Shown: piece by piece, positions 1 through 64,000 of the stretch | Position numbering within the stretch: the stretch's first letter is position 1 | Layout: each line of letters starts with the position of its first letter | Source: a virus | Lineage: Duplodnaviria; Caudoviricetes | DNA length: 64,000 nucleotides | IMG/VR virus record: IMGVR_UViG_3300034122_000625 | Location: 1,191 to 65,190 of that record | Reading direction: 5' to 3' (one strand) | Position numbers and translations under genes: made by a program | The notes under the pieces: generated by a model | What the model saw: the letters and a program-made list of their open reading frames with translations, nothing else | The model's database searches: none | What the model was told of the DNA's origin: nothing

Positions 1-228
1 CTAATCATCGTTTGTACCGATGAGACCTATGTGTCCGTCTACTTCCTTGGCTTCAGCGTAACTGATGCACTGAAACTTACCTCCGCGTTTGAACTTGTCT
101 GTGTCCTTGCCAAGTACAACAATGTGGGGTTCTTCGCATCCCTCGACGTATGCAAGGTAGATTCGTTTCCACCACAGCATACTGCTGGGTTCACGCACCA
201 GCACTTCCTGTCCTCTTTGAAATTCCAT
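1..228 (-). CDS. hypothetical early protein, 75 aa
   Basis: ORF track; ATG start, lies in the minus-strand small-gene array. Confidence 0.6.
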   Translation of the reverse strand: MEFQRGQEVLVREPSSMLWWKRIYLAYVEGCEEPHIVVLGKDTDKFKRGGKFQCISYAEAKEVDGHIGLIGTNDD

Positions 229-229
229 G

Positions 230-508
230 TCAGATACTTTTGGTTTGGTAGATAGTTACATTCTGCGTCGGAGCATCCTCCATGATGAGGCGGCGAAGGG
301 ACTGCTTCACGAAGTCATTCATCTTCTGTGCCGCCAGTCTTGCATAGGTTGAACGTTGGGTGTACGTTCCGGTTGTCTGAGGAGATGGGAGATACAGGTC
401 AAACCCGTACTCTCGCCTCTCATCCCTTGCTGCTACAATAACCATGTCCATACCATCCATGATGGACTGATAGATGAACTCTTCTTGATTGGGCATTACG
501 AACTTCAT
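230..508 (-). CDS. hypothetical early protein, 92 aa
   Basis: ATG lies 22 nt downstream of the CGTT box of repeat copy 1. Confidence 0.7.
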   Translation of the reverse strand: MKFVMPNQEEFIYQSIMDGMDMVIVAARDERREYGFDLYLPSPQTTGTYTQRSTYARLAAQKMNDFVKQSLRRLIMEDAPTQNVTIYQTKSI

Positions 509-556
509 GTCTGTTGTTGTTTGATAGATTAACGTCTGATGACTTCTGATTATTGC

Positions 557-745
557 CTACTGAGGTGAATTTTCTGGGCCATACTTGATGACAAACCCAT
601 ATTCAAGGTAGTCGTTCTCGCCATGCTCGCCCCATGACTCGTAGTAATGGCCATCGGCAGTGATGATAGTGACGCTGTCCCCACTGACTTCCACCCGCTT
701 GGTGGTGGTATCGAACTTGTGCTGGTCTACGATTTGAAAGTACAT
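557..745 (-). CDS. hypothetical early protein, 62 aa
   Basis: ORF track; its TAG stop abuts repeat copy 1. Confidence 0.65.
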   Translation of the reverse strand: MYFQIVDQHKFDTTTKRVEVSGDSVTIITADGHYYESWGEHGENDYLEYGFVIKYGPENSPQ

Positions 746-751
746 GGCTAA

Positions 752-1033
752 TTAGTTTTGTTGTGAGCAGTCGGGTGAGATATCGAGGATTTTGTTAGGG
801 CTGAAGGTCTCTTGAATCTGTACGTGTGAGCAGACGATGCCGAATGGGAAGTAACCTTGTGATTCGTGCCCGTATGGCAAGGTCTCATAATAGTTTCCAC
901 TGGTGTTTGAGAGTTCAAGCCAGATGGTCTTGTCATGGTCAATCTTTTGGTTGCAACGTTCGCAACGATGGGCTGATGGACTTGCGTCCTGCTTGCTCAA
1001 CTCGATGAGTTGATGCTGAATTTCGTAGTTCAT
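752..1033 (-). CDS. hypothetical early protein with possible Zn-binding cysteines (CERC...GIVC)
   Basis: Start re-called at MNYEIQ, which gives an ATGA overlap with the upstream gene. Confidence 0.6.
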   Translation of the reverse strand: MNYEIQHQLIELSKQDASPSAHRCERCNQKIDHDKTIWLELSNTSGNYYETLPYGHESQGYFPFGIVCSHVQIQETFSPNKILDISPDCSQQN

Positions 1034-1257
1034 TTCAGTAAGTTCTTGTTTTTTACATAGCATCCCCATGACTTTGCTACAGGATTCCCATTGATGGTCT
1101 TCTCATAGATGGCGACGATATCCCCATCGGCAAGGTCTGAGATGTTGTAGTATCCTCCACCACCAAAGATGCTGTGGTTGTAACCACTGACTTGCTGTCC
1201 GCTTGCAAGCATTTCGTTGACTTGCTTCTTGCTCTTGGCTTCTACATAGATTTTCAT
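1030..1257 (-). CDS. hypothetical early protein, 75 aa (MKIYVEAKSKK...)
   Basis: Start re-called at the ATG following repeat copy 2. Confidence 0.7.
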   Translation of the reverse strand: MKIYVEAKSKKQVNEMLASGQQVSGYNHSIFGGGGYYNISDLADGDIVAIYEKTINGNPVAKSWGCYVKNKNLLK

Positions 1258-1297
1258 GGCTCTGTTGTTTGATGTTATAACGTTGATTGATGTCCTA

Positions 1298-1573
1298 TTA
1301 TTGTGCATCCTCTCTCTTTGCTGCAATTTCCTTCCAAATCTTATCCTCTGTGTCTCGAAGAGCATTCAATGTGAACTTGAATGGTTGCACATCGATGACA
1401 TACCCCTTCCTGTTGGTGACCACCAATGTGGTCTTCCATACTTCGTACTTGGTTCCGTCTACGTTCAATACCCAATTCCTGCTACCTTCCGTGTCAAGCG
1501 TGAAGGATACTTGTCTGCGGGTTGCTCGCTTTGAATCAACAAAGTTGAACGGCTTCTGCTGTGTGCTGTACAT
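1298..1573 (-). CDS. hypothetical early protein, 91 aa, ends EDAQ
   Basis: Starts after repeat copy 3; stop lies inside copy 2. Confidence 0.7.
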   Translation of the reverse strand: MYSTQQKPFNFVDSKRATRRQVSFTLDTEGSRNWVLNVDGTKYEVWKTTLVVTNRKGYVIDVQPFKFTLNALRDTEDKIWKEIAAKREDAQ

Positions 1574-1613
1574 GATGCTGTTGTTTGATTGTTTAACGTT
1601 GCTTGATGACTGC

Positions 1614-1808
1614 TTATTGTACTCGCTTCAAAATTTTTCCTTCGTAATTCAGGTAACCTTTCTCAATAAGCATTGTTGCTGTCCTGCCGTAGTGACCTTG
1701 CAGTGACCAAACCAAACCGGAACGAATTAGTCCCGAGAATAGTTCCAATACGTCATTCGCATCTCCTTCGCCTGACTCGTAGGCAATGATTTTGCTTGTC
1801 AATTCCAT
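1614..1808 (-). CDS. small phage protein with WxLQGxYGR motif, 64 aa
   Basis: Start re-called at MELTSK after repeat copy 4; WSLQGHYGRTA resembles a recurring small phage protein family. Confidence 0.7.
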   Translation of the reverse strand: MELTSKIIAYESGEGDANDVLELFSGLIRSGLVWSLQGHYGRTATMLIEKGYLNYEGKILKRVQ

Positions 1809-1848
1809 TGTTCTGTTGTTTGATTGTTTAACGTTGCTTGATGACTGC

Positions 1849-2007
1849 TTATTGTGCGTCTTCGATAAAAACTTCATCACATACCCACTTCTTTGTTCGC
1901 GCCATGTAGGCAATGAAGTTGTCCATGTGCTTCTCGTCGGTGAAGGTCTTGTTCTTGATGCAGACCTTGCGCCCATCGAAGTTCCAGAATTCAATTGTTG
2001 CTCTCAT
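1849..2007 (-). CDS. hypothetical early protein, 52 aa (MRATIEFWNF...FIEDAQ), not in ORF track
   Basis: Hand translation; TAATG coupling upstream, stop inside repeat copy 4. Confidence 0.65.
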   Translation of the reverse strand: MRATIEFWNFDGRKVCIKNKTFTDEKHMDNFIAYMARTKKWVCDEVFIEDAQ

Positions 2008-2267
2008 TAGTTTGCGATGCTTTGGGTGTACAACTGCTCGACATACACATCTCCGTACTCATTGACTGCGACATAACCACCTAATGCAAACCCAATCTCG
2101 TCCATCACTTCGTGCATTTCCTCTGCGTAGTCATCTGATGTTGCATCCAAATCCATCGCGATGATGAATTGATGGAATGTACACAGGATGATGTAGTCGG
2201 TCTGTGCCAGCATCCCTGCAATCGTCTTCACTCGGAAGACCTTGTTGAATCTCTCAATTGTATTCAT
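2007..2267 (-). CDS. hypothetical early protein, 86 aa
   Basis: Starts after repeat copy 5. Confidence 0.65.
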   Translation of the reverse strand: MNTIERFNKVFRVKTIAGMLAQTDYIILCTFHQFIIAMDLDATSDDYAEEMHEVMDEIGFALGGYVAVNEYGDVYVEQLYTQSIAN

Positions 2268-2362
2268 AACTCTGTTGTTTTGTGTTTAACGTCGGTTGGT
2301 TTGTGCTCATTGCGTAGAATGTTTCATGGGCGAATGTTTTTTAGTTTGTTTAACAATCTCAT

Positions 2363-2842
2363 TTACTTAAGGTAGATGCATTCCTGCATCCGGCAGTCAT
2401 AGATGGCTCGCTGCTTGTTCGCAAGGCCCAGCAGGATGGCGGATTCTCGGTCAGGAACGTTCACGCTGACATCTGCAACGACCTTCCCTTTCTCAATCCA
2501 CAATCCAATGTACAGATTCACTTCGGTGTGCCAATAAACCTTTATGATATTTGAATGCATCTCTGCCATCAGACCTTCAACATCGCTCTTCATGTCAGTG
2601 AGTGAGATGAACTTGCTGCTCTCTTGCAATTTCACTCCTGCGTAGTTACCCTTCAGGCTGACCATGTACCCATCTTTGGCCGATGACTCCAAGTATTTCA
2701 AATCGCTTGGGATGTCCGGAGCCAATTCTTTCTTTACATACTTCCAAAGTGGGTCAAAGGCTACCTTCACGCTCGCTCCATTGTAATCCTTCAGTGACTG
2801 CAATGCGTAGTCAACTGCTTCACTCCAATTCATGTTGTTCAT
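2363..2842 (-). CDS. early protein, putative SAM-lyase-like fold
   Basis: GYMVS...IGLW...VADVS...AILLG..NKQRAIYD pattern; ORF is secure, function is inferred. Confidence 0.5.
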   Translation of the reverse strand: MNNMNWSEAVDYALQSLKDYNGASVKVAFDPLWKYVKKELAPDIPSDLKYLESSAKDGYMVSLKGNYAGVKLQESSKFISLTDMKSDVEGLMAEMHSNIIKVYWHTEVNLYIGLWIEKGKVVADVSVNVPDRESAILLGLANKQRAIYDCRMQECIYLK

Positions 2843-2882
2843 GGCTATGTTGTTTGATGTTATAACGTCGGTTGCTGTTCAG

Positions 2883-3107
2883 TTATTGTGCGAATTTGAA
2901 TGCGATGAGATGTTTTAATGCTGAATCTTTGTCCGCATGGATGCTTGTGTGCAGATGGTCTAAGTCATCGTCGTAGATGTTCAACGCGAAGTCAACGTCT
3001 TGGTCTACGATATCGACGATGTATGGCGTTCCATCCTTTGTCGTTACATCGAACAAAATACACCCTGCAATTTGTGCAACTGGTTGAATGCTTGCCGTCT
3101 GATTCAT
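2883..3107 (-). CDS. hypothetical early protein, 74 aa, ends FAQ
   Basis: Start re-called at MNQTAS after repeat copy 7. Confidence 0.65.
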   Translation of the reverse strand: MNQTASIQPVAQIAGCILFDVTTKDGTPYIVDIVDQDVDFALNIYDDDLDHLHTSIHADKDSALKHLIAFKFAQ

Positions 3108-3147
3108 GTTTCTGCTGTTTGATTGTTTAACGTCGGTACTTGCTCTG

Positions 3148-3357
3148 TTATTGTGCATCCTCCCATTCTATGGTGATATTTTTTGTGGGCCTATAGGGAT
3201 AATTTCCTCCCCGATTAGACATCTCCACCATCTCCATTAGTTCGCTGCCGTTGCGAAGATGCAGATAGCCACATGAATAGCGGACAAAGGATGCTGCTGT
3301 GCCGGCGCAATCGAATGTGCCTACGACTCCTGCTGTGGTGCTGACGATGAATTTCAT
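3148..3357 (-). CDS. hypothetical early protein, 69 aa, ends EDAQ
   Basis: Start re-called at MKFIVS after repeat copy 8. Confidence 0.65.
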   Translation of the reverse strand: MKFIVSTTAGVVGTFDCAGTAASFVRYSCGYLHLRNGSELMEMVEMSNRGGNYPYRPTKNITIEWEDAQ

Positions 3358-3397
3358 GATGCTGTTGTTTGATACTATAACGCTGTGCTGTTTCCTG

Positions 3398-3550
3398 TTA
3401 TTGTGCGTCCTTGAAAATATTTTCAATCTCTTTCCGCTGTGCATCCTGATGCGCGGAGATGAAGTGAACTACAACGTATGCGATGGCGATGGTGATGACT
3501 GCTCCTTGGATGCCGAGGATGATGGTGCGGATGAATTCTTTGTTGTTCAT
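3398..3550 (-). CDS. small single-pass membrane protein, 50 aa (MNNKEFIRTIILG...FKDAQ), not in ORF track
   Basis: Hand translation; lies between repeat copies 9 and 8; hydrophobic N-terminal half. Confidence 0.65.
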   Translation of the reverse strand: MNNKEFIRTIILGIQGAVITIAIAYVVVHFISAHQDAQRKEIENIFKDAQ

Positions 3551-3590
3551 GACTCTGTTGTTTGATTGTTTAACGTCGGGTTGTTTCGGT

Positions 3591-3806
3591 TTAGTATGCG
3601 AAGTCGTTGGTCAGGTAGTCAAGTGCCCATCTTTTGTTGTCAAATGGGTAGTGATGGACCGTATCGTCGTTGGCATCGTACACCACTAAACCCCACCACT
3701 TTCCGCATTCCGAATGTTCGAGTTTCGCTGTGAAGGTTGAGCCCCCACATTGGACGATGTACTTGTAGTAGCCGGGGTGCTTGTAAGTGCAGGTGACCTT
3801 GTTCAT
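3591..3806 (-). CDS. hypothetical early protein, 71 aa
   Basis: Start re-called at MNKVTC after an A-rich leader; stop inside repeat copy 9. Confidence 0.65.
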   Translation of the reverse strand: MNKVTCTYKHPGYYKYIVQCGGSTFTAKLEHSECGKWWGLVVYDANDDTVHHYPFDNKRWALDYLTNDFAY

Positions 3807-3862
3807 CTTGTTTTTTGTTTGTGTTTCTATTTGACCCGGTGCTGTGTGCCCCGTTCCTGCAC

Positions 3863-3993
3863 CTATAACGCCATTGCTCATCCTTATTGTATGTCCACAT
3901 GGGAATTAACATCCGTTAACATATGGCCATCCCCAATCAGACATGGCACCCGCGCGTAACGCGCGCGAACGCAGCACGAGGAATATTATTGTG
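3863..3993 (-). promoter_or_regulatory. two variant copies of the early bipartite motif heading the array
   Basis: TACAATAA-N13-CGTTATAG at 3863-3891 and CACAATAA-N14-CGTTC at 3967-3993. Confidence 0.55.
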
Positions 3994-4098
3994 TCTGGGG
4001 AGATTTTTTTTTCTGAGGGTGAAAATGGGGGGGAGACCATCCGAACGTATTGCAATACAAAGGTTTACAATTAACAACACAATATGCATACATCCACT

Positions 4099-4208
4099 TT
4101 CGCAATCCCATGCGAATGACGTGTGGTGGTGGGGTTCACTTTCGCATACGCATTGCGAAGGATGGAGATGCGGATGGCACTATGACATTCGCACCCCCAT
4201 TGCGAATG
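4099..4208. repeat. three palindromic TTCGCA-N6/7-TGCGAA boxes
   Basis: 4099-4116, 4141-4159, 4188-4206. Confidence 0.8.
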
Positions 4209-4346
4209 ATGATAGTGCATGGCCCCCCGGCCCTGCCCAATCGCTGAATGTTGTGGCCAAATCGCCCTGCCTCAGACCCCACGGGGTTCGCCAAGTCCGT
4301 TCCGGATGCGTGTCGGGTACGTCCGTGATTATATACAATCCCCAAC

Positions 4347-4390
4347 CTCTCTATAACTCCACTCTCTATAACTCCACTCTCTATAACTCC
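4347..4390. repeat. 15-bp tandem repeat CTCTCTATAACTCCA x3
   Basis: Read directly; third copy lacks the final A. Confidence 0.9.
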
Positions 4391-4742
4391 CCCCTTTGCG
4401 TTGCGGGAGACTGTTTTTTGTCTCTGGCAAGTATTTTGCGTCCCAAAATTTGTTAATTCGCCCATAAGTTACGGTCAGTATGAGTTAATCTGTTGATTTG
4501 CAGGGGTAAGATTTTTACAGAAGCACTTGACTTTTGACGAAAAAAGTTGTAACTTCGCCATGCTACTGAGCAAGACAGCACCTTAGCTTCGGGGCTTACC
4601 TACGGGCCCCTTTCGCGGTGCTACTCAGATGGGAGTAGAAGCGATGGTAACTCAGTTGTGAAGTGGGCGTAGTGTACCCAAAAAAAAGCATAGTTACGGG
4701 GAAGGGTTACTGGGGTAAAGGGAGGGGGTGATGAATCTGTTG

Positions 4743-4750
4743 TATATTTG
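4743..4750 (+). promoter_or_regulatory. Bacteroidota primary-sigma -7 promoter box TAnnTTTG (first of many)
   Basis: Same box just upstream of plus-strand starts at 8390, 13015, 17179, 21791, 25912, 26138, 32916 and 40048; minus-strand copy at 8260-8267. Confidence 0.75.
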
Positions 4751-4766
4751 CCCATACCTCCTACAG

Positions 4767-4904
4767 ATGATTATCAAGAGCAAGGGTCAGTGGCAGGTGC
4801 GGTCGAGGGCTGGGAAGCTCTTGGGCACCCACGAGAGTCGAGAGAAGGCCTCCCGACAGCTGGCTGCTATAGAGGCATCGAAAGCAAGGAGGGGAGAGAA
4901 GTAA
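4767..4904 (+). CDS. small basic phage protein, 45 aa (MIIKSKGQWQVRS...LGTHESREKASRQLAAIE)
   Basis: Hand translation; follows the promoter at 4743. Confidence 0.65.
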   Translation: MIIKSKGQWQVRSRAGKLLGTHESREKASRQLAAIEASKARRGEK

Positions 4905-4905
4905 C

Positions 4906-5103
4906 ATGAAAGCAGTAAGACAACAGACTGACCCACCAAAGTCAAAGAAGAAGAGGTACAGCGACGATGATTTGATTCTGTTCGCTACAAGGGCACCGCG
5001 CAAGCCATCTGAGTACGGACCTATAATTCGTGGGAAGTTGAATGACAATAAACTGTTGGTGGCTGACTATGAGGCCTACCTGAAGTCAAAGGGCAAGCAA
5101 TAA
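4906..5103 (+). CDS. hypothetical basic protein, 65 aa
   Basis: ORF track; coupled to neighbours. Confidence 0.6.
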   Translation: MKAVRQQTDPPKSKKKRYSDDDLILFATRAPRKPSEYGPIIRGKLNDNKLLVADYEAYLKSKGKQ

Positions 5104-5549
5104 TGGCTGTACTCACAACAACGATTACGGAGGACGTATTCATCAATGGGGCTCAGAGAGGCTCCACGAGTATACTGACGGTTACTGGGGTGAACGAGGT
5201 GCTGCACAGGCTCATCAGTGTACCTCTGAGTGGATTGGGGTATACGACACTCATGACTACAGATACGCTTGGGGGTGGGTCCACGGTTATCCCCGCCAGC
5301 TTCAAGTACCTGAGGGTCACCAACTCCTCTTCAGACGACGTAACAGCCTCCCTGTACCTGAAGGTTCAGACGGCTAATAGCGAGGCTGTCTTTACGTTGG
5401 ATAACGGTGAGTCCTTTGTACTGACGAATAAGGATGTGTACGCAGGGACAGGGGTGGACCAAGCCTTCAGTTTTGCCAACCTCAAGTCCATAAAAGCAGG
5501 GGCTACAGGGGCTGCCTGCCTGACAGAAGTATTTTTAGCAACAGCATAA
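5103..5549 (+). CDS. putative virion decoration/structural beta-sandwich protein
   Basis: Thr/Ser/Gly-rich; KYLRVTN motif; resembles the proteins at 26160 and 26561. Confidence 0.55.
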   Translation: MAVLTTTITEDVFINGAQRGSTSILTVTGVNEVLHRLISVPLSGLGYTTLMTTDTLGGGSTVIPASFKYLRVTNSSSDDVTASLYLKVQTANSEAVFTLDNGESFVLTNKDVYAGTGVDQAFSFANLKSIKAGATGAACLTEVFLATA

Positions 5550-5556
5550 CAAACAT

Positions 5557-6645
5557 ATGAGAACGATTAAGAGTTACATGAAAGGTGGTAGAATGTACCA
5601 GCAGGGTGGTGGAGTCACCGGACCATACCAAGAGACGGTAAGAACCATCTCTACTGGCTTCCCATTGGGGAATGATGGTATGATTCAAGCTGTATCCCCA
5701 GACAAGATAGATGCATACAACATCTCCCTCCCTAAGTCTGGGAGGTTGGATGACTTGCCTCCTGAAGAGCAGCAGATGTTGCGTCAGACACCCTTCGGGA
5801 AAAGATATCTCAGTGGAGATGGCAGCTTGGATAGCCAGTACAATGCTTGGACAAGAATGGTAAATGAAGCGTTAGATAGAGAACCGGCTCAAGCGCTATC
5901 TGTCCTTGACGAACTCGTAAACTCTGGGGCTGAGAACTTCCAGTTCCTTAGGGACATGGACCCAGATGCTCGGCTTGCAGCAGCAAGACAGCTTATGACG
6001 GACAGATACATTGGGGACTGGCATGGCGCCATACAGTTCGGTGAGGAGTCACGTCCAACAACTCGTATGTACGACGCAAATAGACCCGTCACCGCTGCTG
6101 GGTTTAGGTCTTTTGGTGAGTTGCCTGTAGTTGTTACAGGACTTGGTGGTGAGACGCTTCCTGAGGGCGCCATACCAAACGCTATTATGGCGTCTGAAAG
6201 GATGGGTATAGACATCACCCAAGACACACCAGAGTCTCGTCAATTCATCTCAGAGTTTATGGCCAGAGAAGGAAGTCAAGACAGAGGGGCCACCTATGAA
6301 GGCATAGACAATCAGTTCTTCATCAACCAAGCGAAAGAACAGTTTGAGAACAGGATGCAAAATCGGGCCAGTGACGCCAAAGCCAGAGCTATGGAGGAAC
6401 TGCTCAGAAGACAGCAGTCGCGTAATTATGAGAAAGGCGGCAAGCCTAAAAGGCCAACTGGTGTTGACGTAGAGGGTCTTAGGGCTCAAGCTGCTCGCTC
6501 AACAGACAACGTAAACCCATTCAGAGCTGTACACAGGGGATACAACAATCAGGGCGACAAGATGTACGACGTAAGGTACAGCCCGCTCTTGAATGCGTTG
6601 AGAAGCTCTATGGGTAAGAACGAGCGATTCAAGGTTCAGATGTAA
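5557..6645 (+). CDS. hypothetical protein, possibly internal virion protein (YxxGG motifs)
   Basis: 362-aa ORF with YMKGG, YQQGG and YEKGG. Confidence 0.6.
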   Translation: MRTIKSYMKGGRMYQQGGGVTGPYQETVRTISTGFPLGNDGMIQAVSPDKIDAYNISLPKSGRLDDLPPEEQQMLRQTPFGKRYLSGDGSLDSQYNAWTRMVNEALDREPAQALSVLDELVNSGAENFQFLRDMDPDARLAAARQLMTDRYIGDWHGAIQFGEESRPTTRMYDANRPVTAAGFRSFGELPVVVTGLGGETLPEGAIPNAIMASERMGIDITQDTPESRQFISEFMAREGSQDRGATYEGIDNQFFINQAKEQFENRMQNRASDAKARAMEELLRRQQSRNYEKGGKPKRPTGVDVEGLRAQAARSTDNVNPFRAVHRGYNNQGDKMYDVRYSPLLNALRSSMGKNERFKVQM

Positions 6646-7146
6646 TTAGTGCCACCCGACGCGGTACTTGCCGCTGAGCTCGTTTTTCGTTGTGGGGCTG
6701 TACACTTTCTGAGAAGTACCCATAAGGTTGGCGGTAGCAAACAGGTAGACCGTTTTTCCATCCGAAAAGCAGAACTTGTTCAAGTTGGCCATTTGGTATG
6801 CGAGGAGCTTGCCTGTGAACTTGTTACGCAACTCGAAATGGTAGATGCCAAGCCCGTCCAACAAGAAGACTCCGTAGAAGGTGCCATCTGACGGTGCAGC
6901 CACATGACGCAATGAGTCCTTAGATGCTTGGATGAAGGCGTCGTCGATACCGCACCGCACAGCTCTCTCTTCAAAAGACTTCCAGTCATATCGACCGTTG
7001 TCCACCCACACTTCCCATACAAGCGAGTCGTTGTATACGGACGAGTGCCAAGGGTTGTGAGGCAGGTTTACACAGATTTCAAATTTCATCTGAGCTTGAA
7101 CGTGGGTTGCTGAGATGAGGGAGACGGCTACAAGGAACTTCTTCAT
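6646..7146 (-). CDS. exported protein with Sec signal peptide; antisense moron-like gene
   Basis: MKKFLVAVSLISATHVQA-Q signal; has its own copy of the early motif at 7147-7193. Confidence 0.7.
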   Translation of the reverse strand: MKKFLVAVSLISATHVQAQMKFEICVNLPHNPWHSSVYNDSLVWEVWVDNGRYDWKSFEERAVRCGIDDAFIQASKDSLRHVAAPSDGTFYGVFLLDGLGIYHFELRNKFTGKLLAYQMANLNKFCFSDGKTVYLFATANLMGTSQKVYSPTTKNELSGKYRVGWH

Positions 7147-7193
7147 GTGTGTGGTGTTTGACTCTATAACGCAGAATTTCGTAAATTATTGTG
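7147..7193 (-). promoter_or_regulatory. dispersed copy of early bipartite motif
   Basis: CACAATAA-N14-CGTTATAGAGTCAAACACC; 21 nt from CGTT to ATG. Confidence 0.75.
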
Positions 7194-7229
7194 TGTGTAT
7201 GCTATTTTAGTCGAAAATTTTTTTCATCC

Positions 7230-7700
7230 ATGAACATAAGCAAGAACTTGACGCTCGCAGAAGTCACTAAGTCTCAGACAGCCAGTAGGTTAGGTATTAG
7301 CAATACCCCCGGTAAGGAGGAACTTGAGAGTCTGAAGCTGGTGGCAGAGAAGGTGTTCCAGCCTGTGCGCGAACACTTCAAGGTCCCCATAGCCGTCACC
7401 TCTGGCTACCGCTCCCCAGCCTTGAACAAGGCCATAGGTGGGGCCAAGCGCTCGGAGCACATGATGGGGAGGGCACTCGACCTCGACGCGGATATCCACG
7501 GAGGGGTGACCAACAAGCAGATATTTGAGTTCGTAAGGGACAACCTCACCTTCAACCAACTGATTTGGGAGTTCGGTGATGACGACTCCCCGGACTGGGT
7601 GCACATCTCCTACTCCCCCACAGCAAACAGAGGGGAGGTGCTTCGTGCTGAGAAAGTAGGCAATAAGACAGTCTACACCCTGTTCCCCAAGAGGAAGTAG
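7230..7700 (+). CDS. endolysin, peptidase M15A family
   Basis: SGYRS..LN..IGG...SEH..GRALD...WVHIS motifs. Confidence 0.9.
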   Translation: MNISKNLTLAEVTKSQTASRLGISNTPGKEELESLKLVAEKVFQPVREHFKVPIAVTSGYRSPALNKAIGGAKRSEHMMGRALDLDADIHGGVTNKQIFEFVRDNLTFNQLIWEFGDDDSPDWVHISYSPTANRGEVLRAEKVGNKTVYTLFPKRK

Positions 7701-8098
7701 AAGCGCTCCACAGCCATCACCCCACGCTTGCTGAGGGCGAAACGGACCCTGTACTTGTGCCCACCGTCCTCGCGGAATCTGGCGGCCTCGAAGGTCTTGT
7801 AGGTCTCGAACCGGTGGAAGTGGTGGTATATGAGGTCCTTCTTTAACAGTGGGTATAGGAGGCGGGCGTACATATTTCTGTCGTTAATACCCGTATCTTT
7901 ACTCGCATGGACACGTGTAAAGAACACCAAGTCATACGCCCACACCATAAAGTCCAGTTGGGCACCGGTGACTTTGTTCTCATCGGCCACCTGTTGCCTT
8001 ATGCGGCCATAATACTTGAGTATGTTCTCTCTCTTGACGTTTATGTCTTTATAGAGGAACTCTCTAAACATATACTCTCTCTTTAACTTAGACTCCAT
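7673..8098 (-). CDS. putative winged-HTH (MarR-like) DNA-binding protein
   Basis: LDFMVW...LLKKDLI...FALSKRG pattern; minus-strand TAnnTTTG at 8260-8267; start uncertain. Confidence 0.5.
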   Translation of the reverse strand: MESKLKREYMFREFLYKDINVKRENILKYYGRIRQQVADENKVTGAQLDFMVWAYDLVFFTRVHASKDTGINDRNMYARLLYPLLKKDLIYHHFHRFETYKTFEAARFREDGGHKYRVRFALSKRGVMAVERFYFLLGNRV

Positions 8099-8423
8099 GA
8101 ATAAGAAGGTTTTTGAGGAAGCTCTGAAGCGTTCGTTTCTCGCCCAAGCCAAGATGATACTCGAGGCTCTCGATGAGCTCGTGGATGATATGGGGTTGAG
8201 GGATGAGGTGTTTATGGTGAACTGCGTGGCAGTAAACACAGGGGAGGACGATGAAGGGACAAATATAAGTGCCGTGTTCCAGATTCAGGTGGATGAAGCA
8301 GAAGATATAGCTGATATTATGGAGATGGCTATAGGGCACTACAGCCGATATGAGAAACTCCCCAAGAATAAACTATCGGCTACAGGGGCTATATTTGCCT
8401 CAAATCCAATATCCTTAAACTAA
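8097..8423 (+). CDS. hypothetical acidic protein
   Basis: ORF track; TAATG coupling to the next gene. Confidence 0.6.
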   Translation: MNKKVFEEALKRSFLAQAKMILEALDELVDDMGLRDEVFMVNCVAVNTGEDDEGTNISAVFQIQVDEAEDIADIMEMAIGHYSRYEKLPKNKLSATGAIFASNPISLN

Positions 8424-8662
8424 TGGATGGCTTAATTAGAAAGATAGTTATCGGGCGAGACCCGAAGAACGCTATGGCATACCACATAGGTATGGCAGCT
8501 GGCGCAAATACCGTCAGCACCATTGTATTCGACGATGAGCATATGCACCACACAGCCAAGAGCCGCTACCTCATCTACGTCAGTGAGGCGTCAGGGGTGC
8601 AGGTGCTGTGGAAGACGGTGGACGATATGCCGTGCATCGTGGAGTACGACCTGAACTTCTGA
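8423..8662 (+). CDS. conserved small phage protein (IRKIxIG...AMxYxIG)
   Basis: Motif typical of the gene upstream of GroES-like genes in Bacteroidota phages. Confidence 0.65.
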   Translation: MDGLIRKIVIGRDPKNAMAYHIGMAAGANTVSTIVFDDEHMHHTAKSRYLIYVSEASGVQVLWKTVDDMPCIVEYDLNF

Positions 8663-8679
8663 GTTACAATCAATTTATT

Positions 8680-9273
8680 ATGAGGACATTTGACAAGTTT
8701 ATCGTCCGTGTGCCCAAGCGCATGAACGATGAGATGACGCTGAAGAGTGGTCTGAAGCTGTTTGTGGACACCCGATTCAACGAGTTTGAGCACAGGGTGA
8801 ATGAGGGAGAGGTGGTGTCTACGCCGTTTAAGTACGAGACCCCGGTATCTGTAGGGGATACGTTGTACTTTCACCACTTGGTGGTTATTAACGATGGGCA
8901 GGCGCTGGACGACCATAAGGACCAGTACCTCGTCACCTACCACCCCACCATAGCTGTGAACAATCAGGCGATAGGGTACAAGAGCAAGGAGACAGGACAG
9001 TTTCACCCGCTCAACGGGTGGGCGATACTGTCAGAGGCTGAGGTTAAGGAGGAGCCGGTATCCACGATAATAGAGGTGGTGAAGCTCACAGAGGAGCCAG
9101 TAAGGAAGGGGGTTGTGGCTTTCGATAGCGATGAGACGGTAGCCTTGGGGCTGAAGGTGGGGGATGTGGTGGGGATACGAAAGAACCACGACTACAGGTT
9201 TAAGATTGACGGGGAGGAGTTTTACCGCACGCGAGTAGAGGACCTGCTGTATGTCGAAGAAGAAGCCATTTGA
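8680..9273 (+). CDS. GroES-like co-chaperonin with two tandem GroES-like domains
   Basis: TLKSGL...GEVV..P...VSVGDTLYF and GVV...LKVGDVV...FKIDGEEF...EDL patterns. Confidence 0.75.
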   Translation: MRTFDKFIVRVPKRMNDEMTLKSGLKLFVDTRFNEFEHRVNEGEVVSTPFKYETPVSVGDTLYFHHLVVINDGQALDDHKDQYLVTYHPTIAVNNQAIGYKSKETGQFHPLNGWAILSEAEVKEEPVSTIIEVVKLTEEPVRKGVVAFDSDETVALGLKVGDVVGIRKNHDYRFKIDGEEFYRTRVEDLLYVEEEAI

Positions 9274-9547
9274 CAGCCTCGACGCGATAACACGGCTGAT
9301 GGATAGTATGGCGGACGCCATAGACAACATGATTGAGGAGGTCCGTAAGCCAGTGGACTCGGAGGTGACGGGTAGCGCCAGAAAGGCTGAGTTGCAGTCC
9401 GTAAAGCAGACAGCCTTGGACTGTCAAGAGATGATTAAACGGTATCAAGAGTTGGCGGAGATGAAGAGAGAGCTATCTTCGTCCCACGGAATACTTAGCG
9501 AGCAGAAGGAGTACCAGCCGGGGTTCGCAGAAAGGTTTAGCAAATGA
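9251..9547 (+). CDS. putative terminase small subunit
   Basis: Small helical protein ending GFAERFSK; position in the packaging region; inference. Confidence 0.4.
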   Translation: MSKKKPFDSLDAITRLMDSMADAIDNMIEEVRKPVDSEVTGSARKAELQSVKQTALDCQEMIKRYQELAEMKRELSSSHGILSEQKEYQPGFAERFSK

Positions 9548-10482
9548 AGAAAGTTTTATTTCACTCTAACCAACTTGGTGTAAGGGGCACTGAGGTAGCT
9601 ATGTTTGACCACGCTGAGGCAAACGAATCTGTATTAGGGAATAAATCTTACATAGCCTCAAGGATTGACTCAGACCTGTTCTGCTTAAAAAAGTTTGAAG
9701 ACAGGTTTGAGGTGTTCCTCTACAAAAACTTGACTGAATTAGAGGATTTTTGTCATACAAAAGGCATAGGTTTCATCTATTTGTGCCGTTCAGGCGAAAC
9801 CGACTTTGTGTTAGGTGGCGTTAAAAACCTTGTGTACTCTGTTTTTAATGTTAATGAGCCGCATGGAGATAGGTATATGTACATATCTAAATGGCTGGCC
9901 GAACAGAACGGTGTTCCAGATGACTACATACCGTATATAGTTAATTTGCCGTATGTAGACGGGAATCTCAGACAAGAACTTGGTATACCCCCTGATGCCA
10001 TTGTATTTGGTAGGCACGGAGGCGAAACTGAATTTAACATACCGTTTGTTCACTACGCGGTATACAAGTTCGCTGTAGAAAATCCTGATACTTACTTCTT
10101 GTTTATGAATACCAGTAGGTTTTGTCCCAGCCTTCCTAATGTAATACATCTGAGCGCTTCATATGACTTAAGCAGAAAAGTTAAGTTCATTAACACTTGC
10201 AATGCCATGATTCATGCAAGAGCAATGGGCGAGTCTTTTGGATTGGCCGTTAGCGAGTTTTTGTTTTTTGATAAGCCAGTTATATCTTGGACCGGTGGTA
10301 ATGACCAGAATCATAGGGTTATGCTTGAGCATACCGGATTGATGTACTCAGACGTAGATGACTTCTTTAGATTGATTTCAAATATGTCGTTTGATTATAA
10401 ACCGGGAACATTCAAGAGTATAGTAGATGAATTTAGCCCTGAGCTTGTTATGAATAGGTTTAATGAAAAATACTTGAGTTGA
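9544..10482 (+). CDS. glycosyltransferase, GT-B (GT4-like)
   Basis: RGTE N-terminal motif; HAR..GESFGLAVSE nucleotide-sugar motif. Confidence 0.85.
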   Translation: MKKVLFHSNQLGVRGTEVAMFDHAEANESVLGNKSYIASRIDSDLFCLKKFEDRFEVFLYKNLTELEDFCHTKGIGFIYLCRSGETDFVLGGVKNLVYSVFNVNEPHGDRYMYISKWLAEQNGVPDDYIPYIVNLPYVDGNLRQELGIPPDAIVFGRHGGETEFNIPFVHYAVYKFAVENPDTYFLFMNTSRFCPSLPNVIHLSASYDLSRKVKFINTCNAMIHARAMGESFGLAVSEFLFFDKPVISWTGGNDQNHRVMLEHTGLMYSDVDDFFRLISNMSFDYKPGTFKSIVDEFSPELVMNRFNEKYLS

Positions 10483-11624
10483 TGAAAAAGACGGTATGCC
10501 TTAACATGATTGTCAAGGACGAGGAGGACTCTATCGAGAGATGTATCGATAGCGTTGCCCCGTATATTGACAGTTGGGTCATTGTAGACACTGGGTCGAA
10601 GGACAAGACCATAGAGAAGATTCACGAGGTGATGGGGAAGCACGGTATCCCCGGAACGCTTTATGAGCGCCCTTGGGTGAATTTCGCTCACAACCGCACC
10701 GAGGCCCTTAACTTGGCTAAGGATGTATGCGACTACCGCTTTATGATGGACGCCGACGACTACCTCGTGGTAGACGAAGGGAAGAACCCATTTAGTGTAC
10801 TGGATAGTGACGCCGGGTACAGCATTAAGTTGAAGTTCGCCGACATAGAGTATTACCGCTTCTTCTTGTTTAAGTCTGACTTGGACTGGAGATTTGAGGG
10901 TGTTCTCCATGAGTATCCCGCACTTCCAGACAATACCCCCAAATCTGGTGGCAATCTCAATGATTGTCACATCATGGCAAACATCTCACCTCTAAAGAGG
11001 GCTAAGTCGGTTAAGGAGAAGTACGCTAAAGACGCAAAGATTCTTGAGAAGGCGCTCAAAGATGAGCCGGGAAATCCAAGATACCAGTTCTATCTGGCTC
11101 AGTCTTATAGGGACTCAAGCCAAACAAACAAGGCTATAGAGGCATACAAGAAGCGTGCGGCTATGGGTGGGTGGGACGAGGAGGTGTACATCTCGTTGTA
11201 CCACGTGGCTCTACTCATGGACCAAGTGGGTAGAAAGGAGGAGGATGTGTTTTATGCGTACTCCAGAGCGTGGGAATTCCGCCCGCACAGACTCGAGGCT
11301 GTCTACTACCTCATGCGGTACTTGAGGATGAACAAGCGATATGTTTTGGCTTTCACGTATGGGAACATGGCGGCGCAGAATGCCAGAGAGGGAGATGTAC
11401 TTTTTGTGAATGTGCCCATCAAGAAGTGGCTGTTTGTAGATGAGTATTGTATGTCGGCATACTATGTTGGTCAGTACCAGCTGGCATATGACAATGCGAA
11501 GACGTTTATGGAGTCAGAGCACTTCAAAGAGGTTCCAGCAGAGGAGCAGGAGCGCTTAAGGAATAACTTCGCCTTCTACGAAGAGGCTATAAATAAGAAT
11601 AAAAATGAGCAAAAAGATAATTGA
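10479..11624 (+). CDS. GT2 glycosyltransferase with C-terminal TPRs
   Basis: CLNMIVKDE...DTGS.D.T...NRTEAL...MDADD...GVLHE, then R..FYLAQSY.D TPRs. Confidence 0.9.
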   Translation: MMKKTVCLNMIVKDEEDSIERCIDSVAPYIDSWVIVDTGSKDKTIEKIHEVMGKHGIPGTLYERPWVNFAHNRTEALNLAKDVCDYRFMMDADDYLVVDEGKNPFSVLDSDAGYSIKLKFADIEYYRFFLFKSDLDWRFEGVLHEYPALPDNTPKSGGNLNDCHIMANISPLKRAKSVKEKYAKDAKILEKALKDEPGNPRYQFYLAQSYRDSSQTNKAIEAYKKRAAMGGWDEEVYISLYHVALLMDQVGRKEEDVFYAYSRAWEFRPHRLEAVYYLMRYLRMNKRYVLAFTYGNMAAQNAREGDVLFVNVPIKKWLFVDEYCMSAYYVGQYQLAYDNAKTFMESEHFKEVPAEEQERLRNNFAFYEEAINKNKNEQKDN

Positions 11625-12366
11625 CTGCTTTACGTTTTATAACGAGTTCAATATGCTTAAGTTTAGGCTGACTGAACTCTATGACCACGTGGATTGGTTT
11701 GTTATTGTTGAGGCCAACAAGACTTATTCTGGGGCGGACAAGGAGATGAACTTTCCGCTTATATCATCTGAACTTGAGCCATTTTTAGATAAGGTCATAT
11801 ACGTTAGTGTCACTGATATGCCGGATGGAGATGACCCTTGGGTTAGAGAGCGATTTCAGCGCAACTGTATATCCAGAGGATTAGACGTTATCTCTCCATC
11901 TGACGACGATGTGATTTTAATATCCGACTGCGATGAAGTACCGGACGTATCTGCACTTCCGCTACTTAAAGTGTTTAAGTTTAATGACACCACCTTAGGT
12001 TTTGCTCAAGATATGTATTACTACAATCTTAATACGCTTGCTGACAACCTTTGGTTTCATGCCAAATCGTGCACTTACGGCATCTTCAAAACGCTCGGCG
12101 GTGCTGAAAAAGTTAGGTTCAACTCTCCGGAATACTATGTTAAATGCGGGTGGCACTTCTCTTATTTTGGAGGTGTAGACTTCATAAAAAACAAGATATC
12201 CAATTTCTCTCACCAAGAGTACAATACAGACCTATATACCAGCGATGAGAATATAAGCAACGCTATAAGGGATGGCAGGGACTTATTTCATAGGAGCGAA
12301 ATATCATACAGTCTTGTCGAGTTGGACCCAGAAGCCCTTCCTAATAATTACGAAATGCTTTTGTAA
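11605..12366 (+). CDS. GT17-family N-acetylglucosaminyltransferase-like protein
   Basis: IDCFTFYNE...RL.EL...VE...QRN...ISDCDE.P...GWHFSYFG. Confidence 0.85.
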   Translation: MSKKIIDCFTFYNEFNMLKFRLTELYDHVDWFVIVEANKTYSGADKEMNFPLISSELEPFLDKVIYVSVTDMPDGDDPWVRERFQRNCISRGLDVISPSDDDVILISDCDEVPDVSALPLLKVFKFNDTTLGFAQDMYYYNLNTLADNLWFHAKSCTYGIFKTLGGAEKVRFNSPEYYVKCGWHFSYFGGVDFIKNKISNFSHQEYNTDLYTSDENISNAIRDGRDLFHRSEISYSLVELDPEALPNNYEMLL

Positions 12367-13010
12367 TGTATAGTGTAGTCATTCCCACCATGTGGCGCTC
12401 TGACAGAACGATTAGCTTGCTCGAGGCTTATGATAAGTGCGATGCCGTTAATGAGATTCTGCTTATAGACAACGACCCATCCTCCGCCCCTGACTACTCT
12501 CACATAGAGAAACTAAACGTAATCCATTCAGGGAGAAACATATACGTCAACCCGTCTTGGAACTTAGGTGTGGCCGTGTCTTCATGTGAGGACGTCATCA
12601 TATCCAACGATGACATCTCGTTCCCTGTTGAAGAGACCCTCAACTTTATGTTAGAGAGCATATACGACTGCGTCGGCGTTCATCCAAAGGGTATAAACAA
12701 TCCAGAGCCTGTTAAGATGGAGCTCACGGAGGGTAATCACATAGGTAATGGCTGGGGTGTGCTCATGTTTGTTAAAAAGAGCAAATACAAGCCCATCCCG
12801 TCTTATCTTAAGGTGTGGTTTGGTGACAATTGGTTACATTTAACGTCCAAGAGCGTTCATAGTTTAACGGTGAATCTTCATACAGAGATGTCTACTACGT
12901 CGAATCTATCTGAGATGCACCCGGTGATTCGAATGGACATCAACAACTGGATAGCCATGACTGACATGAAGAACGACAGAAACGCTGCTGCATCTTTGCT
13001 TATGAGTTAA
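12366..13010 (+). CDS. GT-A fold glycosyltransferase (GT2-like)
   Basis: SVVIPT...EILLIDN...YVNPSWNLG...SNDDI...WFGDNW. Confidence 0.8.
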   Translation: MYSVVIPTMWRSDRTISLLEAYDKCDAVNEILLIDNDPSSAPDYSHIEKLNVIHSGRNIYVNPSWNLGVAVSSCEDVIISNDDISFPVEETLNFMLESIYDCVGVHPKGINNPEPVKMELTEGNHIGNGWGVLMFVKKSKYKPIPSYLKVWFGDNWLHLTSKSVHSLTVNLHTEMSTTSNLSEMHPVIRMDINNWIAMTDMKNDRNAAASLLMS

Positions 13011-13026
13011 TATATATCTTTGCTCT

Positions 13027-13254
13027 ATGCGAGCGAAGAAGCGAGACTACAAGGAGGAGTACCGTAAATACGGTAGCTCTGACGCCGCAAAGAAGTACCG
13101 CGTAGAGCTGAATAGATATAATCGCAGAAAGGGTACATACGGGAATGGTGACGGAAAAGATGCCGCCCATGATTCAAACGGAAAGATTTCTGGATATATT
13201 AGCGCATCGAAAAACAGGGCAAACAACCGTCCTAAATTAAGGGCAAGTAAATAA
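13027..13254 (+). CDS. small basic protein, HNH-derived-like
   Basis: RDYKEEY...GDGKDAAH...SKNRA. Confidence 0.55.
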   Translation: MRAKKRDYKEEYRKYGSSDAAKKYRVELNRYNRRKGTYGNGDGKDAAHDSNGKISGYISASKNRANNRPKLRASK

Positions 13255-13259
13255 GCGAC

Positions 13260-13556
13260 ATGATGGATTCACTTGTAGTAGTAGACAGTCTCAATGCATT
13301 TGCTGAGACCTCAAGAGTGGTAATCGACACCACATTTGTCATCAAAGAGACCGCTGCGGCTTCTGGCTCTTCAAGCTGGCTGACAGGTTCAAACCTCACT
13401 GAGATTCTCGTGGCTCTGATGGTTCTGGCTAAGGTCATCATCAACATCACCCCCACAGAGAAGGATAACAAGGTGTTTGGGTTGGTGGACTCGGTTCTCA
13501 ATGCCATCATCCCAAGCCGCATTAAGTCCGGCAATGGAGGGAACGCTGAGGTTTGA
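13260..13556 (+). CDS. small membrane protein (holin-like candidate)
   Basis: Single hydrophobic helix followed by ITPTEKDN. Confidence 0.5.
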   Translation: MMDSLVVVDSLNAFAETSRVVIDTTFVIKETAAASGSSSWLTGSNLTEILVALMVLAKVIINITPTEKDNKVFGLVDSVLNAIIPSRIKSGNGGNAEV

Positions 13557-13770
13557 GTTACCTAAGGATACCGCTGAGTTCCAAGCTGCCTGCCATGCAA
13601 AGTCTACTCTGCTTGGTGTACAGGAGTTCTCTGTTTGGCTAAAGAACGAGGTAAGGTTTCCTGAAGGTGAAGTCACTGAGGAGGAGTGGGCGATGCTGCT
13701 CAAGGTTCTCCATAAGTGGAACTCCATATGGGACAATAGAGACTCTAACTTCACACCCGTAACTTTTTAA
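13534..13770 (+). CDS. hypothetical protein (MEGTLRFELP...)
   Basis: ATG start within ORF 13477-13770. Confidence 0.55.
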   Translation: MEGTLRFELPKDTAEFQAACHAKSTLLGVQEFSVWLKNEVRFPEGEVTEEEWAMLLKVLHKWNSIWDNRDSNFTPVTF

Positions 13771-13809
13771 GGCGTTCTGCACCTCTACGTCGGAAAGGTG
13801 CTTCTAACT

Positions 13810-13886
13810 GGGGACGTAGCTCAGTTGGTTAGAGCAGGATGCTTATATCATCAAGGTCGCAGGTTCAAGCCCTGCCGTCCCTACCA
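13810..13886 (+). tRNA. tRNA-Ile(UAU), CCA encoded
   Basis: Cloverleaf; acceptor GGGGACG/CGTCCCT; anticodon loop CT-TAT-AT; GGTTCAAG T-loop. Confidence 0.85.
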
Positions 13887-13906
13887 CGCCAACGGGTGTG
13901 AATGTT

Positions 13907-13979
13907 GCTTCTGTAGCTCAATTGGTAGAGCAGCTGATTTGTACTCAGCAGGTTGAGGGTTCGACTCCTTTCAGAAGCT
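13907..13979 (+). tRNA. tRNA-Thr(UGU)
   Basis: Acceptor GCTTCTG/CAGAAGC; anticodon arm GCTGA-TTTGTAC-TCAGC. Confidence 0.9.
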
Positions 13980-14068
13980 CAAACAGTACTCATCACGCTA
14001 CCCATAAGAACAGCGTCCCGGGGTGAGTCCTTACGGGGGTAGGTAGTTGCAAATGCCTACCCTCATTT

Positions 14069-14141
14069 GCTTCGGTAGCTCAATTGGTAGAGCGCTGGTC
14101 TCCAAAACCAGAGGTTGTAGGTTCGAGTCCTACCCGTCGCG
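14069..14141 (+). tRNA. tRNA-Trp(CCA) with two acceptor-stem mismatches
   Basis: Anticodon arm CTGGT-CTCCAAA-ACCAG; acceptor GCTTCGG/CCGTCGC. Confidence 0.8.
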
Positions 14142-14146
14142 CAAAC

Positions 14147-14220
14147 GCCCTCGTAGCTCAGTCGGATAGAGCAACAGCCTTCTAAGCTGTGGGTCACAGG
14201 TTCGAGCCCTGTCGGGGGTA
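14147..14220 (+). tRNA. tRNA-Arg(UCU)
   Basis: Anticodon arm ACAGC-CTTCTAA-GCTGT; canonical D and T arms. Confidence 0.9.
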
Positions 14221-14233
14221 CAATAGAATTTAC

Positions 14234-14872
14234 ATGAAAGTCAGTATACTAAACATCACACCGGATGCTGAGAGGCACATGGTCGAGGTTGCGCGTGTTA
14301 GCAGCTCTCGTAGCGATAAGAAGGAGGATTACGAGGGCTTACTGAGGTACCTCATAGAGCACGGCCACTGGTCTCCGTTTGAGCACGCATTCCTCACTTT
14401 TGAGATAGAGACCAGCAAGGCTATTGCTATACAGCTCCTTAGACATAGGAGTTTTACGTTTCAAGAGTTTAGTCAGAGGTATCAGAACGTCTATAAGGTT
14501 GATGACGAGGTGTTCGAGAAGATTCAGCTGAGGAGGCAGTCCAATAACAATCGTCAGTCTTCTACGGACGAGATAGGCTGGCAACAGGACTACCTGTATG
14601 AACTTGTGGAGGAGCACTTAAAGCACACCAGCTACTTGTATGACCTACTGCTAAAGGAGGGTGTGTCCAGAGAAACGGCACGTATGATTCTGCCTATGTG
14701 CACCAAGACTAAGATGCACATGAGTGGAAGCGTTCGCTCTTGGATACACTTCTTCTCTGTGAGGGATGATGAGCACGCTCAGTTGGAGATGCAGTTGCTG
14801 GCTAAGGAAATAAAATCTATCTTTATGAGGCAACTTCCTGTCATCTCAAGCGTCTTGTACAACAACCAATAA
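14234..14872 (+). CDS. thyX: FAD-dependent thymidylate synthase
   Basis: HWSPFEH and RHRSFTFQEFSQRY signature; start re-called downstream of tRNA-Arg. Confidence 0.95.
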   Translation: MKVSILNITPDAERHMVEVARVSSSRSDKKEDYEGLLRYLIEHGHWSPFEHAFLTFEIETSKAIAIQLLRHRSFTFQEFSQRYQNVYKVDDEVFEKIQLRRQSNNNRQSSTDEIGWQQDYLYELVEEHLKHTSYLYDLLLKEGVSRETARMILPMCTKTKMHMSGSVRSWIHFFSVRDDEHAQLEMQLLAKEIKSIFMRQLPVISSVLYNNQ

Positions 14873-14881
14873 AATTTAGTC

Positions 14882-15058
14882 ATGAAGAAGTTCATTGTTG
14901 TTGCATTCGTAGCGTGCGTGGCTTTAGCGTCGTGCTCACCATCAGCCAGCGTAGCTCGTCACAGACGAGTCATGGAGAGAAACGACAGAATCAGTAACGG
15001 TCCGGTATTCCCGGGCAGCAGTCCGTGCTGTGAGGGCTGTGTACACGTTCAGTTTTAA
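14882..15058 (+). CDS. small lipoprotein, 58 aa (MKKFIVVAFVACVALASC...), not in ORF track
   Basis: Hand translation; LASC lipobox; TAATG coupling to terminase. Confidence 0.65.
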   Translation: MKKFIVVAFVACVALASCSPSASVARHRRVMERNDRISNGPVFPGSSPCCEGCVHVQF

Positions 15059-17172
15059 TGTCTGCACTGGCGCCTGTAGAGGGTCACAAGGAGCCCGCCA
15101 TAAAGATTGACCCCAATGGAACGACAGGAGAGGTCATAGAGCTTCATGGACTTCTCATAGCCATGCCTGAGAAGCCGAGGAGGGGTCATATCTTGTTTCA
15201 TGACCTTCCTAAGTCTGAGCAGAGATGGGTGCGTCAACCCGTTCCGCGAGAACTTACGTCTGTCAGGTCTATGGATGACTGGATGGACAAACCAAAGGAG
15301 TTCAGAGAAGCTTTCTCTCCGTACATAGAGCAGGAGTTTAAGCGTAGAAGAGAGGGGCTGTGGTTTTTTAATAATGGGGAGGCGACGTACATCACGGGTA
15401 GGCACTATATGTTCCTTCAGTGGTCTAAGGTGGATGTAGGTTACCCGGGATTTTTGAAGTTCCAGCAGCAGATATATCTGCATCTGGCAGCCTGTGAGGC
15501 CGATGAGAGGTGTCTGGGCCAACTGTACACCAAGTGTCGTCGTTCTGGGTATACGATTATGTGCTCATCAAATATAGTGGATGAGTCTACGCAGGTGAAG
15601 GATAAGCTGGTTGGTATACAGTCGAAGACGGGTAAGGATGCTCAGGAGAATATCTTCATGAAGAAGGTAGTCCCCATCTTTCAGAACTACCCATTCTTCT
15701 TCAAGCCCATTCAGGATGGTACCACCAATCCTCGTATGGAGTTGGCGTTTCGTGAGCCATCCAAGCGAATCACCAAGAAGAACAAGAACTCCTATGTAGG
15801 TGAGGCCTTGAACACTGTAGTGAACTGGAAGAATACCACCAACAACGCATATGACGGGGAGAAGCTGCACTGGCTGTACATCGATGAGGCTGGTAAGTGG
15901 GAGGACCCGGCAGACATCAAGGAGGCGTGGAGGATTCAGCGTACCTGTCTCATTGTGGGTAAAAACGTGGTGGGTAAGGCTATGGTGGGGAGTACGGTGA
16001 ACCCCATGAGCAAGGGTGGAGATGAGTATAAGAAGCTGTGGGAGGAGAGTGACCCGCTCAATAGGAATGCTAACGGACGAACCTCATCCGGACTGTACAG
16101 AATCTTTGTCCCGGCTTATGAAGCCTTGGAGGGGTTCTTTGATGTGTATGGCAATCCTATCGTAGAGACGCCTGAGTCTCCTATAAAGACGATGGACGGG
16201 AACATGACCAGCATGGGGGCTAAGGAGTACCTCAAGAACGAACGAGATAGTCATAGGCACGACTCTTCTGAAATGAACGAGGTGATAAGACAGTTTCCAT
16301 TCACTGAGGATGAGGCGTTTAGGGATAGCGTGTCTGGCAGCCTGTTCAACATAGGTAAGATATACGAGCAGATAGAGTACAATCAGGAGATGTACCCACA
16401 CCCTGTAGTACAGGGCAACTTCATATGGCACGAGAAGGACAAAGAGGTGAGGTTCTCCCCAGACATAAACGGGCGGTTTAGGGTCTCTTGGATGCCTCCA
16501 CCAGAGGAGAGAAATGTGCTCACAGAGAGCAGGGGTAAGCGTGTAGCCCCATTCTCTGATTACGGAGTAGGGGGTGTTGACTCGTATGACATCGATGCTA
16601 CAGTTGACGGCAGGGGCTCAAAAGGCGCACTGCATATGTACAACAAGACATCTATGAACAGGCCGTCGAATATGTTTGTCGTGGAATATGCCTCTCGTCC
16701 GGACATGGCTAAGATTTTCTACGAGGATGTACTTATGTGCGCTGTCTTCTACGGATACCCACTACTCATCGAGAACAACAAGTACGGAATAGTCAGGTAT
16801 TTCGAACAGAGGGGATATGATGGGTACATCTTGGATAGGCCTGAGCATTTGAGGATATCTGGGGCGGCTCAGTCATCAAAGACCAAGGGTGTGCCGTCAA
16901 ACTCTCAGGACATCATCCATGCACACGCGCAGGCGATAGAGTCGTACATACACCACCACGTAGGGGTTAACTATGACACAGGTGAGATGGGTAAGATGTA
17001 CTTTGACAAGACGTTAGAGGACTGGATAGGGTTTAGGATAGACAAGCGTACCAAGTATGACCTTACCATCAGTTCTGGTCTCGCTCTACTTGCAGCTCAG
17101 AAGGGCAAGGAGCGTCAGGTATCCACTATTAGTGACAAGACATTCATTAGGCGGTTCAAGCCCATCGGCTGA
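15058..17172 (+). CDS. terL: terminase large subunit
   Basis: KCRRSGYT Walker A, YIDEAGKW Walker B, GST coupling motif, GVDSYD and IENN nuclease motifs. Confidence 0.92.
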   Translation: MSALAPVEGHKEPAIKIDPNGTTGEVIELHGLLIAMPEKPRRGHILFHDLPKSEQRWVRQPVPRELTSVRSMDDWMDKPKEFREAFSPYIEQEFKRRREGLWFFNNGEATYITGRHYMFLQWSKVDVGYPGFLKFQQQIYLHLAACEADERCLGQLYTKCRRSGYTIMCSSNIVDESTQVKDKLVGIQSKTGKDAQENIFMKKVVPIFQNYPFFFKPIQDGTTNPRMELAFREPSKRITKKNKNSYVGEALNTVVNWKNTTNNAYDGEKLHWLYIDEAGKWEDPADIKEAWRIQRTCLIVGKNVVGKAMVGSTVNPMSKGGDEYKKLWEESDPLNRNANGRTSSGLYRIFVPAYEALEGFFDVYGNPIVETPESPIKTMDGNMTSMGAKEYLKNERDSHRHDSSEMNEVIRQFPFTEDEAFRDSVSGSLFNIGKIYEQIEYNQEMYPHPVVQGNFIWHEKDKEVRFSPDINGRFRVSWMPPPEERNVLTESRGKRVAPFSDYGVGGVDSYDIDATVDGRGSKGALHMYNKTSMNRPSNMFVVEYASRPDMAKIFYEDVLMCAVFYGYPLLIENNKYGIVRYFEQRGYDGYILDRPEHLRISGAAQSSKTKGVPSNSQDIIHAHAQAIESYIHHHVGVNYDTGEMGKMYFDKTLEDWIGFRIDKRTKYDLTISSGLALLAAQKGKERQVSTISDKTFIRRFKPIG

Positions 17173-17215
17173 TTTCCTTATATTTGCACGATACTCACAG
17201 GTATCTTGAGCCCTA

Positions 17216-19603
17216 ATGTATAATAACGAAAGAAGGAACACTGGCGGATTCCCAGACCCTCTTGCAGAGTCATCTGTAAAAGAAAGTAGGGACTACGGCC
17301 TAAAGTACGCTAAGGCTATAGAAGCTCAGTGGGCTGGGTTGAATAGCACAGACACCCTTCTGAGTCGCCGGAACAAGATGTTTGAGCGTTGCAGAAACTA
17401 CGCTAACGGAACTCAGGACACGTCGATATACAAGCAACTACTCAACACTCTCGACCCGGGGAACAATGACGGGAGCTTGGTGAACTTGGACTTTACACCG
17501 GTACCCGTTCTACCTAAGTTTGTCCGGGTGGTGGTGAATAAGATTCTGTCTCGCTCCCCCTACCCTAACGTAGAGGCTATAGACCCTATATCTTCCTCTG
17601 AGAAGAATGAGTACAAGCGGAGGATAGAGCTTCAAATTGCGGCCAAGGAGCAGCTTATCGCCCTGAAGAAGCAGGCTGGTATCGTGCTTGACGAGGACCC
17701 AGAGAACTTGCCTGATACGCTTGAGGAGGCTGAAATCTTTATGGGGGTTAACGTAAAGACCTCGGCAGAGGTGGCTGCTCAGATAGGTACCCAGATGACC
17801 CTGTCTTGGAACAACTTCACTGACGGGACATACAGACGGTGCGTCAATGACTTGGCCTCTATAGGCATGGCAGTGACGAAGCGTAGAAACGACCCAAACT
17901 ACGGTATCGCTACAGAGTATGTGGACCCAGCTCGGTTTGTTCACAGTTACACAGAAGACCCGAACTTTGCAGACATCTCGTATGCGGGTCAGGTAAGGCG
18001 TATGACCATAGACGAGCTTCGTCGGGTATCCAACGGTGAACTCACCGAGGAGGACTTGAAGAAGATAGCGTACAAGGTTAGAAGCAAGAGCGGTAACGAC
18101 GCAGATAGCATCAACAAGTACAAGTACGACGACAGACTCAAGAAGACTATCTATGGGTACGATGAGTATACTGTTGATGTGTTGGAGTTCGAGTTCCTGT
18201 CTGTAGACACCATATACTTCGAGGAGAAGGAGAACCGTTACGGTAACAAGAACTTCTTCTACAAGGGGTTCGAGTATGCAGAGAAGCCGGGGAGTGTGTA
18301 CGAGCGCACACCTCACATGATGACGATGATGACCGTGTATGGCGGTAACTATATACTTGATTGTGAGGAGTATATCTTCGGTTACGGTCGCATGAAGAAT
18401 GTCCCGAAGAACGTACACGACATCACACGAGCCAGACTGTCCTACTCTGTCGTAGCCACGAACTTCATCAATATGATGCCAAAGAGTATGGTTGACAGCT
18501 GCATCGGTTTCGCCGATATGCTTCAGCTTACTCACCTTAAGTTACAGCAGGCAATAGCCAAGGCTAAGCCCGACGGACTGATTATCGACATCGAGGGACT
18601 GGAGAATGTTCAGCTGGGTAAGGGCGGGGAGCTTGAGCCGTTGGAGCTGCACGACATCTACGAGCAGACGGGTGTCTTCTACTACCGCAGTAAGAACCCA
18701 GAGGGTGGATTCCAGAATCCGCCTATTAGGGAGATAGGGAACAGCATCAGAAACATCAACGAGCTGATAGGTATATACAACCACTACCTCCGTATGATTC
18801 GTGATGTGACGGGTATCAACGAGGTTATGGATGCGTCTACCCCCAAGTCTGACGCTCTGGTGGGTGTGCGTGAGCAGGCCATTGCTGCTGCAAATAACGC
18901 CACGTATGACATCACCAATGCCTCGATGATTCTGTTCAAGCTTGTGTGCGAGGACATCATCAAGTGTATGCAGATTCTGCCTCAGGATTCGGTTATATAC
19001 CGCGTCTATGAGAATGCTATTGGCAAGGAGAATATGTCCGTCTTGTCTTCATTCAACAACCTCCCGATGTACAACTTCGGTGTACGCATTGTTAAGGAGT
19101 TGGAGGATGAGGAGCGTATGTATCTCGAGCAGAATATACAGGTGTCCCTTCAGCAGAAAGAGTTGGATATAGAGGACGCTATAGCTATTCGTGGCCTTAA
19201 GGATGTCAATCAGGCGGAGCTGCTGCTTATCTCAAGAAGAAAGAAGCGTATGAAGGCCATGCAGGAGCAGGCTATGCAGAACTCTCAGATGCAGGCACAG
19301 ATTCAACAGCAATCAGCTCAGGCTACCTCTGAAGCCAAGATGCAGGAGATGCAGATGCAGGCTCAGATTGAGGCTCAGAAGATGCAGCTTCAGGCAGAGC
19401 TTGAGGCTCAGTTGGAGACGCTAAGACATCAAAACCGTATGCAGGTTGAGATGCTGAAGGCTCAGGCTATGCTTGGGTTTAAGACCGATGACAAGGAGTT
19501 CAAGGAGAAGATAGAGGTGTTTAAGGAGAACCGAAAGGATGAGCGTGTAACTAAGCAGGCTATGGAGCAGTCCAGACTTATTGAGCAAAGAAAGAGAACG
19601 TAA
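17216..19603 (+). CDS. portal protein (crAss-like type)
   Basis: 795 aa directly after terL; PVLPKFVRVVVN, IRDVTGINE..D, Q-rich coiled C-terminus. Confidence 0.88.
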   Translation: MYNNERRNTGGFPDPLAESSVKESRDYGLKYAKAIEAQWAGLNSTDTLLSRRNKMFERCRNYANGTQDTSIYKQLLNTLDPGNNDGSLVNLDFTPVPVLPKFVRVVVNKILSRSPYPNVEAIDPISSSEKNEYKRRIELQIAAKEQLIALKKQAGIVLDEDPENLPDTLEEAEIFMGVNVKTSAEVAAQIGTQMTLSWNNFTDGTYRRCVNDLASIGMAVTKRRNDPNYGIATEYVDPARFVHSYTEDPNFADISYAGQVRRMTIDELRRVSNGELTEEDLKKIAYKVRSKSGNDADSINKYKYDDRLKKTIYGYDEYTVDVLEFEFLSVDTIYFEEKENRYGNKNFFYKGFEYAEKPGSVYERTPHMMTMMTVYGGNYILDCEEYIFGYGRMKNVPKNVHDITRARLSYSVVATNFINMMPKSMVDSCIGFADMLQLTHLKLQQAIAKAKPDGLIIDIEGLENVQLGKGGELEPLELHDIYEQTGVFYYRSKNPEGGFQNPPIREIGNSIRNINELIGIYNHYLRMIRDVTGINEVMDASTPKSDALVGVREQAIAAANNATYDITNASMILFKLVCEDIIKCMQILPQDSVIYRVYENAIGKENMSVLSSFNNLPMYNFGVRIVKELEDEERMYLEQNIQVSLQQKELDIEDAIAIRGLKDVNQAELLLISRRKKRMKAMQEQAMQNSQMQAQIQQQSAQATSEAKMQEMQMQAQIEAQKMQLQAELEAQLETLRHQNRMQVEMLKAQAMLGFKTDDKEFKEKIEVFKENRKDERVTKQAMEQSRLIEQRKRT

Positions 19604-19608
19604 TAGTT

Positions 19609-20061
19609 ATGGCAAGTAGAATCTCCCTCGATACAGCAGACAAGCTGGATATCGTATGTAAGCGTGGTGACACGTTCATGCTCCAACTTCGTATGAAGGA
19701 CAGCAATGGTGTCCCTATTCAGCTCGCTACTTTGGGTTACACCTTCTTGATGCAGGTGAGAGACCCTAATGAAGTAATTTCGGTTGAAGATAATGGCACA
19801 TCGGCTAAGGGCAAGGTTATTCTCAGCACCCCAGACGCTAAAGAGGTTGTGAGCAAAGATGGTCGCCCAGAGACAAACCTTTCGTTTGAGGACATTACAG
19901 TTGACGACAATGGTAACGTAACTATTATCGCTAACAATAACGTTATGAAGCAGATAAACCCCGGGAGGTATATATACGATATCCAGTCTGTCTCATCTGG
20001 CGTGTACAAAACTATTGTGAGAGGCTCCTTCGTGGTTAACGACGACATAACTCAGGTGTAA
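19609..20061 (+). CDS. fibre attachment/adaptor protein (BppU-N-like)
   Basis: RGDTF...MQVR...G.YIYDIQ...G.F.V..D.T. Confidence 0.65.
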   Translation: MASRISLDTADKLDIVCKRGDTFMLQLRMKDSNGVPIQLATLGYTFLMQVRDPNEVISVEDNGTSAKGKVILSTPDAKEVVSKDGRPETNLSFEDITVDDNGNVTIIANNNVMKQINPGRYIYDIQSVSSGVYKTIVRGSFVVNDDITQV

Positions 20062-21392
20062 TGGCCCTCACAATTACCGATGAGCTTGGTAATACTACAG
20101 TAGAGGTATTACTTCCTGCTGTGTCTGGTGCAGTTGGCCCTGCGGGAGCTACGGGTGCCACGGGCGCTACAGGTTCCGGCGGAGAGCCGGGTGGATTAAC
20201 GGGGCAGGTTTTAACCAAGGCTTCTACCAACGACTACGACTATGTGTGGGAGTACAAGTATTTAGGTAGGTTTAATTTAGAAGCGGCCACCAACCGCGCC
20301 CTTGCTGACGCCACGGGCGTCACGGTGGAACGCTACTTCACCTGCACGGCAGAGGGCAACGGCGAGTCGTTCAACATCCAATCCAACACCCCGTCCGCCG
20401 GCAACAAAATCGTGCGGAAAATTTGGTACAAGGCGGAAGCCTTCGAAGCCACCGACGTGGACACGTGGACGCTGCTGCACACCTTCGCTGATGACACCGC
20501 CTACGCTTCGACCGCGACCAAATGGCAGGAGTATTTGGACGGGCAGACGTACGGCAAGCCGCCATTCACGCTGGCGATTAGTTGGGAGGATGTGCCACTA
20601 CCGACCACGCTGCTTGCCACCTATTCGGGCGCAACGGCAGGGTTTTCACTGCGTTTAATCGGCGACGGCAATTACACTGGCAGCGCAATTCGCGTGCGCC
20701 GGGCATCGGACAACACGGAACAAGACATCGGGTTCGACGGCAACGGCGACCTTGACACCAGCGCGCTGACGACCTTTTGCACCGGGACAAATGGGTTCAT
20801 TCGGACTTGGTACGACCAAGGCGGCAACGCCCGCAATTTGGTGCAGACGACGACTTCGCGGCAATTCAAAATTTATGACAGCAGCACGGGATACTTGGGC
20901 AAGTTGTCGCAAACGGCTGGAACGCTAAACGCATTGGTATTTAGCAGCCTCACGATTTCGCAGCCGTTTAGCGTTTTTGCGGTTGCAGATTTTGGCGCGG
21001 CAACGAGCAATAATACGCAGCCGTATTTGTATGACGGAACTGGGGCAAGCAATAGGGCAGTCACATACCTAAATGCAATATCGCCGACAAACACGACAGG
21101 CCTTTTCAGCGGCACAGAAGTGACTGCGACGCCACGCCTTACAGCTGGCAACAAAGTGATTGCCGCAATTCACAACGGAGCGTCTTCAACTTTACACTCC
21201 AACGGCGCGTCTGTTATTAGCGGCAACATCGGTTCAAATAGTTGGACGTTTGGAACTGTTGGCAATAGTTACATTCGGAACCAACAAAACAACATCACGT
21301 CGCTTACCGAGTTCGTCGTTTGGCCTTCAAGCCAAGCGAGCAACCGCGCTGCTATTGAAACGCATATGAACGATTATTGGAACATTTACTAA
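20061..21392 (+). CDS. fibre/spike protein with short collagen repeat and LamG-like domain
   Basis: [17 protein letters not shown]...AIRVRR.SD..E.DIGF...TWYDQ. Confidence 0.75.
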   Translation: MALTITDELGNTTVEVLLPAVSGAVGPAGATGATGATGSGGEPGGLTGQVLTKASTNDYDYVWEYKYLGRFNLEAATNRALADATGVTVERYFTCTAEGNGESFNIQSNTPSAGNKIVRKIWYKAEAFEATDVDTWTLLHTFADDTAYASTATKWQEYLDGQTYGKPPFTLAISWEDVPLPTTLLATYSGATAGFSLRLIGDGNYTGSAIRVRRASDNTEQDIGFDGNGDLDTSALTTFCTGTNGFIRTWYDQGGNARNLVQTTTSRQFKIYDSSTGYLGKLSQTAGTLNALVFSSLTISQPFSVFAVADFGAATSNNTQPYLYDGTGASNRAVTYLNAISPTNTTGLFSGTEVTATPRLTAGNKVIAAIHNGASSTLHSNGASVISGNIGSNSWTFGTVGNSYIRNQQNNITSLTEFVVWPSSQASNRAAIETHMNDYWNIY

Positions 21393-21793
21393 TGGCATCG
21401 TACATCATCGTCCGCCCCGAAGGGATTTTAAGCAGCCCGCAGCGCGCGCAGTTCATCACGCGCGAGTTGTACTGCATCACGATTCCGCTGCAATTCCAAA
21501 CGCCCGACCAAGCCAACGGCACGGTGTTCGGTGTCATCCACCACCCGACCGACGGCAGGGCAGCGTTGCAGGTGGATTTGGACTACGTCATCCCGGTGCA
21601 TCCGCTGGTCACGTTGGAGCGGCTGGTGTCGCTCTTTCCCGAAATCACCGACGCGGAGCGCATGACGCTGATGCAGGTGATATTTTCCAGCAAGGCGTTT
21701 CCGTTCCGGCACATCGTGCCAAGCACGGTCACGGTTAGGGACGAGGCGTACATGCAATCACTTGGATGGTTTGGAGATGACGTTGATTTGTAA
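21392..21793 (+). CDS. hypothetical protein, probable fibre partner/chaperone
   Basis: Coupled to the preceding fibre gene; same GC-rich style. Confidence 0.6.
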   Translation: MASYIIVRPEGILSSPQRAQFITRELYCITIPLQFQTPDQANGTVFGVIHHPTDGRAALQVDLDYVIPVHPLVTLERLVSLFPEITDAERMTLMQVIFSSKAFPFRHIVPSTVTVRDEAYMQSLGWFGDDVDL

Positions 21794-21811
21794 CTTTGCT
21801 TATTAAGTAAC

Positions 21812-24637
<2,826 letters not shown>

Positions 24638-24641
24638 TTCA

Positions 24642-25379
24642 ATGCCAGCATTTTTTAACGCCATACATCCTGCACCAGTTTCAGCAGCGTTTGTGACATC
24701 CAATTTAATCGGTTATTGGGATGCGCTGCCGGTTAATCAAGGAAGTCCTTGGCCAGACTTATCCCCAACTTACAATAACACCGGACAGACTCACAATTTA
24801 AACCTTGCTAATGGAGCTGCATTTTCTACCCTTGGCGGAGTTGATTGCTTGTATTTGGACGGTGTAAACGATAGAGCGACTTACACAAATGCCAGTTATG
24901 GAGCGTCAGATACGTTTTACATTAGCACGCTCCTTGCGTTTACTCACGAGTATTGGATACGCTCTAATGGAGCTTGGATAAATGATGGAAATATATATTC
25001 TGCTGCGTTTAATAGTGGAAGCAGAAGCAGGTTTGATTCCAGCGGGAATTTATGGTTTTACAACGTAGGTTCGTTGTTTGGAGGTAATTTGGGTGGAAGT
25101 TGGGCAACAAATACTTGGCACCACCTCTGCGTAACTATGGAAAGTTTGGGGGCAAACGATAGGTTTACTGTATATAAAAACGGTGTACAGGTGGGTCAAG
25201 ATACTACAGGAAATTATGCTCCTACCTTTGCTGGACCGAACTTTTACCTTGGAACTCAAGACGGGTCGAGGGAGTTTGCAAGAATTGGATATGGATTAGG
25301 AAGGAGGTACAACAGGGCCTTAACGTCCACTGAAGTTTCTCAGAACTTTAATGCCGAAAAAGCAAGATTTGGATACTGA
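24642..25379 (+). CDS. LamG/concanavalin A-like virion protein
   Basis: LDGVND...FT.E.WI...WHHL..T...YKNG...YNRALT..EV.QNFNA.K.RFG. Confidence 0.85.
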   Translation: MPAFFNAIHPAPVSAAFVTSNLIGYWDALPVNQGSPWPDLSPTYNNTGQTHNLNLANGAAFSTLGGVDCLYLDGVNDRATYTNASYGASDTFYISTLLAFTHEYWIRSNGAWINDGNIYSAAFNSGSRSRFDSSGNLWFYNVGSLFGGNLGGSWATNTWHHLCVTMESLGANDRFTVYKNGVQVGQDTTGNYAPTFAGPNFYLGTQDGSREFARIGYGLGRRYNRALTSTEVSQNFNAEKARFGY

Positions 25380-25648
25380 TGAGAAGATATTCCTTTGTCC
25401 CTGTAAAAACTCTCTACGAAATAGACTACAACTCGCTTGCTGACGATTCTATAGAGTCCACACGAAAGTCTGTAGATGGACTAATGGCAGTTATAGAATA
25501 CAGGCAAGATATTGAGCCAGCATTCCCTTGGTTTGATAATGACGAGACCGTCAACATTCTTGAATCAAATTATAATTATTGGAATCAACCTGAAGATTTG
25601 CCAAAAGAAGACACAAAGCATGGAGAACAGAACGACATCAATCCTTAA
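25379..25648 (+). CDS. small partner protein of the LamG fibre (RKSVDG motif)
   Basis: Coupled ORF. Confidence 0.6.
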   Translation: MRRYSFVPVKTLYEIDYNSLADDSIESTRKSVDGLMAVIEYRQDIEPAFPWFDNDETVNILESNYNYWNQPEDLPKEDTKHGEQNDINP

Positions 25649-25907
25649 AAAGAATGGCCTGTCAGGGGTTAACAAGCCCAAGGCCACTCCGTCACATCCT
25701 ACTAAGTCTCACGTAGTCTTGGCTAAGGTTGGGGGCAAAACGAAACTAATTCGATTCGGTCAACAGGGTGTATCTGGCTCCCCCAAGAAAGAGGGGGAGT
25801 CTGAGGCATACAAGAACCGTAGACAGTCCTTTCAGGCTCGTCACTCACAGAACATCGCTAAGGGTAAGATGAGTGCTGCTTACTGGGCCAATAAGGTTAA
25901 GTGGTAG
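25620..25907 (+). CDS. small basic phage protein (KLIRFGQQG...F.ARH...SAAYWA)
   Basis: Recognisable widespread phage motif; ATG start. Confidence 0.7.
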   Translation: MENRTTSILKKNGLSGVNKPKATPSHPTKSHVVLAKVGGKTKLIRFGQQGVSGSPKKEGESEAYKNRRQSFQARHSQNIAKGKMSAAYWANKVKW

Positions 25908-25926
25908 TCCTTATATTTGCAGAACG

Positions 25927-26133
25927 ATGGATATCAATCTGTATCAAATAATACTGCTGGCCACGGGTCTGGTCGGGGTGTACGTTAAGCTAAATATCGA
26001 GATAAGCAAACTCACGCTTAGACTTGACATACATGAGAAACAGACTATCGCTCTCCAGCATAGTATCGACAGATTACTGAAGGATGTGCAAGAGATAAAG
26101 CTGCTCTTGGCCAGAAAACAGATAGACGAATAA
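25927..26133 (+). CDS. small TM plus coiled-coil protein (XhlA/holin-like)
   Basis: N-terminal TM helix, then heptads; promoter at 25912. Confidence 0.55.
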   Translation: MDINLYQIILLATGLVGVYVKLNIEISKLTLRLDIHEKQTIALQHSIDRLLKDVQEIKLLLARKQIDE

Positions 26134-26159
26134 GACATATATTTGCAAAAACATAACAG

Positions 26160-26561
26160 ATGGCAACTACCACTGCAACTATTACATTGTCAAGCGCTGA
26201 CCTGACAAATGACACCCTTGCACTGACTCAGACAACCAACCTGAATAAGGCTGCCACTGTTACTGGTCTTGACCAAACGACAGGTGTGGGTCGCATCACT
26301 CGTGGCTCTACAGCTGACTACACGCTGTTTGACGCAGCCAACTACTCTGACGGTAAGGCTCACAAGCTGTACCTGAAGAACACCTCCTCCACCGCTACAG
26401 AGTACATGACCCTGAAGGTTAACACTCAAGAGGTTGGTAGACTGTACGCTGGTGACTGGGCTTTCATGCCTTGGAATGGTGGACCTACTGCAAACGTCAT
26501 CGTAACTAACAGCGTTGCCACCAACATGACGCTGGAGTACGCCCTCATCTACGAAGCCTAA
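26160..26561 (+). CDS. virion structural protein
   Basis: Thr-rich; LYLKN...RL.AGDWAFMPW; paralogue of the next gene. Confidence 0.65.
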   Translation: MATTTATITLSSADLTNDTLALTQTTNLNKAATVTGLDQTTGVGRITRGSTADYTLFDAANYSDGKAHKLYLKNTSSTATEYMTLKVNTQEVGRLYAGDWAFMPWNGGPTANVIVTNSVATNMTLEYALIYEA

Positions 26562-26965
26562 TGGGAACCCTGACGGCATCCATATCGCTCAGCAGTCCCG
26601 ACGTACTGTCGAGTCCAGTTAGCGTTGACCTTGGGGTGTCTGTCAATGCAGATGGAGGCAGCATAATCCGCTCTAAGGTTGCTGCCACTGGCGTAACTGG
26701 GGCTGTGACGATATACAAGGCGAATGACAAGTTGGACTCTGCGTATGTCTACGTGAAGAATATGCACGAGGAGAGAGAGAAGTTCGCTTACGTCTTTGCC
26801 GACTCTGCCACGGATGACCCTGTGTTTCTGAAGTTGGCTGGTAACGAGTTTGCTTTTATGCCCGTAAAGAATGACGTCACACTGAAGGCTTATGTCACTC
26901 AGGTTGACCAGATTATAGAGTACGGGGTGTTTGGATTAGATAGTTCATCTGTAACTCTTTCGTAA
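26561..26965 (+). CDS. virion structural protein
   Basis: VYVKN...KLAGNEFAFMP; paralogue of the previous gene. Confidence 0.65.
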   Translation: MGTLTASISLSSPDVLSSPVSVDLGVSVNADGGSIIRSKVAATGVTGAVTIYKANDKLDSAYVYVKNMHEEREKFAYVFADSATDDPVFLKLAGNEFAFMPVKNDVTLKAYVTQVDQIIEYGVFGLDSSSVTLS

Positions 26966-27297
26966 TGTCAAGGATTAACATCGCAAACCTGAATATAGTT
27001 GGTTCAGCTATTATTCCTGCCGGAGTTACAGCTACTGCGCCAACTGGATATGCATTTGTCATGTTGACCCCGGCTACTGCTACCGGTGTAACATTTCAGC
27101 ACTTGTTCAGCCCAATTACTGGTGCTGATACAAACTTCGTTGGGAGTAATGCGGGTGCTACGGGTCCAGTCGGAGAGGCAGGTGTGTTGGTTTCAACCTC
27201 AAACTTAGAGGCCACTATGCAACGACCGATATATGGGAGGTATACTCAGGTCCGCCCGGGCGCAACGTTTGCTGCATTTGCATACATAGGTAGATAA
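26965..27297 (+). CDS. small Ala/Gly/Thr-rich structural protein
   Basis: Composition and position before scaffold/capsid. Confidence 0.6.
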   Translation: MSRINIANLNIVGSAIIPAGVTATAPTGYAFVMLTPATATGVTFQHLFSPITGADTNFVGSNAGATGPVGEAGVLVSTSNLEATMQRPIYGRYTQVRPGATFAAFAYIGR

Positions 27298-27312
27298 TCA
27301 ATCAATAATTTA

Positions 27313-28383
27313 ATGGAAAAGTTTGAAATTTTAGGGTCTGCGGAGGAGCTTGCAAGAAGCCTTGAGGCTGATGCAGCAGCCCCAGCACTCGAAACACCAT
27401 CGAGTCCCGAGTCTACGTTTAACCCTTCTGAAGCGGAGCCGCCTCAGGAGAGTCAGTCTGTAGATGCGGCGGTAGACCAACAGGTGCAGCAACCACAGGT
27501 CGATGCGCCTGAGGGTGTGCAGTATACTGAGGCTGACATGGAGTCGGCTGTCATAAGCTATTTGAGCGAAAGGCTCGGCAGACAGCTAACCTCCTTTGAT
27601 GACCTCAACACCACACAGCCTCAAGCCATTGATGACCGAGTAGCTGCTATTGCAAAGTTTGTTCAGGACACCGGTCGCGCTCCGGAAGACTGGTTCAGGT
27701 ACCAAGCCCTCAATCCATCCGAAATGGATGACATGACGGCTGTAAGAATTCAGATGGCATCTGAGTACCCGAATCTGGCTTACGACGAGATTGAACTCCT
27801 GATAAACTCAACGTACAAGCTCAATCCAGATATGTACGACGAGTCTGAAGTCAAACTCTCTCAACTGAAGTTGAAGATTGACGCTCAAAAGGCCAAGCAG
27901 TCCATTGAATCGCTTAGAAGCAGTTACACTGCTCCGGCGAGCCAAGCTGGCTCAGAGTATCAATCTTTTATCGACGACTCTTGGGTGAGTGAGATGCGTT
28001 CTAATGTTGAGAGCCTTGAAGGCGTTGAGTTCGACTTGGGTAACGGAAATGCGTTCACCTTCGGAATCGATGACCGGTATAAGGGTCAACTCATTCAGAA
28101 GAACTCGAAACTCGACAGCTTCTTTGACTCGTATGTAAAGAAGGATGGAGCTTGGGACTACGACCTGCTGTCTTCTCACATGACCATTATTGACAACATA
28201 GACAACATTGTAAAGTCTGTGTATCAGAAGGGCCTTGGGGATGGACAGAAGGGGCTTGTCAATAGAGCGGCCAATGTGTCTGCGTCTACACCGCAAACTC
28301 CTAACACAAACCAAGTTGACCCCGTAGTAGAACAGCTTAAGAGCATCCTCGGGGCCAGCAACACCTTAACATTCAAAATCTAA
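27313..28383 (+). CDS. putative capsid scaffolding/assembly protein
   Basis: Acidic disordered N-terminus, helical; directly upstream of the major capsid gene. Confidence 0.65.
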   Translation: MEKFEILGSAEELARSLEADAAAPALETPSSPESTFNPSEAEPPQESQSVDAAVDQQVQQPQVDAPEGVQYTEADMESAVISYLSERLGRQLTSFDDLNTTQPQAIDDRVAAIAKFVQDTGRAPEDWFRYQALNPSEMDDMTAVRIQMASEYPNLAYDEIELLINSTYKLNPDMYDESEVKLSQLKLKIDAQKAKQSIESLRSSYTAPASQAGSEYQSFIDDSWVSEMRSNVESLEGVEFDLGNGNAFTFGIDDRYKGQLIQKNSKLDSFFDSYVKKDGAWDYDLLSSHMTIIDNIDNIVKSVYQKGLGDGQKGLVNRAANVSASTPQTPNTNQVDPVVEQLKSILGASNTLTFKI

Positions 28384-28388
28384 AGATT

Positions 28389-29804
28389 ATGGCATTGACA
28401 ACATCCAATGAGGCTTCCAACAGAACTGGCAATATCGCCTCTGGAACCCTCAAAACAGACCCCTCCAAGTACACCGCTATTGGTGACTTCTTGACGGGTG
28501 AAGACGCTTACAACAAGCCCGAAGTTCGGGAGCTTATGGTTAAAACCTACGGCGACCAAGGCATCACGGGCTTCTTGACACTCACGGGAGCCGTGAAAAA
28601 CGCTGGTCAGGCTGACCAAATCGAGTGGTTCGAAGAAAGAAGAAGACATCGTAGACTTAAGGCTATTGCAGCCGCAAACTTTAGTGCCGCTGGTGCATCT
28701 GGCGGAACAGGAAACGTCGGCCTTAGTGGCGATGGAACCAACGCTATGATTCAGAAGTATGACGTTCTGATGAAAATCAATGACGGAGAAAGATTTTTGG
28801 TAGTTACAGACCCAACTGGGTTGACCGCTACTCTTCGTTCATTGGGCGGAACCGAGGGAGCTACAGCTTATGACACGGCAGTAGCACAAAACGACGAATT
28901 TGCTCTTATCGGGAATATGTATCCTCAAGGTTCAGACCAACCCACTCGGTTTACTGAGCCCGGAGTAGACAGATTGACTAACCCTTTTGCTATCGTAAAG
29001 GAGCGCTTCCAAGTCAATGGCTCTCAGGCTACCAACATCGGCTGGATTAACCTCGGAAACGGAGACTACAGATGGTTTATGTACGGCGAACAGGAGGCTC
29101 GTAAGCGCTTCATGGATAAGCGTGAGATGACTCTGTTGTTTGGTAACGTCTTCCCCCTTGGCCTTGGCGCTCAAGTAGTTACTGATGGTGGCGTAAGAGG
29201 TACAGAGGGTTACTTCTCTGCTGTTGAGGCTCGTGGTAACGTATACGGTGGTACCATCCAGAGTATGCAAGATATTGACGACATCATCATCGAATTGGAT
29301 AAGCAAGGGGCTCCCGCAGAGTACGCTATGTACCTGAACAGAAGTTTCGACTTGGCTATCGATGACTTGTTGGCTCAGGGTATCGCTACTCAGGTTACTG
29401 CCGGTCTTCCCGGACAGTTTGGTGCATTCAACAATAGTTCCGATATGGCTGTGAAGTTGGGCTTTAAGTCCTTCACTCGCGGAAGTTACACCTTCCACAA
29501 GCACAGCTGGAAACTGTTGAATGACCCGACTCTGCTCGCTGGTAGCGTATACGCTGGTGCAATGGTTCCGATGACTCAGGTTACCGACCCACGCACTGGT
29601 ATGAAGGCTCCTGCTCTGGAGATGAACTACAAGGCGTCTAACGGTTACAGCCGTGAGTTGAATCACTGGGTAACTGGTGGTGATGTATTGGGATACACGA
29701 ATAACGGTGATACCGGTAAGGACGTTGCTACTTACCACTACCGCTCTGAGTGTAACTTGGTTACTCGTGCAGCCAACCAGCACCTCATCTTCAAGACAGC
29801 GTAA
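28389..29804 (+). CDS. major capsid protein (crAss-like HK97 fold)
   Basis: 471 aa; IEWFEE, N...IVKE...VNGS, EG...AVE.RG, GF.SF.RG.Y.F; followed by a terminator. Confidence 0.88.
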   Translation: MALTTSNEASNRTGNIASGTLKTDPSKYTAIGDFLTGEDAYNKPEVRELMVKTYGDQGITGFLTLTGAVKNAGQADQIEWFEERRRHRRLKAIAAANFSAAGASGGTGNVGLSGDGTNAMIQKYDVLMKINDGERFLVVTDPTGLTATLRSLGGTEGATAYDTAVAQNDEFALIGNMYPQGSDQPTRFTEPGVDRLTNPFAIVKERFQVNGSQATNIGWINLGNGDYRWFMYGEQEARKRFMDKREMTLLFGNVFPLGLGAQVVTDGGVRGTEGYFSAVEARGNVYGGTIQSMQDIDDIIIELDKQGAPAEYAMYLNRSFDLAIDDLLAQGIATQVTAGLPGQFGAFNNSSDMAVKLGFKSFTRGSYTFHKHSWKLLNDPTLLAGSVYAGAMVPMTQVTDPRTGMKAPALEMNYKASNGYSRELNHWVTGGDVLGYTNNGDTGKDVATYHYRSECNLVTRAANQHLIFKTA

Positions 29805-29818
29805 AAAAAACCGAGGAA

Positions 29819-29852
29819 AGGGGAGGGGCTTAGGCTCCTCCCTCTACCTTTC
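29819..29852 (+). terminator. intrinsic terminator-like hairpin after MCP
   Basis: GGGAGGGGC-TTAG-GCTCCTCCC; weak U tail. Confidence 0.6.
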
Positions 29853-29866
29853 ATCAAAAAGAAATC

Positions 29867-30631
29867 ATGGCAAAAGACAACATTTTTCCGCTTTACCTTA
29901 CTGCGCCTGCTCAAAGTGCAGTTGGAGCAACGGCTTGGAATGGAAGCACGAGTAATGTACTCTACGCTCCAACGGGCAACGTTGCATTCACAGTTGGCGA
30001 TGCAGTTGAGATTGGAACTGTTCTTTCCATAAGAAAGACCAATGCTACCGCAGTCAATTTGACTGTTAACGCTAATGCATCCAACATAGTCATTCTCAGC
30101 AACGAGCACGATACCGTTACTCTTATTTGGGATGGAAACGACTGGCAAATATATTCACTTTCAGACATTCCAGCATCTCTTAGTGCCACTTCGTTAAGCT
30201 TAGCTGGAAACCTTTCTGTTGCCGGTACTTCCACGCTTAATATAATGGGCGTTACCGGCGCTTCCACGTTTGGAAGCACTCCTCACGAGGTTGGCGCAAC
30301 AGCTACATTTAATGGCGGCGTATCCTTTGTCCCATTAACCGCAACTCAAGCATCAAGCAGAACAACTGGGGTTACCTTAAACACTAAGGCTGGTTCTATA
30401 ACCAGTTTTACAAGTAATTCTGGAGCTGCAAACGCGGCGATTACGTTTACTGTAACTAATGCTCAGGTAACGGCAAGCAGTGTTGTTTTGCTCACAATAG
30501 CAGACACTACTACTGTGCCAACTTATGCTCGTGTTTCAACTACCGCAGCTGGCAGCTTTAATATATCCTATGCCTACTCAGCGGTAGACGTAAATACATC
30601 AACAAAGTTTAACTTCCTTGTTATGAACTAA
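29867..30631 (+). CDS. capsid decoration/head fibre protein
   Basis: TQASSRTTGVTLN..AG.IT and F.VTN..V...SVV motifs. Confidence 0.65.
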   Translation: MAKDNIFPLYLTAPAQSAVGATAWNGSTSNVLYAPTGNVAFTVGDAVEIGTVLSIRKTNATAVNLTVNANASNIVILSNEHDTVTLIWDGNDWQIYSLSDIPASLSATSLSLAGNLSVAGTSTLNIMGVTGASTFGSTPHEVGATATFNGGVSFVPLTATQASSRTTGVTLNTKAGSITSFTSNSGAANAAITFTVTNAQVTASSVVLLTIADTTTVPTYARVSTTAAGSFNISYAYSAVDVNTSTKFNFLVMN

Positions 30632-30666
30632 TTGGGTGTTTTTGTGGGTGTTTACGATAATTAACT

Positions 30667-32028
30667 ATGACTAAATTCTTCCTGTTTAACAAAGAACCCG
30701 TTAACAGCGGGAGCTCTATAGAGTCAGACTCTGGCGTAGGGATAAGCATGATTGCCCTACAAGCCCAGAGTCTGTCCTATGTTGCAGCAAGTAAGGGGAA
30801 GATTACATTCGTGTTCAACAACTCTGGTATATACGACTTTGCTAATATGCCAGAAGGGGAGGCCTTTAGAAAGACCACCATCGATGTTGCGTGTGACATA
30901 GGGTCGGAGCAGTCTCTTATTCAGGACATACTTAACTTCATCTCCAACTCTTCGTCTAACAAGACTGTCATGAATTTCGTGTACACAGGCTCCTCCAGCT
31001 TTAGGCAGGCAGAGGTGACGAATACGAAGACTATTGAGAGTAAGGTGTACACCTCACCTGAACTTATGCGGCCAAGACAACTGCTTCTCTCTGATACAGG
31101 TTTGACGGCATACGATATAGATGGTATTGAGTTCTCTGAGGCTACATACCCCATCTTAGACTACAGTCCTGCCGGGATGTCTGGAGCTACAGGTATCACA
31201 GCTACAACAGGAGGCGCTGGACTGACTTACACGTCCTCTCCGGGTAATTGGACGAATAACTCCTTGCTCCCTAATAGCGTAGGTCCCACGGGTTATGACC
31301 TATCTACTTACTTTATTTCTTTCCCCCCGCTCCTCGTTTACCCCGGGGTTAAGTCGAGTACAGGAGTTGGTACGACAGGTATGTTCTTCAGCAGGACCAG
31401 GTTTATGAAGATTCCTGATGAATCTAAGTTGCAGCTTGAGTCTGAATACACCACATACATAGCCTTCGGGGTACCAGACGATACCACTGCGATAGACTCA
31501 ATCAGTTCTGGTGCCCTATCAAGGGAGAACTACAAGAGCTTTGGCTCGTTCTACGGAACATATGATGGCTCCTTTGCCGGATTCTTAAGTACAGACATAA
31601 GTACCTTTGGGTTGAGACACGCCGGGTTAAATGGAGGCCCAGCGAAGACGAGGACAGATAACGAGGCAGAAGGAACTGCATCGTATGTGGCTCCGGATAA
31701 TAGAGGTAAAGGCATCCAACAGACCTGCTACGTCTTCATTATCAGAAGAGACAGAGCCTTTAACGTATTCGTTCACGATTACGAAGGAGATATTATAGCT
31801 GTCATTCCCGCAAAGACAGGTGTTATTGCATCTGAGTCAGGCAGGACGGACGGACTCTTTGAGTTTCTTTCACTTGGATACGGAGAATCCGACCCGACAA
31901 AAATCAACAACTCAGATGCCTTCTGGGGTGTTATGACGAGATTTGGAGTTATAGGCACAGACATTGGGCCATCAGAGGCGTCTCGACTTGCCAAGGCCCT
32001 ATATGAGCGATACAAACCCATAAAATAA
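30667..32028 (+). CDS. virion structural protein, beta-rich
   Basis: 453-aa ORF in the structural module. Confidence 0.6.
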   Translation: MTKFFLFNKEPVNSGSSIESDSGVGISMIALQAQSLSYVAASKGKITFVFNNSGIYDFANMPEGEAFRKTTIDVACDIGSEQSLIQDILNFISNSSSNKTVMNFVYTGSSSFRQAEVTNTKTIESKVYTSPELMRPRQLLLSDTGLTAYDIDGIEFSEATYPILDYSPAGMSGATGITATTGGAGLTYTSSPGNWTNNSLLPNSVGPTGYDLSTYFISFPPLLVYPGVKSSTGVGTTGMFFSRTRFMKIPDESKLQLESEYTTYIAFGVPDDTTAIDSISSGALSRENYKSFGSFYGTYDGSFAGFLSTDISTFGLRHAGLNGGPAKTRTDNEAEGTASYVAPDNRGKGIQQTCYVFIIRRDRAFNVFVHDYEGDIIAVIPAKTGVIASESGRTDGLFEFLSLGYGESDPTKINNSDAFWGVMTRFGVIGTDIGPSEASRLAKALYERYKPIK

Positions 32029-32033
32029 ATACA

Positions 32034-32861
32034 ATGGAACAACCAAGAAAGCCCGGACGGCCAGCAGCCGTCCAACCCGTCAACCCACAGGTTGAGGCAG
32101 CAGCGTCTTCAAGCAAGAAGGCTGTAAAGTACAACTACCAAGAACCAGAGGAACCTCTGGCGCTGGTGTACGAGATTAAGCGTAATGCAGGTATTGCGTA
32201 TATGCTCAATCAGTCAAACGTCACTGTGTACGATAAGGTGAGCGACTCCGTAAGACAGATTCGGTACTGCCCTAACGAGAACAGTGTCTTTGTTGATGAG
32301 CAGAGCCCTGTTGCAAGAAAGGAGGCTGTTATCTTCAGAAATGGTAACCTTATCGTGCCAAGAGAGAAGCCTAACCTCCGTAAGTTCTTGGACCTGCACC
32401 CCGGGAACGCAAAGAACGGCGGGTCAGTCTTCAACCTTGTTGACGATAAGCGTAACGTAGAGGAGGAACTGACTAAGGAGTTTGATGTGTTCGATGCTGT
32501 AGCTCAGGTTAGAACCAAGTCTATCGATGAGCTGCTGCCTGTGGCCATCTACTACAGCGTAAACGTTGATAGACCTGTTGCTGACATCAAGTTCGACCTG
32601 CTTAGAATTGCCAAGAACAAGCCAGAAGAATTCGTCAAGTCCTTTGACAATCCTATGGTTAAGGCTCGCTCGGTAGTCCACCGTGCATCGCAGTATAACA
32701 TCGTTAGACTGTCTGCCGATGGATGCTACTGGGTTGATAGCAATACGCTGATTGTGGCTGTACCCGTGGGGCAAGACCCAACGGATACTTTGACTCGCTT
32801 CTGTATGACGGAGAGAGGGGCGTCTGTACTGGCCTCTTTGGAGGACCAGTTGACGATGTAA
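32034..32861 (+). CDS. conserved crAss-like head-module protein
   Basis: R.IRYCPNE.S.FVDEQ...I.F..G.L.V......L..FL..HP.N. Confidence 0.7.
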   Translation: MEQPRKPGRPAAVQPVNPQVEAAASSSKKAVKYNYQEPEEPLALVYEIKRNAGIAYMLNQSNVTVYDKVSDSVRQIRYCPNENSVFVDEQSPVARKEAVIFRNGNLIVPREKPNLRKFLDLHPGNAKNGGSVFNLVDDKRNVEEELTKEFDVFDAVAQVRTKSIDELLPVAIYYSVNVDRPVADIKFDLLRIAKNKPEEFVKSFDNPMVKARSVVHRASQYNIVRLSADGCYWVDSNTLIVAVPVGQDPTDTLTRFCMTERGASVLASLEDQLTM

Positions 32862-32885
32862 GAAGGCATTGAGCCACAGCAAGAT

Positions 32886-32912
32886 GGGCCGTCCTTAGGG
32901 GCGGCCTTTCTT
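32886..32912 (+). terminator. intrinsic terminator
   Basis: GGCCGTCC-TTAG-GGGCGGCC-TTTCTT. Confidence 0.75.
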
Positions 32913-32927
32913 GTTTATATTTGCATT

Positions 32928-33701
32928 ATGGTCAGCGTACAACGGGTTTACAATACCCTAAAGAACCTTGCAAACAAGGACCAGAAAGGGTTCATCACTC
33001 CATCTGTATTCAACTCATTTGCATATATAGCTCAGCTCAACGTCTTTAACGAGATTATGGGGGAGCTTGTAGAAGCGAGGAAGATGAATAGAGCGGGGGT
33101 AGATGCAGGTTCTGTATTGTCTATGAGGGATAGGAAACTTGAGGATATGTCTTACTTCTTGAAAAAGAGTACCTTTTCGGCTGGATGGAGGGTGAGTAGG
33201 CCGTCCGACTTGTACAAGATTGTGTACATCACCTACGAGGATGACCCGACTTCAAGTAGCGGCCCCACCCTTCAAGACTTAGACAACTCGCCTTATGGAA
33301 AGTGTGAGATAATATCCAAGCCGGAGCTGTTTGAACAACTGAAGATTAGTAGACTTTCTGCGCCAACAGACGCATACAGGGTGGCCCTTGTGGGTAGGGA
33401 CTATATAGAAGTATGGCCGCAAGACACGTCGTATGTATATCATTTACACTACTATTCACTCCCGGGTAGCTTTTCGTATAATCAAAATAACAATACATAC
33501 GCATACCAACAGCAACCACCATCGTATTCAGCAAGTTTGTTAGAAGGTGTGGAGATTTTTGACACGTTTAACTCAAGAAATTTTCACTTGCCTCCATCAT
33601 ACGAGAATGAGTTGGTATCTGAAATTGCATCTATGATTGGGTTGAATCTTCGTGATACAGAGGTTCAGGCGTATTCACAGGAAAATACAGTGGCTGAGTA
33701 A
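32928..33701 (+). CDS. tail ring/adaptor protein
   Basis: VY.T...LANKDQ.G.ITP..FN..A..AQ N-terminus typical of crAss-like ring proteins. Confidence 0.7.
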   Translation: MVSVQRVYNTLKNLANKDQKGFITPSVFNSFAYIAQLNVFNEIMGELVEARKMNRAGVDAGSVLSMRDRKLEDMSYFLKKSTFSAGWRVSRPSDLYKIVYITYEDDPTSSSGPTLQDLDNSPYGKCEIISKPELFEQLKISRLSAPTDAYRVALVGRDYIEVWPQDTSYVYHLHYYSLPGSFSYNQNNNTYAYQQQPPSYSASLLEGVEIFDTFNSRNFHLPPSYENELVSEIASMIGLNLRDTEVQAYSQENTVAE

Positions 33702-34522
33702 TGAGCATGAACACCGTACCCCTCAATGTCGTCATTGCAGACTTTAGGATAGGTCTTGATGAGGATGACTACATCAGCAATGTGTCTGATGTTCAGCTCA
33801 GGAACATAGCTCTTAGGGGCATCCGAGACATAGGTTTTGACCTTGGAAGAAAGACTAAGTCCTTGAAGTTGACTGTCAATGACAATGACACAATTACTCT
33901 TCCAGATGACTTTGTCTCTGTGTCCAAGATAGGATTGGTGGGTGAGGATGGATTGGTGTATGTGCTGAACGAGAACAAGAACATCAACTTCTCGAGTAAG
34001 AAGCTAACAAATTCTACATCATTCAATAGTTCTCCGCTTGACATTACAGCAAATACTGTAAAGGACATAGAGGATAGCAAGACGTCCACCTCGGACGGTA
34101 TGGCGGTTAACAGCGACTACCACCAGTACATCTTTGAGAACTACTTGCTTGAGGGTGGGATTGGTAGACTGTATGGTATGGGTGGTGGCAGAGCGATGGG
34201 GGAGTACAGGATTAACCTTGACCAAAACAGAATAGAACTGTCTGTGTCCACTCACGTATCTGAGGTGGTTATGGAGTACATGGGGGATGAGGCTCGCTCT
34301 GGTAACCCGTCTGTTCATGTGTACGCTGAGGAGGCGCTGAGGGCTTACATCTACTACAAACTGATTGAGAAGAAGTCTGGGGTTCCTGCAAATGAGAAGG
34401 CACGCGCCAGAGCTGAGTATTACAACGAGAGACGCTTGGCTGGAATCCGTATGTCTAACTTCAGCAAGAGCGAGGCTCTGAAGGTTATTCGCAAGAACTA
34501 CAAGCTCGCACCGAAGTTCTGA
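33701..34522 (+). CDS. tail ring (tubular) protein
   Basis: LPDDFV...KIG...V..EY..D...AEEAL.AYI.Y. Confidence 0.7.
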   Translation: MSMNTVPLNVVIADFRIGLDEDDYISNVSDVQLRNIALRGIRDIGFDLGRKTKSLKLTVNDNDTITLPDDFVSVSKIGLVGEDGLVYVLNENKNINFSSKKLTNSTSFNSSPLDITANTVKDIEDSKTSTSDGMAVNSDYHQYIFENYLLEGGIGRLYGMGGGRAMGEYRINLDQNRIELSVSTHVSEVVMEYMGDEARSGNPSVHVYAEEALRAYIYYKLIEKKSGVPANEKARARAEYYNERRLAGIRMSNFSKSEALKVIRKNYKLAPKF

Positions 34523-37500
34523 TGATTGACAAAATCTATCCCAAGAAGCTTGACTCATCCCTTGACCTTAAGCTCACGCCTAAGGACTCTATGATTGATG
34601 CGTTGAATGTGTCATTGACAAATTCACTATCATCAGGTGAGGAGGGTTCTGGTAACACGGGCGTCATAAAGAATCCGCTTGGTAATACGCCTGCCGAAGG
34701 TTTTAACAGCTTTGACCTGCCACCAGTTAGCAACAACAGCTATCAGGTTATAGGCAGTGTTACGGACATAAAAACCAAGGTTGTATATTTTTTCGTCTAT
34801 TGCAATAAGCTGTCTGAGCATGGCATATACGCATATGACCCGCTCGGTAGGCTACCCAAATCAAAAACGGTTGGAACTGTAAAGGCTGGGAGTGTTCGCC
34901 TGATACTCAAGTCAAACAGGCTCAGGTTTCCTCAGAACGGTTTTGTCAAGGCTGACGTTGTTCACGTAAAACGCTCTGAACTTAGCAAGTATCATGCGGT
35001 AAAAAGTTACGCTGAGTCTAAAGGGTACTGGGATGAGGTTAGCGCTGACTGCATCATCTACTTTACTGATAACAAGAACGAGCCGAGAAAGATAAATGTA
35101 TACAGAGCTCTGCTGAATAATTCTCAGCAAGAGAATCTTGTTAATTCTACGGGCTATAGTAATTATACGCCTGATGAGTTTGAAGACTTCATCTCTGCTT
35201 GCCCACGGACACCACTCGATAAGATTCAATTTGCTTTTACGCAAGACCCATCGTTCTTGGGCTCCAACTTCTCGCGTAGCCCGGGGTTTACGTTCGCCTA
35301 TCAGTTTGTATATGAGGATGGTATAGAGTCGTCTATATCTCCGTACTCTGACTTGGCCGTACCTGTGGTGACATTAAGTCAAGGCGCTGACACGTCAGTT
35401 GACTACTCGTCGAACAACCTCTGCGAACTCGTCATACCGCCATTCAATAAAGAGGCAGCATTCATCAAGATTATCGCCAGAGAGCACGATACGTCGTCAT
35501 TTCTTCTCATAGACGAAGTAAGTGCTACTGCATCTGAATCAAGATGGAATGTAGGAGAACGCAAGTACAGATTCTACAACGATAGGGTGCTTACTGGGGT
35601 TAGTGATGCTGAAGTGGCTAAGCAGTTTGACTCTGTGCCGAAGAAGGCGTACACCCAAGCCGTAACAAACAACAGACTCCTCTACGGTAACTACGTGGAG
35701 GGGTTTGACAATGTATCTGTGTCTGCGACCATAACCCCAGCATATAATAAGTATCCTGAGTCTCAAGACCTTCGCATTTATGTAACACCAACCGTAAGAA
35801 GCAGAGGTGTACACTTGCCCGGAATGACTAATGCTCAGAAGGCAAAGCGCAACAGTATCTACAATGGAGGTTCGTCGTTTATTATAGATGTAGACGCCAG
35901 TAACCTGAATTTAGAGACTGGGGTTATAGTAAAGTTTCAGATGACTATTGCCCCAGACAAGAACTTCCACGTATTCAGGAAGAACGGGTGGGCTATGCCG
36001 TCTAATGACTCCAACTCGGCCCAGAGGTACTACAATGAAGGCGGTATTGAACAACCATACCCTATAACCTCCGATGAGGGAGAACTGTTTGCCGATGTTG
36101 TAAATACGAAGATTGTGTCCGGTACAACTTGGACGTACACAAAGTCAAATGGGGCAACAGAAACTGTTCTGTGCAAGTTTGGCGATTCGGTTACTCGCCC
36201 ACTTATACTTTCTGGAGGCCCACTTACGTTCGGCGTTGAGTTCACATATACCGGCACTTCAATGTCCGGTCAAGTAGCTGCTGATTTTGTGGCTACTGTG
36301 ATATCTTACTCTATAACCGGAAGGACTCTTGGTGCTCAGTATACAAACTCTATATCAAGTCTTTCTGCAACAAGCACACAAGTACACTCCATAAACCTTG
36401 GGTTAAGTGGCTTTGCCAAAATAGCTACCAATAAAACTGGTGTTGCGTCAAACCAGTTATCTTATTTGGTTACGCCTGTGTTTGAGGATGTATCCATGAA
36501 TCCTACGCCAAAGGCACCGATAGGATACTTCATAGTGAACAAGGCGGATGTTTTGTTCGGTTTGCAATATGTGTCTCAGCCAGATGGCGTAAACTCTGTG
36601 CATGAAGTGCTTCTAAACTTAAGAAGCGTAGATGGAATAGAGGCTTTTACGTGCATAAGGACTCCCAACAACAATGGGTATTGGTACGTCCTTACACCGT
36701 CTTTCATGAATGCTGGGACTGGTTCGTCAAGGATTAACGCCTTTTTGGACAACGCACAAATTCCAAACGTTGATACACTTGATGAATTTTATCGCTTAAG
36801 AGATGGTGATGTTTCCACAGAAATAGACTCTATATCTGGCCTTCCTGTTACGTTTTCCAACTTCAAAAAACAGTTCGGGCTTGTCAACATAATAAGCAAT
36901 AAAATAGCGTCAAACCAGCTAAAAAGTAACAGTTTTTTTGAGTTTACTCAAGACCCTAATTTAGCCCTTATTGGTGTGTGCGTCATAGACGGTGAGTCTG
37001 GAATAGGTGGAACTCTTTTAGATTCTGGCCCTGACCCCAACTTTATAGAGCAAAATAATCAGGGTTCTATTTTATCACACATTAGACTGGTTGTTGGTCA
37101 AACTATACAGCTTTTTGGTTACTTTTTTACCGGAAGTGAGTTAATAGGCTCTGGCGTTGCAAAAGATAGCTCGAATCAGATTTTCACTCGCGTAGAGGTA
37201 AACAATTCATTGGTGGTTTCTGGAACGTACACCGCTCAAAACAATATCGGAATTCCAACTACCACATTAAGCGTTATACCGCTCAGAAGAACAATCGTGT
37301 CAGGATATGGCCCTTACAAGCACCCCGGTCAAAACGACGATACATACAATCTGGAAGAGTACAAATCGCTTCGCTATCCTCAAATAGAAATCCTCAATCT
37401 GTTTACAGACTTGTATTCGTTTGAGGACTACACTGACTTCAGAACCTTTAAGAGTAACTCAGCGCACGATTTCGGTGTGGTGTACTATGACAAGAGGGGT

Positions 37501-39039
37501 AGGCATGGATTCGTAAACCCAATAGGCTCTCTATATATACCCGGGTACTCCAATCAAGAGAGGAGTTCTGGTAAGGGTAAGGTGGATGTGGAGATAGAGT
37601 TTCCCCCTAACTCCCATCCCTCATGGGCTGACAGCTTCAGAATAGTGCACTCGCGCTCTACGTCTACTGAGTCATTTATTCAGTACACGGCTGGAGGAGC
37701 TTTTGTTCGGCACACACCACCCAATGAGGACCTTGACAACGTATACGTCTCTCTGAACTACCTTCAGAGCAGCGTAGTATCATACGTCAGTTCCTTTGGG
37801 GCAAGAAGCCCAGAGGGTGGAGTGTCTATGTACAAGTTCCTACCCGGTGACAGGGTTAGGGTTGTCTCTTATGCCATCAACGCTAATACGTTCGAGTACC
37901 CATATAATCTTGACTTTGAGATTGTGGACATGGTGGAGCTTGGCCCTACAGAGAACCCGCTTCACGCTGGAATAGATGCGGCGCCATACAACAAAACTGG
38001 GCAGTTTCTTGTGATAAAGAATAACCCATTTGCGCCACTGTTTGACTACACAAGCGTAAAGAATGGGGTGGACCTGTGGCAGAAGAACTGTATCGTAGAA
38101 ATATACAGACCATCTAAGATTCAGGACCAGTCTGACAAGATATTCTACGAGGTCTCTGACACCCTCAGGACTACTGGGTCTAATCAGCCTATTGTGATAA
38201 AGAATGGTGACGTTTGGTGGAGACCAGTGGCTTTAGCCCTGAGGAGATTCAATAACGGTGTATTCAATGACTTGCTTATTGACACTGAGGACTCCAGCTT
38301 GACCAACACCTCCAAGCCTAACTTTAAGAGCCGGTATCTTGAGTCCGAGACCTGTACAGACCTCATCAGGGGTAACAACTACGGACTTGGTAGGCCTAAC
38401 GTAATATACAAGCAGTCAAAGGAGATACGCAACGAGTCTGGTATAACCTACTCACTGCCAACAGCACAGTCTGCTATAAGGCTGTTGTACTCTACGTTCA
38501 ACAGTTCTCTTTTGAACTTCAAGGACTTGCCTGAGGTGTACGGGGCCATCTCATACCTGATAGACCGTGGCGACTCCTTGTTGTGCATACAGGATACTCG
38601 GTGCTGTCTGGTGCCGGTGAACAGGAACATCATATCTGACTTGTCTGGAAGCGAACTCATTTCTGCCTCAAGCCAGATACTTGGTTCTGAGAGGTACTTC
38701 GCTGTCCCGGCTGGGTGCGATGGAACTCCTGAGTCTATTGTTGAGGTAGACGGCACTGCCTACTTCGTAAACAAGTCTCTCGGAGCTGTATTCGCCGTAT
38801 CCAGCTCTCAGGTAGAGGATTTGACGTCTATGGGCCTTGAGTCCGCTATAAGGGACGTAATAGCCGCTGCTGTAGAGACGGCGAGGACAGAAGATAAGCC
38901 TCTCCGCATACCCGGAGGGTATGACCAAATAAACAAGGAGTACATCTTTACGGTAAAGAATATAGATGTTGTGGGAGAGGTTGATGACTCTAATACTGAC
39001 GATGAGACCGCTCCTACCAACCCAAGTCGAAACCGATGA
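34522..39039 (+). CDS. tail muzzle/stabilisation protein, N-terminal and central part
   Basis: DALN, FTDN.NEPRKIN, FAY...Y.DG..S.ISPYS, NRL.YGNY.EG, FG.VYYD..GR, GGYD...EY. Confidence 0.8.
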   Translation: MIDKIYPKKLDSSLDLKLTPKDSMIDALNVSLTNSLSSGEEGSGNTGVIKNPLGNTPAEGFNSFDLPPVSNNSYQVIGSVTDIKTKVVYFFVYCNKLSEHGIYAYDPLGRLPKSKTVGTVKAGSVRLILKSNRLRFPQNGFVKADVVHVKRSELSKYHAVKSYAESKGYWDEVSADCIIYFTDNKNEPRKINVYRALLNNSQQENLVNSTGYSNYTPDEFEDFISACPRTPLDKIQFAFTQDPSFLGSNFSRSPGFTFAYQFVYEDGIESSISPYSDLAVPVVTLSQGADTSVDYSSNNLCELVIPPFNKEAAFIKIIAREHDTSSFLLIDEVSATASESRWNVGERKYRFYNDRVLTGVSDAEVAKQFDSVPKKAYTQAVTNNRLLYGNYVEGFDNVSVSATITPAYNKYPESQDLRIYVTPTVRSRGVHLPGMTNAQKAKRNSIYNGGSSFIIDVDASNLNLETGVIVKFQMTIAPDKNFHVFRKNGWAMPSNDSNSAQRYYNEGGIEQPYPITSDEGELFADVVNTKIVSGTTWTYTKSNGATETVLCKFGDSVTRPLILSGGPLTFGVEFTYTGTSMSGQVAADFVATVISYSITGRTLGAQYTNSISSLSATSTQVHSINLGLSGFAKIATNKTGVASNQLSYLVTPVFEDVSMNPTPKAPIGYFIVNKADVLFGLQYVSQPDGVNSVHEVLLNLRSVDGIEAFTCIRTPNNNGYWYVLTPSFMNAGTGSSRINAFLDNAQIPNVDTLDEFYRLRDGDVSTEIDSISGLPVTFSNFKKQFGLVNIISNKIASNQLKSNSFFEFTQDPNLALIGVCVIDGESGIGGTLLDSGPDPNFIEQNNQGSILSHIRLVVGQTIQLFGYFFTGSELIGSGVAKDSSNQIFTRVEVNNSLVVSGTYTAQNNIGIPTTTLSVIPLRRTIVSGYGPYKHPGQNDDTYNLEEYKSLRYPQIEILNLFTDLYSFEDYTDFRTFKSNSAHDFGVVYYDKRGRHGFVNPIGSLYIPGYSNQERSSGKGKVDVEIEFPPNSHPSWADSFRIVHSRSTSTESFIQYTAGGAFVRHTPPNEDLDNVYVSLNYLQSSVVSYVSSFGARSPEGGVSMYKFLPGDRVRVVSYAINANTFEYPYNLDFEIVDMVELGPTENPLHAGIDAAPYNKTGQFLVIKNNPFAPLFDYTSVKNGVDLWQKNCIVEIYRPSKIQDQSDKIFYEVSDTLRTTGSNQPIVIKNGDVWWRPVALALRRFNNGVFNDLLIDTEDSSLTNTSKPNFKSRYLESETCTDLIRGNNYGLGRPNVIYKQSKEIRNESGITYSLPTAQSAIRLLYSTFNSSLLNFKDLPEVYGAISYLIDRGDSLLCIQDTRCCLVPVNRNIISDLSGSELISASSQILGSERYFAVPAGCDGTPESIVEVDGTAYFVNKSLGAVFAVSSSQVEDLTSMGLESAIRDVIAAAVETARTEDKPLRIPGGYDQINKEYIFTVKNIDVVGEVDDSNTDDETAPTNPSRNR

Positions 39040-40046
39040 CATACGCATTCTCTACGTCTGGAAATTTTTGGAAGACGCGGTACAGCTTTGAACCAGACTG
39101 TTATGGCGCCTCTGAAAATTACTTTGTCTCTTTTCTGCCAAAAGCATTGACTGGCGCTACAGGCGCTGACTTGTGTTGGATTCACAATACCAACCAGACA
39201 AGAAACAGTTTCTACGGGGACCTGTACCCAAGCACCATATCTGTGGTGTCAAACGAAAACCCGTCCGCAGAGAAGGCTTACAGAGCGCTGTCTATAGAGT
39301 CGAATCAGAATGTGTTTAAGGCTAAAGTGTCAACCAACCTTGACCTACCAGATTCGTCTGTAACTAAGCCTCAGACGGCAGAGGTGAGGTCTTTTGATGC
39401 AAGGGAGGAGGCACTGTATGCGGCAATAGGGCCATCTAAGACGAACTCGAAGAAGAACGTAAAAGTTATTGGCTCCATAGCTGCGCTTACCCCATTTAGT
39501 TTTGGAATCAGCAGTGTCGGTCTTTCTAATGACAATGGATACACCAACATTCCGACTTCATCTCCGGTTCGCCCGTTCGTTATACGAATAAACGCACTTG
39601 ATTCTAATGAAGTTAGCTTAAACAATGCCGCTGTAGCGTTTGAACTGGGGAACTCCTCTACAAGTAATTATGGTTTTTATTACTTCAAATATACTAATGG
39701 GGCGTGGGTTCAAATACCCTTTAATGCTGAAGATTGCTATGAGGAGTCATCTTTTAGGGTTGCATCCTTCAGGAGCAATCCGGGGGTTGCATTAGGAACA
39801 TTCTTGACCTTAATGTACCCGGGTTCTATCAATCCAATATCCCAATCGACAAATCCCCTAACGCCGTTTATCTCGCAAGCGGGCCAAAGAAGAATTATAG
39901 CTGTGTACGACCCCGAGTTAGATGGTGACCCCATTAGAGGCAGGTACGCTCGTATAGACATAGAAACGCAGGCTGACGGTAAGCCATTCGAGTTATTGGC
40001 TGTTAATACAGAATACTCGATGTCAAACCTTGATGCCTCAAAATGA
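39036..40046 (+). CDS. tail muzzle/stabilisation protein, C-terminal part as a separate gene
   Basis: W...YSF.P...W.HN....RN.FYG...N.NPS..K....SIES...RGRYA...FEL.AVN. Confidence 0.7.
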   Translation: MTYAFSTSGNFWKTRYSFEPDCYGASENYFVSFLPKALTGATGADLCWIHNTNQTRNSFYGDLYPSTISVVSNENPSAEKAYRALSIESNQNVFKAKVSTNLDLPDSSVTKPQTAEVRSFDAREEALYAAIGPSKTNSKKNVKVIGSIAALTPFSFGISSVGLSNDNGYTNIPTSSPVRPFVIRINALDSNEVSLNNAAVAFELGNSSTSNYGFYYFKYTNGAWVQIPFNAEDCYEESSFRVASFRSNPGVALGTFLTLMYPGSINPISQSTNPLTPFISQAGQRRIIAVYDPELDGDPIRGRYARIDIETQADGKPFELLAVNTEYSMSNLDASK

Positions 40047-40059
40047 TTAAATTTGTAAG

Positions 40060-41007
40060 ATGGCTACAGGTTCATTCGACTGGAGTTCATTCCTAAGCGG
40101 ATACTCCCCAAACATAGGTGGTACTGGTCAGTACGGCCAAGCCATCCCCGGTATGCTTCCCGGTGGGGGTGCCATCGGCGGTGTGGCCGGAATAGCTGGT
40201 GGAATCCTTGACCTCGTCAGCTTTAACAAGCGGATGAAGGAGCAGCAAACTGGGCTTGAAGGTGCCAAGGCTGACCTCAGTAAGATTAGAGGCGACTTTG
40301 CAAGCGGCCTTTACAACCAGCAAGTTAGTCAGGCTCAGAGGGACTTGGCTATGGCTGGCATCAGGCCCACAGACACCTCGGGTATACAGTCTTCTGCTGC
40401 TACAGCTCTTCAGGCTGCATCGATGGACCCACGTGTCCTCGGCGGACTTCTCGGTAATATGCAGAGAACGACAGCACAACAGATGCAGCAGCAACAGCAG
40501 CAGGATGTGCAGAGGGAGATTGAGTCTCGCAAGGGGCTTGCGAATCTCGAGCAGGACGTCCTCTCGCAAAACATAGGCCTCAAGCAGCAGATGGGGATGA
40601 TGGGGATGTCTGAGGCTATGCAGGCAAGAAATCAGGCCCTGCAAAACATAGAACAGCTTAAGGCTAATAAGCGTGACGCCTTGGCGAATATAATTGGTGG
40701 TGCCGCAAACATAGCGTCATCCGCCTTTGCGTTGCCGACGGCTGAAGAGGGCGCCAAGGTTAAGAAGACTCCGGGTGAGTTTAGCCACGCCACCAACCCC
40801 ATACATATGCTTAAAGATGGCATGAAGATAGGGGAGATGACTGGTGGTGAGTACATCATCAATCCTGAGCAGGCGGATGAGATAGAGGATGTGTACGAAG
40901 AAATTGCTGAGAAGCAGGCGGCAGGGAAGAAAATCTCTCGTCAAGAACTCATGATGCTGTATAAAGTTGTAAGAGGTGTGTTCTCACAGCCTCAATTCAA
41001 GGATTAA
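40060..41007 (+). CDS. ejection (cargo) protein
   Basis: Gly-rich hydrophobic segments, Q/M-rich coiled coil, GEFSH...E.TGGEYI. Confidence 0.65.
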   Translation: MATGSFDWSSFLSGYSPNIGGTGQYGQAIPGMLPGGGAIGGVAGIAGGILDLVSFNKRMKEQQTGLEGAKADLSKIRGDFASGLYNQQVSQAQRDLAMAGIRPTDTSGIQSSAATALQAASMDPRVLGGLLGNMQRTTAQQMQQQQQQDVQREIESRKGLANLEQDVLSQNIGLKQQMGMMGMSEAMQARNQALQNIEQLKANKRDALANIIGGAANIASSAFALPTAEEGAKVKKTPGEFSHATNPIHMLKDGMKIGEMTGGEYIINPEQADEIEDVYEEIAEKQAAGKKISRQELMMLYKVVRGVFSQPQFKD

Positions 41008-41009
41008 AC

Positions 41010-42422
41010 ATGGCTGAATATCAAGGTTATATAGCTCCACTGGCTCAATCCCAGAGCTACTCTGATGCTCTTCAGGCTCGTATGGATGTCATACGACAGC
41101 AACAAATGCAGAATATGCAACTGTTGCTTGACGCTCAGAACAAGCGGGATGCTATGACGACTCAACAGCTTGAGAAGCTGTACAGCCTGCGTACCAATGG
41201 TTGGGGGGAGAAACCTATAGAGGCTTTTGCAGCACAGAGAGATAAGTTTGCTGAAAAACTAAAGACCAATCAGTATACTGACCAAGCATCGTTCTTGGCT
41301 GACTTAAGCAAACTTGCTGACACCCATGCTGCGTACTCGTCTCATTACGAGACCACAAATCCTGTAATAAGACAGACTCAGCAATACGTGGCTCAGCCGG
41401 GTTTATACCCAGACAAAACCATGAAGGTTACTGAGAATGTAGAGACACTTACTCAAAAGATGGGGCTACAGAGGAATCTCGGTATAAGTAGTTTTAGTGT
41501 TTCTGACGACGGAAGTATTCAGTATTTAGGTGCAGATAACAGACCGTTAGACATATCTGCCGCTATGAATCCTGCTACATATCTACCAAAGGTGGAACCA
41601 GTGTTTGTCCATCCAATGCAACTATCTAATGAATTTACAACCCTTTACCAAAAGGCATTAGAGAACGGAAAAACTGGTAACGCATTCATTGCAGATGTGC
41701 TCCCGAGTCTTACGACTAAAGTCATCGAAGACCCATCGTTATCGTCTTCAGCTCGAACATACTATGTGAGTGTTAATGGAACAGACACTATTCCATCAGA
41801 CGAAAAATCAGAAGGCGAAACCGATGAGCATTACTACGCCAGACACTATGCTGAGGCAGGGTTGGCTACATTTAGGAATACCAAAAAAACGTATGCCCCC
41901 ACGAGTGGCGGAGGCAGGACAAGTGCAACAACTGCCTCAACAAAACAACCGGCTATAATGGATGTAGGGGTGAGAAAAGGGGAGGGTCCTTCAAGGAGCT
42001 ATACAAATTTAGGTGCATTGGGGGGCTACGGCGGTAAACCAAACGAACAGTATTATCAATATAGTTTTCCGAGTGTTGTGTCCAAAGTGAACTTAGCTTC
42101 CTTCCTTGCTCCAGAAGCAAAAGCGGAGATAGGTGATGATTTGAGTTTTGACATTAAGACTTTACGCTTTACTGAGAACGGATATATGGTTCTTCCGAAT
42201 GTAAGTATAGGAGCTAAGCAAGTTGGCGACGTATACATAGGAGCAGACAGTCATGTTTATAGTGAAATAAGCGCCGCATTGAAAAAGGAATACGGTTACG
42301 ACATAACCCAATGGACTAACGGAAGTGTATACAGCGTTATACAAGGGCAAGCCTCTGGTGTTCCTCAAACCACTCAACCGGGTGCAGGTACAGTTATAAA
42401 ATTCAACGCAATTGTACAATGA
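41010..42422 (+). CDS. putative ejection (cargo) protein
   Basis: Position between cargo genes; helical N-terminus. Confidence 0.55.
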   Translation: MAEYQGYIAPLAQSQSYSDALQARMDVIRQQQMQNMQLLLDAQNKRDAMTTQQLEKLYSLRTNGWGEKPIEAFAAQRDKFAEKLKTNQYTDQASFLADLSKLADTHAAYSSHYETTNPVIRQTQQYVAQPGLYPDKTMKVTENVETLTQKMGLQRNLGISSFSVSDDGSIQYLGADNRPLDISAAMNPATYLPKVEPVFVHPMQLSNEFTTLYQKALENGKTGNAFIADVLPSLTTKVIEDPSLSSSARTYYVSVNGTDTIPSDEKSEGETDEHYYARHYAEAGLATFRNTKKTYAPTSGGGRTSATTASTKQPAIMDVGVRKGEGPSRSYTNLGALGGYGGKPNEQYYQYSFPSVVSKVNLASFLAPEAKAEIGDDLSFDIKTLRFTENGYMVLPNVSIGAKQVGDVYIGADSHVYSEISAALKKEYGYDITQWTNGSVYSVIQGQASGVPQTTQPGAGTVIKFNAIVQ

Positions 42423-45400
42423 ACGAAAATTATCAACAGCTATACGGATACCTGTCCCAAAATGGGTTGACAGACCTTAGTTCCGATGAGTTTTATAATT
42501 CGTACTCGTCCAATAAAGCGAATTTCAATCAACTATACGCATATCTGGCGGAGAACAAGATGACAGACTTGGGGGCGGACGACTTCTACGCCGCATACTT
42601 CGAGCCCCCTGCTGGTGCGAAAAAAAAAAGTCAATCTTCTCCGTCATATACTCCACCTTCGAGAGGGTACTTGCCGGGTGATGAGCTCGTTCGTCAGATA
42701 GCAGAGGCTCCTTCTGAGCCTGTATACCCTAACGTTCGTAGGGCTCAAGTGGTTCGTCAGATGCTTGAGAACACCACCCTGCTTGACGTAGACCAAAATG
42801 TGCTTCAGTCTTATGGACTTGACGAGTCTGACTGGAGAACGGCACAGGTGGCTTACGCCCTTGATAACACAGAGCAAGACGTTCAGGTAGCCTCTCAGGC
42901 TATTCAAGACAGGAGTTATGAGCAGGCTTTGGCTGAGGCCAAGTTGAAGGCTCAGGAGGCGTTTATCCCTCAGTTGCTGAAGAATACGTTCCCTAACTCG
43001 CCGAATCTGTTCCGCGCTGCCGAGTGGTTGTTTGAGCCGCAATATGGGCCAATGGGGAATGCTACGGCAGACTTCATGCTCGAACTTGTAGACTCTTCTG
43101 TTAGAGCCGTAGCTGGAGGATTAACCACCAACGATGCAGCAACGGAGGCTTTTAATGTGTTTGCTGAGAAGGGTGTTGGCCTGTCCAGAGAGTCTACAGA
43201 CAGACTCTACAATGCTGTAACGGCGGCTCAGGGCTTTCAGGAGCGCTATGGACAGTCTGAGAGTATGTTGGAGTGGAGCGCTGAAATAGAGGAGGCTAAG
43301 AGGAATGGGGACAGCGAGCTGCTTGCAGCCCTGTTTGCTACAGCTAAGAACCCTATGGTTCTCCCTGAGATTATGGTGAACTCATACGCCAGTGTATTTA
43401 ACAAGGCCTCTATCGCTGCTGCGGCTACTACTACAGGTGGATTTATAGCCGGTGGTGCCGGTGCCGGTGCTGTTGGAGGGCCTGCGGGTGCAGCTGGGGG
43501 TGCCTTGGTGGGTGCAGCTTCAAGTGTGCCTTGGGCTATGGGTGCAGCCTTTACGGCTCTTGAGGTGGGTATGACATTCCCTGAACTTGTCAGGGCTGAG
43601 ATGGAGGAGCGCGGTATGGAGTTCAACAAGGAGAACTTCTACGCTGCACTGAATAACGACGAGATATATAACTCCGCTTTGGCTCGCTCTGCTGCTCGTG
43701 GTACAGCTATCGGTGTGGTGAGTGCTCTCGGCGCAAGAGCGGCGACACAGGTGTCTAAGAACCTCGCCAATAGAGGTATGAGCTCTGTAGGCAGAACGTT
43801 CTCTGTTGCACCTATAGAGATGGGGGCTGGTTTCAGTGGTGAGGTATTGGGTCAGGCGGCTGGTGGGCAGGAGATAGACCTTGCAGAAGCTACTATGGAG
43901 GGGCTTGCTGAGATAGGCATGGCCCCAGTTGCTGTAGCTGGTGCATACGCTGAGGACTTGGCGGCTAAGAAGCCGAAGTACAAGGTCGGCACGAATACCG
44001 TTGGTAGAGAGGAGATAGAGCGTGTGGTTACGGCAGCAACTCCTGAGGAGTTGAAGCAGATGTCGCTGACGGTAGAGAATGATAGTGAAATGGAAGCTCT
44101 TATCGACGATAAGATGTTCCGCTCAGAGATTGCTGACAGAGTTCCAGAGACGCTTGGCTCTGAGGACAGAAGACGCATCATCAACCTTGAGGCAGAGAAG
44201 AGACAGATTCAGAACAGAAAGACTGACTCCTTCACGGGCACTGAGGGTGCTATGGCTATAGCTGGCAAGGAGCGTGTTGCTCAGATAGACGAGGAGATTT
44301 ATGGCATCATGAATCCAGCCCCAGAGCCTCTGCAACCTATTACTCTGGACATTGAGCCCATCGCAACGCCTGAGATAGTCACCGAGCCTGCCCCCACATT
44401 AGAGCCTGTCTTTGTGGCCGACTTGGTCAATAGACCTGTTACACTTACCTCTCACAACGGAACACTGCTTGAGACTCCTGTGCAGGGTGACCTGTATGTA
44501 GATGGACAGACTGTAGTTGTTGAATCGGCAGACAGGATATACGAGATTGGCAATGTGTCTGAACTTAATGAGCAGGACTCAAGGGCCTTGGGTATAGAGC
44601 CTCAGGTGGAGACTGTTGTCGTTCAGGCTGATGAGTCTCTGGTCATCGAGAATGAAGAGTTCTTGATTCAGAGAGACCTCCCCACGATGGGTATAGACTA
44701 CGATGCCGATGGTAACGTCACAAGGGTTAGCCTTGAGAGTAAGAAAGACGGCTCGAAGAAAATGTTCTCTGGTCAAACGGCTATCGACGCAGCATATCAG
44801 ATACTTTTGTCCAAAGCCGAGTCACCAGAACAGATTGACCGTATAGACAAGATACTTGAACAAGATGAAGAATACAAAAGACTCCACGACGAGTACGTCG
44901 CCAAAAAGCTCGCAGAGCGGGATGAAAAACCTCGAGAAGCTGCGGCAGCTCCCCAAGCAAGACCAGATACGGATACTGGCGCGAGTGCTAAGCCAAGCGA
45001 ATCAAAACCAGTAGCCAAGCCTGAACCTAAGAAAACCCCTCCACTTAAAGAGAAGGAGGCGCCTCAGCCTAAGCCTGCCAACAAAGTTGTAGACAGATTG
45101 ACCCGTCTGTTGTCTATAGAGACAGACCCAGTTCGTATGTCCAGCCTTGTGGCTCAGTTGGAGCAGGCGGCAGCTATGGGTGTCGTGTTGCCTGAGAAAT
45201 CCGCCAAGGAGTTGAGAGAGGCAAAAGAACAGCTTGAGGCAGGTGGTTATGTCTCTGAGACGCCACAGGTAGGTTCTGACTATGACCCCAATACCACGGA
45301 TGAGGTTGTCATGGTTACGTCAACTGAACTGCCAGCAGGTCAGAAGAAGGTTGTATCTGTCACTCGTCCCAGAGTTACGCAAAACGGACGGGTGAAGCAG

Positions 45401-48400
45401 TCTGCCAAGTTGGTGGTTGCTGTAGGCACAGCCGACCCTACTGCGCTTTCTACAGGCAGGGCGCGTGGAGAGCTTGAAACCCTCAGCAATCCTCGAAACA
45501 CAAAACAGCTTCAGTCTACATACGAGAAACTGTGGGGTATGACCCCAGAGAAAGCAAAGGCGGCAGCAGCCATATCTGACAAGATGATTGGTACTATGGC
45601 CGCAAGGCACGGTATCAGCAAGAAGGATATGTACGCTCGCATTAAGTGGGTGAAGTCTAAGAGTGTGGATGCAAACGGCAACTCTGTCCCGGATACTGAC
45701 GGACCGGTAGTAAGGTTTCAGGCCAGAATAGAGGACAGTAAGCGAGGTATAACTATGCAGTTCTTTGCCGGTGGCCCCGAATTAGAGCAACGGAAGCAAG
45801 ATGGCAACCTTGATGACAATGCGCCACTATCTACTATATACGACAAAACTGGTGTCCTTTTTCATACCCCTGATAAGGCGGGTGGGTTTATTATATCTAA
45901 GGACGGAAAAAATATTGTAGAGGGACAGGGTGGTATGTACTTCCCTCTTCTCCCGGGTTTCTTTGAAAACAGATACTTCTGGGCTTCCACAGAAGGCGCG
46001 GCTAATGGAATGGCTGATTCCCTTAATCGGGCCGCTCAGATGTCTAAGGACGGAAAGGTTAGGATGGTGCTGGTGAGCACAAACTTAAACAAGTTGTCTG
46101 GGGGTTCTGGTATAAACCAAGGGTTGGTGCGTATGCTTCAATCTTTTATGGAAGATAAGAAGTTTCCGCTTCTCCAGTCGGACGTGAAGTCCATTTTGAT
46201 TGCAGCAAACGCAGCCCTTGGAAGGCCTCCAGCAGGAAAACCGGATGGCCCCAGAGCTGTTTTGAATGCTGACGTAAAAGGAAGCATGAATGTAAAGCAG
46301 ATAATTGATGTAATCTTAGATAAACTGTCTCCAGAAAGTAGTTCTTTTCCAGACAGATGGGCGTTTTTTGAAGGTGTTGCTATGGGTTTAAGCAAAGTTG
46401 CCTCAGAAGACCCTAAAAAAAAGAAGGCCATTGTGGAGCTGTTGAACACCATCTCAGGTCTTGAGGAGTGGGGCCCAAAGAAAAATCCAAAGAAGAAGCT
46501 GTTTAAGAAAGACGTTCTGGTGGCCCTTCACTCAGCGTTTTCTGAACCTGTCTTAAGAGTAGTAGGCGACTCGTTGGATACAGACAAGAAACTGGGGACA
46601 AACAATGAAAGGGTGTATGCTGTTATAGAGGCCGATGTAAATCCAGATGACCCAGCAAACACCTTCGAAGCTATATCACCAAAATACGAGGGTCTTCCAG
46701 AGCACGCATCATATCCTCGCGTAATAAGGCTTGTCAATCAAGACGCCAGAACTACCGTTCGCATTCTTAACGAAAGGGCTCCTTGGTATAACTTAGCCAT
46801 AAATCCAGCTACAGGCAGGACGCCTGAGGAAAACGAAAGGCTGAAGATATTCCCGTTTGGATTCACAAATAATCCGCTGTCTACTACATCCATATCGGAA
46901 GACCCGACGGATGTAAATCTGATTCCTCTGACGTCCTCTGCAATTGATACTAAGGCTGTTACAAAAAATACAAAGGCAGAGGTTGACAGAATAAAGGGGT
47001 TGCCTGAGAATGAAGAGGATGGGGCTACGTTTAATAATGACGGAACTAAGCTGGAGTTGGCTCAGGGCGCTATTGTGCCTGTTGCATCATTTAACACTAC
47101 GCAGGAGGAACTTACTCCTGAGATGATTTCTGAGTTCTTAGATTCTATGAGAGGTGTGTTTTCTACTCAGACCGTAAGGTTTGGGTTGTACAAGTTCCCT
47201 GACTCCACCAAGGTTTCCATAGACATAAACATTGTAGTTGACGAAAACAACAGAGACGAGGCTATAAAGTTTGCCAGATACGCTGGTCAAAAGTCTGTGT
47301 TTTTTATGTCAGACTTCAGTACGGCTGAAACCGGGGCAAGCGGAAAAAACCCCAAGACCTTTAGCATAGAACAGTACGCCGAGATTGCTCGCAGGCTTGA
47401 AGACGGCACAATAGACACGTTTATTCAGGGCAACAACCCGTACTCGCTTCCAGAAGAAATTTCAGATGTTCTTACAGATGACGGCAATGGCAATTACGTC
47501 TTTAGGCACTACTCAGAGGAAAGGCGAGATGTCATCAAGCCCGGCTCCGGACAAAACATTAGGACTTCGAGAGATGAGGCATCTGCAATAGGTTCTGTTG
47601 GCGGGCTGGCAATGTACTACGTTGACGATTCAAGAGACGTGGGTGGCAATGTGCCTCATATAGTAAAAGTCCCTAAGGATAAGGTTTACTACTACAATGA
47701 AGACGCCTTAGACTTTTTTTCTGAAGCAAAAAAGAGGTATAGCGAAAGGACTGGGCTTAGGAATTTCTTGAATTACAATCAAGAGCTCGCTTGGATTACA
47801 AAGGTTGCTAATGAGAGAGGCTTTGAGATGGTAATCAGTGAGTGGAGTGTTGGTAATGCCAAGCTAAGGGCTCAGACCACCATGACTCTTGAGCCTATCG
47901 AGGGCGACTTTGAAATGAACTCCAACAAGAGGACGCCGCCAAACATCGTAAAGGGCGACAACATATTGATAGATGGCTACAGATACGTTGTCGTCAATTC
48001 ACAAATCATTAACGGTCGGCGTGAGATAGAGTACACCAACACCAGTCTAAGTAACACACAGAAACAGTTTGTGGACCTGATGGTTGATGGAAATGGGAAT
48101 CCCAACGTCACCCGCAATAGATTTACCTACGAAGTCATAGACGCCAACGGCAATGTCGTTCGTCAAAACAAGGGTCAAGTTTACTTCCAAGACCAACGCG
48201 CTGCTATTGTTATGAGCGGCACAGAGGCTGTTATTCACGCTATCTCCAACCCAGACGTAACTTCCCCTCTCCACGAACTTGCTCACCTGTATGAGCAGGT
48301 ATTGACTGACGAGGAGAGACAACAGATTCTCGATTGGACAGGGCAAGAGCAATGGAATGGTGATACGTCAGAAGCTTTTGCCGAAGGATTCGAGAAGTTC

Positions 48401-51256
48401 CTGTATGAAGGTGAGGCTCCCACCCCGGAGATGAGGGATGCATTCAGTAAGTTCAAGAAGTGGATTACGGAGATATACAGCGCCATCAAAGGCACTCCGC
48501 TACAGCTTGAGCTGAATGACAACATGAGACGGATATACGAGAATATATTCGCCACTCAGGAGCCAGAGAACATAACCCACAATCAACAGCCCATCAACGG
48601 CGTACTGTATCAAGGACCTACAAATGCACAGGGGCAGAGCACTTACTCTCCCTCAAACATGAGCTCCTTCCAGACGTACTTGCTGGCATTTAGACGCAAG
48701 TGGCAGGACAAGTATGCTGAGGTTATGTGGTTCCAAGATGACATCAAGAAACAGGGCAAAAAAGTAACAGAGTCCGCCGACTTCAGGATGGCAGAAGACC
48801 TGATGCACGGGCGGACAAGGAATGACATGGATAAGGTTGAGCAGCAGCTTGAAGAGGCTCAGAAGTTCATGAGAAAGCACGGCCTTACATCAGACGACTT
48901 GTCAGACTATCTGTACGCCCTCCATGCACCATCTCGTAATCAGGCCATCTTGGATAAGTATGGGAAGGTTGACGGCTCCGGTATGTCTGATGCTGAAGCT
49001 GATGCCATCCTTAACGATTTGAGAGCGAAGTATGACCCAAATATCCTTGAACAGGCGGCTGACTACTTTCGCGATATGCTTGCGAACAACAGACAGGTTA
49101 TGTCTGAATTCGGGCTTGAAACGCCTGCCATACTTGATGACTTTGAACAAAACGAGACTTATGTTCCCTTGTTCGGTATTGCCACAGACGAGATGTCAAC
49201 TGACACGACCGTCTACCCCACTGGAGGTGCAGGTATACACGTATACGGACACGTCAGCAAGAAAGCTAAGGGTAGAAAGAGTAGGGCCACCAACGTCCTT
49301 GCAAACATAGTATCCGCCTCTCTCGCTCTTAGAATCAAGGCGCGTAAGAATGAATCCCTGTTGTCACTGTACAACCTTATTCAGGATAACCCGAGCGATG
49401 CTTGGGAGGTTGTGTCCGACTCGAAGACAGGTGATGAGGCAAGCGTTGGTGTTCGCATAAACGGTGAGCAGCACTTCATCAGATTTGCAGACCCCAACAA
49501 GGCTAAGCAGCTAAAGAACATGGGGATTGACAGCGTCAACTGGTTCAATAAGGCTTTGAGAGTTTTGCCTACCAGTTGGTTGCGAAAGTCGTTCACCGTG
49601 TACGACCCAGAATTCGTTATCTCAAACTTCTTAAGAGACTTGGAGGCGGCCATATTGAATGCCGCAGCTGAAGCTGAAGAAGGGGGTATAACTGAAGGCG
49701 TAGACCTGTCCAAGGATATAGCCAAGATTAAGAAGAATGTTTGGCCAACCTTTAGGGCTTTGGTTAAAATAAACTTTGGTGGGGTTGCTGACCCGACAAT
49801 CAATCAGTATTACGAGGAGATGAAGGAAGATGGCGGCATCACAGGGTGGGTGCAGCTAAAGACCTTAGGGGATATGGCCGCAGACATTCAGAACGGTATA
49901 GACCCAAGTAACGTTAGGATAGCTAAGGATAAACTCGGAAGCGTTTTTACATACATCGAGAAGATGAACGATGCTGTGGAGCAGGCTGTGAGATTGACAG
50001 CTTACATAGCCGCTCGTGAACGTGGAATATCTCGGAACAAGTCAGCGCAGCTTGCAAAGAACTTGACGGTAAACTTTAACCGGTACGGCGAACATGGCAT
50101 CACGCTCAACCAGTTCAAGATGTTCTTCAATGCATCGGTTCAAGGTTCCTACAGAGTCCTCACTACGCTTGGCAAAACAAGAAAAGGCCCGGGACCCTTT
50201 TACAACAGACTTACGAAGTCTCAGAAACTTGCAATTGGTTTGTTCCTTATGAACTCAACCATCACGGCCTTTAATATAGCCATGAGTGATGACGATGAGG
50301 ATGATGTCAGCTTCTACAAGAAGATATCGGACAATGATAAGCAGCGTAACCTGATTCTCATGTACGATGGGCAGAACTTCATAAAGATACCTATGGCCTA
50401 TGGATTTGGTGTCATAACCAGTTTTGCTGAGGCTGTTACCTCTACCGCTATGGGGGTTAGAGATGCTGATGATGCTGCTTGGTTTACGCTATCTTCCCTC
50501 CTAAACTCATTCTCCCCGATTCAGTTTGGAGACTACACCACAATTGAGAAGTCAATCACCACACTGATAACACCATCAGGCTTGGCTGCTGTAACAGAAT
50601 CTGCTCTGAATGAAACTTTTATGGGTTCTCAGGTGTACAGAGAGCAGCTGCCGTTTGGTACACCAGCCCCAGAGTATCAGCTCGGATTTAAGTCACCTAT
50701 GTGGCTCAGAGATGCCACAAAGACCATCAACGAGATGACGGGTGGTAGTGAGTATGTTCCGGGAGATATAGACATAAACCCAGACAGAATATATCACTAC
50801 TACAACTTCTACATCGGCGGGTTGGGTAGGTTTGTGGGTAGAAGCGGCGAGGCTATCCTGTCCACAAAAGAGATGATTCAGAGTGGAAAGGCTATACGGA
50901 TGAGTTCCAATGACTTGCCCATGCTTAGGAAGATATACGGGGAGCCATCTCGATTCTACGACTACAGGCTGTTCAACGAAAACCTTACGGAGAGCAAACA
51001 GCTTCTCGACGAGTACGAAGACCCAGCCACGAGGAGCAGCGACAAGGACCGGTATGGAAAGATATACACCATTAAGCAGGCTCGATTGGAAGCAGAGAAA
51101 AAGCTGAAGGACTTGAGAGCTCAACTGAGACAGGCTGAAAAGATGGAGGACTACGTGGAGAGAAAGAATACTGTATTCGAGTTGTACGAGAAGCAGCGTT
51201 TGGTTATGGCAGAGTTCAATAAGCTATACAATGAGAAGGGACCGAAAAAAGATTAA
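42419..51256 (+). CDS. 2945-aa large polyvalent/ejection protein
   Basis: Gly/Ala membrane-like segment; GrpE-like, SAM-lyase-like and ART-like segments; HELAH zincin-like domain; C-terminal LPD38-like region (NLTVNFNR.G...FFNASVQG...KIPM.YG). Confidence 0.8.
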   Translation: MNENYQQLYGYLSQNGLTDLSSDEFYNSYSSNKANFNQLYAYLAENKMTDLGADDFYAAYFEPPAGAKKKSQSSPSYTPPSRGYLPGDELVRQIAEAPSEPVYPNVRRAQVVRQMLENTTLLDVDQNVLQSYGLDESDWRTAQVAYALDNTEQDVQVASQAIQDRSYEQALAEAKLKAQEAFIPQLLKNTFPNSPNLFRAAEWLFEPQYGPMGNATADFMLELVDSSVRAVAGGLTTNDAATEAFNVFAEKGVGLSRESTDRLYNAVTAAQGFQERYGQSESMLEWSAEIEEAKRNGDSELLAALFATAKNPMVLPEIMVNSYASVFNKASIAAAATTTGGFIAGGAGAGAVGGPAGAAGGALVGAASSVPWAMGAAFTALEVGMTFPELVRAEMEERGMEFNKENFYAALNNDEIYNSALARSAARGTAIGVVSALGARAATQVSKNLANRGMSSVGRTFSVAPIEMGAGFSGEVLGQAAGGQEIDLAEATMEGLAEIGMAPVAVAGAYAEDLAAKKPKYKVGTNTVGREEIERVVTAATPEELKQMSLTVENDSEMEALIDDKMFRSEIADRVPETLGSEDRRRIINLEAEKRQIQNRKTDSFTGTEGAMAIAGKERVAQIDEEIYGIMNPAPEPLQPITLDIEPIATPEIVTEPAPTLEPVFVADLVNRPVTLTSHNGTLLETPVQGDLYVDGQTVVVESADRIYEIGNVSELNEQDSRALGIEPQVETVVVQADESLVIENEEFLIQRDLPTMGIDYDADGNVTRVSLESKKDGSKKMFSGQTAIDAAYQILLSKAESPEQIDRIDKILEQDEEYKRLHDEYVAKKLAERDEKPREAAAAPQARPDTDTGASAKPSESKPVAKPEPKKTPPLKEKEAPQPKPANKVVDRLTRLLSIETDPVRMSSLVAQLEQAAAMGVVLPEKSAKELREAKEQLEAGGYVSETPQVGSDYDPNTTDEVVMVTSTELPAGQKKVVSVTRPRVTQNGRVKQSAKLVVAVGTADPTALSTGRARGELETLSNPRNTKQLQSTYEKLWGMTPEKAKAAAAISDKMIGTMAARHGISKKDMYARIKWVKSKSVDANGNSVPDTDGPVVRFQARIEDSKRGITMQFFAGGPELEQRKQDGNLDDNAPLSTIYDKTGVLFHTPDKAGGFIISKDGKNIVEGQGGMYFPLLPGFFENRYFWASTEGAANGMADSLNRAAQMSKDGKVRMVLVSTNLNKLSGGSGINQGLVRMLQSFMEDKKFPLLQSDVKSILIAANAALGRPPAGKPDGPRAVLNADVKGSMNVKQIIDVILDKLSPESSSFPDRWAFFEGVAMGLSKVASEDPKKKKAIVELLNTISGLEEWGPKKNPKKKLFKKDVLVALHSAFSEPVLRVVGDSLDTDKKLGTNNERVYAVIEADVNPDDPANTFEAISPKYEGLPEHASYPRVIRLVNQDARTTVRILNERAPWYNLAINPATGRTPEENERLKIFPFGFTNNPLSTTSISEDPTDVNLIPLTSSAIDTKAVTKNTKAEVDRIKGLPENEEDGATFNNDGTKLELAQGAIVPVASFNTTQEELTPEMISEFLDSMRGVFSTQTVRFGLYKFPDSTKVSIDINIVVDENNRDEAIKFARYAGQKSVFFMSDFSTAETGASGKNPKTFSIEQYAEIARRLEDGTIDTFIQGNNPYSLPEEISDVLTDDGNGNYVFRHYSEERRDVIKPGSGQNIRTSRDEASAIGSVGGLAMYYVDDSRDVGGNVPHIVKVPKDKVYYYNEDALDFFSEAKKRYSERTGLRNFLNYNQELAWITKVANERGFEMVISEWSVGNAKLRAQTTMTLEPIEGDFEMNSNKRTPPNIVKGDNILIDGYRYVVVNSQIINGRREIEYTNTSLSNTQKQFVDLMVDGNGNPNVTRNRFTYEVIDANGNVVRQNKGQVYFQDQRAAIVMSGTEAVIHAISNPDVTSPLHELAHLYEQVLTDEERQQILDWTGQEQWNGDTSEAFAEGFEKFLYEGEAPTPEMRDAFSKFKKWITEIYSAIKGTPLQLELNDNMRRIYENIFATQEPENITHNQQPINGVLYQGPTNAQGQSTYSPSNMSSFQTYLLAFRRKWQDKYAEVMWFQDDIKKQGKKVTESADFRMAEDLMHGRTRNDMDKVEQQLEEAQKFMRKHGLTSDDLSDYLYALHAPSRNQAILDKYGKVDGSGMSDAEADAILNDLRAKYDPNILEQAADYFRDMLANNRQVMSEFGLETPAILDDFEQNETYVPLFGIATDEMSTDTTVYPTGGAGIHVYGHVSKKAKGRKSRATNVLANIVSASLALRIKARKNESLLSLYNLIQDNPSDAWEVVSDSKTGDEASVGVRINGEQHFIRFADPNKAKQLKNMGIDSVNWFNKALRVLPTSWLRKSFTVYDPEFVISNFLRDLEAAILNAAAEAEEGGITEGVDLSKDIAKIKKNVWPTFRALVKINFGGVADPTINQYYEEMKEDGGITGWVQLKTLGDMAADIQNGIDPSNVRIAKDKLGSVFTYIEKMNDAVEQAVRLTAYIAARERGISRNKSAQLAKNLTVNFNRYGEHGITLNQFKMFFNASVQGSYRVLTTLGKTRKGPGPFYNRLTKSQKLAIGLFLMNSTITAFNIAMSDDDEDDVSFYKKISDNDKQRNLILMYDGQNFIKIPMAYGFGVITSFAEAVTSTAMGVRDADDAAWFTLSSLLNSFSPIQFGDYTTIEKSITTLITPSGLAAVTESALNETFMGSQVYREQLPFGTPAPEYQLGFKSPMWLRDATKTINEMTGGSEYVPGDIDINPDRIYHYYNFYIGGLGRFVGRSGEAILSTKEMIQSGKAIRMSSNDLPMLRKIYGEPSRFYDYRLFNENLTESKQLLDEYEDPATRSSDKDRYGKIYTIKQARLEAEKKLKDLRAQLRQAEKMEDYVERKNTVFELYEKQRLVMAEFNKLYNEKGPKKD

Positions 51257-51692
51257 GGACACCAAGGTAGGTAAGTGGCTCAAAGAGAAGGCTCCAGACG
51301 TTCTGGATACTGTCGGAGAGCTTCTGCCTGACCAAGGTGCCTTGGGGGTAGTCAAGAGACTGATAGACCTTGAGCCTAACATGGACGCCGAACAAAAGAT
51401 GGAGTTCAACAAGATGCTCATGGAGTACGAGTCTAACGCTCAGGACAACGTCACTGAACGGTGGAAGGCGGATATGTTGTCTGACTCTTGGCTGTCAAAG
51501 AACATTAGGCCCATAATGCTCTCATACTTAGTCCTATCGTTCACTATATTTGTTGTGTTTGATAGCATTGAGTCTGTTTCTTTTGAGATAAAAGAGGCTT
51601 ACATAGACGTACTCAGTGTCTTGATGACAACAGCATTCACAGCTTACTTCGCAGGAAGGTCTTATGAAAAGGTTAAACTGAACGGACGATGA
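51231..51692 (+). CDS. holin (3TM-family-like)
   Basis: VTERWKADM.SDSWLSKNIRP, two TM helices, AYF.GRSYEK. Confidence 0.8.
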   Translation: MRRDRKKIKDTKVGKWLKEKAPDVLDTVGELLPDQGALGVVKRLIDLEPNMDAEQKMEFNKMLMEYESNAQDNVTERWKADMLSDSWLSKNIRPIMLSYLVLSFTIFVVFDSIESVSFEIKEAYIDVLSVLMTTAFTAYFAGRSYEKVKLNGR

Positions 51693-52897
51693 CAATTGAA
51701 TACAAATGGTACGACAGATTGGCCATAGGCTTGATTCTGTTTTGGGTCTTGATGGCCTTCTGCGCCTCGCCAGCGGCAGCGCAAAACAAGGTGGTGGAAG
51801 AGTGCGTAGAGCTTGGATACGATGGCAACATTCTCCCAGACAACTACGGGGCAAACAGAAACTATAACTACCCAAAGCATATCCGGTGTGTGGTTCACGT
51901 ACTGCATGACGAGTTCTTTGTCGGCAGCGAGATAAGCATGGACATCATTGTGGATGCAATCGAACAGCTTAACGTAGACTTCATCGGGACAGACATAACG
52001 TTCGAGCTTGTCGATGTAACTTACACAGACTTAGACGTTTACCCTTGGGCAAGTGGTTACAGGTCTACAGCATCCAATGCTGTTTGCTTCCCTACTTACG
52101 GGAATCATATGGCTATGTGGACCAATGATGTAAAGCGGAATACGGCAGAATACTGCAACATATACGTTGCCCCAGACTTCTGCTCCACCATCCTCGGGTT
52201 CGCTTGGGTAACCTTTATCCCATACTCAGTCCTTGATGGGGTGTGGGTGGAGACAGAGGTGTTTGGTACATACGGAGAGCATCTTACTTTCAGGGATGAG
52301 AACGAGACTCTCACCCATGAGATGGGGCACTACTGTGGCCTGCATCACGTGTTCAGGGATGGCAACGGAACAGTATCTCAGTGCGGACAGAACATCGGCC
52401 CATGCGACACGAGTGGTGACTTTGTGTGTGACACCCCACCGACCAAGGTTGCTTATGGCTGCCCCGGAATAACTGGCTACTACTGCCCAGAAGCCACGTA
52501 CATGGGGGCTCAGTATTTCGCCAACAACCACATGGACTACTGTGCCGAGGAGTGCAGAGACGTCTTTACTTCCGGTCAGATAGACAGGATGCACGCTATG
52601 CTCAATTATCAGCGCTTTCAGTTGTTTGACGAAGGCGTGTACTGCTTCGGAGACCTCAATGCAGACTGCATGGTGGGGACAGCAGATATGCTCATCGTGC
52701 TTGCCAACTTCGGGTGTGAGTTCTGTTCAGACGGTGACGTAGACTTGAACTACGTGGTGAACACAACAGACTTGATGTACATACTGAATACATGGGGGGA
52801 TGACTGTGGATGCGGTGCACCTCAGCCGTTCAATGAGTTTGGCACAAAGCCTGAGGACACATACGAGTTGCTAAATAAACTGATGCAGCACAGATAA
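51689..52897 (+). CDS. exported M43 (pappalysin/ulilysin-like) zinc metallopeptidase with dockerin-like C-terminus
   Basis: Signal peptide; THEMGHYCGLHH, D.VCDTPP, NHMDY Met-turn, FT.GQ..RM; two GD.N/D...V...D repeats. Confidence 0.88.
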   Translation: MTIEYKWYDRLAIGLILFWVLMAFCASPAAAQNKVVEECVELGYDGNILPDNYGANRNYNYPKHIRCVVHVLHDEFFVGSEISMDIIVDAIEQLNVDFIGTDITFELVDVTYTDLDVYPWASGYRSTASNAVCFPTYGNHMAMWTNDVKRNTAEYCNIYVAPDFCSTILGFAWVTFIPYSVLDGVWVETEVFGTYGEHLTFRDENETLTHEMGHYCGLHHVFRDGNGTVSQCGQNIGPCDTSGDFVCDTPPTKVAYGCPGITGYYCPEATYMGAQYFANNHMDYCAEECRDVFTSGQIDRMHAMLNYQRFQLFDEGVYCFGDLNADCMVGTADMLIVLANFGCEFCSDGDVDLNYVVNTTDLMYILNTWGDDCGCGAPQPFNEFGTKPEDTYELLNKLMQHR

Positions 52898-53028
52898 TGG
52901 CAAAGAAGACAGGTTCTGAGAAGATTGTCCTTAGCAAGAAGAAGAGTGTCGGCAGACACAGCAAGAGTGCTTCTGTGAACAAGGGTAGTGATATGTACAC
53001 CAAAAAGTATAGAGGTCAAGGCCGATGA
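52897..53028 (+). CDS. small basic protein, 43 aa, ends KYRGQGR
   Basis: Hand translation; coupled at both ends. Confidence 0.6.
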   Translation: MAKKTGSEKIVLSKKKSVGRHSKSASVNKGSDMYTKKYRGQGR

Positions 53029-53162
53029 AACTCATAAAGAGAAAGGACGGCTCATACTCCAAGAGAGGTCTGTGGGACAACATAAGAGCCAACAGAGGTT
53101 CCGGCAAGGAACCCACCAAGGCCATGCTTGAACAAGAGAGGAAAATCCGAAACAAACAGTAA
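53025..53162 (+). CDS. small basic protein, 45 aa (GLWDNIRA)
   Basis: Hand translation; ATGA overlap. Confidence 0.6.
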   Translation: MKLIKRKDGSYSKRGLWDNIRANRGSGKEPTKAMLEQERKIRNKQ

Positions 53163-53163
53163 C

Positions 53164-53358
53164 ATGAGAGTCAAGAGAAGGACCAAAGAGAAAGGTACTT
53201 GGACGGTTGGAGTGGACGATGAGACTGTCGATGTCAAGGGCAGGATGGTTACCGTCAAGGATAAAGAGGGGAGAGTAAAGACAAGAAAGTTCGTTGGACG
53301 CGGTGAGCTGGCTGACGGAACCAAGATGAAGGTGAGGGACAAAACCCGCTTCAGATAA
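53164..53358 (+). CDS. small basic protein, 64 aa
   Basis: ATG start within ORF 53128-53358. Confidence 0.55.
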   Translation: MRVKRRTKEKGTWTVGVDDETVDVKGRMVTVKDKEGRVKTRKFVGRGELADGTKMKVRDKTRFR

Positions 53359-53362
53359 TCGC

Positions 53363-53872
53363 ATGAGAAGACGGGGAATCCCCAAGGGCATAGCTCGTAG
53401 CGACAGCAGAAAGAAGAGTCTCGGCAGGTACAAGTCTCAACTGGAGAAGTATTGTGCTGAGCGCCTTGCTCACGAGAACCTTTCATTTGAGTACGAGTCA
53501 AGGGAGTACGTCTTGCAGAAGCCGTTTCACTACAACGGAATCTATTACAAGATGACCAAGGGCTCTCAGGTGCTGGCTAAGAAGACGAATAGCGCCGTAC
53601 TGGCTATCAAGTACACCCCAGACTTTATAGGGGCTCAGTACAACTTCATCATAGAGACCAAGGGGTTTGTGCATGACCAGCACACGTTCCTCCTTCGGTG
53701 GAAGATGTTCTTGGACTACCTCATGAAGAACGAAGAAGAGCCCCCGGCTTTGTTCCTACCAAAGAACAAGCAGCAGGTGGACGACACAGTCAAGTTAATT
53801 GTAGAAATGATAAAAGATGGACGCATTAAACCTATCGCAGATATACGCTCTGGCAACCCATCGGATTGCTGA
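53363..53872 (+). CDS. endonuclease I-like/DUF1064 PD-(D/E)XK nuclease (possible resolvase)
   Basis: S.LE...F.YE...YTPDF...IIETKG. Confidence 0.75.
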   Translation: MRRRGIPKGIARSDSRKKSLGRYKSQLEKYCAERLAHENLSFEYESREYVLQKPFHYNGIYYKMTKGSQVLAKKTNSAVLAIKYTPDFIGAQYNFIIETKGFVHDQHTFLLRWKMFLDYLMKNEEEPPALFLPKNKQQVDDTVKLIVEMIKDGRIKPIADIRSGNPSDC

Positions 53873-54050
53873 GGCGGCCACGGAACTGTACGAAGAGTTG
53901 CACGACTACAAGGGTAGACCTGTAGAGCACAAGCAACACATAGACAGCGTCATAAAAAAGTTCAGGATGTCTGCATCCATAGAGCTTGATATGATTCAGC
54001 AAGCCGTCATAGAATACAATGAAGGTGAGCAACTTCCTAAGAGACAGTGA
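53817..54050 (+). CDS. hypothetical protein
   Basis: ORF track. Confidence 0.55.
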   Translation: MDALNLSQIYALATHRIAEAATELYEELHDYKGRPVEHKQHIDSVIKKFRMSASIELDMIQQAVIEYNEGEQLPKRQ

Positions 54051-54507
54051 GGTTGGGAAGGAGGGGGAGGAGATGTGGGCTAAGTACCTCGTCTCGTTAG
54101 GGAAGACTGTCTCTTGGCCGGATGAGGGTAAGTCTTACTGGGACATGATGGACTGTGATGGGGTCAAGTATGAGGTGAAGTATGACCTCAAGGCTACCTA
54201 CCACTCCACCAGATACAAGAAGCCCCCCAACCTGTTTATAGAGTACTGGAGCCCCAAGCGAGACGCCCCTGCCGGAATCATGACGTCTGAAGCGGATATA
54301 CTTGTGTACATAGTCAGGTGGTATGATATAGGTTATACGGCGTACAAGTTTGACAGTCAAAGGTTTATGGAGCACCTCATATCTAACGAGTACGAGGTGA
54401 AGGGAGGAAAAAACTCTGGGAAGACGAGCGCCGTAGGATGGGCTGTGCCAATTGAAAAAATTATACAAAGGCTCGATAGCGGGTTTATAGACGCGGTGAT
54501 TCTGTAG
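54019..54507 (+). CDS. PD-(D/E)XK restriction-endonuclease-like protein
   Basis: G..GE...D...YEVK.D...N..IEY...GI..SEAD. Confidence 0.65.
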   Translation: MKVSNFLRDSEVGKEGEEMWAKYLVSLGKTVSWPDEGKSYWDMMDCDGVKYEVKYDLKATYHSTRYKKPPNLFIEYWSPKRDAPAGIMTSEADILVYIVRWYDIGYTAYKFDSQRFMEHLISNEYEVKGGKNSGKTSAVGWAVPIEKIIQRLDSGFIDAVIL

Positions 54508-54540
54508 TATATTGCAAGCCGTTTCTAAAAAAATCCCCTT

Positions 54541-56442
54541 ATGTCAAACCCAGATTTTGCCCCCATTCCTTGGGGGGAAGTAGGCTATCCCGTCTACAAA
54601 AGAACCTACTCTCGACCTGTACCCATGTCCGACAGGACTGAGGAATGGCCGGAGACTGTTGCTCGTGTCGTTGAGGCTTGTAACAGCCAGTTGCACTGTG
54701 ATTTTAACGATAAGGAGAAGCGCGAGCTGACCGAAATCATGATGAACCTGAAGGGCACTGTGGCCGGTAGGTTCCTGTGGCAACTCGGTACCACGACAGT
54801 AGACAGACTGGGGTTCCCCTCCTTGCAGAACTGTGCCTTCGTAGTTGTAGACAACAACATCCGCCCGTTTACATGGGCCTTTGAGATGCTGATGCTCGGC
54901 AGTGGGGTTGGATTTAACATCCAGAAGAAGTACGTCAGTATGCTGTCTATCCCATACTCAGACATCAAGATTGAGCGTGTAGACAGAGGTGACGCCGACT
55001 TCATTGTCCCTGACAGCAGAGAGGGGTGGGTGGCGCTGCTTGAGAGGGTCTTGATATCACACTTTGTGACTGGTAAGGGGTTCACCTTCTCAACACAACT
55101 GATTCGCCCTAAGGGTTCACCCATCAGTGGATTTGGGGGTACTGCGTCAGGGCCTGATGACTTGGTGTGGGGCATGATGGAGATTAACAAACTCATCAAC
55201 GGCAAGCATGGCGCTCCGCTGACATCTGTGGATTGCCTCGACATCATGAACATCATTGGGCGTATCGTAGTGGCTGGTAACGTCAGACGCTCTGCTCAGA
55301 TTGCCATCGGTGATGCAGACGACATTGATTACTTGAAGGCCAAGCGATGGGACCTCGGCAATATCCCCAACTGGAGAGCCATGTCCAACAACAGTGTCGT
55401 GTGTGACGACATCGACCAACTGCCTGAAGAGTTCTGGTATGGGTATAACGGGAATGGAGAGCCTTACGGCATCATCAATCTGTCTGCTACTCGCCGTATG
55501 GGACGGACAGGTGAGACTCAGTATCCAGACCCAACGGTTATGGGATTCAACCCGTGCGCTGAGCAAGGGCTGGCCAACTTTGAGACCTGCTGTCTGGCTG
55601 AAATCTATCTTCCGAATATCACCTCATCTGATGAACTAAAGAAGGTGGCTCGGTACCTGTATAGAATCAACAAGCACAGTCTCGCCATCAAGTGTGCCGT
55701 AGAGGAGACAGAGGACATCGTGCATGAGAATATGCGTATGGGTATTGGTGTCACCGGTTACCTTCAGGCTACCGATGAGCAGCGCTCATGGCTGAGTGAC
55801 TGCTACGTGTATCTCAGAGCCTATGACAAGGAATACTCTAAGCTGTGTGGCTTCTCTGAGAGCGTAAAGATTACCACTGTAAAGCCATCAGGCACGTTGA
55901 GCCTGCTTGCAGGTGTAACTCCCGGCGCCCACCCAGCTTACAGCCAATACTACATCCGTAGAATTCGTATGGCTACAGACACTCCGTTGGTGCTTGCTGC
56001 CAAGAAGAACGGCTACCATGTTGAGTATGTAAAGAACTTTGATGGTACGGAAGACCTTGGCACACAAGTGGTTAGCTTCCCATGTAAGTTCCCAGTTGGC
56101 ACCAGACTGGCGAATGACATGAGCGCCATTGACCAGCTCGAGGTTATCAAAGAGCTTCAGGCTGTGTGGTCTGACAATGCCGTATCTGTAACAATCTACT
56201 ACAGACTCCATGAGCTTGAGGACATCAAGGAGTGGCTGCGCCAGAACCTGTACAACGTGAAGTCTGTATCCTTTTTGCTGCACAGCGACCACGGCTTCGT
56301 TCAGGCCCCCCTCGAGGAGATTACAGAGGAGCAGTACCTCGAGATGTCATCTAAGGTTACCCCCATCAACAGCATTGAGCAGATGGACATGAGTGACTTC
56401 GACATTGCTGACTGCGACTCAGGCGCGTGCCCTGTGAGATGA
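54541..56442 (+). CDS. nrdJ: class II (B12-dependent) ribonucleotide reductase, monomeric RTPR type
   Basis: LQNC, GNVRRSA, NPCAE, TTVKPSGT, C-terminal CDSGACPVR; no nrdB nearby. Confidence 0.92.
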   Translation: MSNPDFAPIPWGEVGYPVYKRTYSRPVPMSDRTEEWPETVARVVEACNSQLHCDFNDKEKRELTEIMMNLKGTVAGRFLWQLGTTTVDRLGFPSLQNCAFVVVDNNIRPFTWAFEMLMLGSGVGFNIQKKYVSMLSIPYSDIKIERVDRGDADFIVPDSREGWVALLERVLISHFVTGKGFTFSTQLIRPKGSPISGFGGTASGPDDLVWGMMEINKLINGKHGAPLTSVDCLDIMNIIGRIVVAGNVRRSAQIAIGDADDIDYLKAKRWDLGNIPNWRAMSNNSVVCDDIDQLPEEFWYGYNGNGEPYGIINLSATRRMGRTGETQYPDPTVMGFNPCAEQGLANFETCCLAEIYLPNITSSDELKKVARYLYRINKHSLAIKCAVEETEDIVHENMRMGIGVTGYLQATDEQRSWLSDCYVYLRAYDKEYSKLCGFSESVKITTVKPSGTLSLLAGVTPGAHPAYSQYYIRRIRMATDTPLVLAAKKNGYHVEYVKNFDGTEDLGTQVVSFPCKFPVGTRLANDMSAIDQLEVIKELQAVWSDNAVSVTIYYRLHELEDIKEWLRQNLYNVKSVSFLLHSDHGFVQAPLEEITEEQYLEMSSKVTPINSIEQMDMSDFDIADCDSGACPVR

Positions 56443-56542
56443 AGAACATACCTCAGTGCTGGGTCAGCCAGCTGTATTATGGCCTGACGGATATACCCAT
56501 CATTAAGGGTTGAATCAGGGGATAATGAATGAATAATGCATC

Positions 56543-56569
56543 AAAAAAGGGGCTTAGTGCCCCTTTTTT
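56543..56569. terminator. bidirectional intrinsic terminator at the convergence of the two arms
   Basis: AAAAAAGGGGC-TTAGT-GCCCCTTTTTT. Confidence 0.85.
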
Positions 56570-56589
56570 ACTTCATTAAACTTCCACTA

Positions 56590-58374
56590 TCATCGCTCTT
56601 GGTCGTAGTACCCGAAGTCATCTCCTATGGGGGAGAACAGCTGGTTCCCTGTGGCTATGGACCTGAACCCAGTCATCGTTGGATTCATGGCGTAGTTCAC
56701 AGGCTGGTCAATTGGGGTGGGTTCTCCACCCGTCTTCACCTCCCTGACCTTCCTTACGTGGAACTCTGTGGTACGGCGAGTCTGTATGTCTGGGGCCTGC
56801 ACCTTCCTGTGTATGGTGATGAAGCAGTCCGCTCGGTTGACAAACTTACCTCCACCCTCAGTGTCTTCTGCGTATGGTGCAACAGGAAGCCCATCGTCTC
56901 CCTTCCTGCGCTGAGCCTCTGTGACGGCGTGCATATTCAACCACACAGCTATACCATTGGCTGTGCTGTACGTCAGGAACTCTGAGGCAGCCTCGTAGTG
57001 GTAGTCATGGACACCGATGCTGCTGTTCTTCACATCCAGCTTGAGGCTGTTATATGGGTCTACGAAGATGGCGTCAATCTGCTGCATCCGGCGAACCTTG
57101 TCTACAAACAGCAGGATATCTGCATACCCGTATACTTGGTTGTTGTTGATTACAGTGAAGTGGTCAGTGACCCATCGATAGGCGTTCTTGCGCTGAGCGT
57201 AGCTCATGCTGTTCACCCTGAGGCTGGTGCAGAACTCCATCAGTGTAATCTTCAGTGACCACGTGCTGTTCTCGCTGCTATACACCACCCACTTCCATCC
57301 GTGACGGAGACTGGCATTGACCATCATGTACAGAACCATCGTCGTCTTGCCCACGTTGCTGTGGCCATTGAAGATGACGAACTCCCTCTTGTACCTGAAG
57401 AACTTGTCCAGATTTTCGTCCCCAGTGTCCAACCCAACCTGAATCTTACCGTTGACGTAGTCATCGATAATCCTGTAGTCAGAGTCGTCAGACGAGATAA
57501 AGGACATATCTCCGTCATTGATGAGCAGTTCACGGGTGATGGACTTCTCGTCGGCGATGATGTCCCTCAGCGGAGCCTTCTTGCCGTCCTCCACCCCAGC
57601 GCGGATGGTGGCCATAGCGTACTCCTCTGAGTCAATCTCACGCTTGCATATCTCTCTGAACAAGACCCTGACTACCTCCTCCTCCTCCATCCTGCCTGAG
57701 GCTATGTATCCCCCACACAGGCGAGAGGCCTTGAGCAGCGTCTTGTGCTTGTCTCCATCCTCCGCCTGACGAATCATCTTAGCGGCGAGATTGAGCTTCA
57801 TGTAGTCCGTAAACAGGTGAGGTGCAGCAGGAACCTGTTCCTCGCTCTGCTTGGTCACCAGCCCACCAAACCGGCTGTAGGCGTCCTTGATGATGATGTC
57901 TGGGTCGTAGGACTCGAAACAAGCTCGAGATTCATTGATACCCGTCTCATCGACCTCCAACCCATACGACTTACTGAAGTACAGCTTTACGGCCCTGAAA
58001 TGGTCTCTATGGCGCTCAGGATGGGTAACCCTGATTAGTGCCTTCAGTCCATCACCAGAGGGGCTCACCCAGCAGCTGTGGACATACTCATCCGTACCCA
58101 ACAGTCTCTTGCCTTCAACTACATCTACGTGGTCAAAGTCAAGCACGATGAATCCACTATGGTCTTGGATAGAGTCATCGGTTCTCTTGTTGAATACACC
58201 GCTCCAGAGAGTAATGGGGAGAGACATCTTGTGCTCTCGCTCCTTGGTCTCCCGGAAGGTGAGTACCTTGTCCTTGCTGCTCCCTGACTGGATGCGTTCA
58301 AGGGCCTGCTCAATACCGACGTGGTATGGCCTGTCGGTATCGTGTATACTCTTAAATAGAGTTACCCGAGCCAT
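56590..58374 (-). CDS. primase-helicase (VirE-N/BT4734-like primase domain plus SF4 helicase)
   Basis: K..LP....SG.F...HSG...LDFD...SPSGDGLK; GHSNVGKT Walker A; FVDPYN; H.RKV. Confidence 0.88.
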   Translation of the reverse strand: MARVTLFKSIHDTDRPYHVGIEQALERIQSGSSKDKVLTFRETKEREHKMSLPITLWSGVFNKRTDDSIQDHSGFIVLDFDHVDVVEGKRLLGTDEYVHSCWVSPSGDGLKALIRVTHPERHRDHFRAVKLYFSKSYGLEVDETGINESRACFESYDPDIIIKDAYSRFGGLVTKQSEEQVPAAPHLFTDYMKLNLAAKMIRQAEDGDKHKTLLKASRLCGGYIASGRMEEEEVVRVLFREICKREIDSEEYAMATIRAGVEDGKKAPLRDIIADEKSITRELLINDGDMSFISSDDSDYRIIDDYVNGKIQVGLDTGDENLDKFFRYKREFVIFNGHSNVGKTTMVLYMMVNASLRHGWKWVVYSSENSTWSLKITLMEFCTSLRVNSMSYAQRKNAYRWVTDHFTVINNNQVYGYADILLFVDKVRRMQQIDAIFVDPYNSLKLDVKNSSIGVHDYHYEAASEFLTYSTANGIAVWLNMHAVTEAQRRKGDDGLPVAPYAEDTEGGGKFVNRADCFITIHRKVQAPDIQTRRTTEFHVRKVREVKTGGEPTPIDQPVNYAMNPTMTGFRSIATGNQLFSPIGDDFGYYDQER

Positions 58375-58603
58375 ACTCCTTGGCCTTCTTTAGGTACCAC
58401 TCCGCTTTTTGCAGGTCCTCGATAGCACTGGAGCCATCCTTGGTTCCTGCACGCATCTTGTACTTGAATGCGTTAATCTCGCAGTACACGGCGAACTTAT
58501 CTGCCCCCCAAATCTTGAGCATCATGACCCATGTCTCCTGCGAAAAGTTTTGGTAGTGAGCTGGGCTCTCCACCATCTTCAACCTTGATTCAGTTGCTTG
58601 CAT
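58352..58603 (-). CDS. DUF3310/T7 gp1.7-like nucleotide kinase family protein
   Basis: V.SP.HY...NAFKY..RAG.K...EDL.KA.WY. Confidence 0.8.
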   Translation of the reverse strand: MQATESRLKMVESPAHYQNFSQETWVMMLKIWGADKFAVYCEINAFKYKMRAGTKDGSSAIEDLQKAEWYLKKAKEYGSGNSI

Positions 58604-58839
58604 AGCGTAACTTTTTTAATGATGATTTTCCTTGTCTTAGGCTTCGATTTACCTGTCTCCTTTCCGTAGTTAAACGGGTAAACCTGACGTTCTATTGTAC
58701 CCATAGCCAACTTGTCGTCCATGATATCCATCAGGTCGTCGCTGTTGGCAAGGGTGTACACGAATGCTCGCTTGTACTCCTTCCCATACAGATACTCTAT
58801 GTCCATCTCAAGGTAGAATATCTTCTTTGACTGTAACAT
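58579..58839 (-). CDS. hypothetical protein
   Basis: ORF track; start uncertain. Confidence 0.5.
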   Translation of the reverse strand: MLQSKKIFYLEMDIEYLYGKEYKRAFVYTLANSDDLMDIMDDKLAMGTIERQVYPFNYGKETGKSKPKTRKIIIKKVTLCKQLNQG

Positions 58840-59149
58840 GAATTCTCTTCTTTATTTTAGGTGCTACCCACTCAAAGTCTACTGAGGTTCCCATGACCTC
58901 CATGCAGTCCTTCTTCGTCAGGAGGATGAGGTTGTCCCCTCTCTTGTTCTTGATGAGAAGGAATATAAAGTCCTCCTCGAACACAGGTATGTCCACCATC
59001 GTATTGAAGTGCTCAACTATGATGGCATGGAAGGTGTACCTCTTCCCGTCGAAGGTGCCGGAGAAGAAATAGGGGCTGGGAAACTCTATGTCCCCCAACC
59101 CCCATTCCACCGCAGCTATTAGACCTAACGCCTTAGAAGGGTAGGTCAT
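58808..59149 (-). CDS. hypothetical protein
   Basis: ATG start within ORF 58808-59245. Confidence 0.55.
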   Translation of the reverse strand: MTYPSKALGLIAAVEWGLGDIEFPSPYFFSGTFDGKRYTFHAIIVEHFNTMVDIPVFEEDFIFLLIKNKRGDNLILLTKKDCMEVMGTSVDFEWVAPKIKKRIHVTVKEDILP

Positions 59150-59483
59150 CATCGGCTGGTGCCGACTCTGCGGCCTTAGCCTTAGCTGGGGCAGCTTGCT
59201 TCTCTGAAGCCTTCTGCTCCTGCTCACGCTTAGCCTTGTACTCACGTGCCGACTCGCTGTTGGGGTTGTACACCCGAGCGAATGGCTTGCCAGACTTGCT
59301 CATGAAGAGCGTGATGGATACGGAGCCAGCTCCATCCTTCCCGGTCATCAGGTACCGGTCGAGGATTTCCTTCAGTTCAAAGTCTCGCAGCTTTACTCTC
59401 CAGCTGCTCAGTTGGCCCTCGTAGAACTTGGGCTCGTCAGCGAATCCCATCAGGACGCTGTCGTTTTTTTGTTGGTCACTCAT
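59133..59483 (-). CDS. putative single-stranded DNA-binding protein
   Basis: Acidic C-terminal DDDLPF tail; next to exonuclease/ERF. Confidence 0.7.
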   Translation of the reverse strand: MSDQQKNDSVLMGFADEPKFYEGQLSSWRVKLRDFELKEILDRYLMTGKDGAGSVSITLFMSKSGKPFARVYNPNSESAREYKAKREQEQKASEKQAAPAKAKAAESAPADDDLPF

Positions 59484-59509
59484 GTTATGGAAATTGGTGA
59501 TTAGATTCC

Positions 59510-59605
59510 TTAGTTGTAAAGGAAATTGGTGATTAGGATGTGAAGGGTCAGGAGGATGCCAATGATGATGACATTCTCAATGATGCGTCCGATGTCAAAC
59601 TTCAT
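59510..59605 (-). CDS. 31-aa membrane peptide (MKFDIGRIIENVIIIGILLTLHILITNFLYN)
   Basis: Hand translation; fills the gap between exonuclease and SSB. Confidence 0.45.
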   Translation of the reverse strand: MKFDIGRIIENVIIIGILLTLHILITNFLYN

Positions 59606-60383
59606 ATTCGATGTAGTCTTTGCGTGGGTCTTCCCCGTTTTGTAAAAAGTCTGTGATTCTCTTGATGGCCCCCCGGAACTTCATCTCGCCACGGAATAGG
59701 GTCTCCTCTGAGCAGGTTACCACGGCGGGAAGATACGGGAAGGTTTTCTCCTGTGCAACCCAGTAGAACTTATTGATACCCTCTGACTGCGTGTATAGGT
59801 AAGCCTGAACATCGTAGCAGAGTCCGTTTACGTCATACCGGAATCCGGAGACGCTGCGTGTAGACTTGCTATCCATGATGAAGTCTTCGCCTCGGCAGTC
59901 GATGAAACCCTTGACGAGCACACCTTCAATCTCCTTGTACACTGGCTTCTGATACTCACCACTGAAATACTTCTCGATGATGCCTGCCTCTGACAGCCGC
60001 TCCACCATCTTGTTAGCCATATCCCAGTCCTCTGGGTTGCATACAATCTCACCGCGCTCGGTCATCTCAGATATGATGGCTGCCTTCACCTCCTTGAACT
60101 CGTTGGTCATCGACGGCGACTTCGCCTCCTGAGTCTTCAAGGAGCATCGTTCCAAGATGTAACCATTGTCCAAGATGCGATAGGTAGTCATGGCCTTCTT
60201 GCGGTCAAAGAGGAGCATATCGTACATCGTGCCGAAGTCTAAGGCATCGGACTTGTACTCGATGTCTCCGCGCATATACGCATCGAACTTAGCCATGTCA
60301 TCCATAGCCTGCTTGATGCTGGAGTAGGAGAGGTGCGGCTTACCATACCGCTCCTCAAGGGCTTTTGATAGGTTGAATTTCAT
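59595..60383 (-). CDS. RecE-like/DUF3799 PD-(D/E)XK exonuclease
   Basis: LSYSSIK...FGT...KG.ID...D.K.T...Y..QAY.Y. Confidence 0.85.
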   Translation of the reverse strand: MKFNLSKALEERYGKPHLSYSSIKQAMDDMAKFDAYMRGDIEYKSDALDFGTMYDMLLFDRKKAMTTYRILDNGYILERCSLKTQEAKSPSMTNEFKEVKAAIISEMTERGEIVCNPEDWDMANKMVERLSEAGIIEKYFSGEYQKPVYKEIEGVLVKGFIDCRGEDFIMDSKSTRSVSGFRYDVNGLCYDVQAYLYTQSEGINKFYWVAQEKTFPYLPAVVTCSEETLFRGEMKFRGAIKRITDFLQNGEDPRKDYIEYEV

Positions 60384-60991
60384 CGGATGAACTTTTTCAG
60401 CGCGGTCTTCTGTGCCTCGGTCAACTGCCCCCCGTAGTGAGTCATGACGTTGTCGTATGCCTTCTGACGATTGGTCTGCGACTTCATGTAGTTCACAGCC
60501 TTATCCATGATGGATGCACCTGTGGATGGTTGAGCCTGTTCCTCCTGCTCCGGCTGAGGTGCAGCCTTGGTGGGCTTGGCCTTTGGCTTCTCTTCCGTCT
60601 GCCCGTGGGTGTTGGTACCATCGCTGTCCTTGGTGTCATCGATAAGGAAGAGCCCGTTGAGAGCGTACTTACGAGCGTAAGACGATGAAGCCCCTGTGAT
60701 TTGGCTACCATCCATGCCCTTCTTGTCCTCCTCCTCTCGTGCCCATCCACTGACAGTGATTGAGTGCTGACCATCAGACAGCGTAGCCTGAGTGTGTACA
60801 TAAACACGCTCTCCGACAAACTGAATCGAGTCGCTCATCACCAGCGTCACCTCGTGCTTCTTGAGCAACGGCTTGACAGCCTCGAAGATGTCTTCGCAAC
60901 TCCGGTACTTGTACTTGCCGAAGGCATTAAACTGCCCCTTGGGGGCCTTTAGTTCTGACTGAATCGCCAGAAGTTTTGAGTTGATACTCAT
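60380..60991 (-). CDS. erf: ERF-family single-strand annealing protein
   Basis: LKAPK...N.FG.YKYRS.EDI...Q.TG..SSYARKYAL.GLF.IDD..D.D. Confidence 0.9.
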   Translation of the reverse strand: MSINSKLLAIQSELKAPKGQFNAFGKYKYRSCEDIFEAVKPLLKKHEVTLVMSDSIQFVGERVYVHTQATLSDGQHSITVSGWAREEEDKKGMDGSQITGASSSYARKYALNGLFLIDDTKDSDGTNTHGQTEEKPKAKPTKAAPQPEQEEQAQPSTGASIMDKAVNYMKSQTNRQKAYDNVMTHYGGQLTEAQKTALKKFIR

Positions 60992-61023
60992 GGTTGATTG
61001 AATTGTGGGTTGCCCCTGATTTA

Positions 61024-61057
61024 CTCTATAACGCAAGACCCTCGAAATTATTGTGCC
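61024..61057 (-). promoter_or_regulatory. dispersed copy of early bipartite motif upstream of erf
   Basis: GCACAATAA-N14-CGTTATAG; the TAA is the stop of the MazG-like gene (ends DEAQ). Confidence 0.75.
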
Positions 61058-61398
61058 TCGTCCTTAACAAAAACTCCATTCACTGTTTTCCCGGTTCGCC
61101 CACTGATTTCGTTGTAGGCTATCGCCAAGCATTCTTCAGGGTCTAACCCCAACTGATTCGCAAGGATGATGATTGTCACCAGCACGTCACCTATAGCGTC
61201 CTTTAACTCTCTCCTTGGGGCAATCTGTCGCTCGCTCTTGAGCACCTCTCTTGCCAATTCGCCAACCTCCTCGACAACCTTTATCATCTGCTTGGGGGCT
61301 GCACTTCTTACAAGGATGCCCTTCTCGCCTGCCCAGCGGACAACGTTGAGTTCAAGTTGCCCCCACTGCAAGTCTTCATTCAAAATCGTCTTATCCAT
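61048..61398 (-). CDS. MazG-like NTP pyrophosphohydrolase
   Basis: K..EEVGELA...DAIGDV.VT...AYNEI..R.G...NG.FVK. Confidence 0.88.
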   Translation of the reverse strand: MDKTILNEDLQWGQLELNVVRWAGEKGILVRSAAPKQMIKVVEEVGELAREVLKSERQIAPRRELKDAIGDVLVTIIILANQLGLDPEECLAIAYNEISGRTGKTVNGVFVKDEAQ

Positions 61399-61600
61399 CT
61401 TTTGTTAGTTTAATTGGTGGTGAATTCAGGTCTACCTTGTTGTTTTCAAACTTGTAGGTGTACAAATCTACCGATTCCCCGTGTACATCAACAAACTTTT
61501 TTATGGCGACTATGGCTGCATCTCTGTCGCTGAACGTTCCAATGGGGAAGGTTATACCGGAACGACTTATCGACGCCATAAGCACGTAGTTCGATGCCAT
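61391..61600 (-). CDS. hypothetical protein
   Basis: Coupled ORF. Confidence 0.55.
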   Translation of the reverse strand: MASNYVLMASISRSGITFPIGTFSDRDAAIVAIKKFVDVHGESVDLYTYKFENNKVDLNSPPIKLTKDG

Positions 61601-61782
61601 CAGTACCTACTGAACTTTACAAACATGAACTGAAACTCCATGTACTTCCGTCCGTTTAAGGCGGCGATGTATGTGAACGAGAGCAGTGCTCTGGGGCCAA
61701 ACTGAAGGCCACCAAGTTCCACGACTGAGAACTTGAATGTTCTCTTGGACACCTCTAAGTCAAGCAAATCGAAGTAAATCAT
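61600..61782 (-). CDS. hypothetical protein
   Basis: Coupled ORF. Confidence 0.55.
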   Translation of the reverse strand: MIYFDLLDLEVSKRTFKFSVVELGGLQFGPRALLSFTYIAALNGRKYMEFQFMFVKFSRY

Positions 61783-62390
61783 TGTACTATTTTTTTGTTA
61801 ATGGCTTCTCTAATGACCTCGTTGATGGCATCAGTCGGACTCTCCCCTGACTGAATCTTAGACAACACTTCATCGAACAACTGAGCCTTCTCTTTGGTGA
61901 AGTCATCCTTGATGACATCCATGACTATCTTCTTAGGGCTCACATTCTGTATCAAGTCCTTCTGCGCTCTCAAGTACCTTACCCAGTCATCGTTTTCTGA
62001 CTTTGGTGCCTCCAATGAATCGGCGAACGGCATTGTACTCATCACCAACTTGGCTGCCTCGTACACCTCTCTGTATCCCTTCCAATACTCAAGATTGGAC
62101 TCATGATTCCTGCGGTGGTGAATGATTGTGGCGTGGTGCTGCCCCATGCAGTCCGCTACGTCGATGATTCGGAATCTGTTTGTCAGGGCGCATCCAATTG
62201 CAGCGCGAGCCTTAACTGATTCAGACATCCGGCTGTTGTCGCGTGGCTTCCCTGTTCGATTGTAGAACTCGTCGAGGGTGCTGTTTATCATGTTCTTCAG
62301 CACTCGCTTCCACATGACACGGCTGTATCCTTCTACAATGTCGTTTATCAGGAGGACATTCTTTTGGCTTAAAATGGTGTTCTGTTCCAT
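61779..62390 (-). CDS. DnaA C-terminal-like HTH DNA-binding protein
   Basis: SR....V.AR...VA..MG.HHATIIH; start re-called at MEQNTI. Confidence 0.65.
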   Translation of the reverse strand: MEQNTILSQKNVLLINDIVEGYSRVMWKRVLKNMINSTLDEFYNRTGKPRDNSRMSESVKARAAIGCALTNRFRIIDVADCMGQHHATIIHHRRNHESNLEYWKGYREVYEAAKLVMSTMPFADSLEAPKSENDDWVRYLRAQKDLIQNVSPKKIVMDVIKDDFTKEKAQLFDEVLSKIQSGESPTDAINEVIREAINKKIVQ

Positions 62391-62629
62391 TACTCTGCGT
62401 CTTTGTGTTTCATGATGAAGATTCCGTCTCCTGCACGAGCCACGATGTACTCTACACCATCGTGTGTGTACGACATTACATCCAACTCGCTGGTGTTCTG
62501 CCTCGTTCGTTCTTCTGCCTTCAGGTATGACACCACTTGTGCGGCGGTGAAGATTAAGGAGATGCACATAATCGCTAACGTAAAGGTCGCAAGATTATTG
62601 CGTACCGAGTCAAGAAGTTTTTCGCTCAT
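62390..62629 (-). CDS. small membrane-anchored protein
   Basis: One TM helix; coupled ORF. Confidence 0.55.
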   Translation of the reverse strand: MSEKLLDSVRNNLATFTLAIMCISLIFTAAQVVSYLKAEERTRQNTSELDVMSYTHDGVEYIVARAGDGIFIMKHKDAE

Positions 62630-62973
62630 TGTTGATTGTTTTTAGGGTTAACTAAGTCGTATAAGTAATCACCGGGGATGAGAAGGCTGCTCACATCTTT
62701 TTCTGCTGGGGGTTTTATGGTTATGTCTGGACTTGGATTCCACTCTGGATGGACTGACTTGTATGCTTTTACAGCGTCCCTAACCACACTTGGTGCGTAG
62801 GTGAACCTTCCGTCGGCATAACGAATTGCCATCCAGATGACATTCTCAAAACACCTACTAACCACCCGCAACTTTTCTTTTTCAGTCATTTCGTATAGGC
62901 CATTCGCCTCGTCTGTTTCTATGATGTCAATCAAGGCTTTCTTTCTGTCGCTCTTCTCAGTTTTCTTACTCAT
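62626..62973 (-). CDS. hypothetical protein (AIRYA.GR..YAP motif)
   Basis: ORF track. Confidence 0.6.
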   Translation of the reverse strand: MSKKTEKSDRKKALIDIIETDEANGLYEMTEKEKLRVVSRCFENVIWMAIRYADGRFTYAPSVVRDAVKAYKSVHPEWNPSPDITIKPPAEKDVSSLLIPGDYLYDLVNPKNNQQ

Positions 62974-62993
62974 TGTCTTTTAATTAGTTAGTT

Positions 62994-63542
62994 TCACATA
63001 GGGGCGTTGGTGTCACTCTGTGGGGGTTTTAAGCAACGGACGGAGAAGCCGTATCGTAGGTAGTCGTAGTACCGACCGACATCGTCATAGTCGGAGTAGA
63101 AGTAGCGGTACCAAGCGAGGCTGGTACCATTGGCTGAAGAAGACCACCAACCGCCGTAGTCGCCTACACTGTAGAAGGCGCCATTGTAGTTGTTTCGGTC
63201 GCCACCGGGCAACGCGGAAAACCCGCTGCTGTTGGTACCCTTCCACACACTGGTTTTCATCTTCTCACCCGCGACCTCCTCTCCTCCTAAAAAATCAATG
63301 AGTTCCGTCCACTCCGCATCTGTAGGCACATGGAAACCTTCAGGAGCAAGCCCGCGCGGGTCGTTCACGGCGTACCAATTATACAGATAGTGTCCGTTGG
63401 GTGAGATGCAATAGGCAGCTGTTTCAAGTTTAGCCCATTCTTCTTTATCTGTCACCAATGGGATGTCCTCACCGTTCCGGAACTTGGTAACCTTGAGGTC
63501 TTCACTTGCCCATTCTTGCAAGCCAATTTTTACTATTTTCAT
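62994..63542 (-). CDS. Fib_succ_major (FISUMP) domain protein
   Basis: IG.Q.W...L.V...RNG..I...LYNWYAV...LAP.G.HVPT..EW...GF.ALPGG.R...WWSS...GFSVRC. Confidence 0.85.
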   Translation of the reverse strand: MKIVKIGLQEWASEDLKVTKFRNGEDIPLVTDKEEWAKLETAAYCISPNGHYLYNWYAVNDPRGLAPEGFHVPTDAEWTELIDFLGGEEVAGEKMKTSVWKGTNSSGFSALPGGDRNNYNGAFYSVGDYGGWWSSSANGTSLAWYRYFYSDYDDVGRYYDYLRYGFSVRCLKPPQSDTNAPM

Positions 63543-63705
63543 TTGGTTTTTGTGTTAAAGGTTTTGACCATTTTGTTGACGTCAACGAAATGATTCATAC
63601 ATCCGCACTGCGGGGTGTCGTACCAGTCCGGGCGAGGCCACGACTAATAAGCGCAATCATTGGCAGTATTAACCAACCTTTATCTTTTTTCATTTCTCGT
63701 TGGTG

Positions 63706-63888
63706 TTAAAGGTTTTCAATCTCTTGTTTTACTTCAGTCCAATAGTCAATCTGACCTTGAGTGTTGAGCAAAGCAATTTTCTTAGCAATCGTACTGCATA
63801 AAACTTCATTCCCGCAATCTGTGTCTTCATCCATTAAAGTCATTTTGACTTGGAGAACCAACATCTCTGCTTTTGTTTTTGGGGTCAT
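63706..63888 (-). CDS. small phage protein (MTPK.KA..L...YW.EVKQEI..L family)
   Basis: Recurring Bacteroidota-phage motif. Confidence 0.65.
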   Translation of the reverse strand: MTPKTKAEMLVLQVKMTLMDEDTDCGNEVLCSTIAKKIALLNTQGQIDYWTEVKQEIENL

Positions 63889-64000
63889 TGTTTAACTTGA
63901 TTTATTGATTTAACTTGTAAATTCTTGGGTTGACTCTGTGTCACAGAGTGGGGGCAATTTTCCCTGTTTCGTGTCACAAAGTCGGGGTTAATACGCTTTT

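What the first reader, a model, noticed from the sequence alone, without database searches (positions are those of the whole stretch)
230..3993. Fixed-geometry gene-cassette array: one repeat serves as upstream stop codon, promoter-like box and downstream leader
Seen: on the minus strand nine copies of (GAYG)CACAATAA-N15-CGTTAWA..ATCAAACAACAG-N3-4-ATG separate unrelated small ORFs. In seven copies (stops at 1298, 1614, 1849, 2883, 3148, 3398, 3591) the TAA of the left box is the in-frame stop of the upstream gene, and the next ATG follows after exactly 40 nt. Unrelated proteins therefore end EDAQ, KRVQ, EDAQ, KFAQ, EDAQ, KDAQ and DFAY. The spacer sequence varies but its length does not. Inference: these are interchangeable expression cassettes that are gained, lost and shuffled by recombination in the repeat, possibly via the phage ERF/exonuclease pair. 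This is conceptually like T4-family promoter-early stem-loops or integron cassettes, but with a different geometry and no integrase in the window.
Basis: partly seen in the sequence, partly recalled or inferred. Interest (0 to 1): 0.85.

Follow-up and report, generated by a model that had tools for sequence, protein, structure and literature searches.

The report
Promoter-like repeats flank swappable phage gene cassettes
A lake-water phage carries a row of small unknown genes, each preceded by the same rigid 55-base control module, and related phages show whole genes gained, lost and swapped at these modules, much as in T4-type phages but with a different motif.

Summary
Nine copies of GCACAATAA-N15-CGTTAWA-ATCAAAC-leader-ATG lie on the minus strand at 506-3599: 8 matches against 0.8 expected by chance, none on the plus strand. 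In seven copies the box TAA is the in-frame stop and the next ATG follows after exactly 40 nt.

The window is nearly all of a 65-kb podophage genome from lake metagenomes. Its host is probably a Bacteroidota: 1 of 29 genes has a Shine-Dalgarno sequence, and plus-strand genes carry TAnnTTTG boxes.

The same module occurs in 13 other viral or metagenome contigs: 69 copies on the gene strand, 0 on the opposite strand, spacer 15 nt in 47 of 59 distinct copies.

Near-identical relatives (92-99% nt) differ by whole-cassette indels whose chimeric junctions lie inside the repeat. Single cassettes are 85-90% identical between backbones that are only 69% identical, and gene order differs.

The concept is already known as T4-type PeSLs, so this is a new variant: no stem-loop, and neither a sigma-70 nor a Bacteroidetes sigma-A consensus. 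The stop-in-box feature is incidental (17 of 60 copies overall). Promoter function, and any role for ERF and the exonuclease, are untested.

The parts
3548..3599 (-). Repeat copy 1. Degenerate box 1 (GCATACTAA), N15, CGTTAAA, ATCAAACAACAG, ATG at 3550-3548. The TAA at 3591-3593 stops the upstream 71/96-aa gene.
   Evidence: E 7.9e-9, not in the training set
3355..3409 (-). Repeat copy 2. Box 1 GCACAATAA; the TAA at 3398 stops the 50-aa gene (tail KDAQ). ATG at 3357.
3105..3159 (-). Repeat copy 3. The TAA at 3148 stops the 69-aa MKFIV gene (tail EDAQ). ATG at 3107.
   Evidence: A contig of run X18 leaves the reference at 3155.
2840..2894 (-). Repeat copy 4. The TAA at 2883 stops the 74-aa gene (tail KFAQ). 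ATG at 2842.
2265..2316 (-). Repeat copy 5, degenerate (CGCAATGAG in place of box 1). The upstream 159-aa gene stops 53 nt earlier. ATG at 2267.
   Evidence: 1 mismatch; E 1.2e-4. Its 3' flank resembles the flank after the 84-aa and 150-aa genes of L042/L046.
1806..1860 (-). Repeat copy 6. The TAA at 1849 stops the 52-aa gene (tail EDAQ). ATG at 1805-1803 by the 40-nt rule.
   Evidence: Its spacer is identical to that of copy 7.
1571..1625 (-). Repeat copy 7. Box 1 GTACAATAA; the TAA at 1614 stops the 63-aa DUF7417 gene (tail KRVQ). ATG at 1573.
1255..1309 (-). Repeat copy 8. The TAA at 1298 stops the 91-aa gene (tail EDAQ). ATG at 1257.
   Evidence: Homology to L050 (85%) begins at this box 1.
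506..561 (-). Repeat copy 9. Box 1 GGCAATAA; the upstream gene stops at a TAG 4 nt before the box. ATG at 508.
1..3881 (-). Fourteen small early ORFs: 3591-3806/3881, 3398-3550, 3148-3357, 2883-3107, 2363-2842, 2007-2267, 1849-2007, 1614-1805, 1298-1573, 1030-1257, 752-1033, 557-745, 230-508 and 1-228. Of the 12 scanned, one (1614-1805) passes a curated family cut-off.
   Evidence: Pfam and PHROGs scans covered 12 of the 14 ORFs (557-745 and 1-228 were not scanned). Hits were DUF7417/phrog_3908 for 1614-1805, weak phrog_17808 for 2363-2842, weak phrog_3744 for 230-508, and a sub-threshold DUF1554 hit for 1298-1573.
3864..3993 (-). Head of the array: a partial copy (CACAATAA-N14-CGTTC at 3966-3993) and a spacer-13 copy (3864-3891) ahead of the first gene.
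7144..7196 (-). Isolated copy (spacer 14) before the lone minus-strand gene 6646-7146 (166 aa, signal-peptide-like start), which sits among plus-strand genes.
   Evidence: E 2e-5
61027..61056 (-). Box 1 - N14 - box 2 copy before the ERF gene (60380-60991). The box TAA stops the MazG-like gene 61048-61398 (tail DEAQ).

Best explanation
The region 1-3993, which continues past the left end of the window, is the hyperplastic early-gene region of a freshwater podophage that probably infects a Bacteroidota.

Most small ORFan genes there carry their own copy of a rigid module of about 55 nt. It consists of box 1 (G)CACAATAA, 15 nt of free sequence, box 2 (A)CGTTA(A/T)A, ATCAAAC, and an unstructured A/C-rich leader without a Shine-Dalgarno sequence. 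The ATG lies 20-22 nt after CGTTA.

Inferred: the module is a phage-class promoter plus a short leader, and it gives each gene its own 5' end. It is not the host sigma-A type. What reads it is unknown: a host alternative sigma, a phage factor, or a virion enzyme.

Shown by comparison: the modules are direct repeats, and recombination between copies deletes, inserts and exchanges whole gene-plus-module cassettes within and between related phages. The recombination is homologous or uses 5-31 nt of shared sequence. Crossovers fall in box 1 and the spacer, in box 2, and in the leader.

The stop-codon overlap arises because box 1 contains TAA and genes in this genome are packed against it. The recurring (E/K)DAQ tails are the translated, locally homogenised extension GARGAYGCACAATAA of box 1.
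For: 1. The motif is real, strand-specific and tied to gene starts.
- In the genome, 10 copies lie on the reverse strand and 0 on the forward strand, with reversed-pattern controls at 0 and 0.
- Across 14 sources (151,620 nt), 69 copies lie on the gene strand and 0 on the opposite strand.
- The spacer is 15 nt in 47 of 59 distinct copies, 14 nt in 11 and 13 nt in 1. The ATG lies 20-22 nt after CGTTA in 39 of the 47 spacer-15 copies.
- Boxes and spacing are kept across lineages whose leaders differ...CAACAG...CCCACAGG...CACACACA.
- Copies also precede ERF and a lone minus-strand gene.

2. The motif is not the host promoter type.
- Plus-strand genes carry TAtaTTTGc boxes at 4743, 8390, 13015, 17179, 21791, 25912, 26138 and 32916. 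These match the Bacteroidetes -7 consensus TANNTTTG (PMC6847099, passages read).
- The repeat keeps only the TA of that consensus.

3. Cassette flux in the L019 lineage (six contigs, 92-99% nt identity).
- A two-gene, 896-nt indel has a junction copy that is chimeric within AATAATCCCTCT.
- The MKFIV cassette is absent in L048, with the junction at CGTTA.
- The MKIYVE cassette is present in 4 contigs and absent in L019, with the junction between box 1 and the leader.
- A 31-aa ORF indel lies at a 10-nt leader repeat.
- L059 shows a third state at the same site.
- L055 and L053 differ by a 274-nt indel at the left edge of box 1.

4. Cassettes move between backbones.
- MKFIV is 86.3% nt identical (241 nt, from the ATG to the next box 2) between the window and L019, while the ERF-to-primase backbone is 68.6% identical over 4010 nt.
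- The F1 cassette is 89.9% identical between L054 and L044, bounded at +30 and +37 of two repeat copies, with different neighbours.
- L058 shares only the repeats and the upstream non-coding DNA with the window.
- The order of families F1, F2, F3, F5, F11 and F12 differs among arrays.

5. A contig of run X18 leaves the reference exactly at box 1 (3155) and rejoins at the leader (3353).

6. Tails are imposed by the box.
- The cores of 76 DUF7417 homologues mostly end in GKILK-like sequence followed by variable tails, and none has RVQ.
- MKIYVE homologues end ...LK whether or not a repeat follows. In L048, L056, L057 and L059 the sequence AAGACGCACAATAA is non-coding.
- MKFIV ends WEDAQ, WEPAQ or WESAQ.
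Against: - No transcript data exist, so promoter activity, start site and timing are unproven. Only one of the nine copies passes even a loose sigma-70 scan.
- No sigma-70 region 2 or region 4 domain and no T7-type polymerase domain is detectable in the genome. The T7-type polymerase search also found nothing in any of its 14 control genomes, so that blank is uninformative. The reader of the motif is unknown.
- Two of the roughly 13 structural differences examined are not at the repeat: a 335-nt insert flanked by a 118-nt duplication, and a 465-nt tandem duplication in L048.
- Alignments of unrelated cassettes necessarily end in the only shared sequence, and selection keeps only intergenic junctions. 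'Breakpoints in the motif' therefore partly follows from the architecture.
- The relatives are metagenome assemblies. The absent state of MKIYVE rests on one contig (L019).
- The more distant relatives elemoA, L023 and L034 have ERF and the exonuclease but no such repeat.
Confidence: 0.7

Rival explanations
1. The repeat is only a compact reiterated promoter. Cassette differences among relatives arise by ordinary illegitimate recombination and selection for intact genes, and the repeat plays no part in recombination.
For: Two structural differences lie outside the repeat. Alignment ends are expected to fall in the only shared sequence. Junctions at CGTTA share just 5-6 nt.
Against: Junction copies are clean chimeras of two parental repeat copies. 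The unit gained or lost is repeatedly one or two whole gene-plus-module units. Cassette boundaries recur at +26 to +45 of the module in independent comparisons.
Confidence: 0.08
2. The boxes are oriented binding sites for a phage regulator that gates read-through or silences the array, in the manner of mycobacteriophage 'stoperators' (recalled, not read here). They are not promoters; transcription starts upstream near 4000-4400.
For: - The sites are oriented, intergenic and often touch stop codons.
- The relative MW202828.1 has a perfect 16-bp palindrome, GTGTCGTTAACGACAC, at the equivalent place in 7 of the 24 upstream regions printed.
- Three TTCGCA-N7-TGCGAA palindromes lie upstream of the array.
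- L019-type arrays begin with a 100-aa gene whose sequence looks to me like a winged-helix protein. No domain search was run on it.
Against: - Two boxes at a fixed distance of two helical turns, plus a fixed distance to the ATG, fit a promoter better than an operator.
- Copies stand alone before an isolated gene among opposite-strand genes (7144-7196), where read-through control makes no sense.
- No integrase or lysogeny module is present.
Confidence: 0.12
3. The module acts at the RNA level, as a processing site or a translation-initiation enhancer for genes without a Shine-Dalgarno sequence, on one polycistronic early transcript.
For: - The A/C-rich unstructured leader fits Bacteroidetes initiation rules (PMC6847099, abstract and passages).
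- The stop-to-start distance is fixed.
- In the relative L023, two intergenic units before the same kind of leader score as sub-threshold hammerhead ribozymes. This suggests that a 5' end for each gene matters in this phage group.
Against: - No conserved RNA structure: z-scores run from -1.4 to +1.4 in 7 copies.
- No Rfam hit.
- Box 1 and box 2 are conserved, while the 15 nt between them and the 3' leader are free. This is the pattern of a DNA-recognition site.
Confidence: 0.07
4. This is an integron-like array in which the repeats are sites for a site-specific recombinase.
For: Cassette-wise gain and loss, with direct repeats at every boundary.
Against: No tyrosine or serine recombinase domain is found in the genome, although the control genomes respond. 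The repeats have no hairpin or imperfect inverted repeat. Crossover points vary (box 1/spacer, box 2, leader), unlike a fixed cleavage site. Each cassette has its own module rather than sharing one common promoter.
Confidence: 0.02

Closest known systems
PeSLs (promoter-early stem-loops) of T4-type myoviruses. Source: Arbiol et al. 2010, PMC2839356 (abstract and sections 13 and 16 read); Comeau et al. 2014, PMC4122927 (abstract read).
   Same: Both are repeated intergenic regulatory modules in hyperplastic early regions, placed just upstream of ORFan genes. Both begin at the stop codon of the upstream gene and end at the next start codon. In both, indels and replacements between close relatives are explained by recombination between flanking copies.
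   Different: - No stem-loop or terminator.
- The boxes are not sigma-70-like and not the host sigma-A type.
- No Shine-Dalgarno sequence.
- A rigid 15-nt spacer and a 40-nt stop-to-start distance.
- The stop codon lies inside the upstream box.
- The host phage is a podovirus-type phage related to Flavobacterium and Cellulophaga phages (TerL 40-46% aa), not a T4-like myovirus.
- Mini-circles were not tested.
Bacteroidetes primary-sigma promoters, -33 TTTG / -7 TANNTTTG. Source: PMC6847099 (passages read).
   Same: Two elements upstream of genes without a Shine-Dalgarno sequence. The TA of box 2 could correspond to T-12 and A-11.
   Different: T-8, T-7, T-6 and G-5 are nearly invariant in host promoters and are absent from the repeat. 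This genome does use TAtaTTTGc, but before plus-strand genes. The relatives L023 and L034 use it before their early genes.
Integron gene-cassette arrays (from general knowledge).
   Same: Arrays of unrelated small genes in one orientation, gained and lost as units bounded by repeats.
   Different: No integrase, no attC-like folded site, a module for each cassette instead of one common promoter, and variable crossover points.
ECF-sigma promoters (AAC in the -35 element, CGT in the -10 element, about 16-17 nt apart) and mycobacteriophage stoperators. Both are recalled from memory, not read here.
   Same: ACAAT-N17-CGTTA has the geometry and the CGT core of ECF-type promoters. Stoperators are oriented intergenic sites that often overlap stop codons.
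   Different: No ECF sigma or repressor was identified. The resemblance is a lead only.

Membership tests
T4-type PeSL | Early promoter matching the sigma-70 consensus | tested here: not met
   1 of 9 copies passes a loose sigma-70 scan. The region holds 4 sites against 7.1 expected.
T4-type PeSL | Stable stem-loop acting as terminator or attenuator within the module | tested here: not met
   Seven copies folded: -0.5 to -5.0 kcal/mol, z-scores -1.4 to +1.4. No terminator-like site lies between cassettes.
T4-type PeSL | Located in a hyperplastic region, immediately upstream of ORFans | tested here: met
   Of the 12 array proteins scanned, one passes a curated family cut-off (DUF7417); the rest have no hit or only weak or sub-threshold hits. 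Array content differs among relatives.
T4-type PeSL | Indels and replacements between close relatives, with junctions in the repeated module | tested here: met
   Chimeric junction copies P1, P3, P5 and P7; further cases. Two events lie elsewhere.
T4-type PeSL | Excised mini-circles carrying one chimeric module | not testable with these tools
   Only assembled contigs of the runs were served; no raw reads.
Bacteroidetes sigma-A promoter | -7 element TANNTTTG (T-12, A-11, T-8, T-7, T-6, G-5) | tested here: not met
   The box 2 consensus is CGTTAa.c.AtcAAAc. TAnnTTTG boxes lie elsewhere in the genome.
Integron cassette array | Tyrosine recombinase (IntI) next to the array | tested here: not met
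   PF00589 and PF00239: 0 matches in the 65-kb genome, while the control genomes respond.
Integron cassette array | attC sites that fold as imperfect hairpins | tested here: not met
   No structure above the shuffled controls.
N4-type hairpin early promoter read by a virion RNA polymerase | Short hairpin in the promoter DNA, and a giant virion polymerase | tested here: inconclusive
   The window's copies have no hairpin. The relative MW202828.1 has a 6-bp stem with a 4-nt loop. The 2945-aa protein has no PDB, Pfam-polymerase or Atlas match, and its fold was not predicted.

The most novel reading that the evidence does not exclude
The two-box module is the promoter of a transcription system not yet described in Bacteroidota podophages. 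It would be read by a virion-delivered or phage-encoded factor with no detectable similarity to sigma-70 or T7-type enzymes. The same module would double as the homology scaffold of an integrase-free cassette-exchange platform, shared by phage lineages that have diverged to about 69% nucleotide identity.
Probability: 0.3. Interest if true: 0.75.

Novelty: new variant of a known kind. Interest (0 to 1): 0.55.

Why it matters
Modular shuffling at repeated early regulatory modules has been shown for T4-type phages. In my text search for 'PeSLs' from 2014 on, the phage papers I recognised by title or abstract dealt mainly with T4-like or large myoviruses, cyanophage and haloarchaeal viruses. None of the 10 titles concerned Bacteroidota phages.

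Finding the same evolutionary device with an unrelated motif, in uncultured freshwater phages of a different morphotype and host phylum, suggests it is a general and convergent way for phages to keep a fast-turnover pool of accessory early genes.

The motif also marks a second promoter-like class in a phage whose other genes use the canonical Bacteroidetes -7 box. This gives a concrete sequence with which to look for the factor that reads it.

The arrays supply a ready list of exchangeable ORFans, which are candidate host-takeover or anti-defence genes.

Tried and rejected
Searches that found nothing useful:
- Nucleotide search of the array against 50,697 phage records: no match.
- Exact box 2 plus leader pattern in viral contigs: 6 single hits and no arrays, judged to be chance.
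- The 362-aa neighbour as an anchor: no relatives.
- Of 24 loci found through the exonuclease, only L019 had the motif more than once.
- Flavobacterium phage elemoA (34 kb examined): 0 copies on either strand.
- The 20-base pattern in 185,579 species genomes: 4 single hits and no arrays, so no host clue.

Searches for the enzyme that reads the motif:
- Pfam Sigma70_r2, Sigma70_r4_2 and RNA_pol: none in the genome. The RNA_pol search found nothing in any control genome, so it is uninformative.
- PDB sequence search with the 2945-aa and 1505-aa proteins: nothing.
- Pfam and PHROGs give only LPD38, families of unknown function, and one PHROG labelled virion structural protein for the 1505-aa protein.
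- ESM Atlas for residues 500-1300: no usable hit.
- A DxDxD motif at residue 760 of the giant protein is within chance expectation by my own estimate.
- The crAss-like phi14:2 preprint (10.1101/2020.03.07.982082, passages read) reports no common motif at its virion-polymerase early promoters, so it gives no model to compare. Its Supplementary file 1 could not be seen.

RNA-level searches:
- Rfam at gathering threshold on the window and on L019, L023, L034 and L044, and at E <= 1 on 3500-5200: only the 4 tRNAs.

Sequencing runs:
- No RNA holder was listed.
- Only Logan contigs were served, so deletions or circles in raw reads could not be sought.
- No indels were listed, and the joints were the one at 3155/3353 and a 2-nt skip at 1258 in X18. 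Stretches without cover mean nothing here.

Other:
- The integron reading was rejected.
- Supplements are closed. Figure S1 of PMC2839356 (the reporter assays) was not seen.

Full report
**What the window is.** The window is bases 1191-65190 of a 65,190-nt virus record that CheckV rates 100% complete. The two contig ends overlap imperfectly. Genome 1-255 matches 64783-65037 at 90%, and 552-668 matches 65074-65190 at 100%. The head copy carries an extra 80-aa gene. I read this as a circularly permuted genome assembled across two co-existing variants.
- Large terminase, portal, virion proteins, a collagen-like fibre, RNR and primase-helicase are recognisable.
- TerL is 40-46% identical to Flavobacterium (elemoA), Cellulophaga and uncultured podophages.
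- Twenty lake-water runs hold the array.
- Only 1 of 29 plus-strand genes has a Shine-Dalgarno-like sequence.
- Eight plus-strand intergenic sites carry TAtaTTTGc, the Bacteroidetes -7 box (PMC6847099, passages read).

A Bacteroidota host is therefore likely. The minus-strand block runs from about 4000 down through the contig ends to 56590. It holds the small-gene array, then a MazG-like gene, ERF, a PDDEXK exonuclease and primase-helicase.

**The observation.** It holds.
- Nine copies lie at 506-3599 on the minus strand.
- The search gives 8 matches at up to 1 mismatch, against 0.8 expected. A sequence profile gives 10 hits, all on the minus strand, and three of them were not used to build it.
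- In seven copies the box TAA is the in-frame stop and the next ATG follows after exactly 40 nt.
- All nine spacers are 15 nt. Their sequence is not fully free: two are identical and four end in CCGA.
- Further copies with 13-14-nt spacers precede the first array gene, ERF, a lone minus-strand gene at 6646-7146, and a gene left of the window.

**What the module looks like across phages.** A box1-N15-box2-ATCAAAC pattern found 3 further viral contigs. With the longer box 1 (CACAATAA) it found 13 metagenome contigs, of which 10 carry two or more copies by the looser regular expression.
- In 14 sources (151,620 nt) there are 69 copies on the gene strand and none on the other strand.
- Of 59 distinct copies, 47 have a 15-nt spacer, 11 have 14 nt and 1 has 13 nt.
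- The ATG lies 20-22 nt after CGTTA in 39 of the 47 spacer-15 copies.
- The consensus is gCACAATAA-N15-aCGTTAa.c.AtcAAAc.
- The spacer and the 3' half of the leader differ by lineage.
- The copies do not fold: z-scores run from -1.4 to +1.4.
- They do not match Rfam or the sigma-70 consensus.
- They lack T-8, T-7, T-6 and G-5 of the host -7 box.

Two conserved boxes about two helical turns apart, a fixed distance to the start codon, strict co-orientation with genes, and stand-alone copies before isolated genes all point to a promoter plus short leader. That is an inference, because no RNA data exist. No sigma-70-family domain is detectable; the T7-type polymerase search is uninformative because it found nothing in its control genomes either. 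The resemblance to ECF-type promoters (AAC...CGT) comes from my recall only.

**More distant relatives differ in an instructive way.**
- L023 and L034 (exonuclease 53-54% aa) have canonical TTTG...TAtcTTTG promoters before their early genes, followed by a conserved leader AATCAAAATCTCAAT.
- Two intergenic units in L023 score as sub-threshold hammerhead ribozymes.
- MW202828.1 has TAA-GTGTCGTTAACGACAC, a 16-bp palindrome, plus an A/C-rich leader in 7 of the 24 upstream regions printed.
- elemoA has no such repeat.

**Do cassettes move?** Yes. Six contigs of the L019 lineage are 92-99% identical where they align, yet they differ by whole units.
- P1: two genes (896 nt) are present in L046 and L057 and absent in L019. 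The L019 junction copy equals the left parent up to AATAATCCCTCT and the right parent from there on.
- L059 shows a third state at the same site.
- P3: L048 lacks MKFIV, with the junction at CGTTA.
- P5: the MKIYVE cassette is present in L048, L056, L057 and L059 and absent in L019. The junction lies between box 1 and the leader.
- P7: a 31-aa ORF comes and goes at a 10-nt repeat in the leader.
- L053 has a 274-nt unit that L055 lacks, at the left edge of box 1.
- Two differences are not at the repeat: a 335-nt insert with a 118-nt duplication, and a 465-nt tandem duplication.

Between lineages the picture is the same.
- The MKFIV cassette is 86.3% identical (241 nt, from the ATG through the next box 2) in the window and L019, although the ERF-to-primase backbone is 68.6% identical.
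- The F1 cassette is 89.9% identical in L054 and L044, from +30 of one module to +37 of the next, with different neighbours.
- Homology between the window and L050 (85%) starts at box 1.
- L058 shares only the repeats and upstream non-coding DNA with the window.
- Family order differs: F3-F1-F2 in the window, F1...F2-F3 in L019 and L044, F12 next to F1 or to F2, and F1 before F11 in L054 but after it in L044. Gene calls in that table are rough.
- One contig of run X18 departs from the window at 3155 (box 1) and rejoins at 3353 (leader).

No tyrosine or serine recombinase gene is found, and crossover points vary. I therefore infer homologous or short-homology recombination rather than site-specific recombination. 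ERF and the exonuclease are present, but their role is untested.

**The stop-codon feature.** Over all sources the box TAA is the stop in 17 of 60 distinct copies. The stop lies 1-25 nt upstream in 23, 26-120 nt upstream in 13, and inside the spacer or box 2 in 4. Three copies have no upstream ORF. The rate is 7 of 12 in this genome and 10 of 48 elsewhere, which is below the one-in-three expected for a random frame. Several results show that the tails come from the box.
- The cores of 76 DUF7417 homologues mostly end in GKILK-like sequence followed by variable tails, and none ends RVQ.
- The 52-aa family ends in box 1 in the window and in L044. In L019 the frame reads through box 1 and ends in box 2 (my reading of the sequence).
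- MKIYVE ends ...LK with or without a following repeat. In four contigs AAGACGCACAATAA is non-coding.
- MKFIV ends WEDAQ here but WEPAQ and WESAQ in relatives. This suggests local homogenisation of GARGAYGCACAATAA.

The geometry is thus a by-product of tight packing against a box that contains TAA.

**Comparison with the known.** The closest system is the PeSL of T4-type phages (PMC2839356, PMC4122927). PeSLs are repeated early promoter modules in hyperplastic regions that run from the upstream stop to the next start and mediate indels and swaps.
- Features met here: location, association with ORFans, and junctions in the repeat.
- Features not met: sigma-70 consensus, stem-loop terminator, and T4-like phage.

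I rate this a new variant of a known kind. Interest is moderate, because the principle is published. The open and more novel point is what reads a conserved non-sigma-A motif in a Bacteroidota phage.

**Limits.** The relatives are metagenome assemblies. Alignment ends tend to fall in shared sequence by construction.

Noticed in passing
G000:C1:1-668 and 64783-65190 (window 63593-64000, plus the head outside the window): The contig ends overlap imperfectly: 90% over 255 nt and 100% over 117 nt. An extra 80-aa gene sits in the head copy right after a shared ...AAGTTAAACAATGAC start. This probably reflects two population variants joined by the assembler, and it is another cassette-type indel that is not at the CACAATAA repeat.
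   Followed up: partly
window 4089-4206, minus strand: Three palindromes TTCGCA-N7-TGCGAA, 43-47 nt apart, lie in the divergent intergenic region upstream of the array. L058 has three as well, with the same arms and different centres. They may be an operator or an origin.
   Followed up: partly
window 4345-4391, minus strand: A tandem repeat GGAGTTATAGAGAGT, three copies, lies just upstream of a conserved non-coding block.
   Followed up: no
window 4278-4359, minus strand: A non-coding block is conserved at 75-80% in the window, L058 and L044 (GGGGATTnTATAtAAT...CGACCCCGTGGG). The three-sequence consensus fold is weak and there is no Rfam hit. It may be an early promoter or a small RNA.
   Followed up: partly
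window 4743, 8390, 13015, 17179, 21791, 25912, 26138, 32916, plus strand: TAtaTTTGc boxes, the Bacteroidetes sigma-A -7 consensus, lie in intergenic positions before plus-strand genes. The phage therefore has two distinct promoter-like classes, separated by strand.
   Followed up: partly
L023:2058-2105 and L023:2292-2341: Two hammerhead-like elements (CUGAUGAG...CGAAAC...GUC) lie between early genes of a 54%-identity relative, directly before the conserved leader. Rfam scores them at 22.2 and 21.3 bits, below the gathering score of 34 (E 0.008 and 0.016 in a 601-nt search).
   Followed up: partly
L016 (MW202828.1 43000-60850), 7 sites: The repeated motif TAA-yCGkGTGTCGTTAACGACAC, a perfect 16-bp palindrome, plus an A/C-rich leader precedes the early small genes of this relative. 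It shares the CGTTAAC core with the window's box 2.
   Followed up: partly
G000:C1:716-843, minus strand (outside the window): A tRNA-like gene is called by ARAGORN only when introns are allowed: tRNA-Tyr(GTA) with a 44-nt insert and a weak anticodon stem. It lies between the array and the next gene block.
   Followed up: partly
window 1590-1619 and 1825-1854: Two neighbouring repeat copies are 100% identical over 30 nt, spacer included. This suggests a recent duplication or gene conversion. Logan contigs of several runs break at these positions.
   Followed up: partly
window 42419-51256, plus strand: A 2945-aa ORF has only an LPD38 domain (residues 2633-2815) and PHROG matches of unknown function. 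The relative MW202828.1 has a 3859-aa counterpart. Whether it hides a polymerase was not resolved.
   Followed up: partly
L042:7330-7375 (equivalent region in L046/L057); L019:2712-2745: A G/C-rich hairpin (GGGGAGGGGAATCTGCTCCTCCCC) is followed, in the L042/L046/L057 copy, by an A-run rather than a T-run. It sits in the 3' flank of some cassettes and travels with them.
   Followed up: no
window 21812-24637, plus strand: A 941-aa tail-fibre-like protein is made largely of collagen-like 9-nt (Gly-X-Y) repeats. These dominate the direct-repeat families of the window.
   Followed up: no
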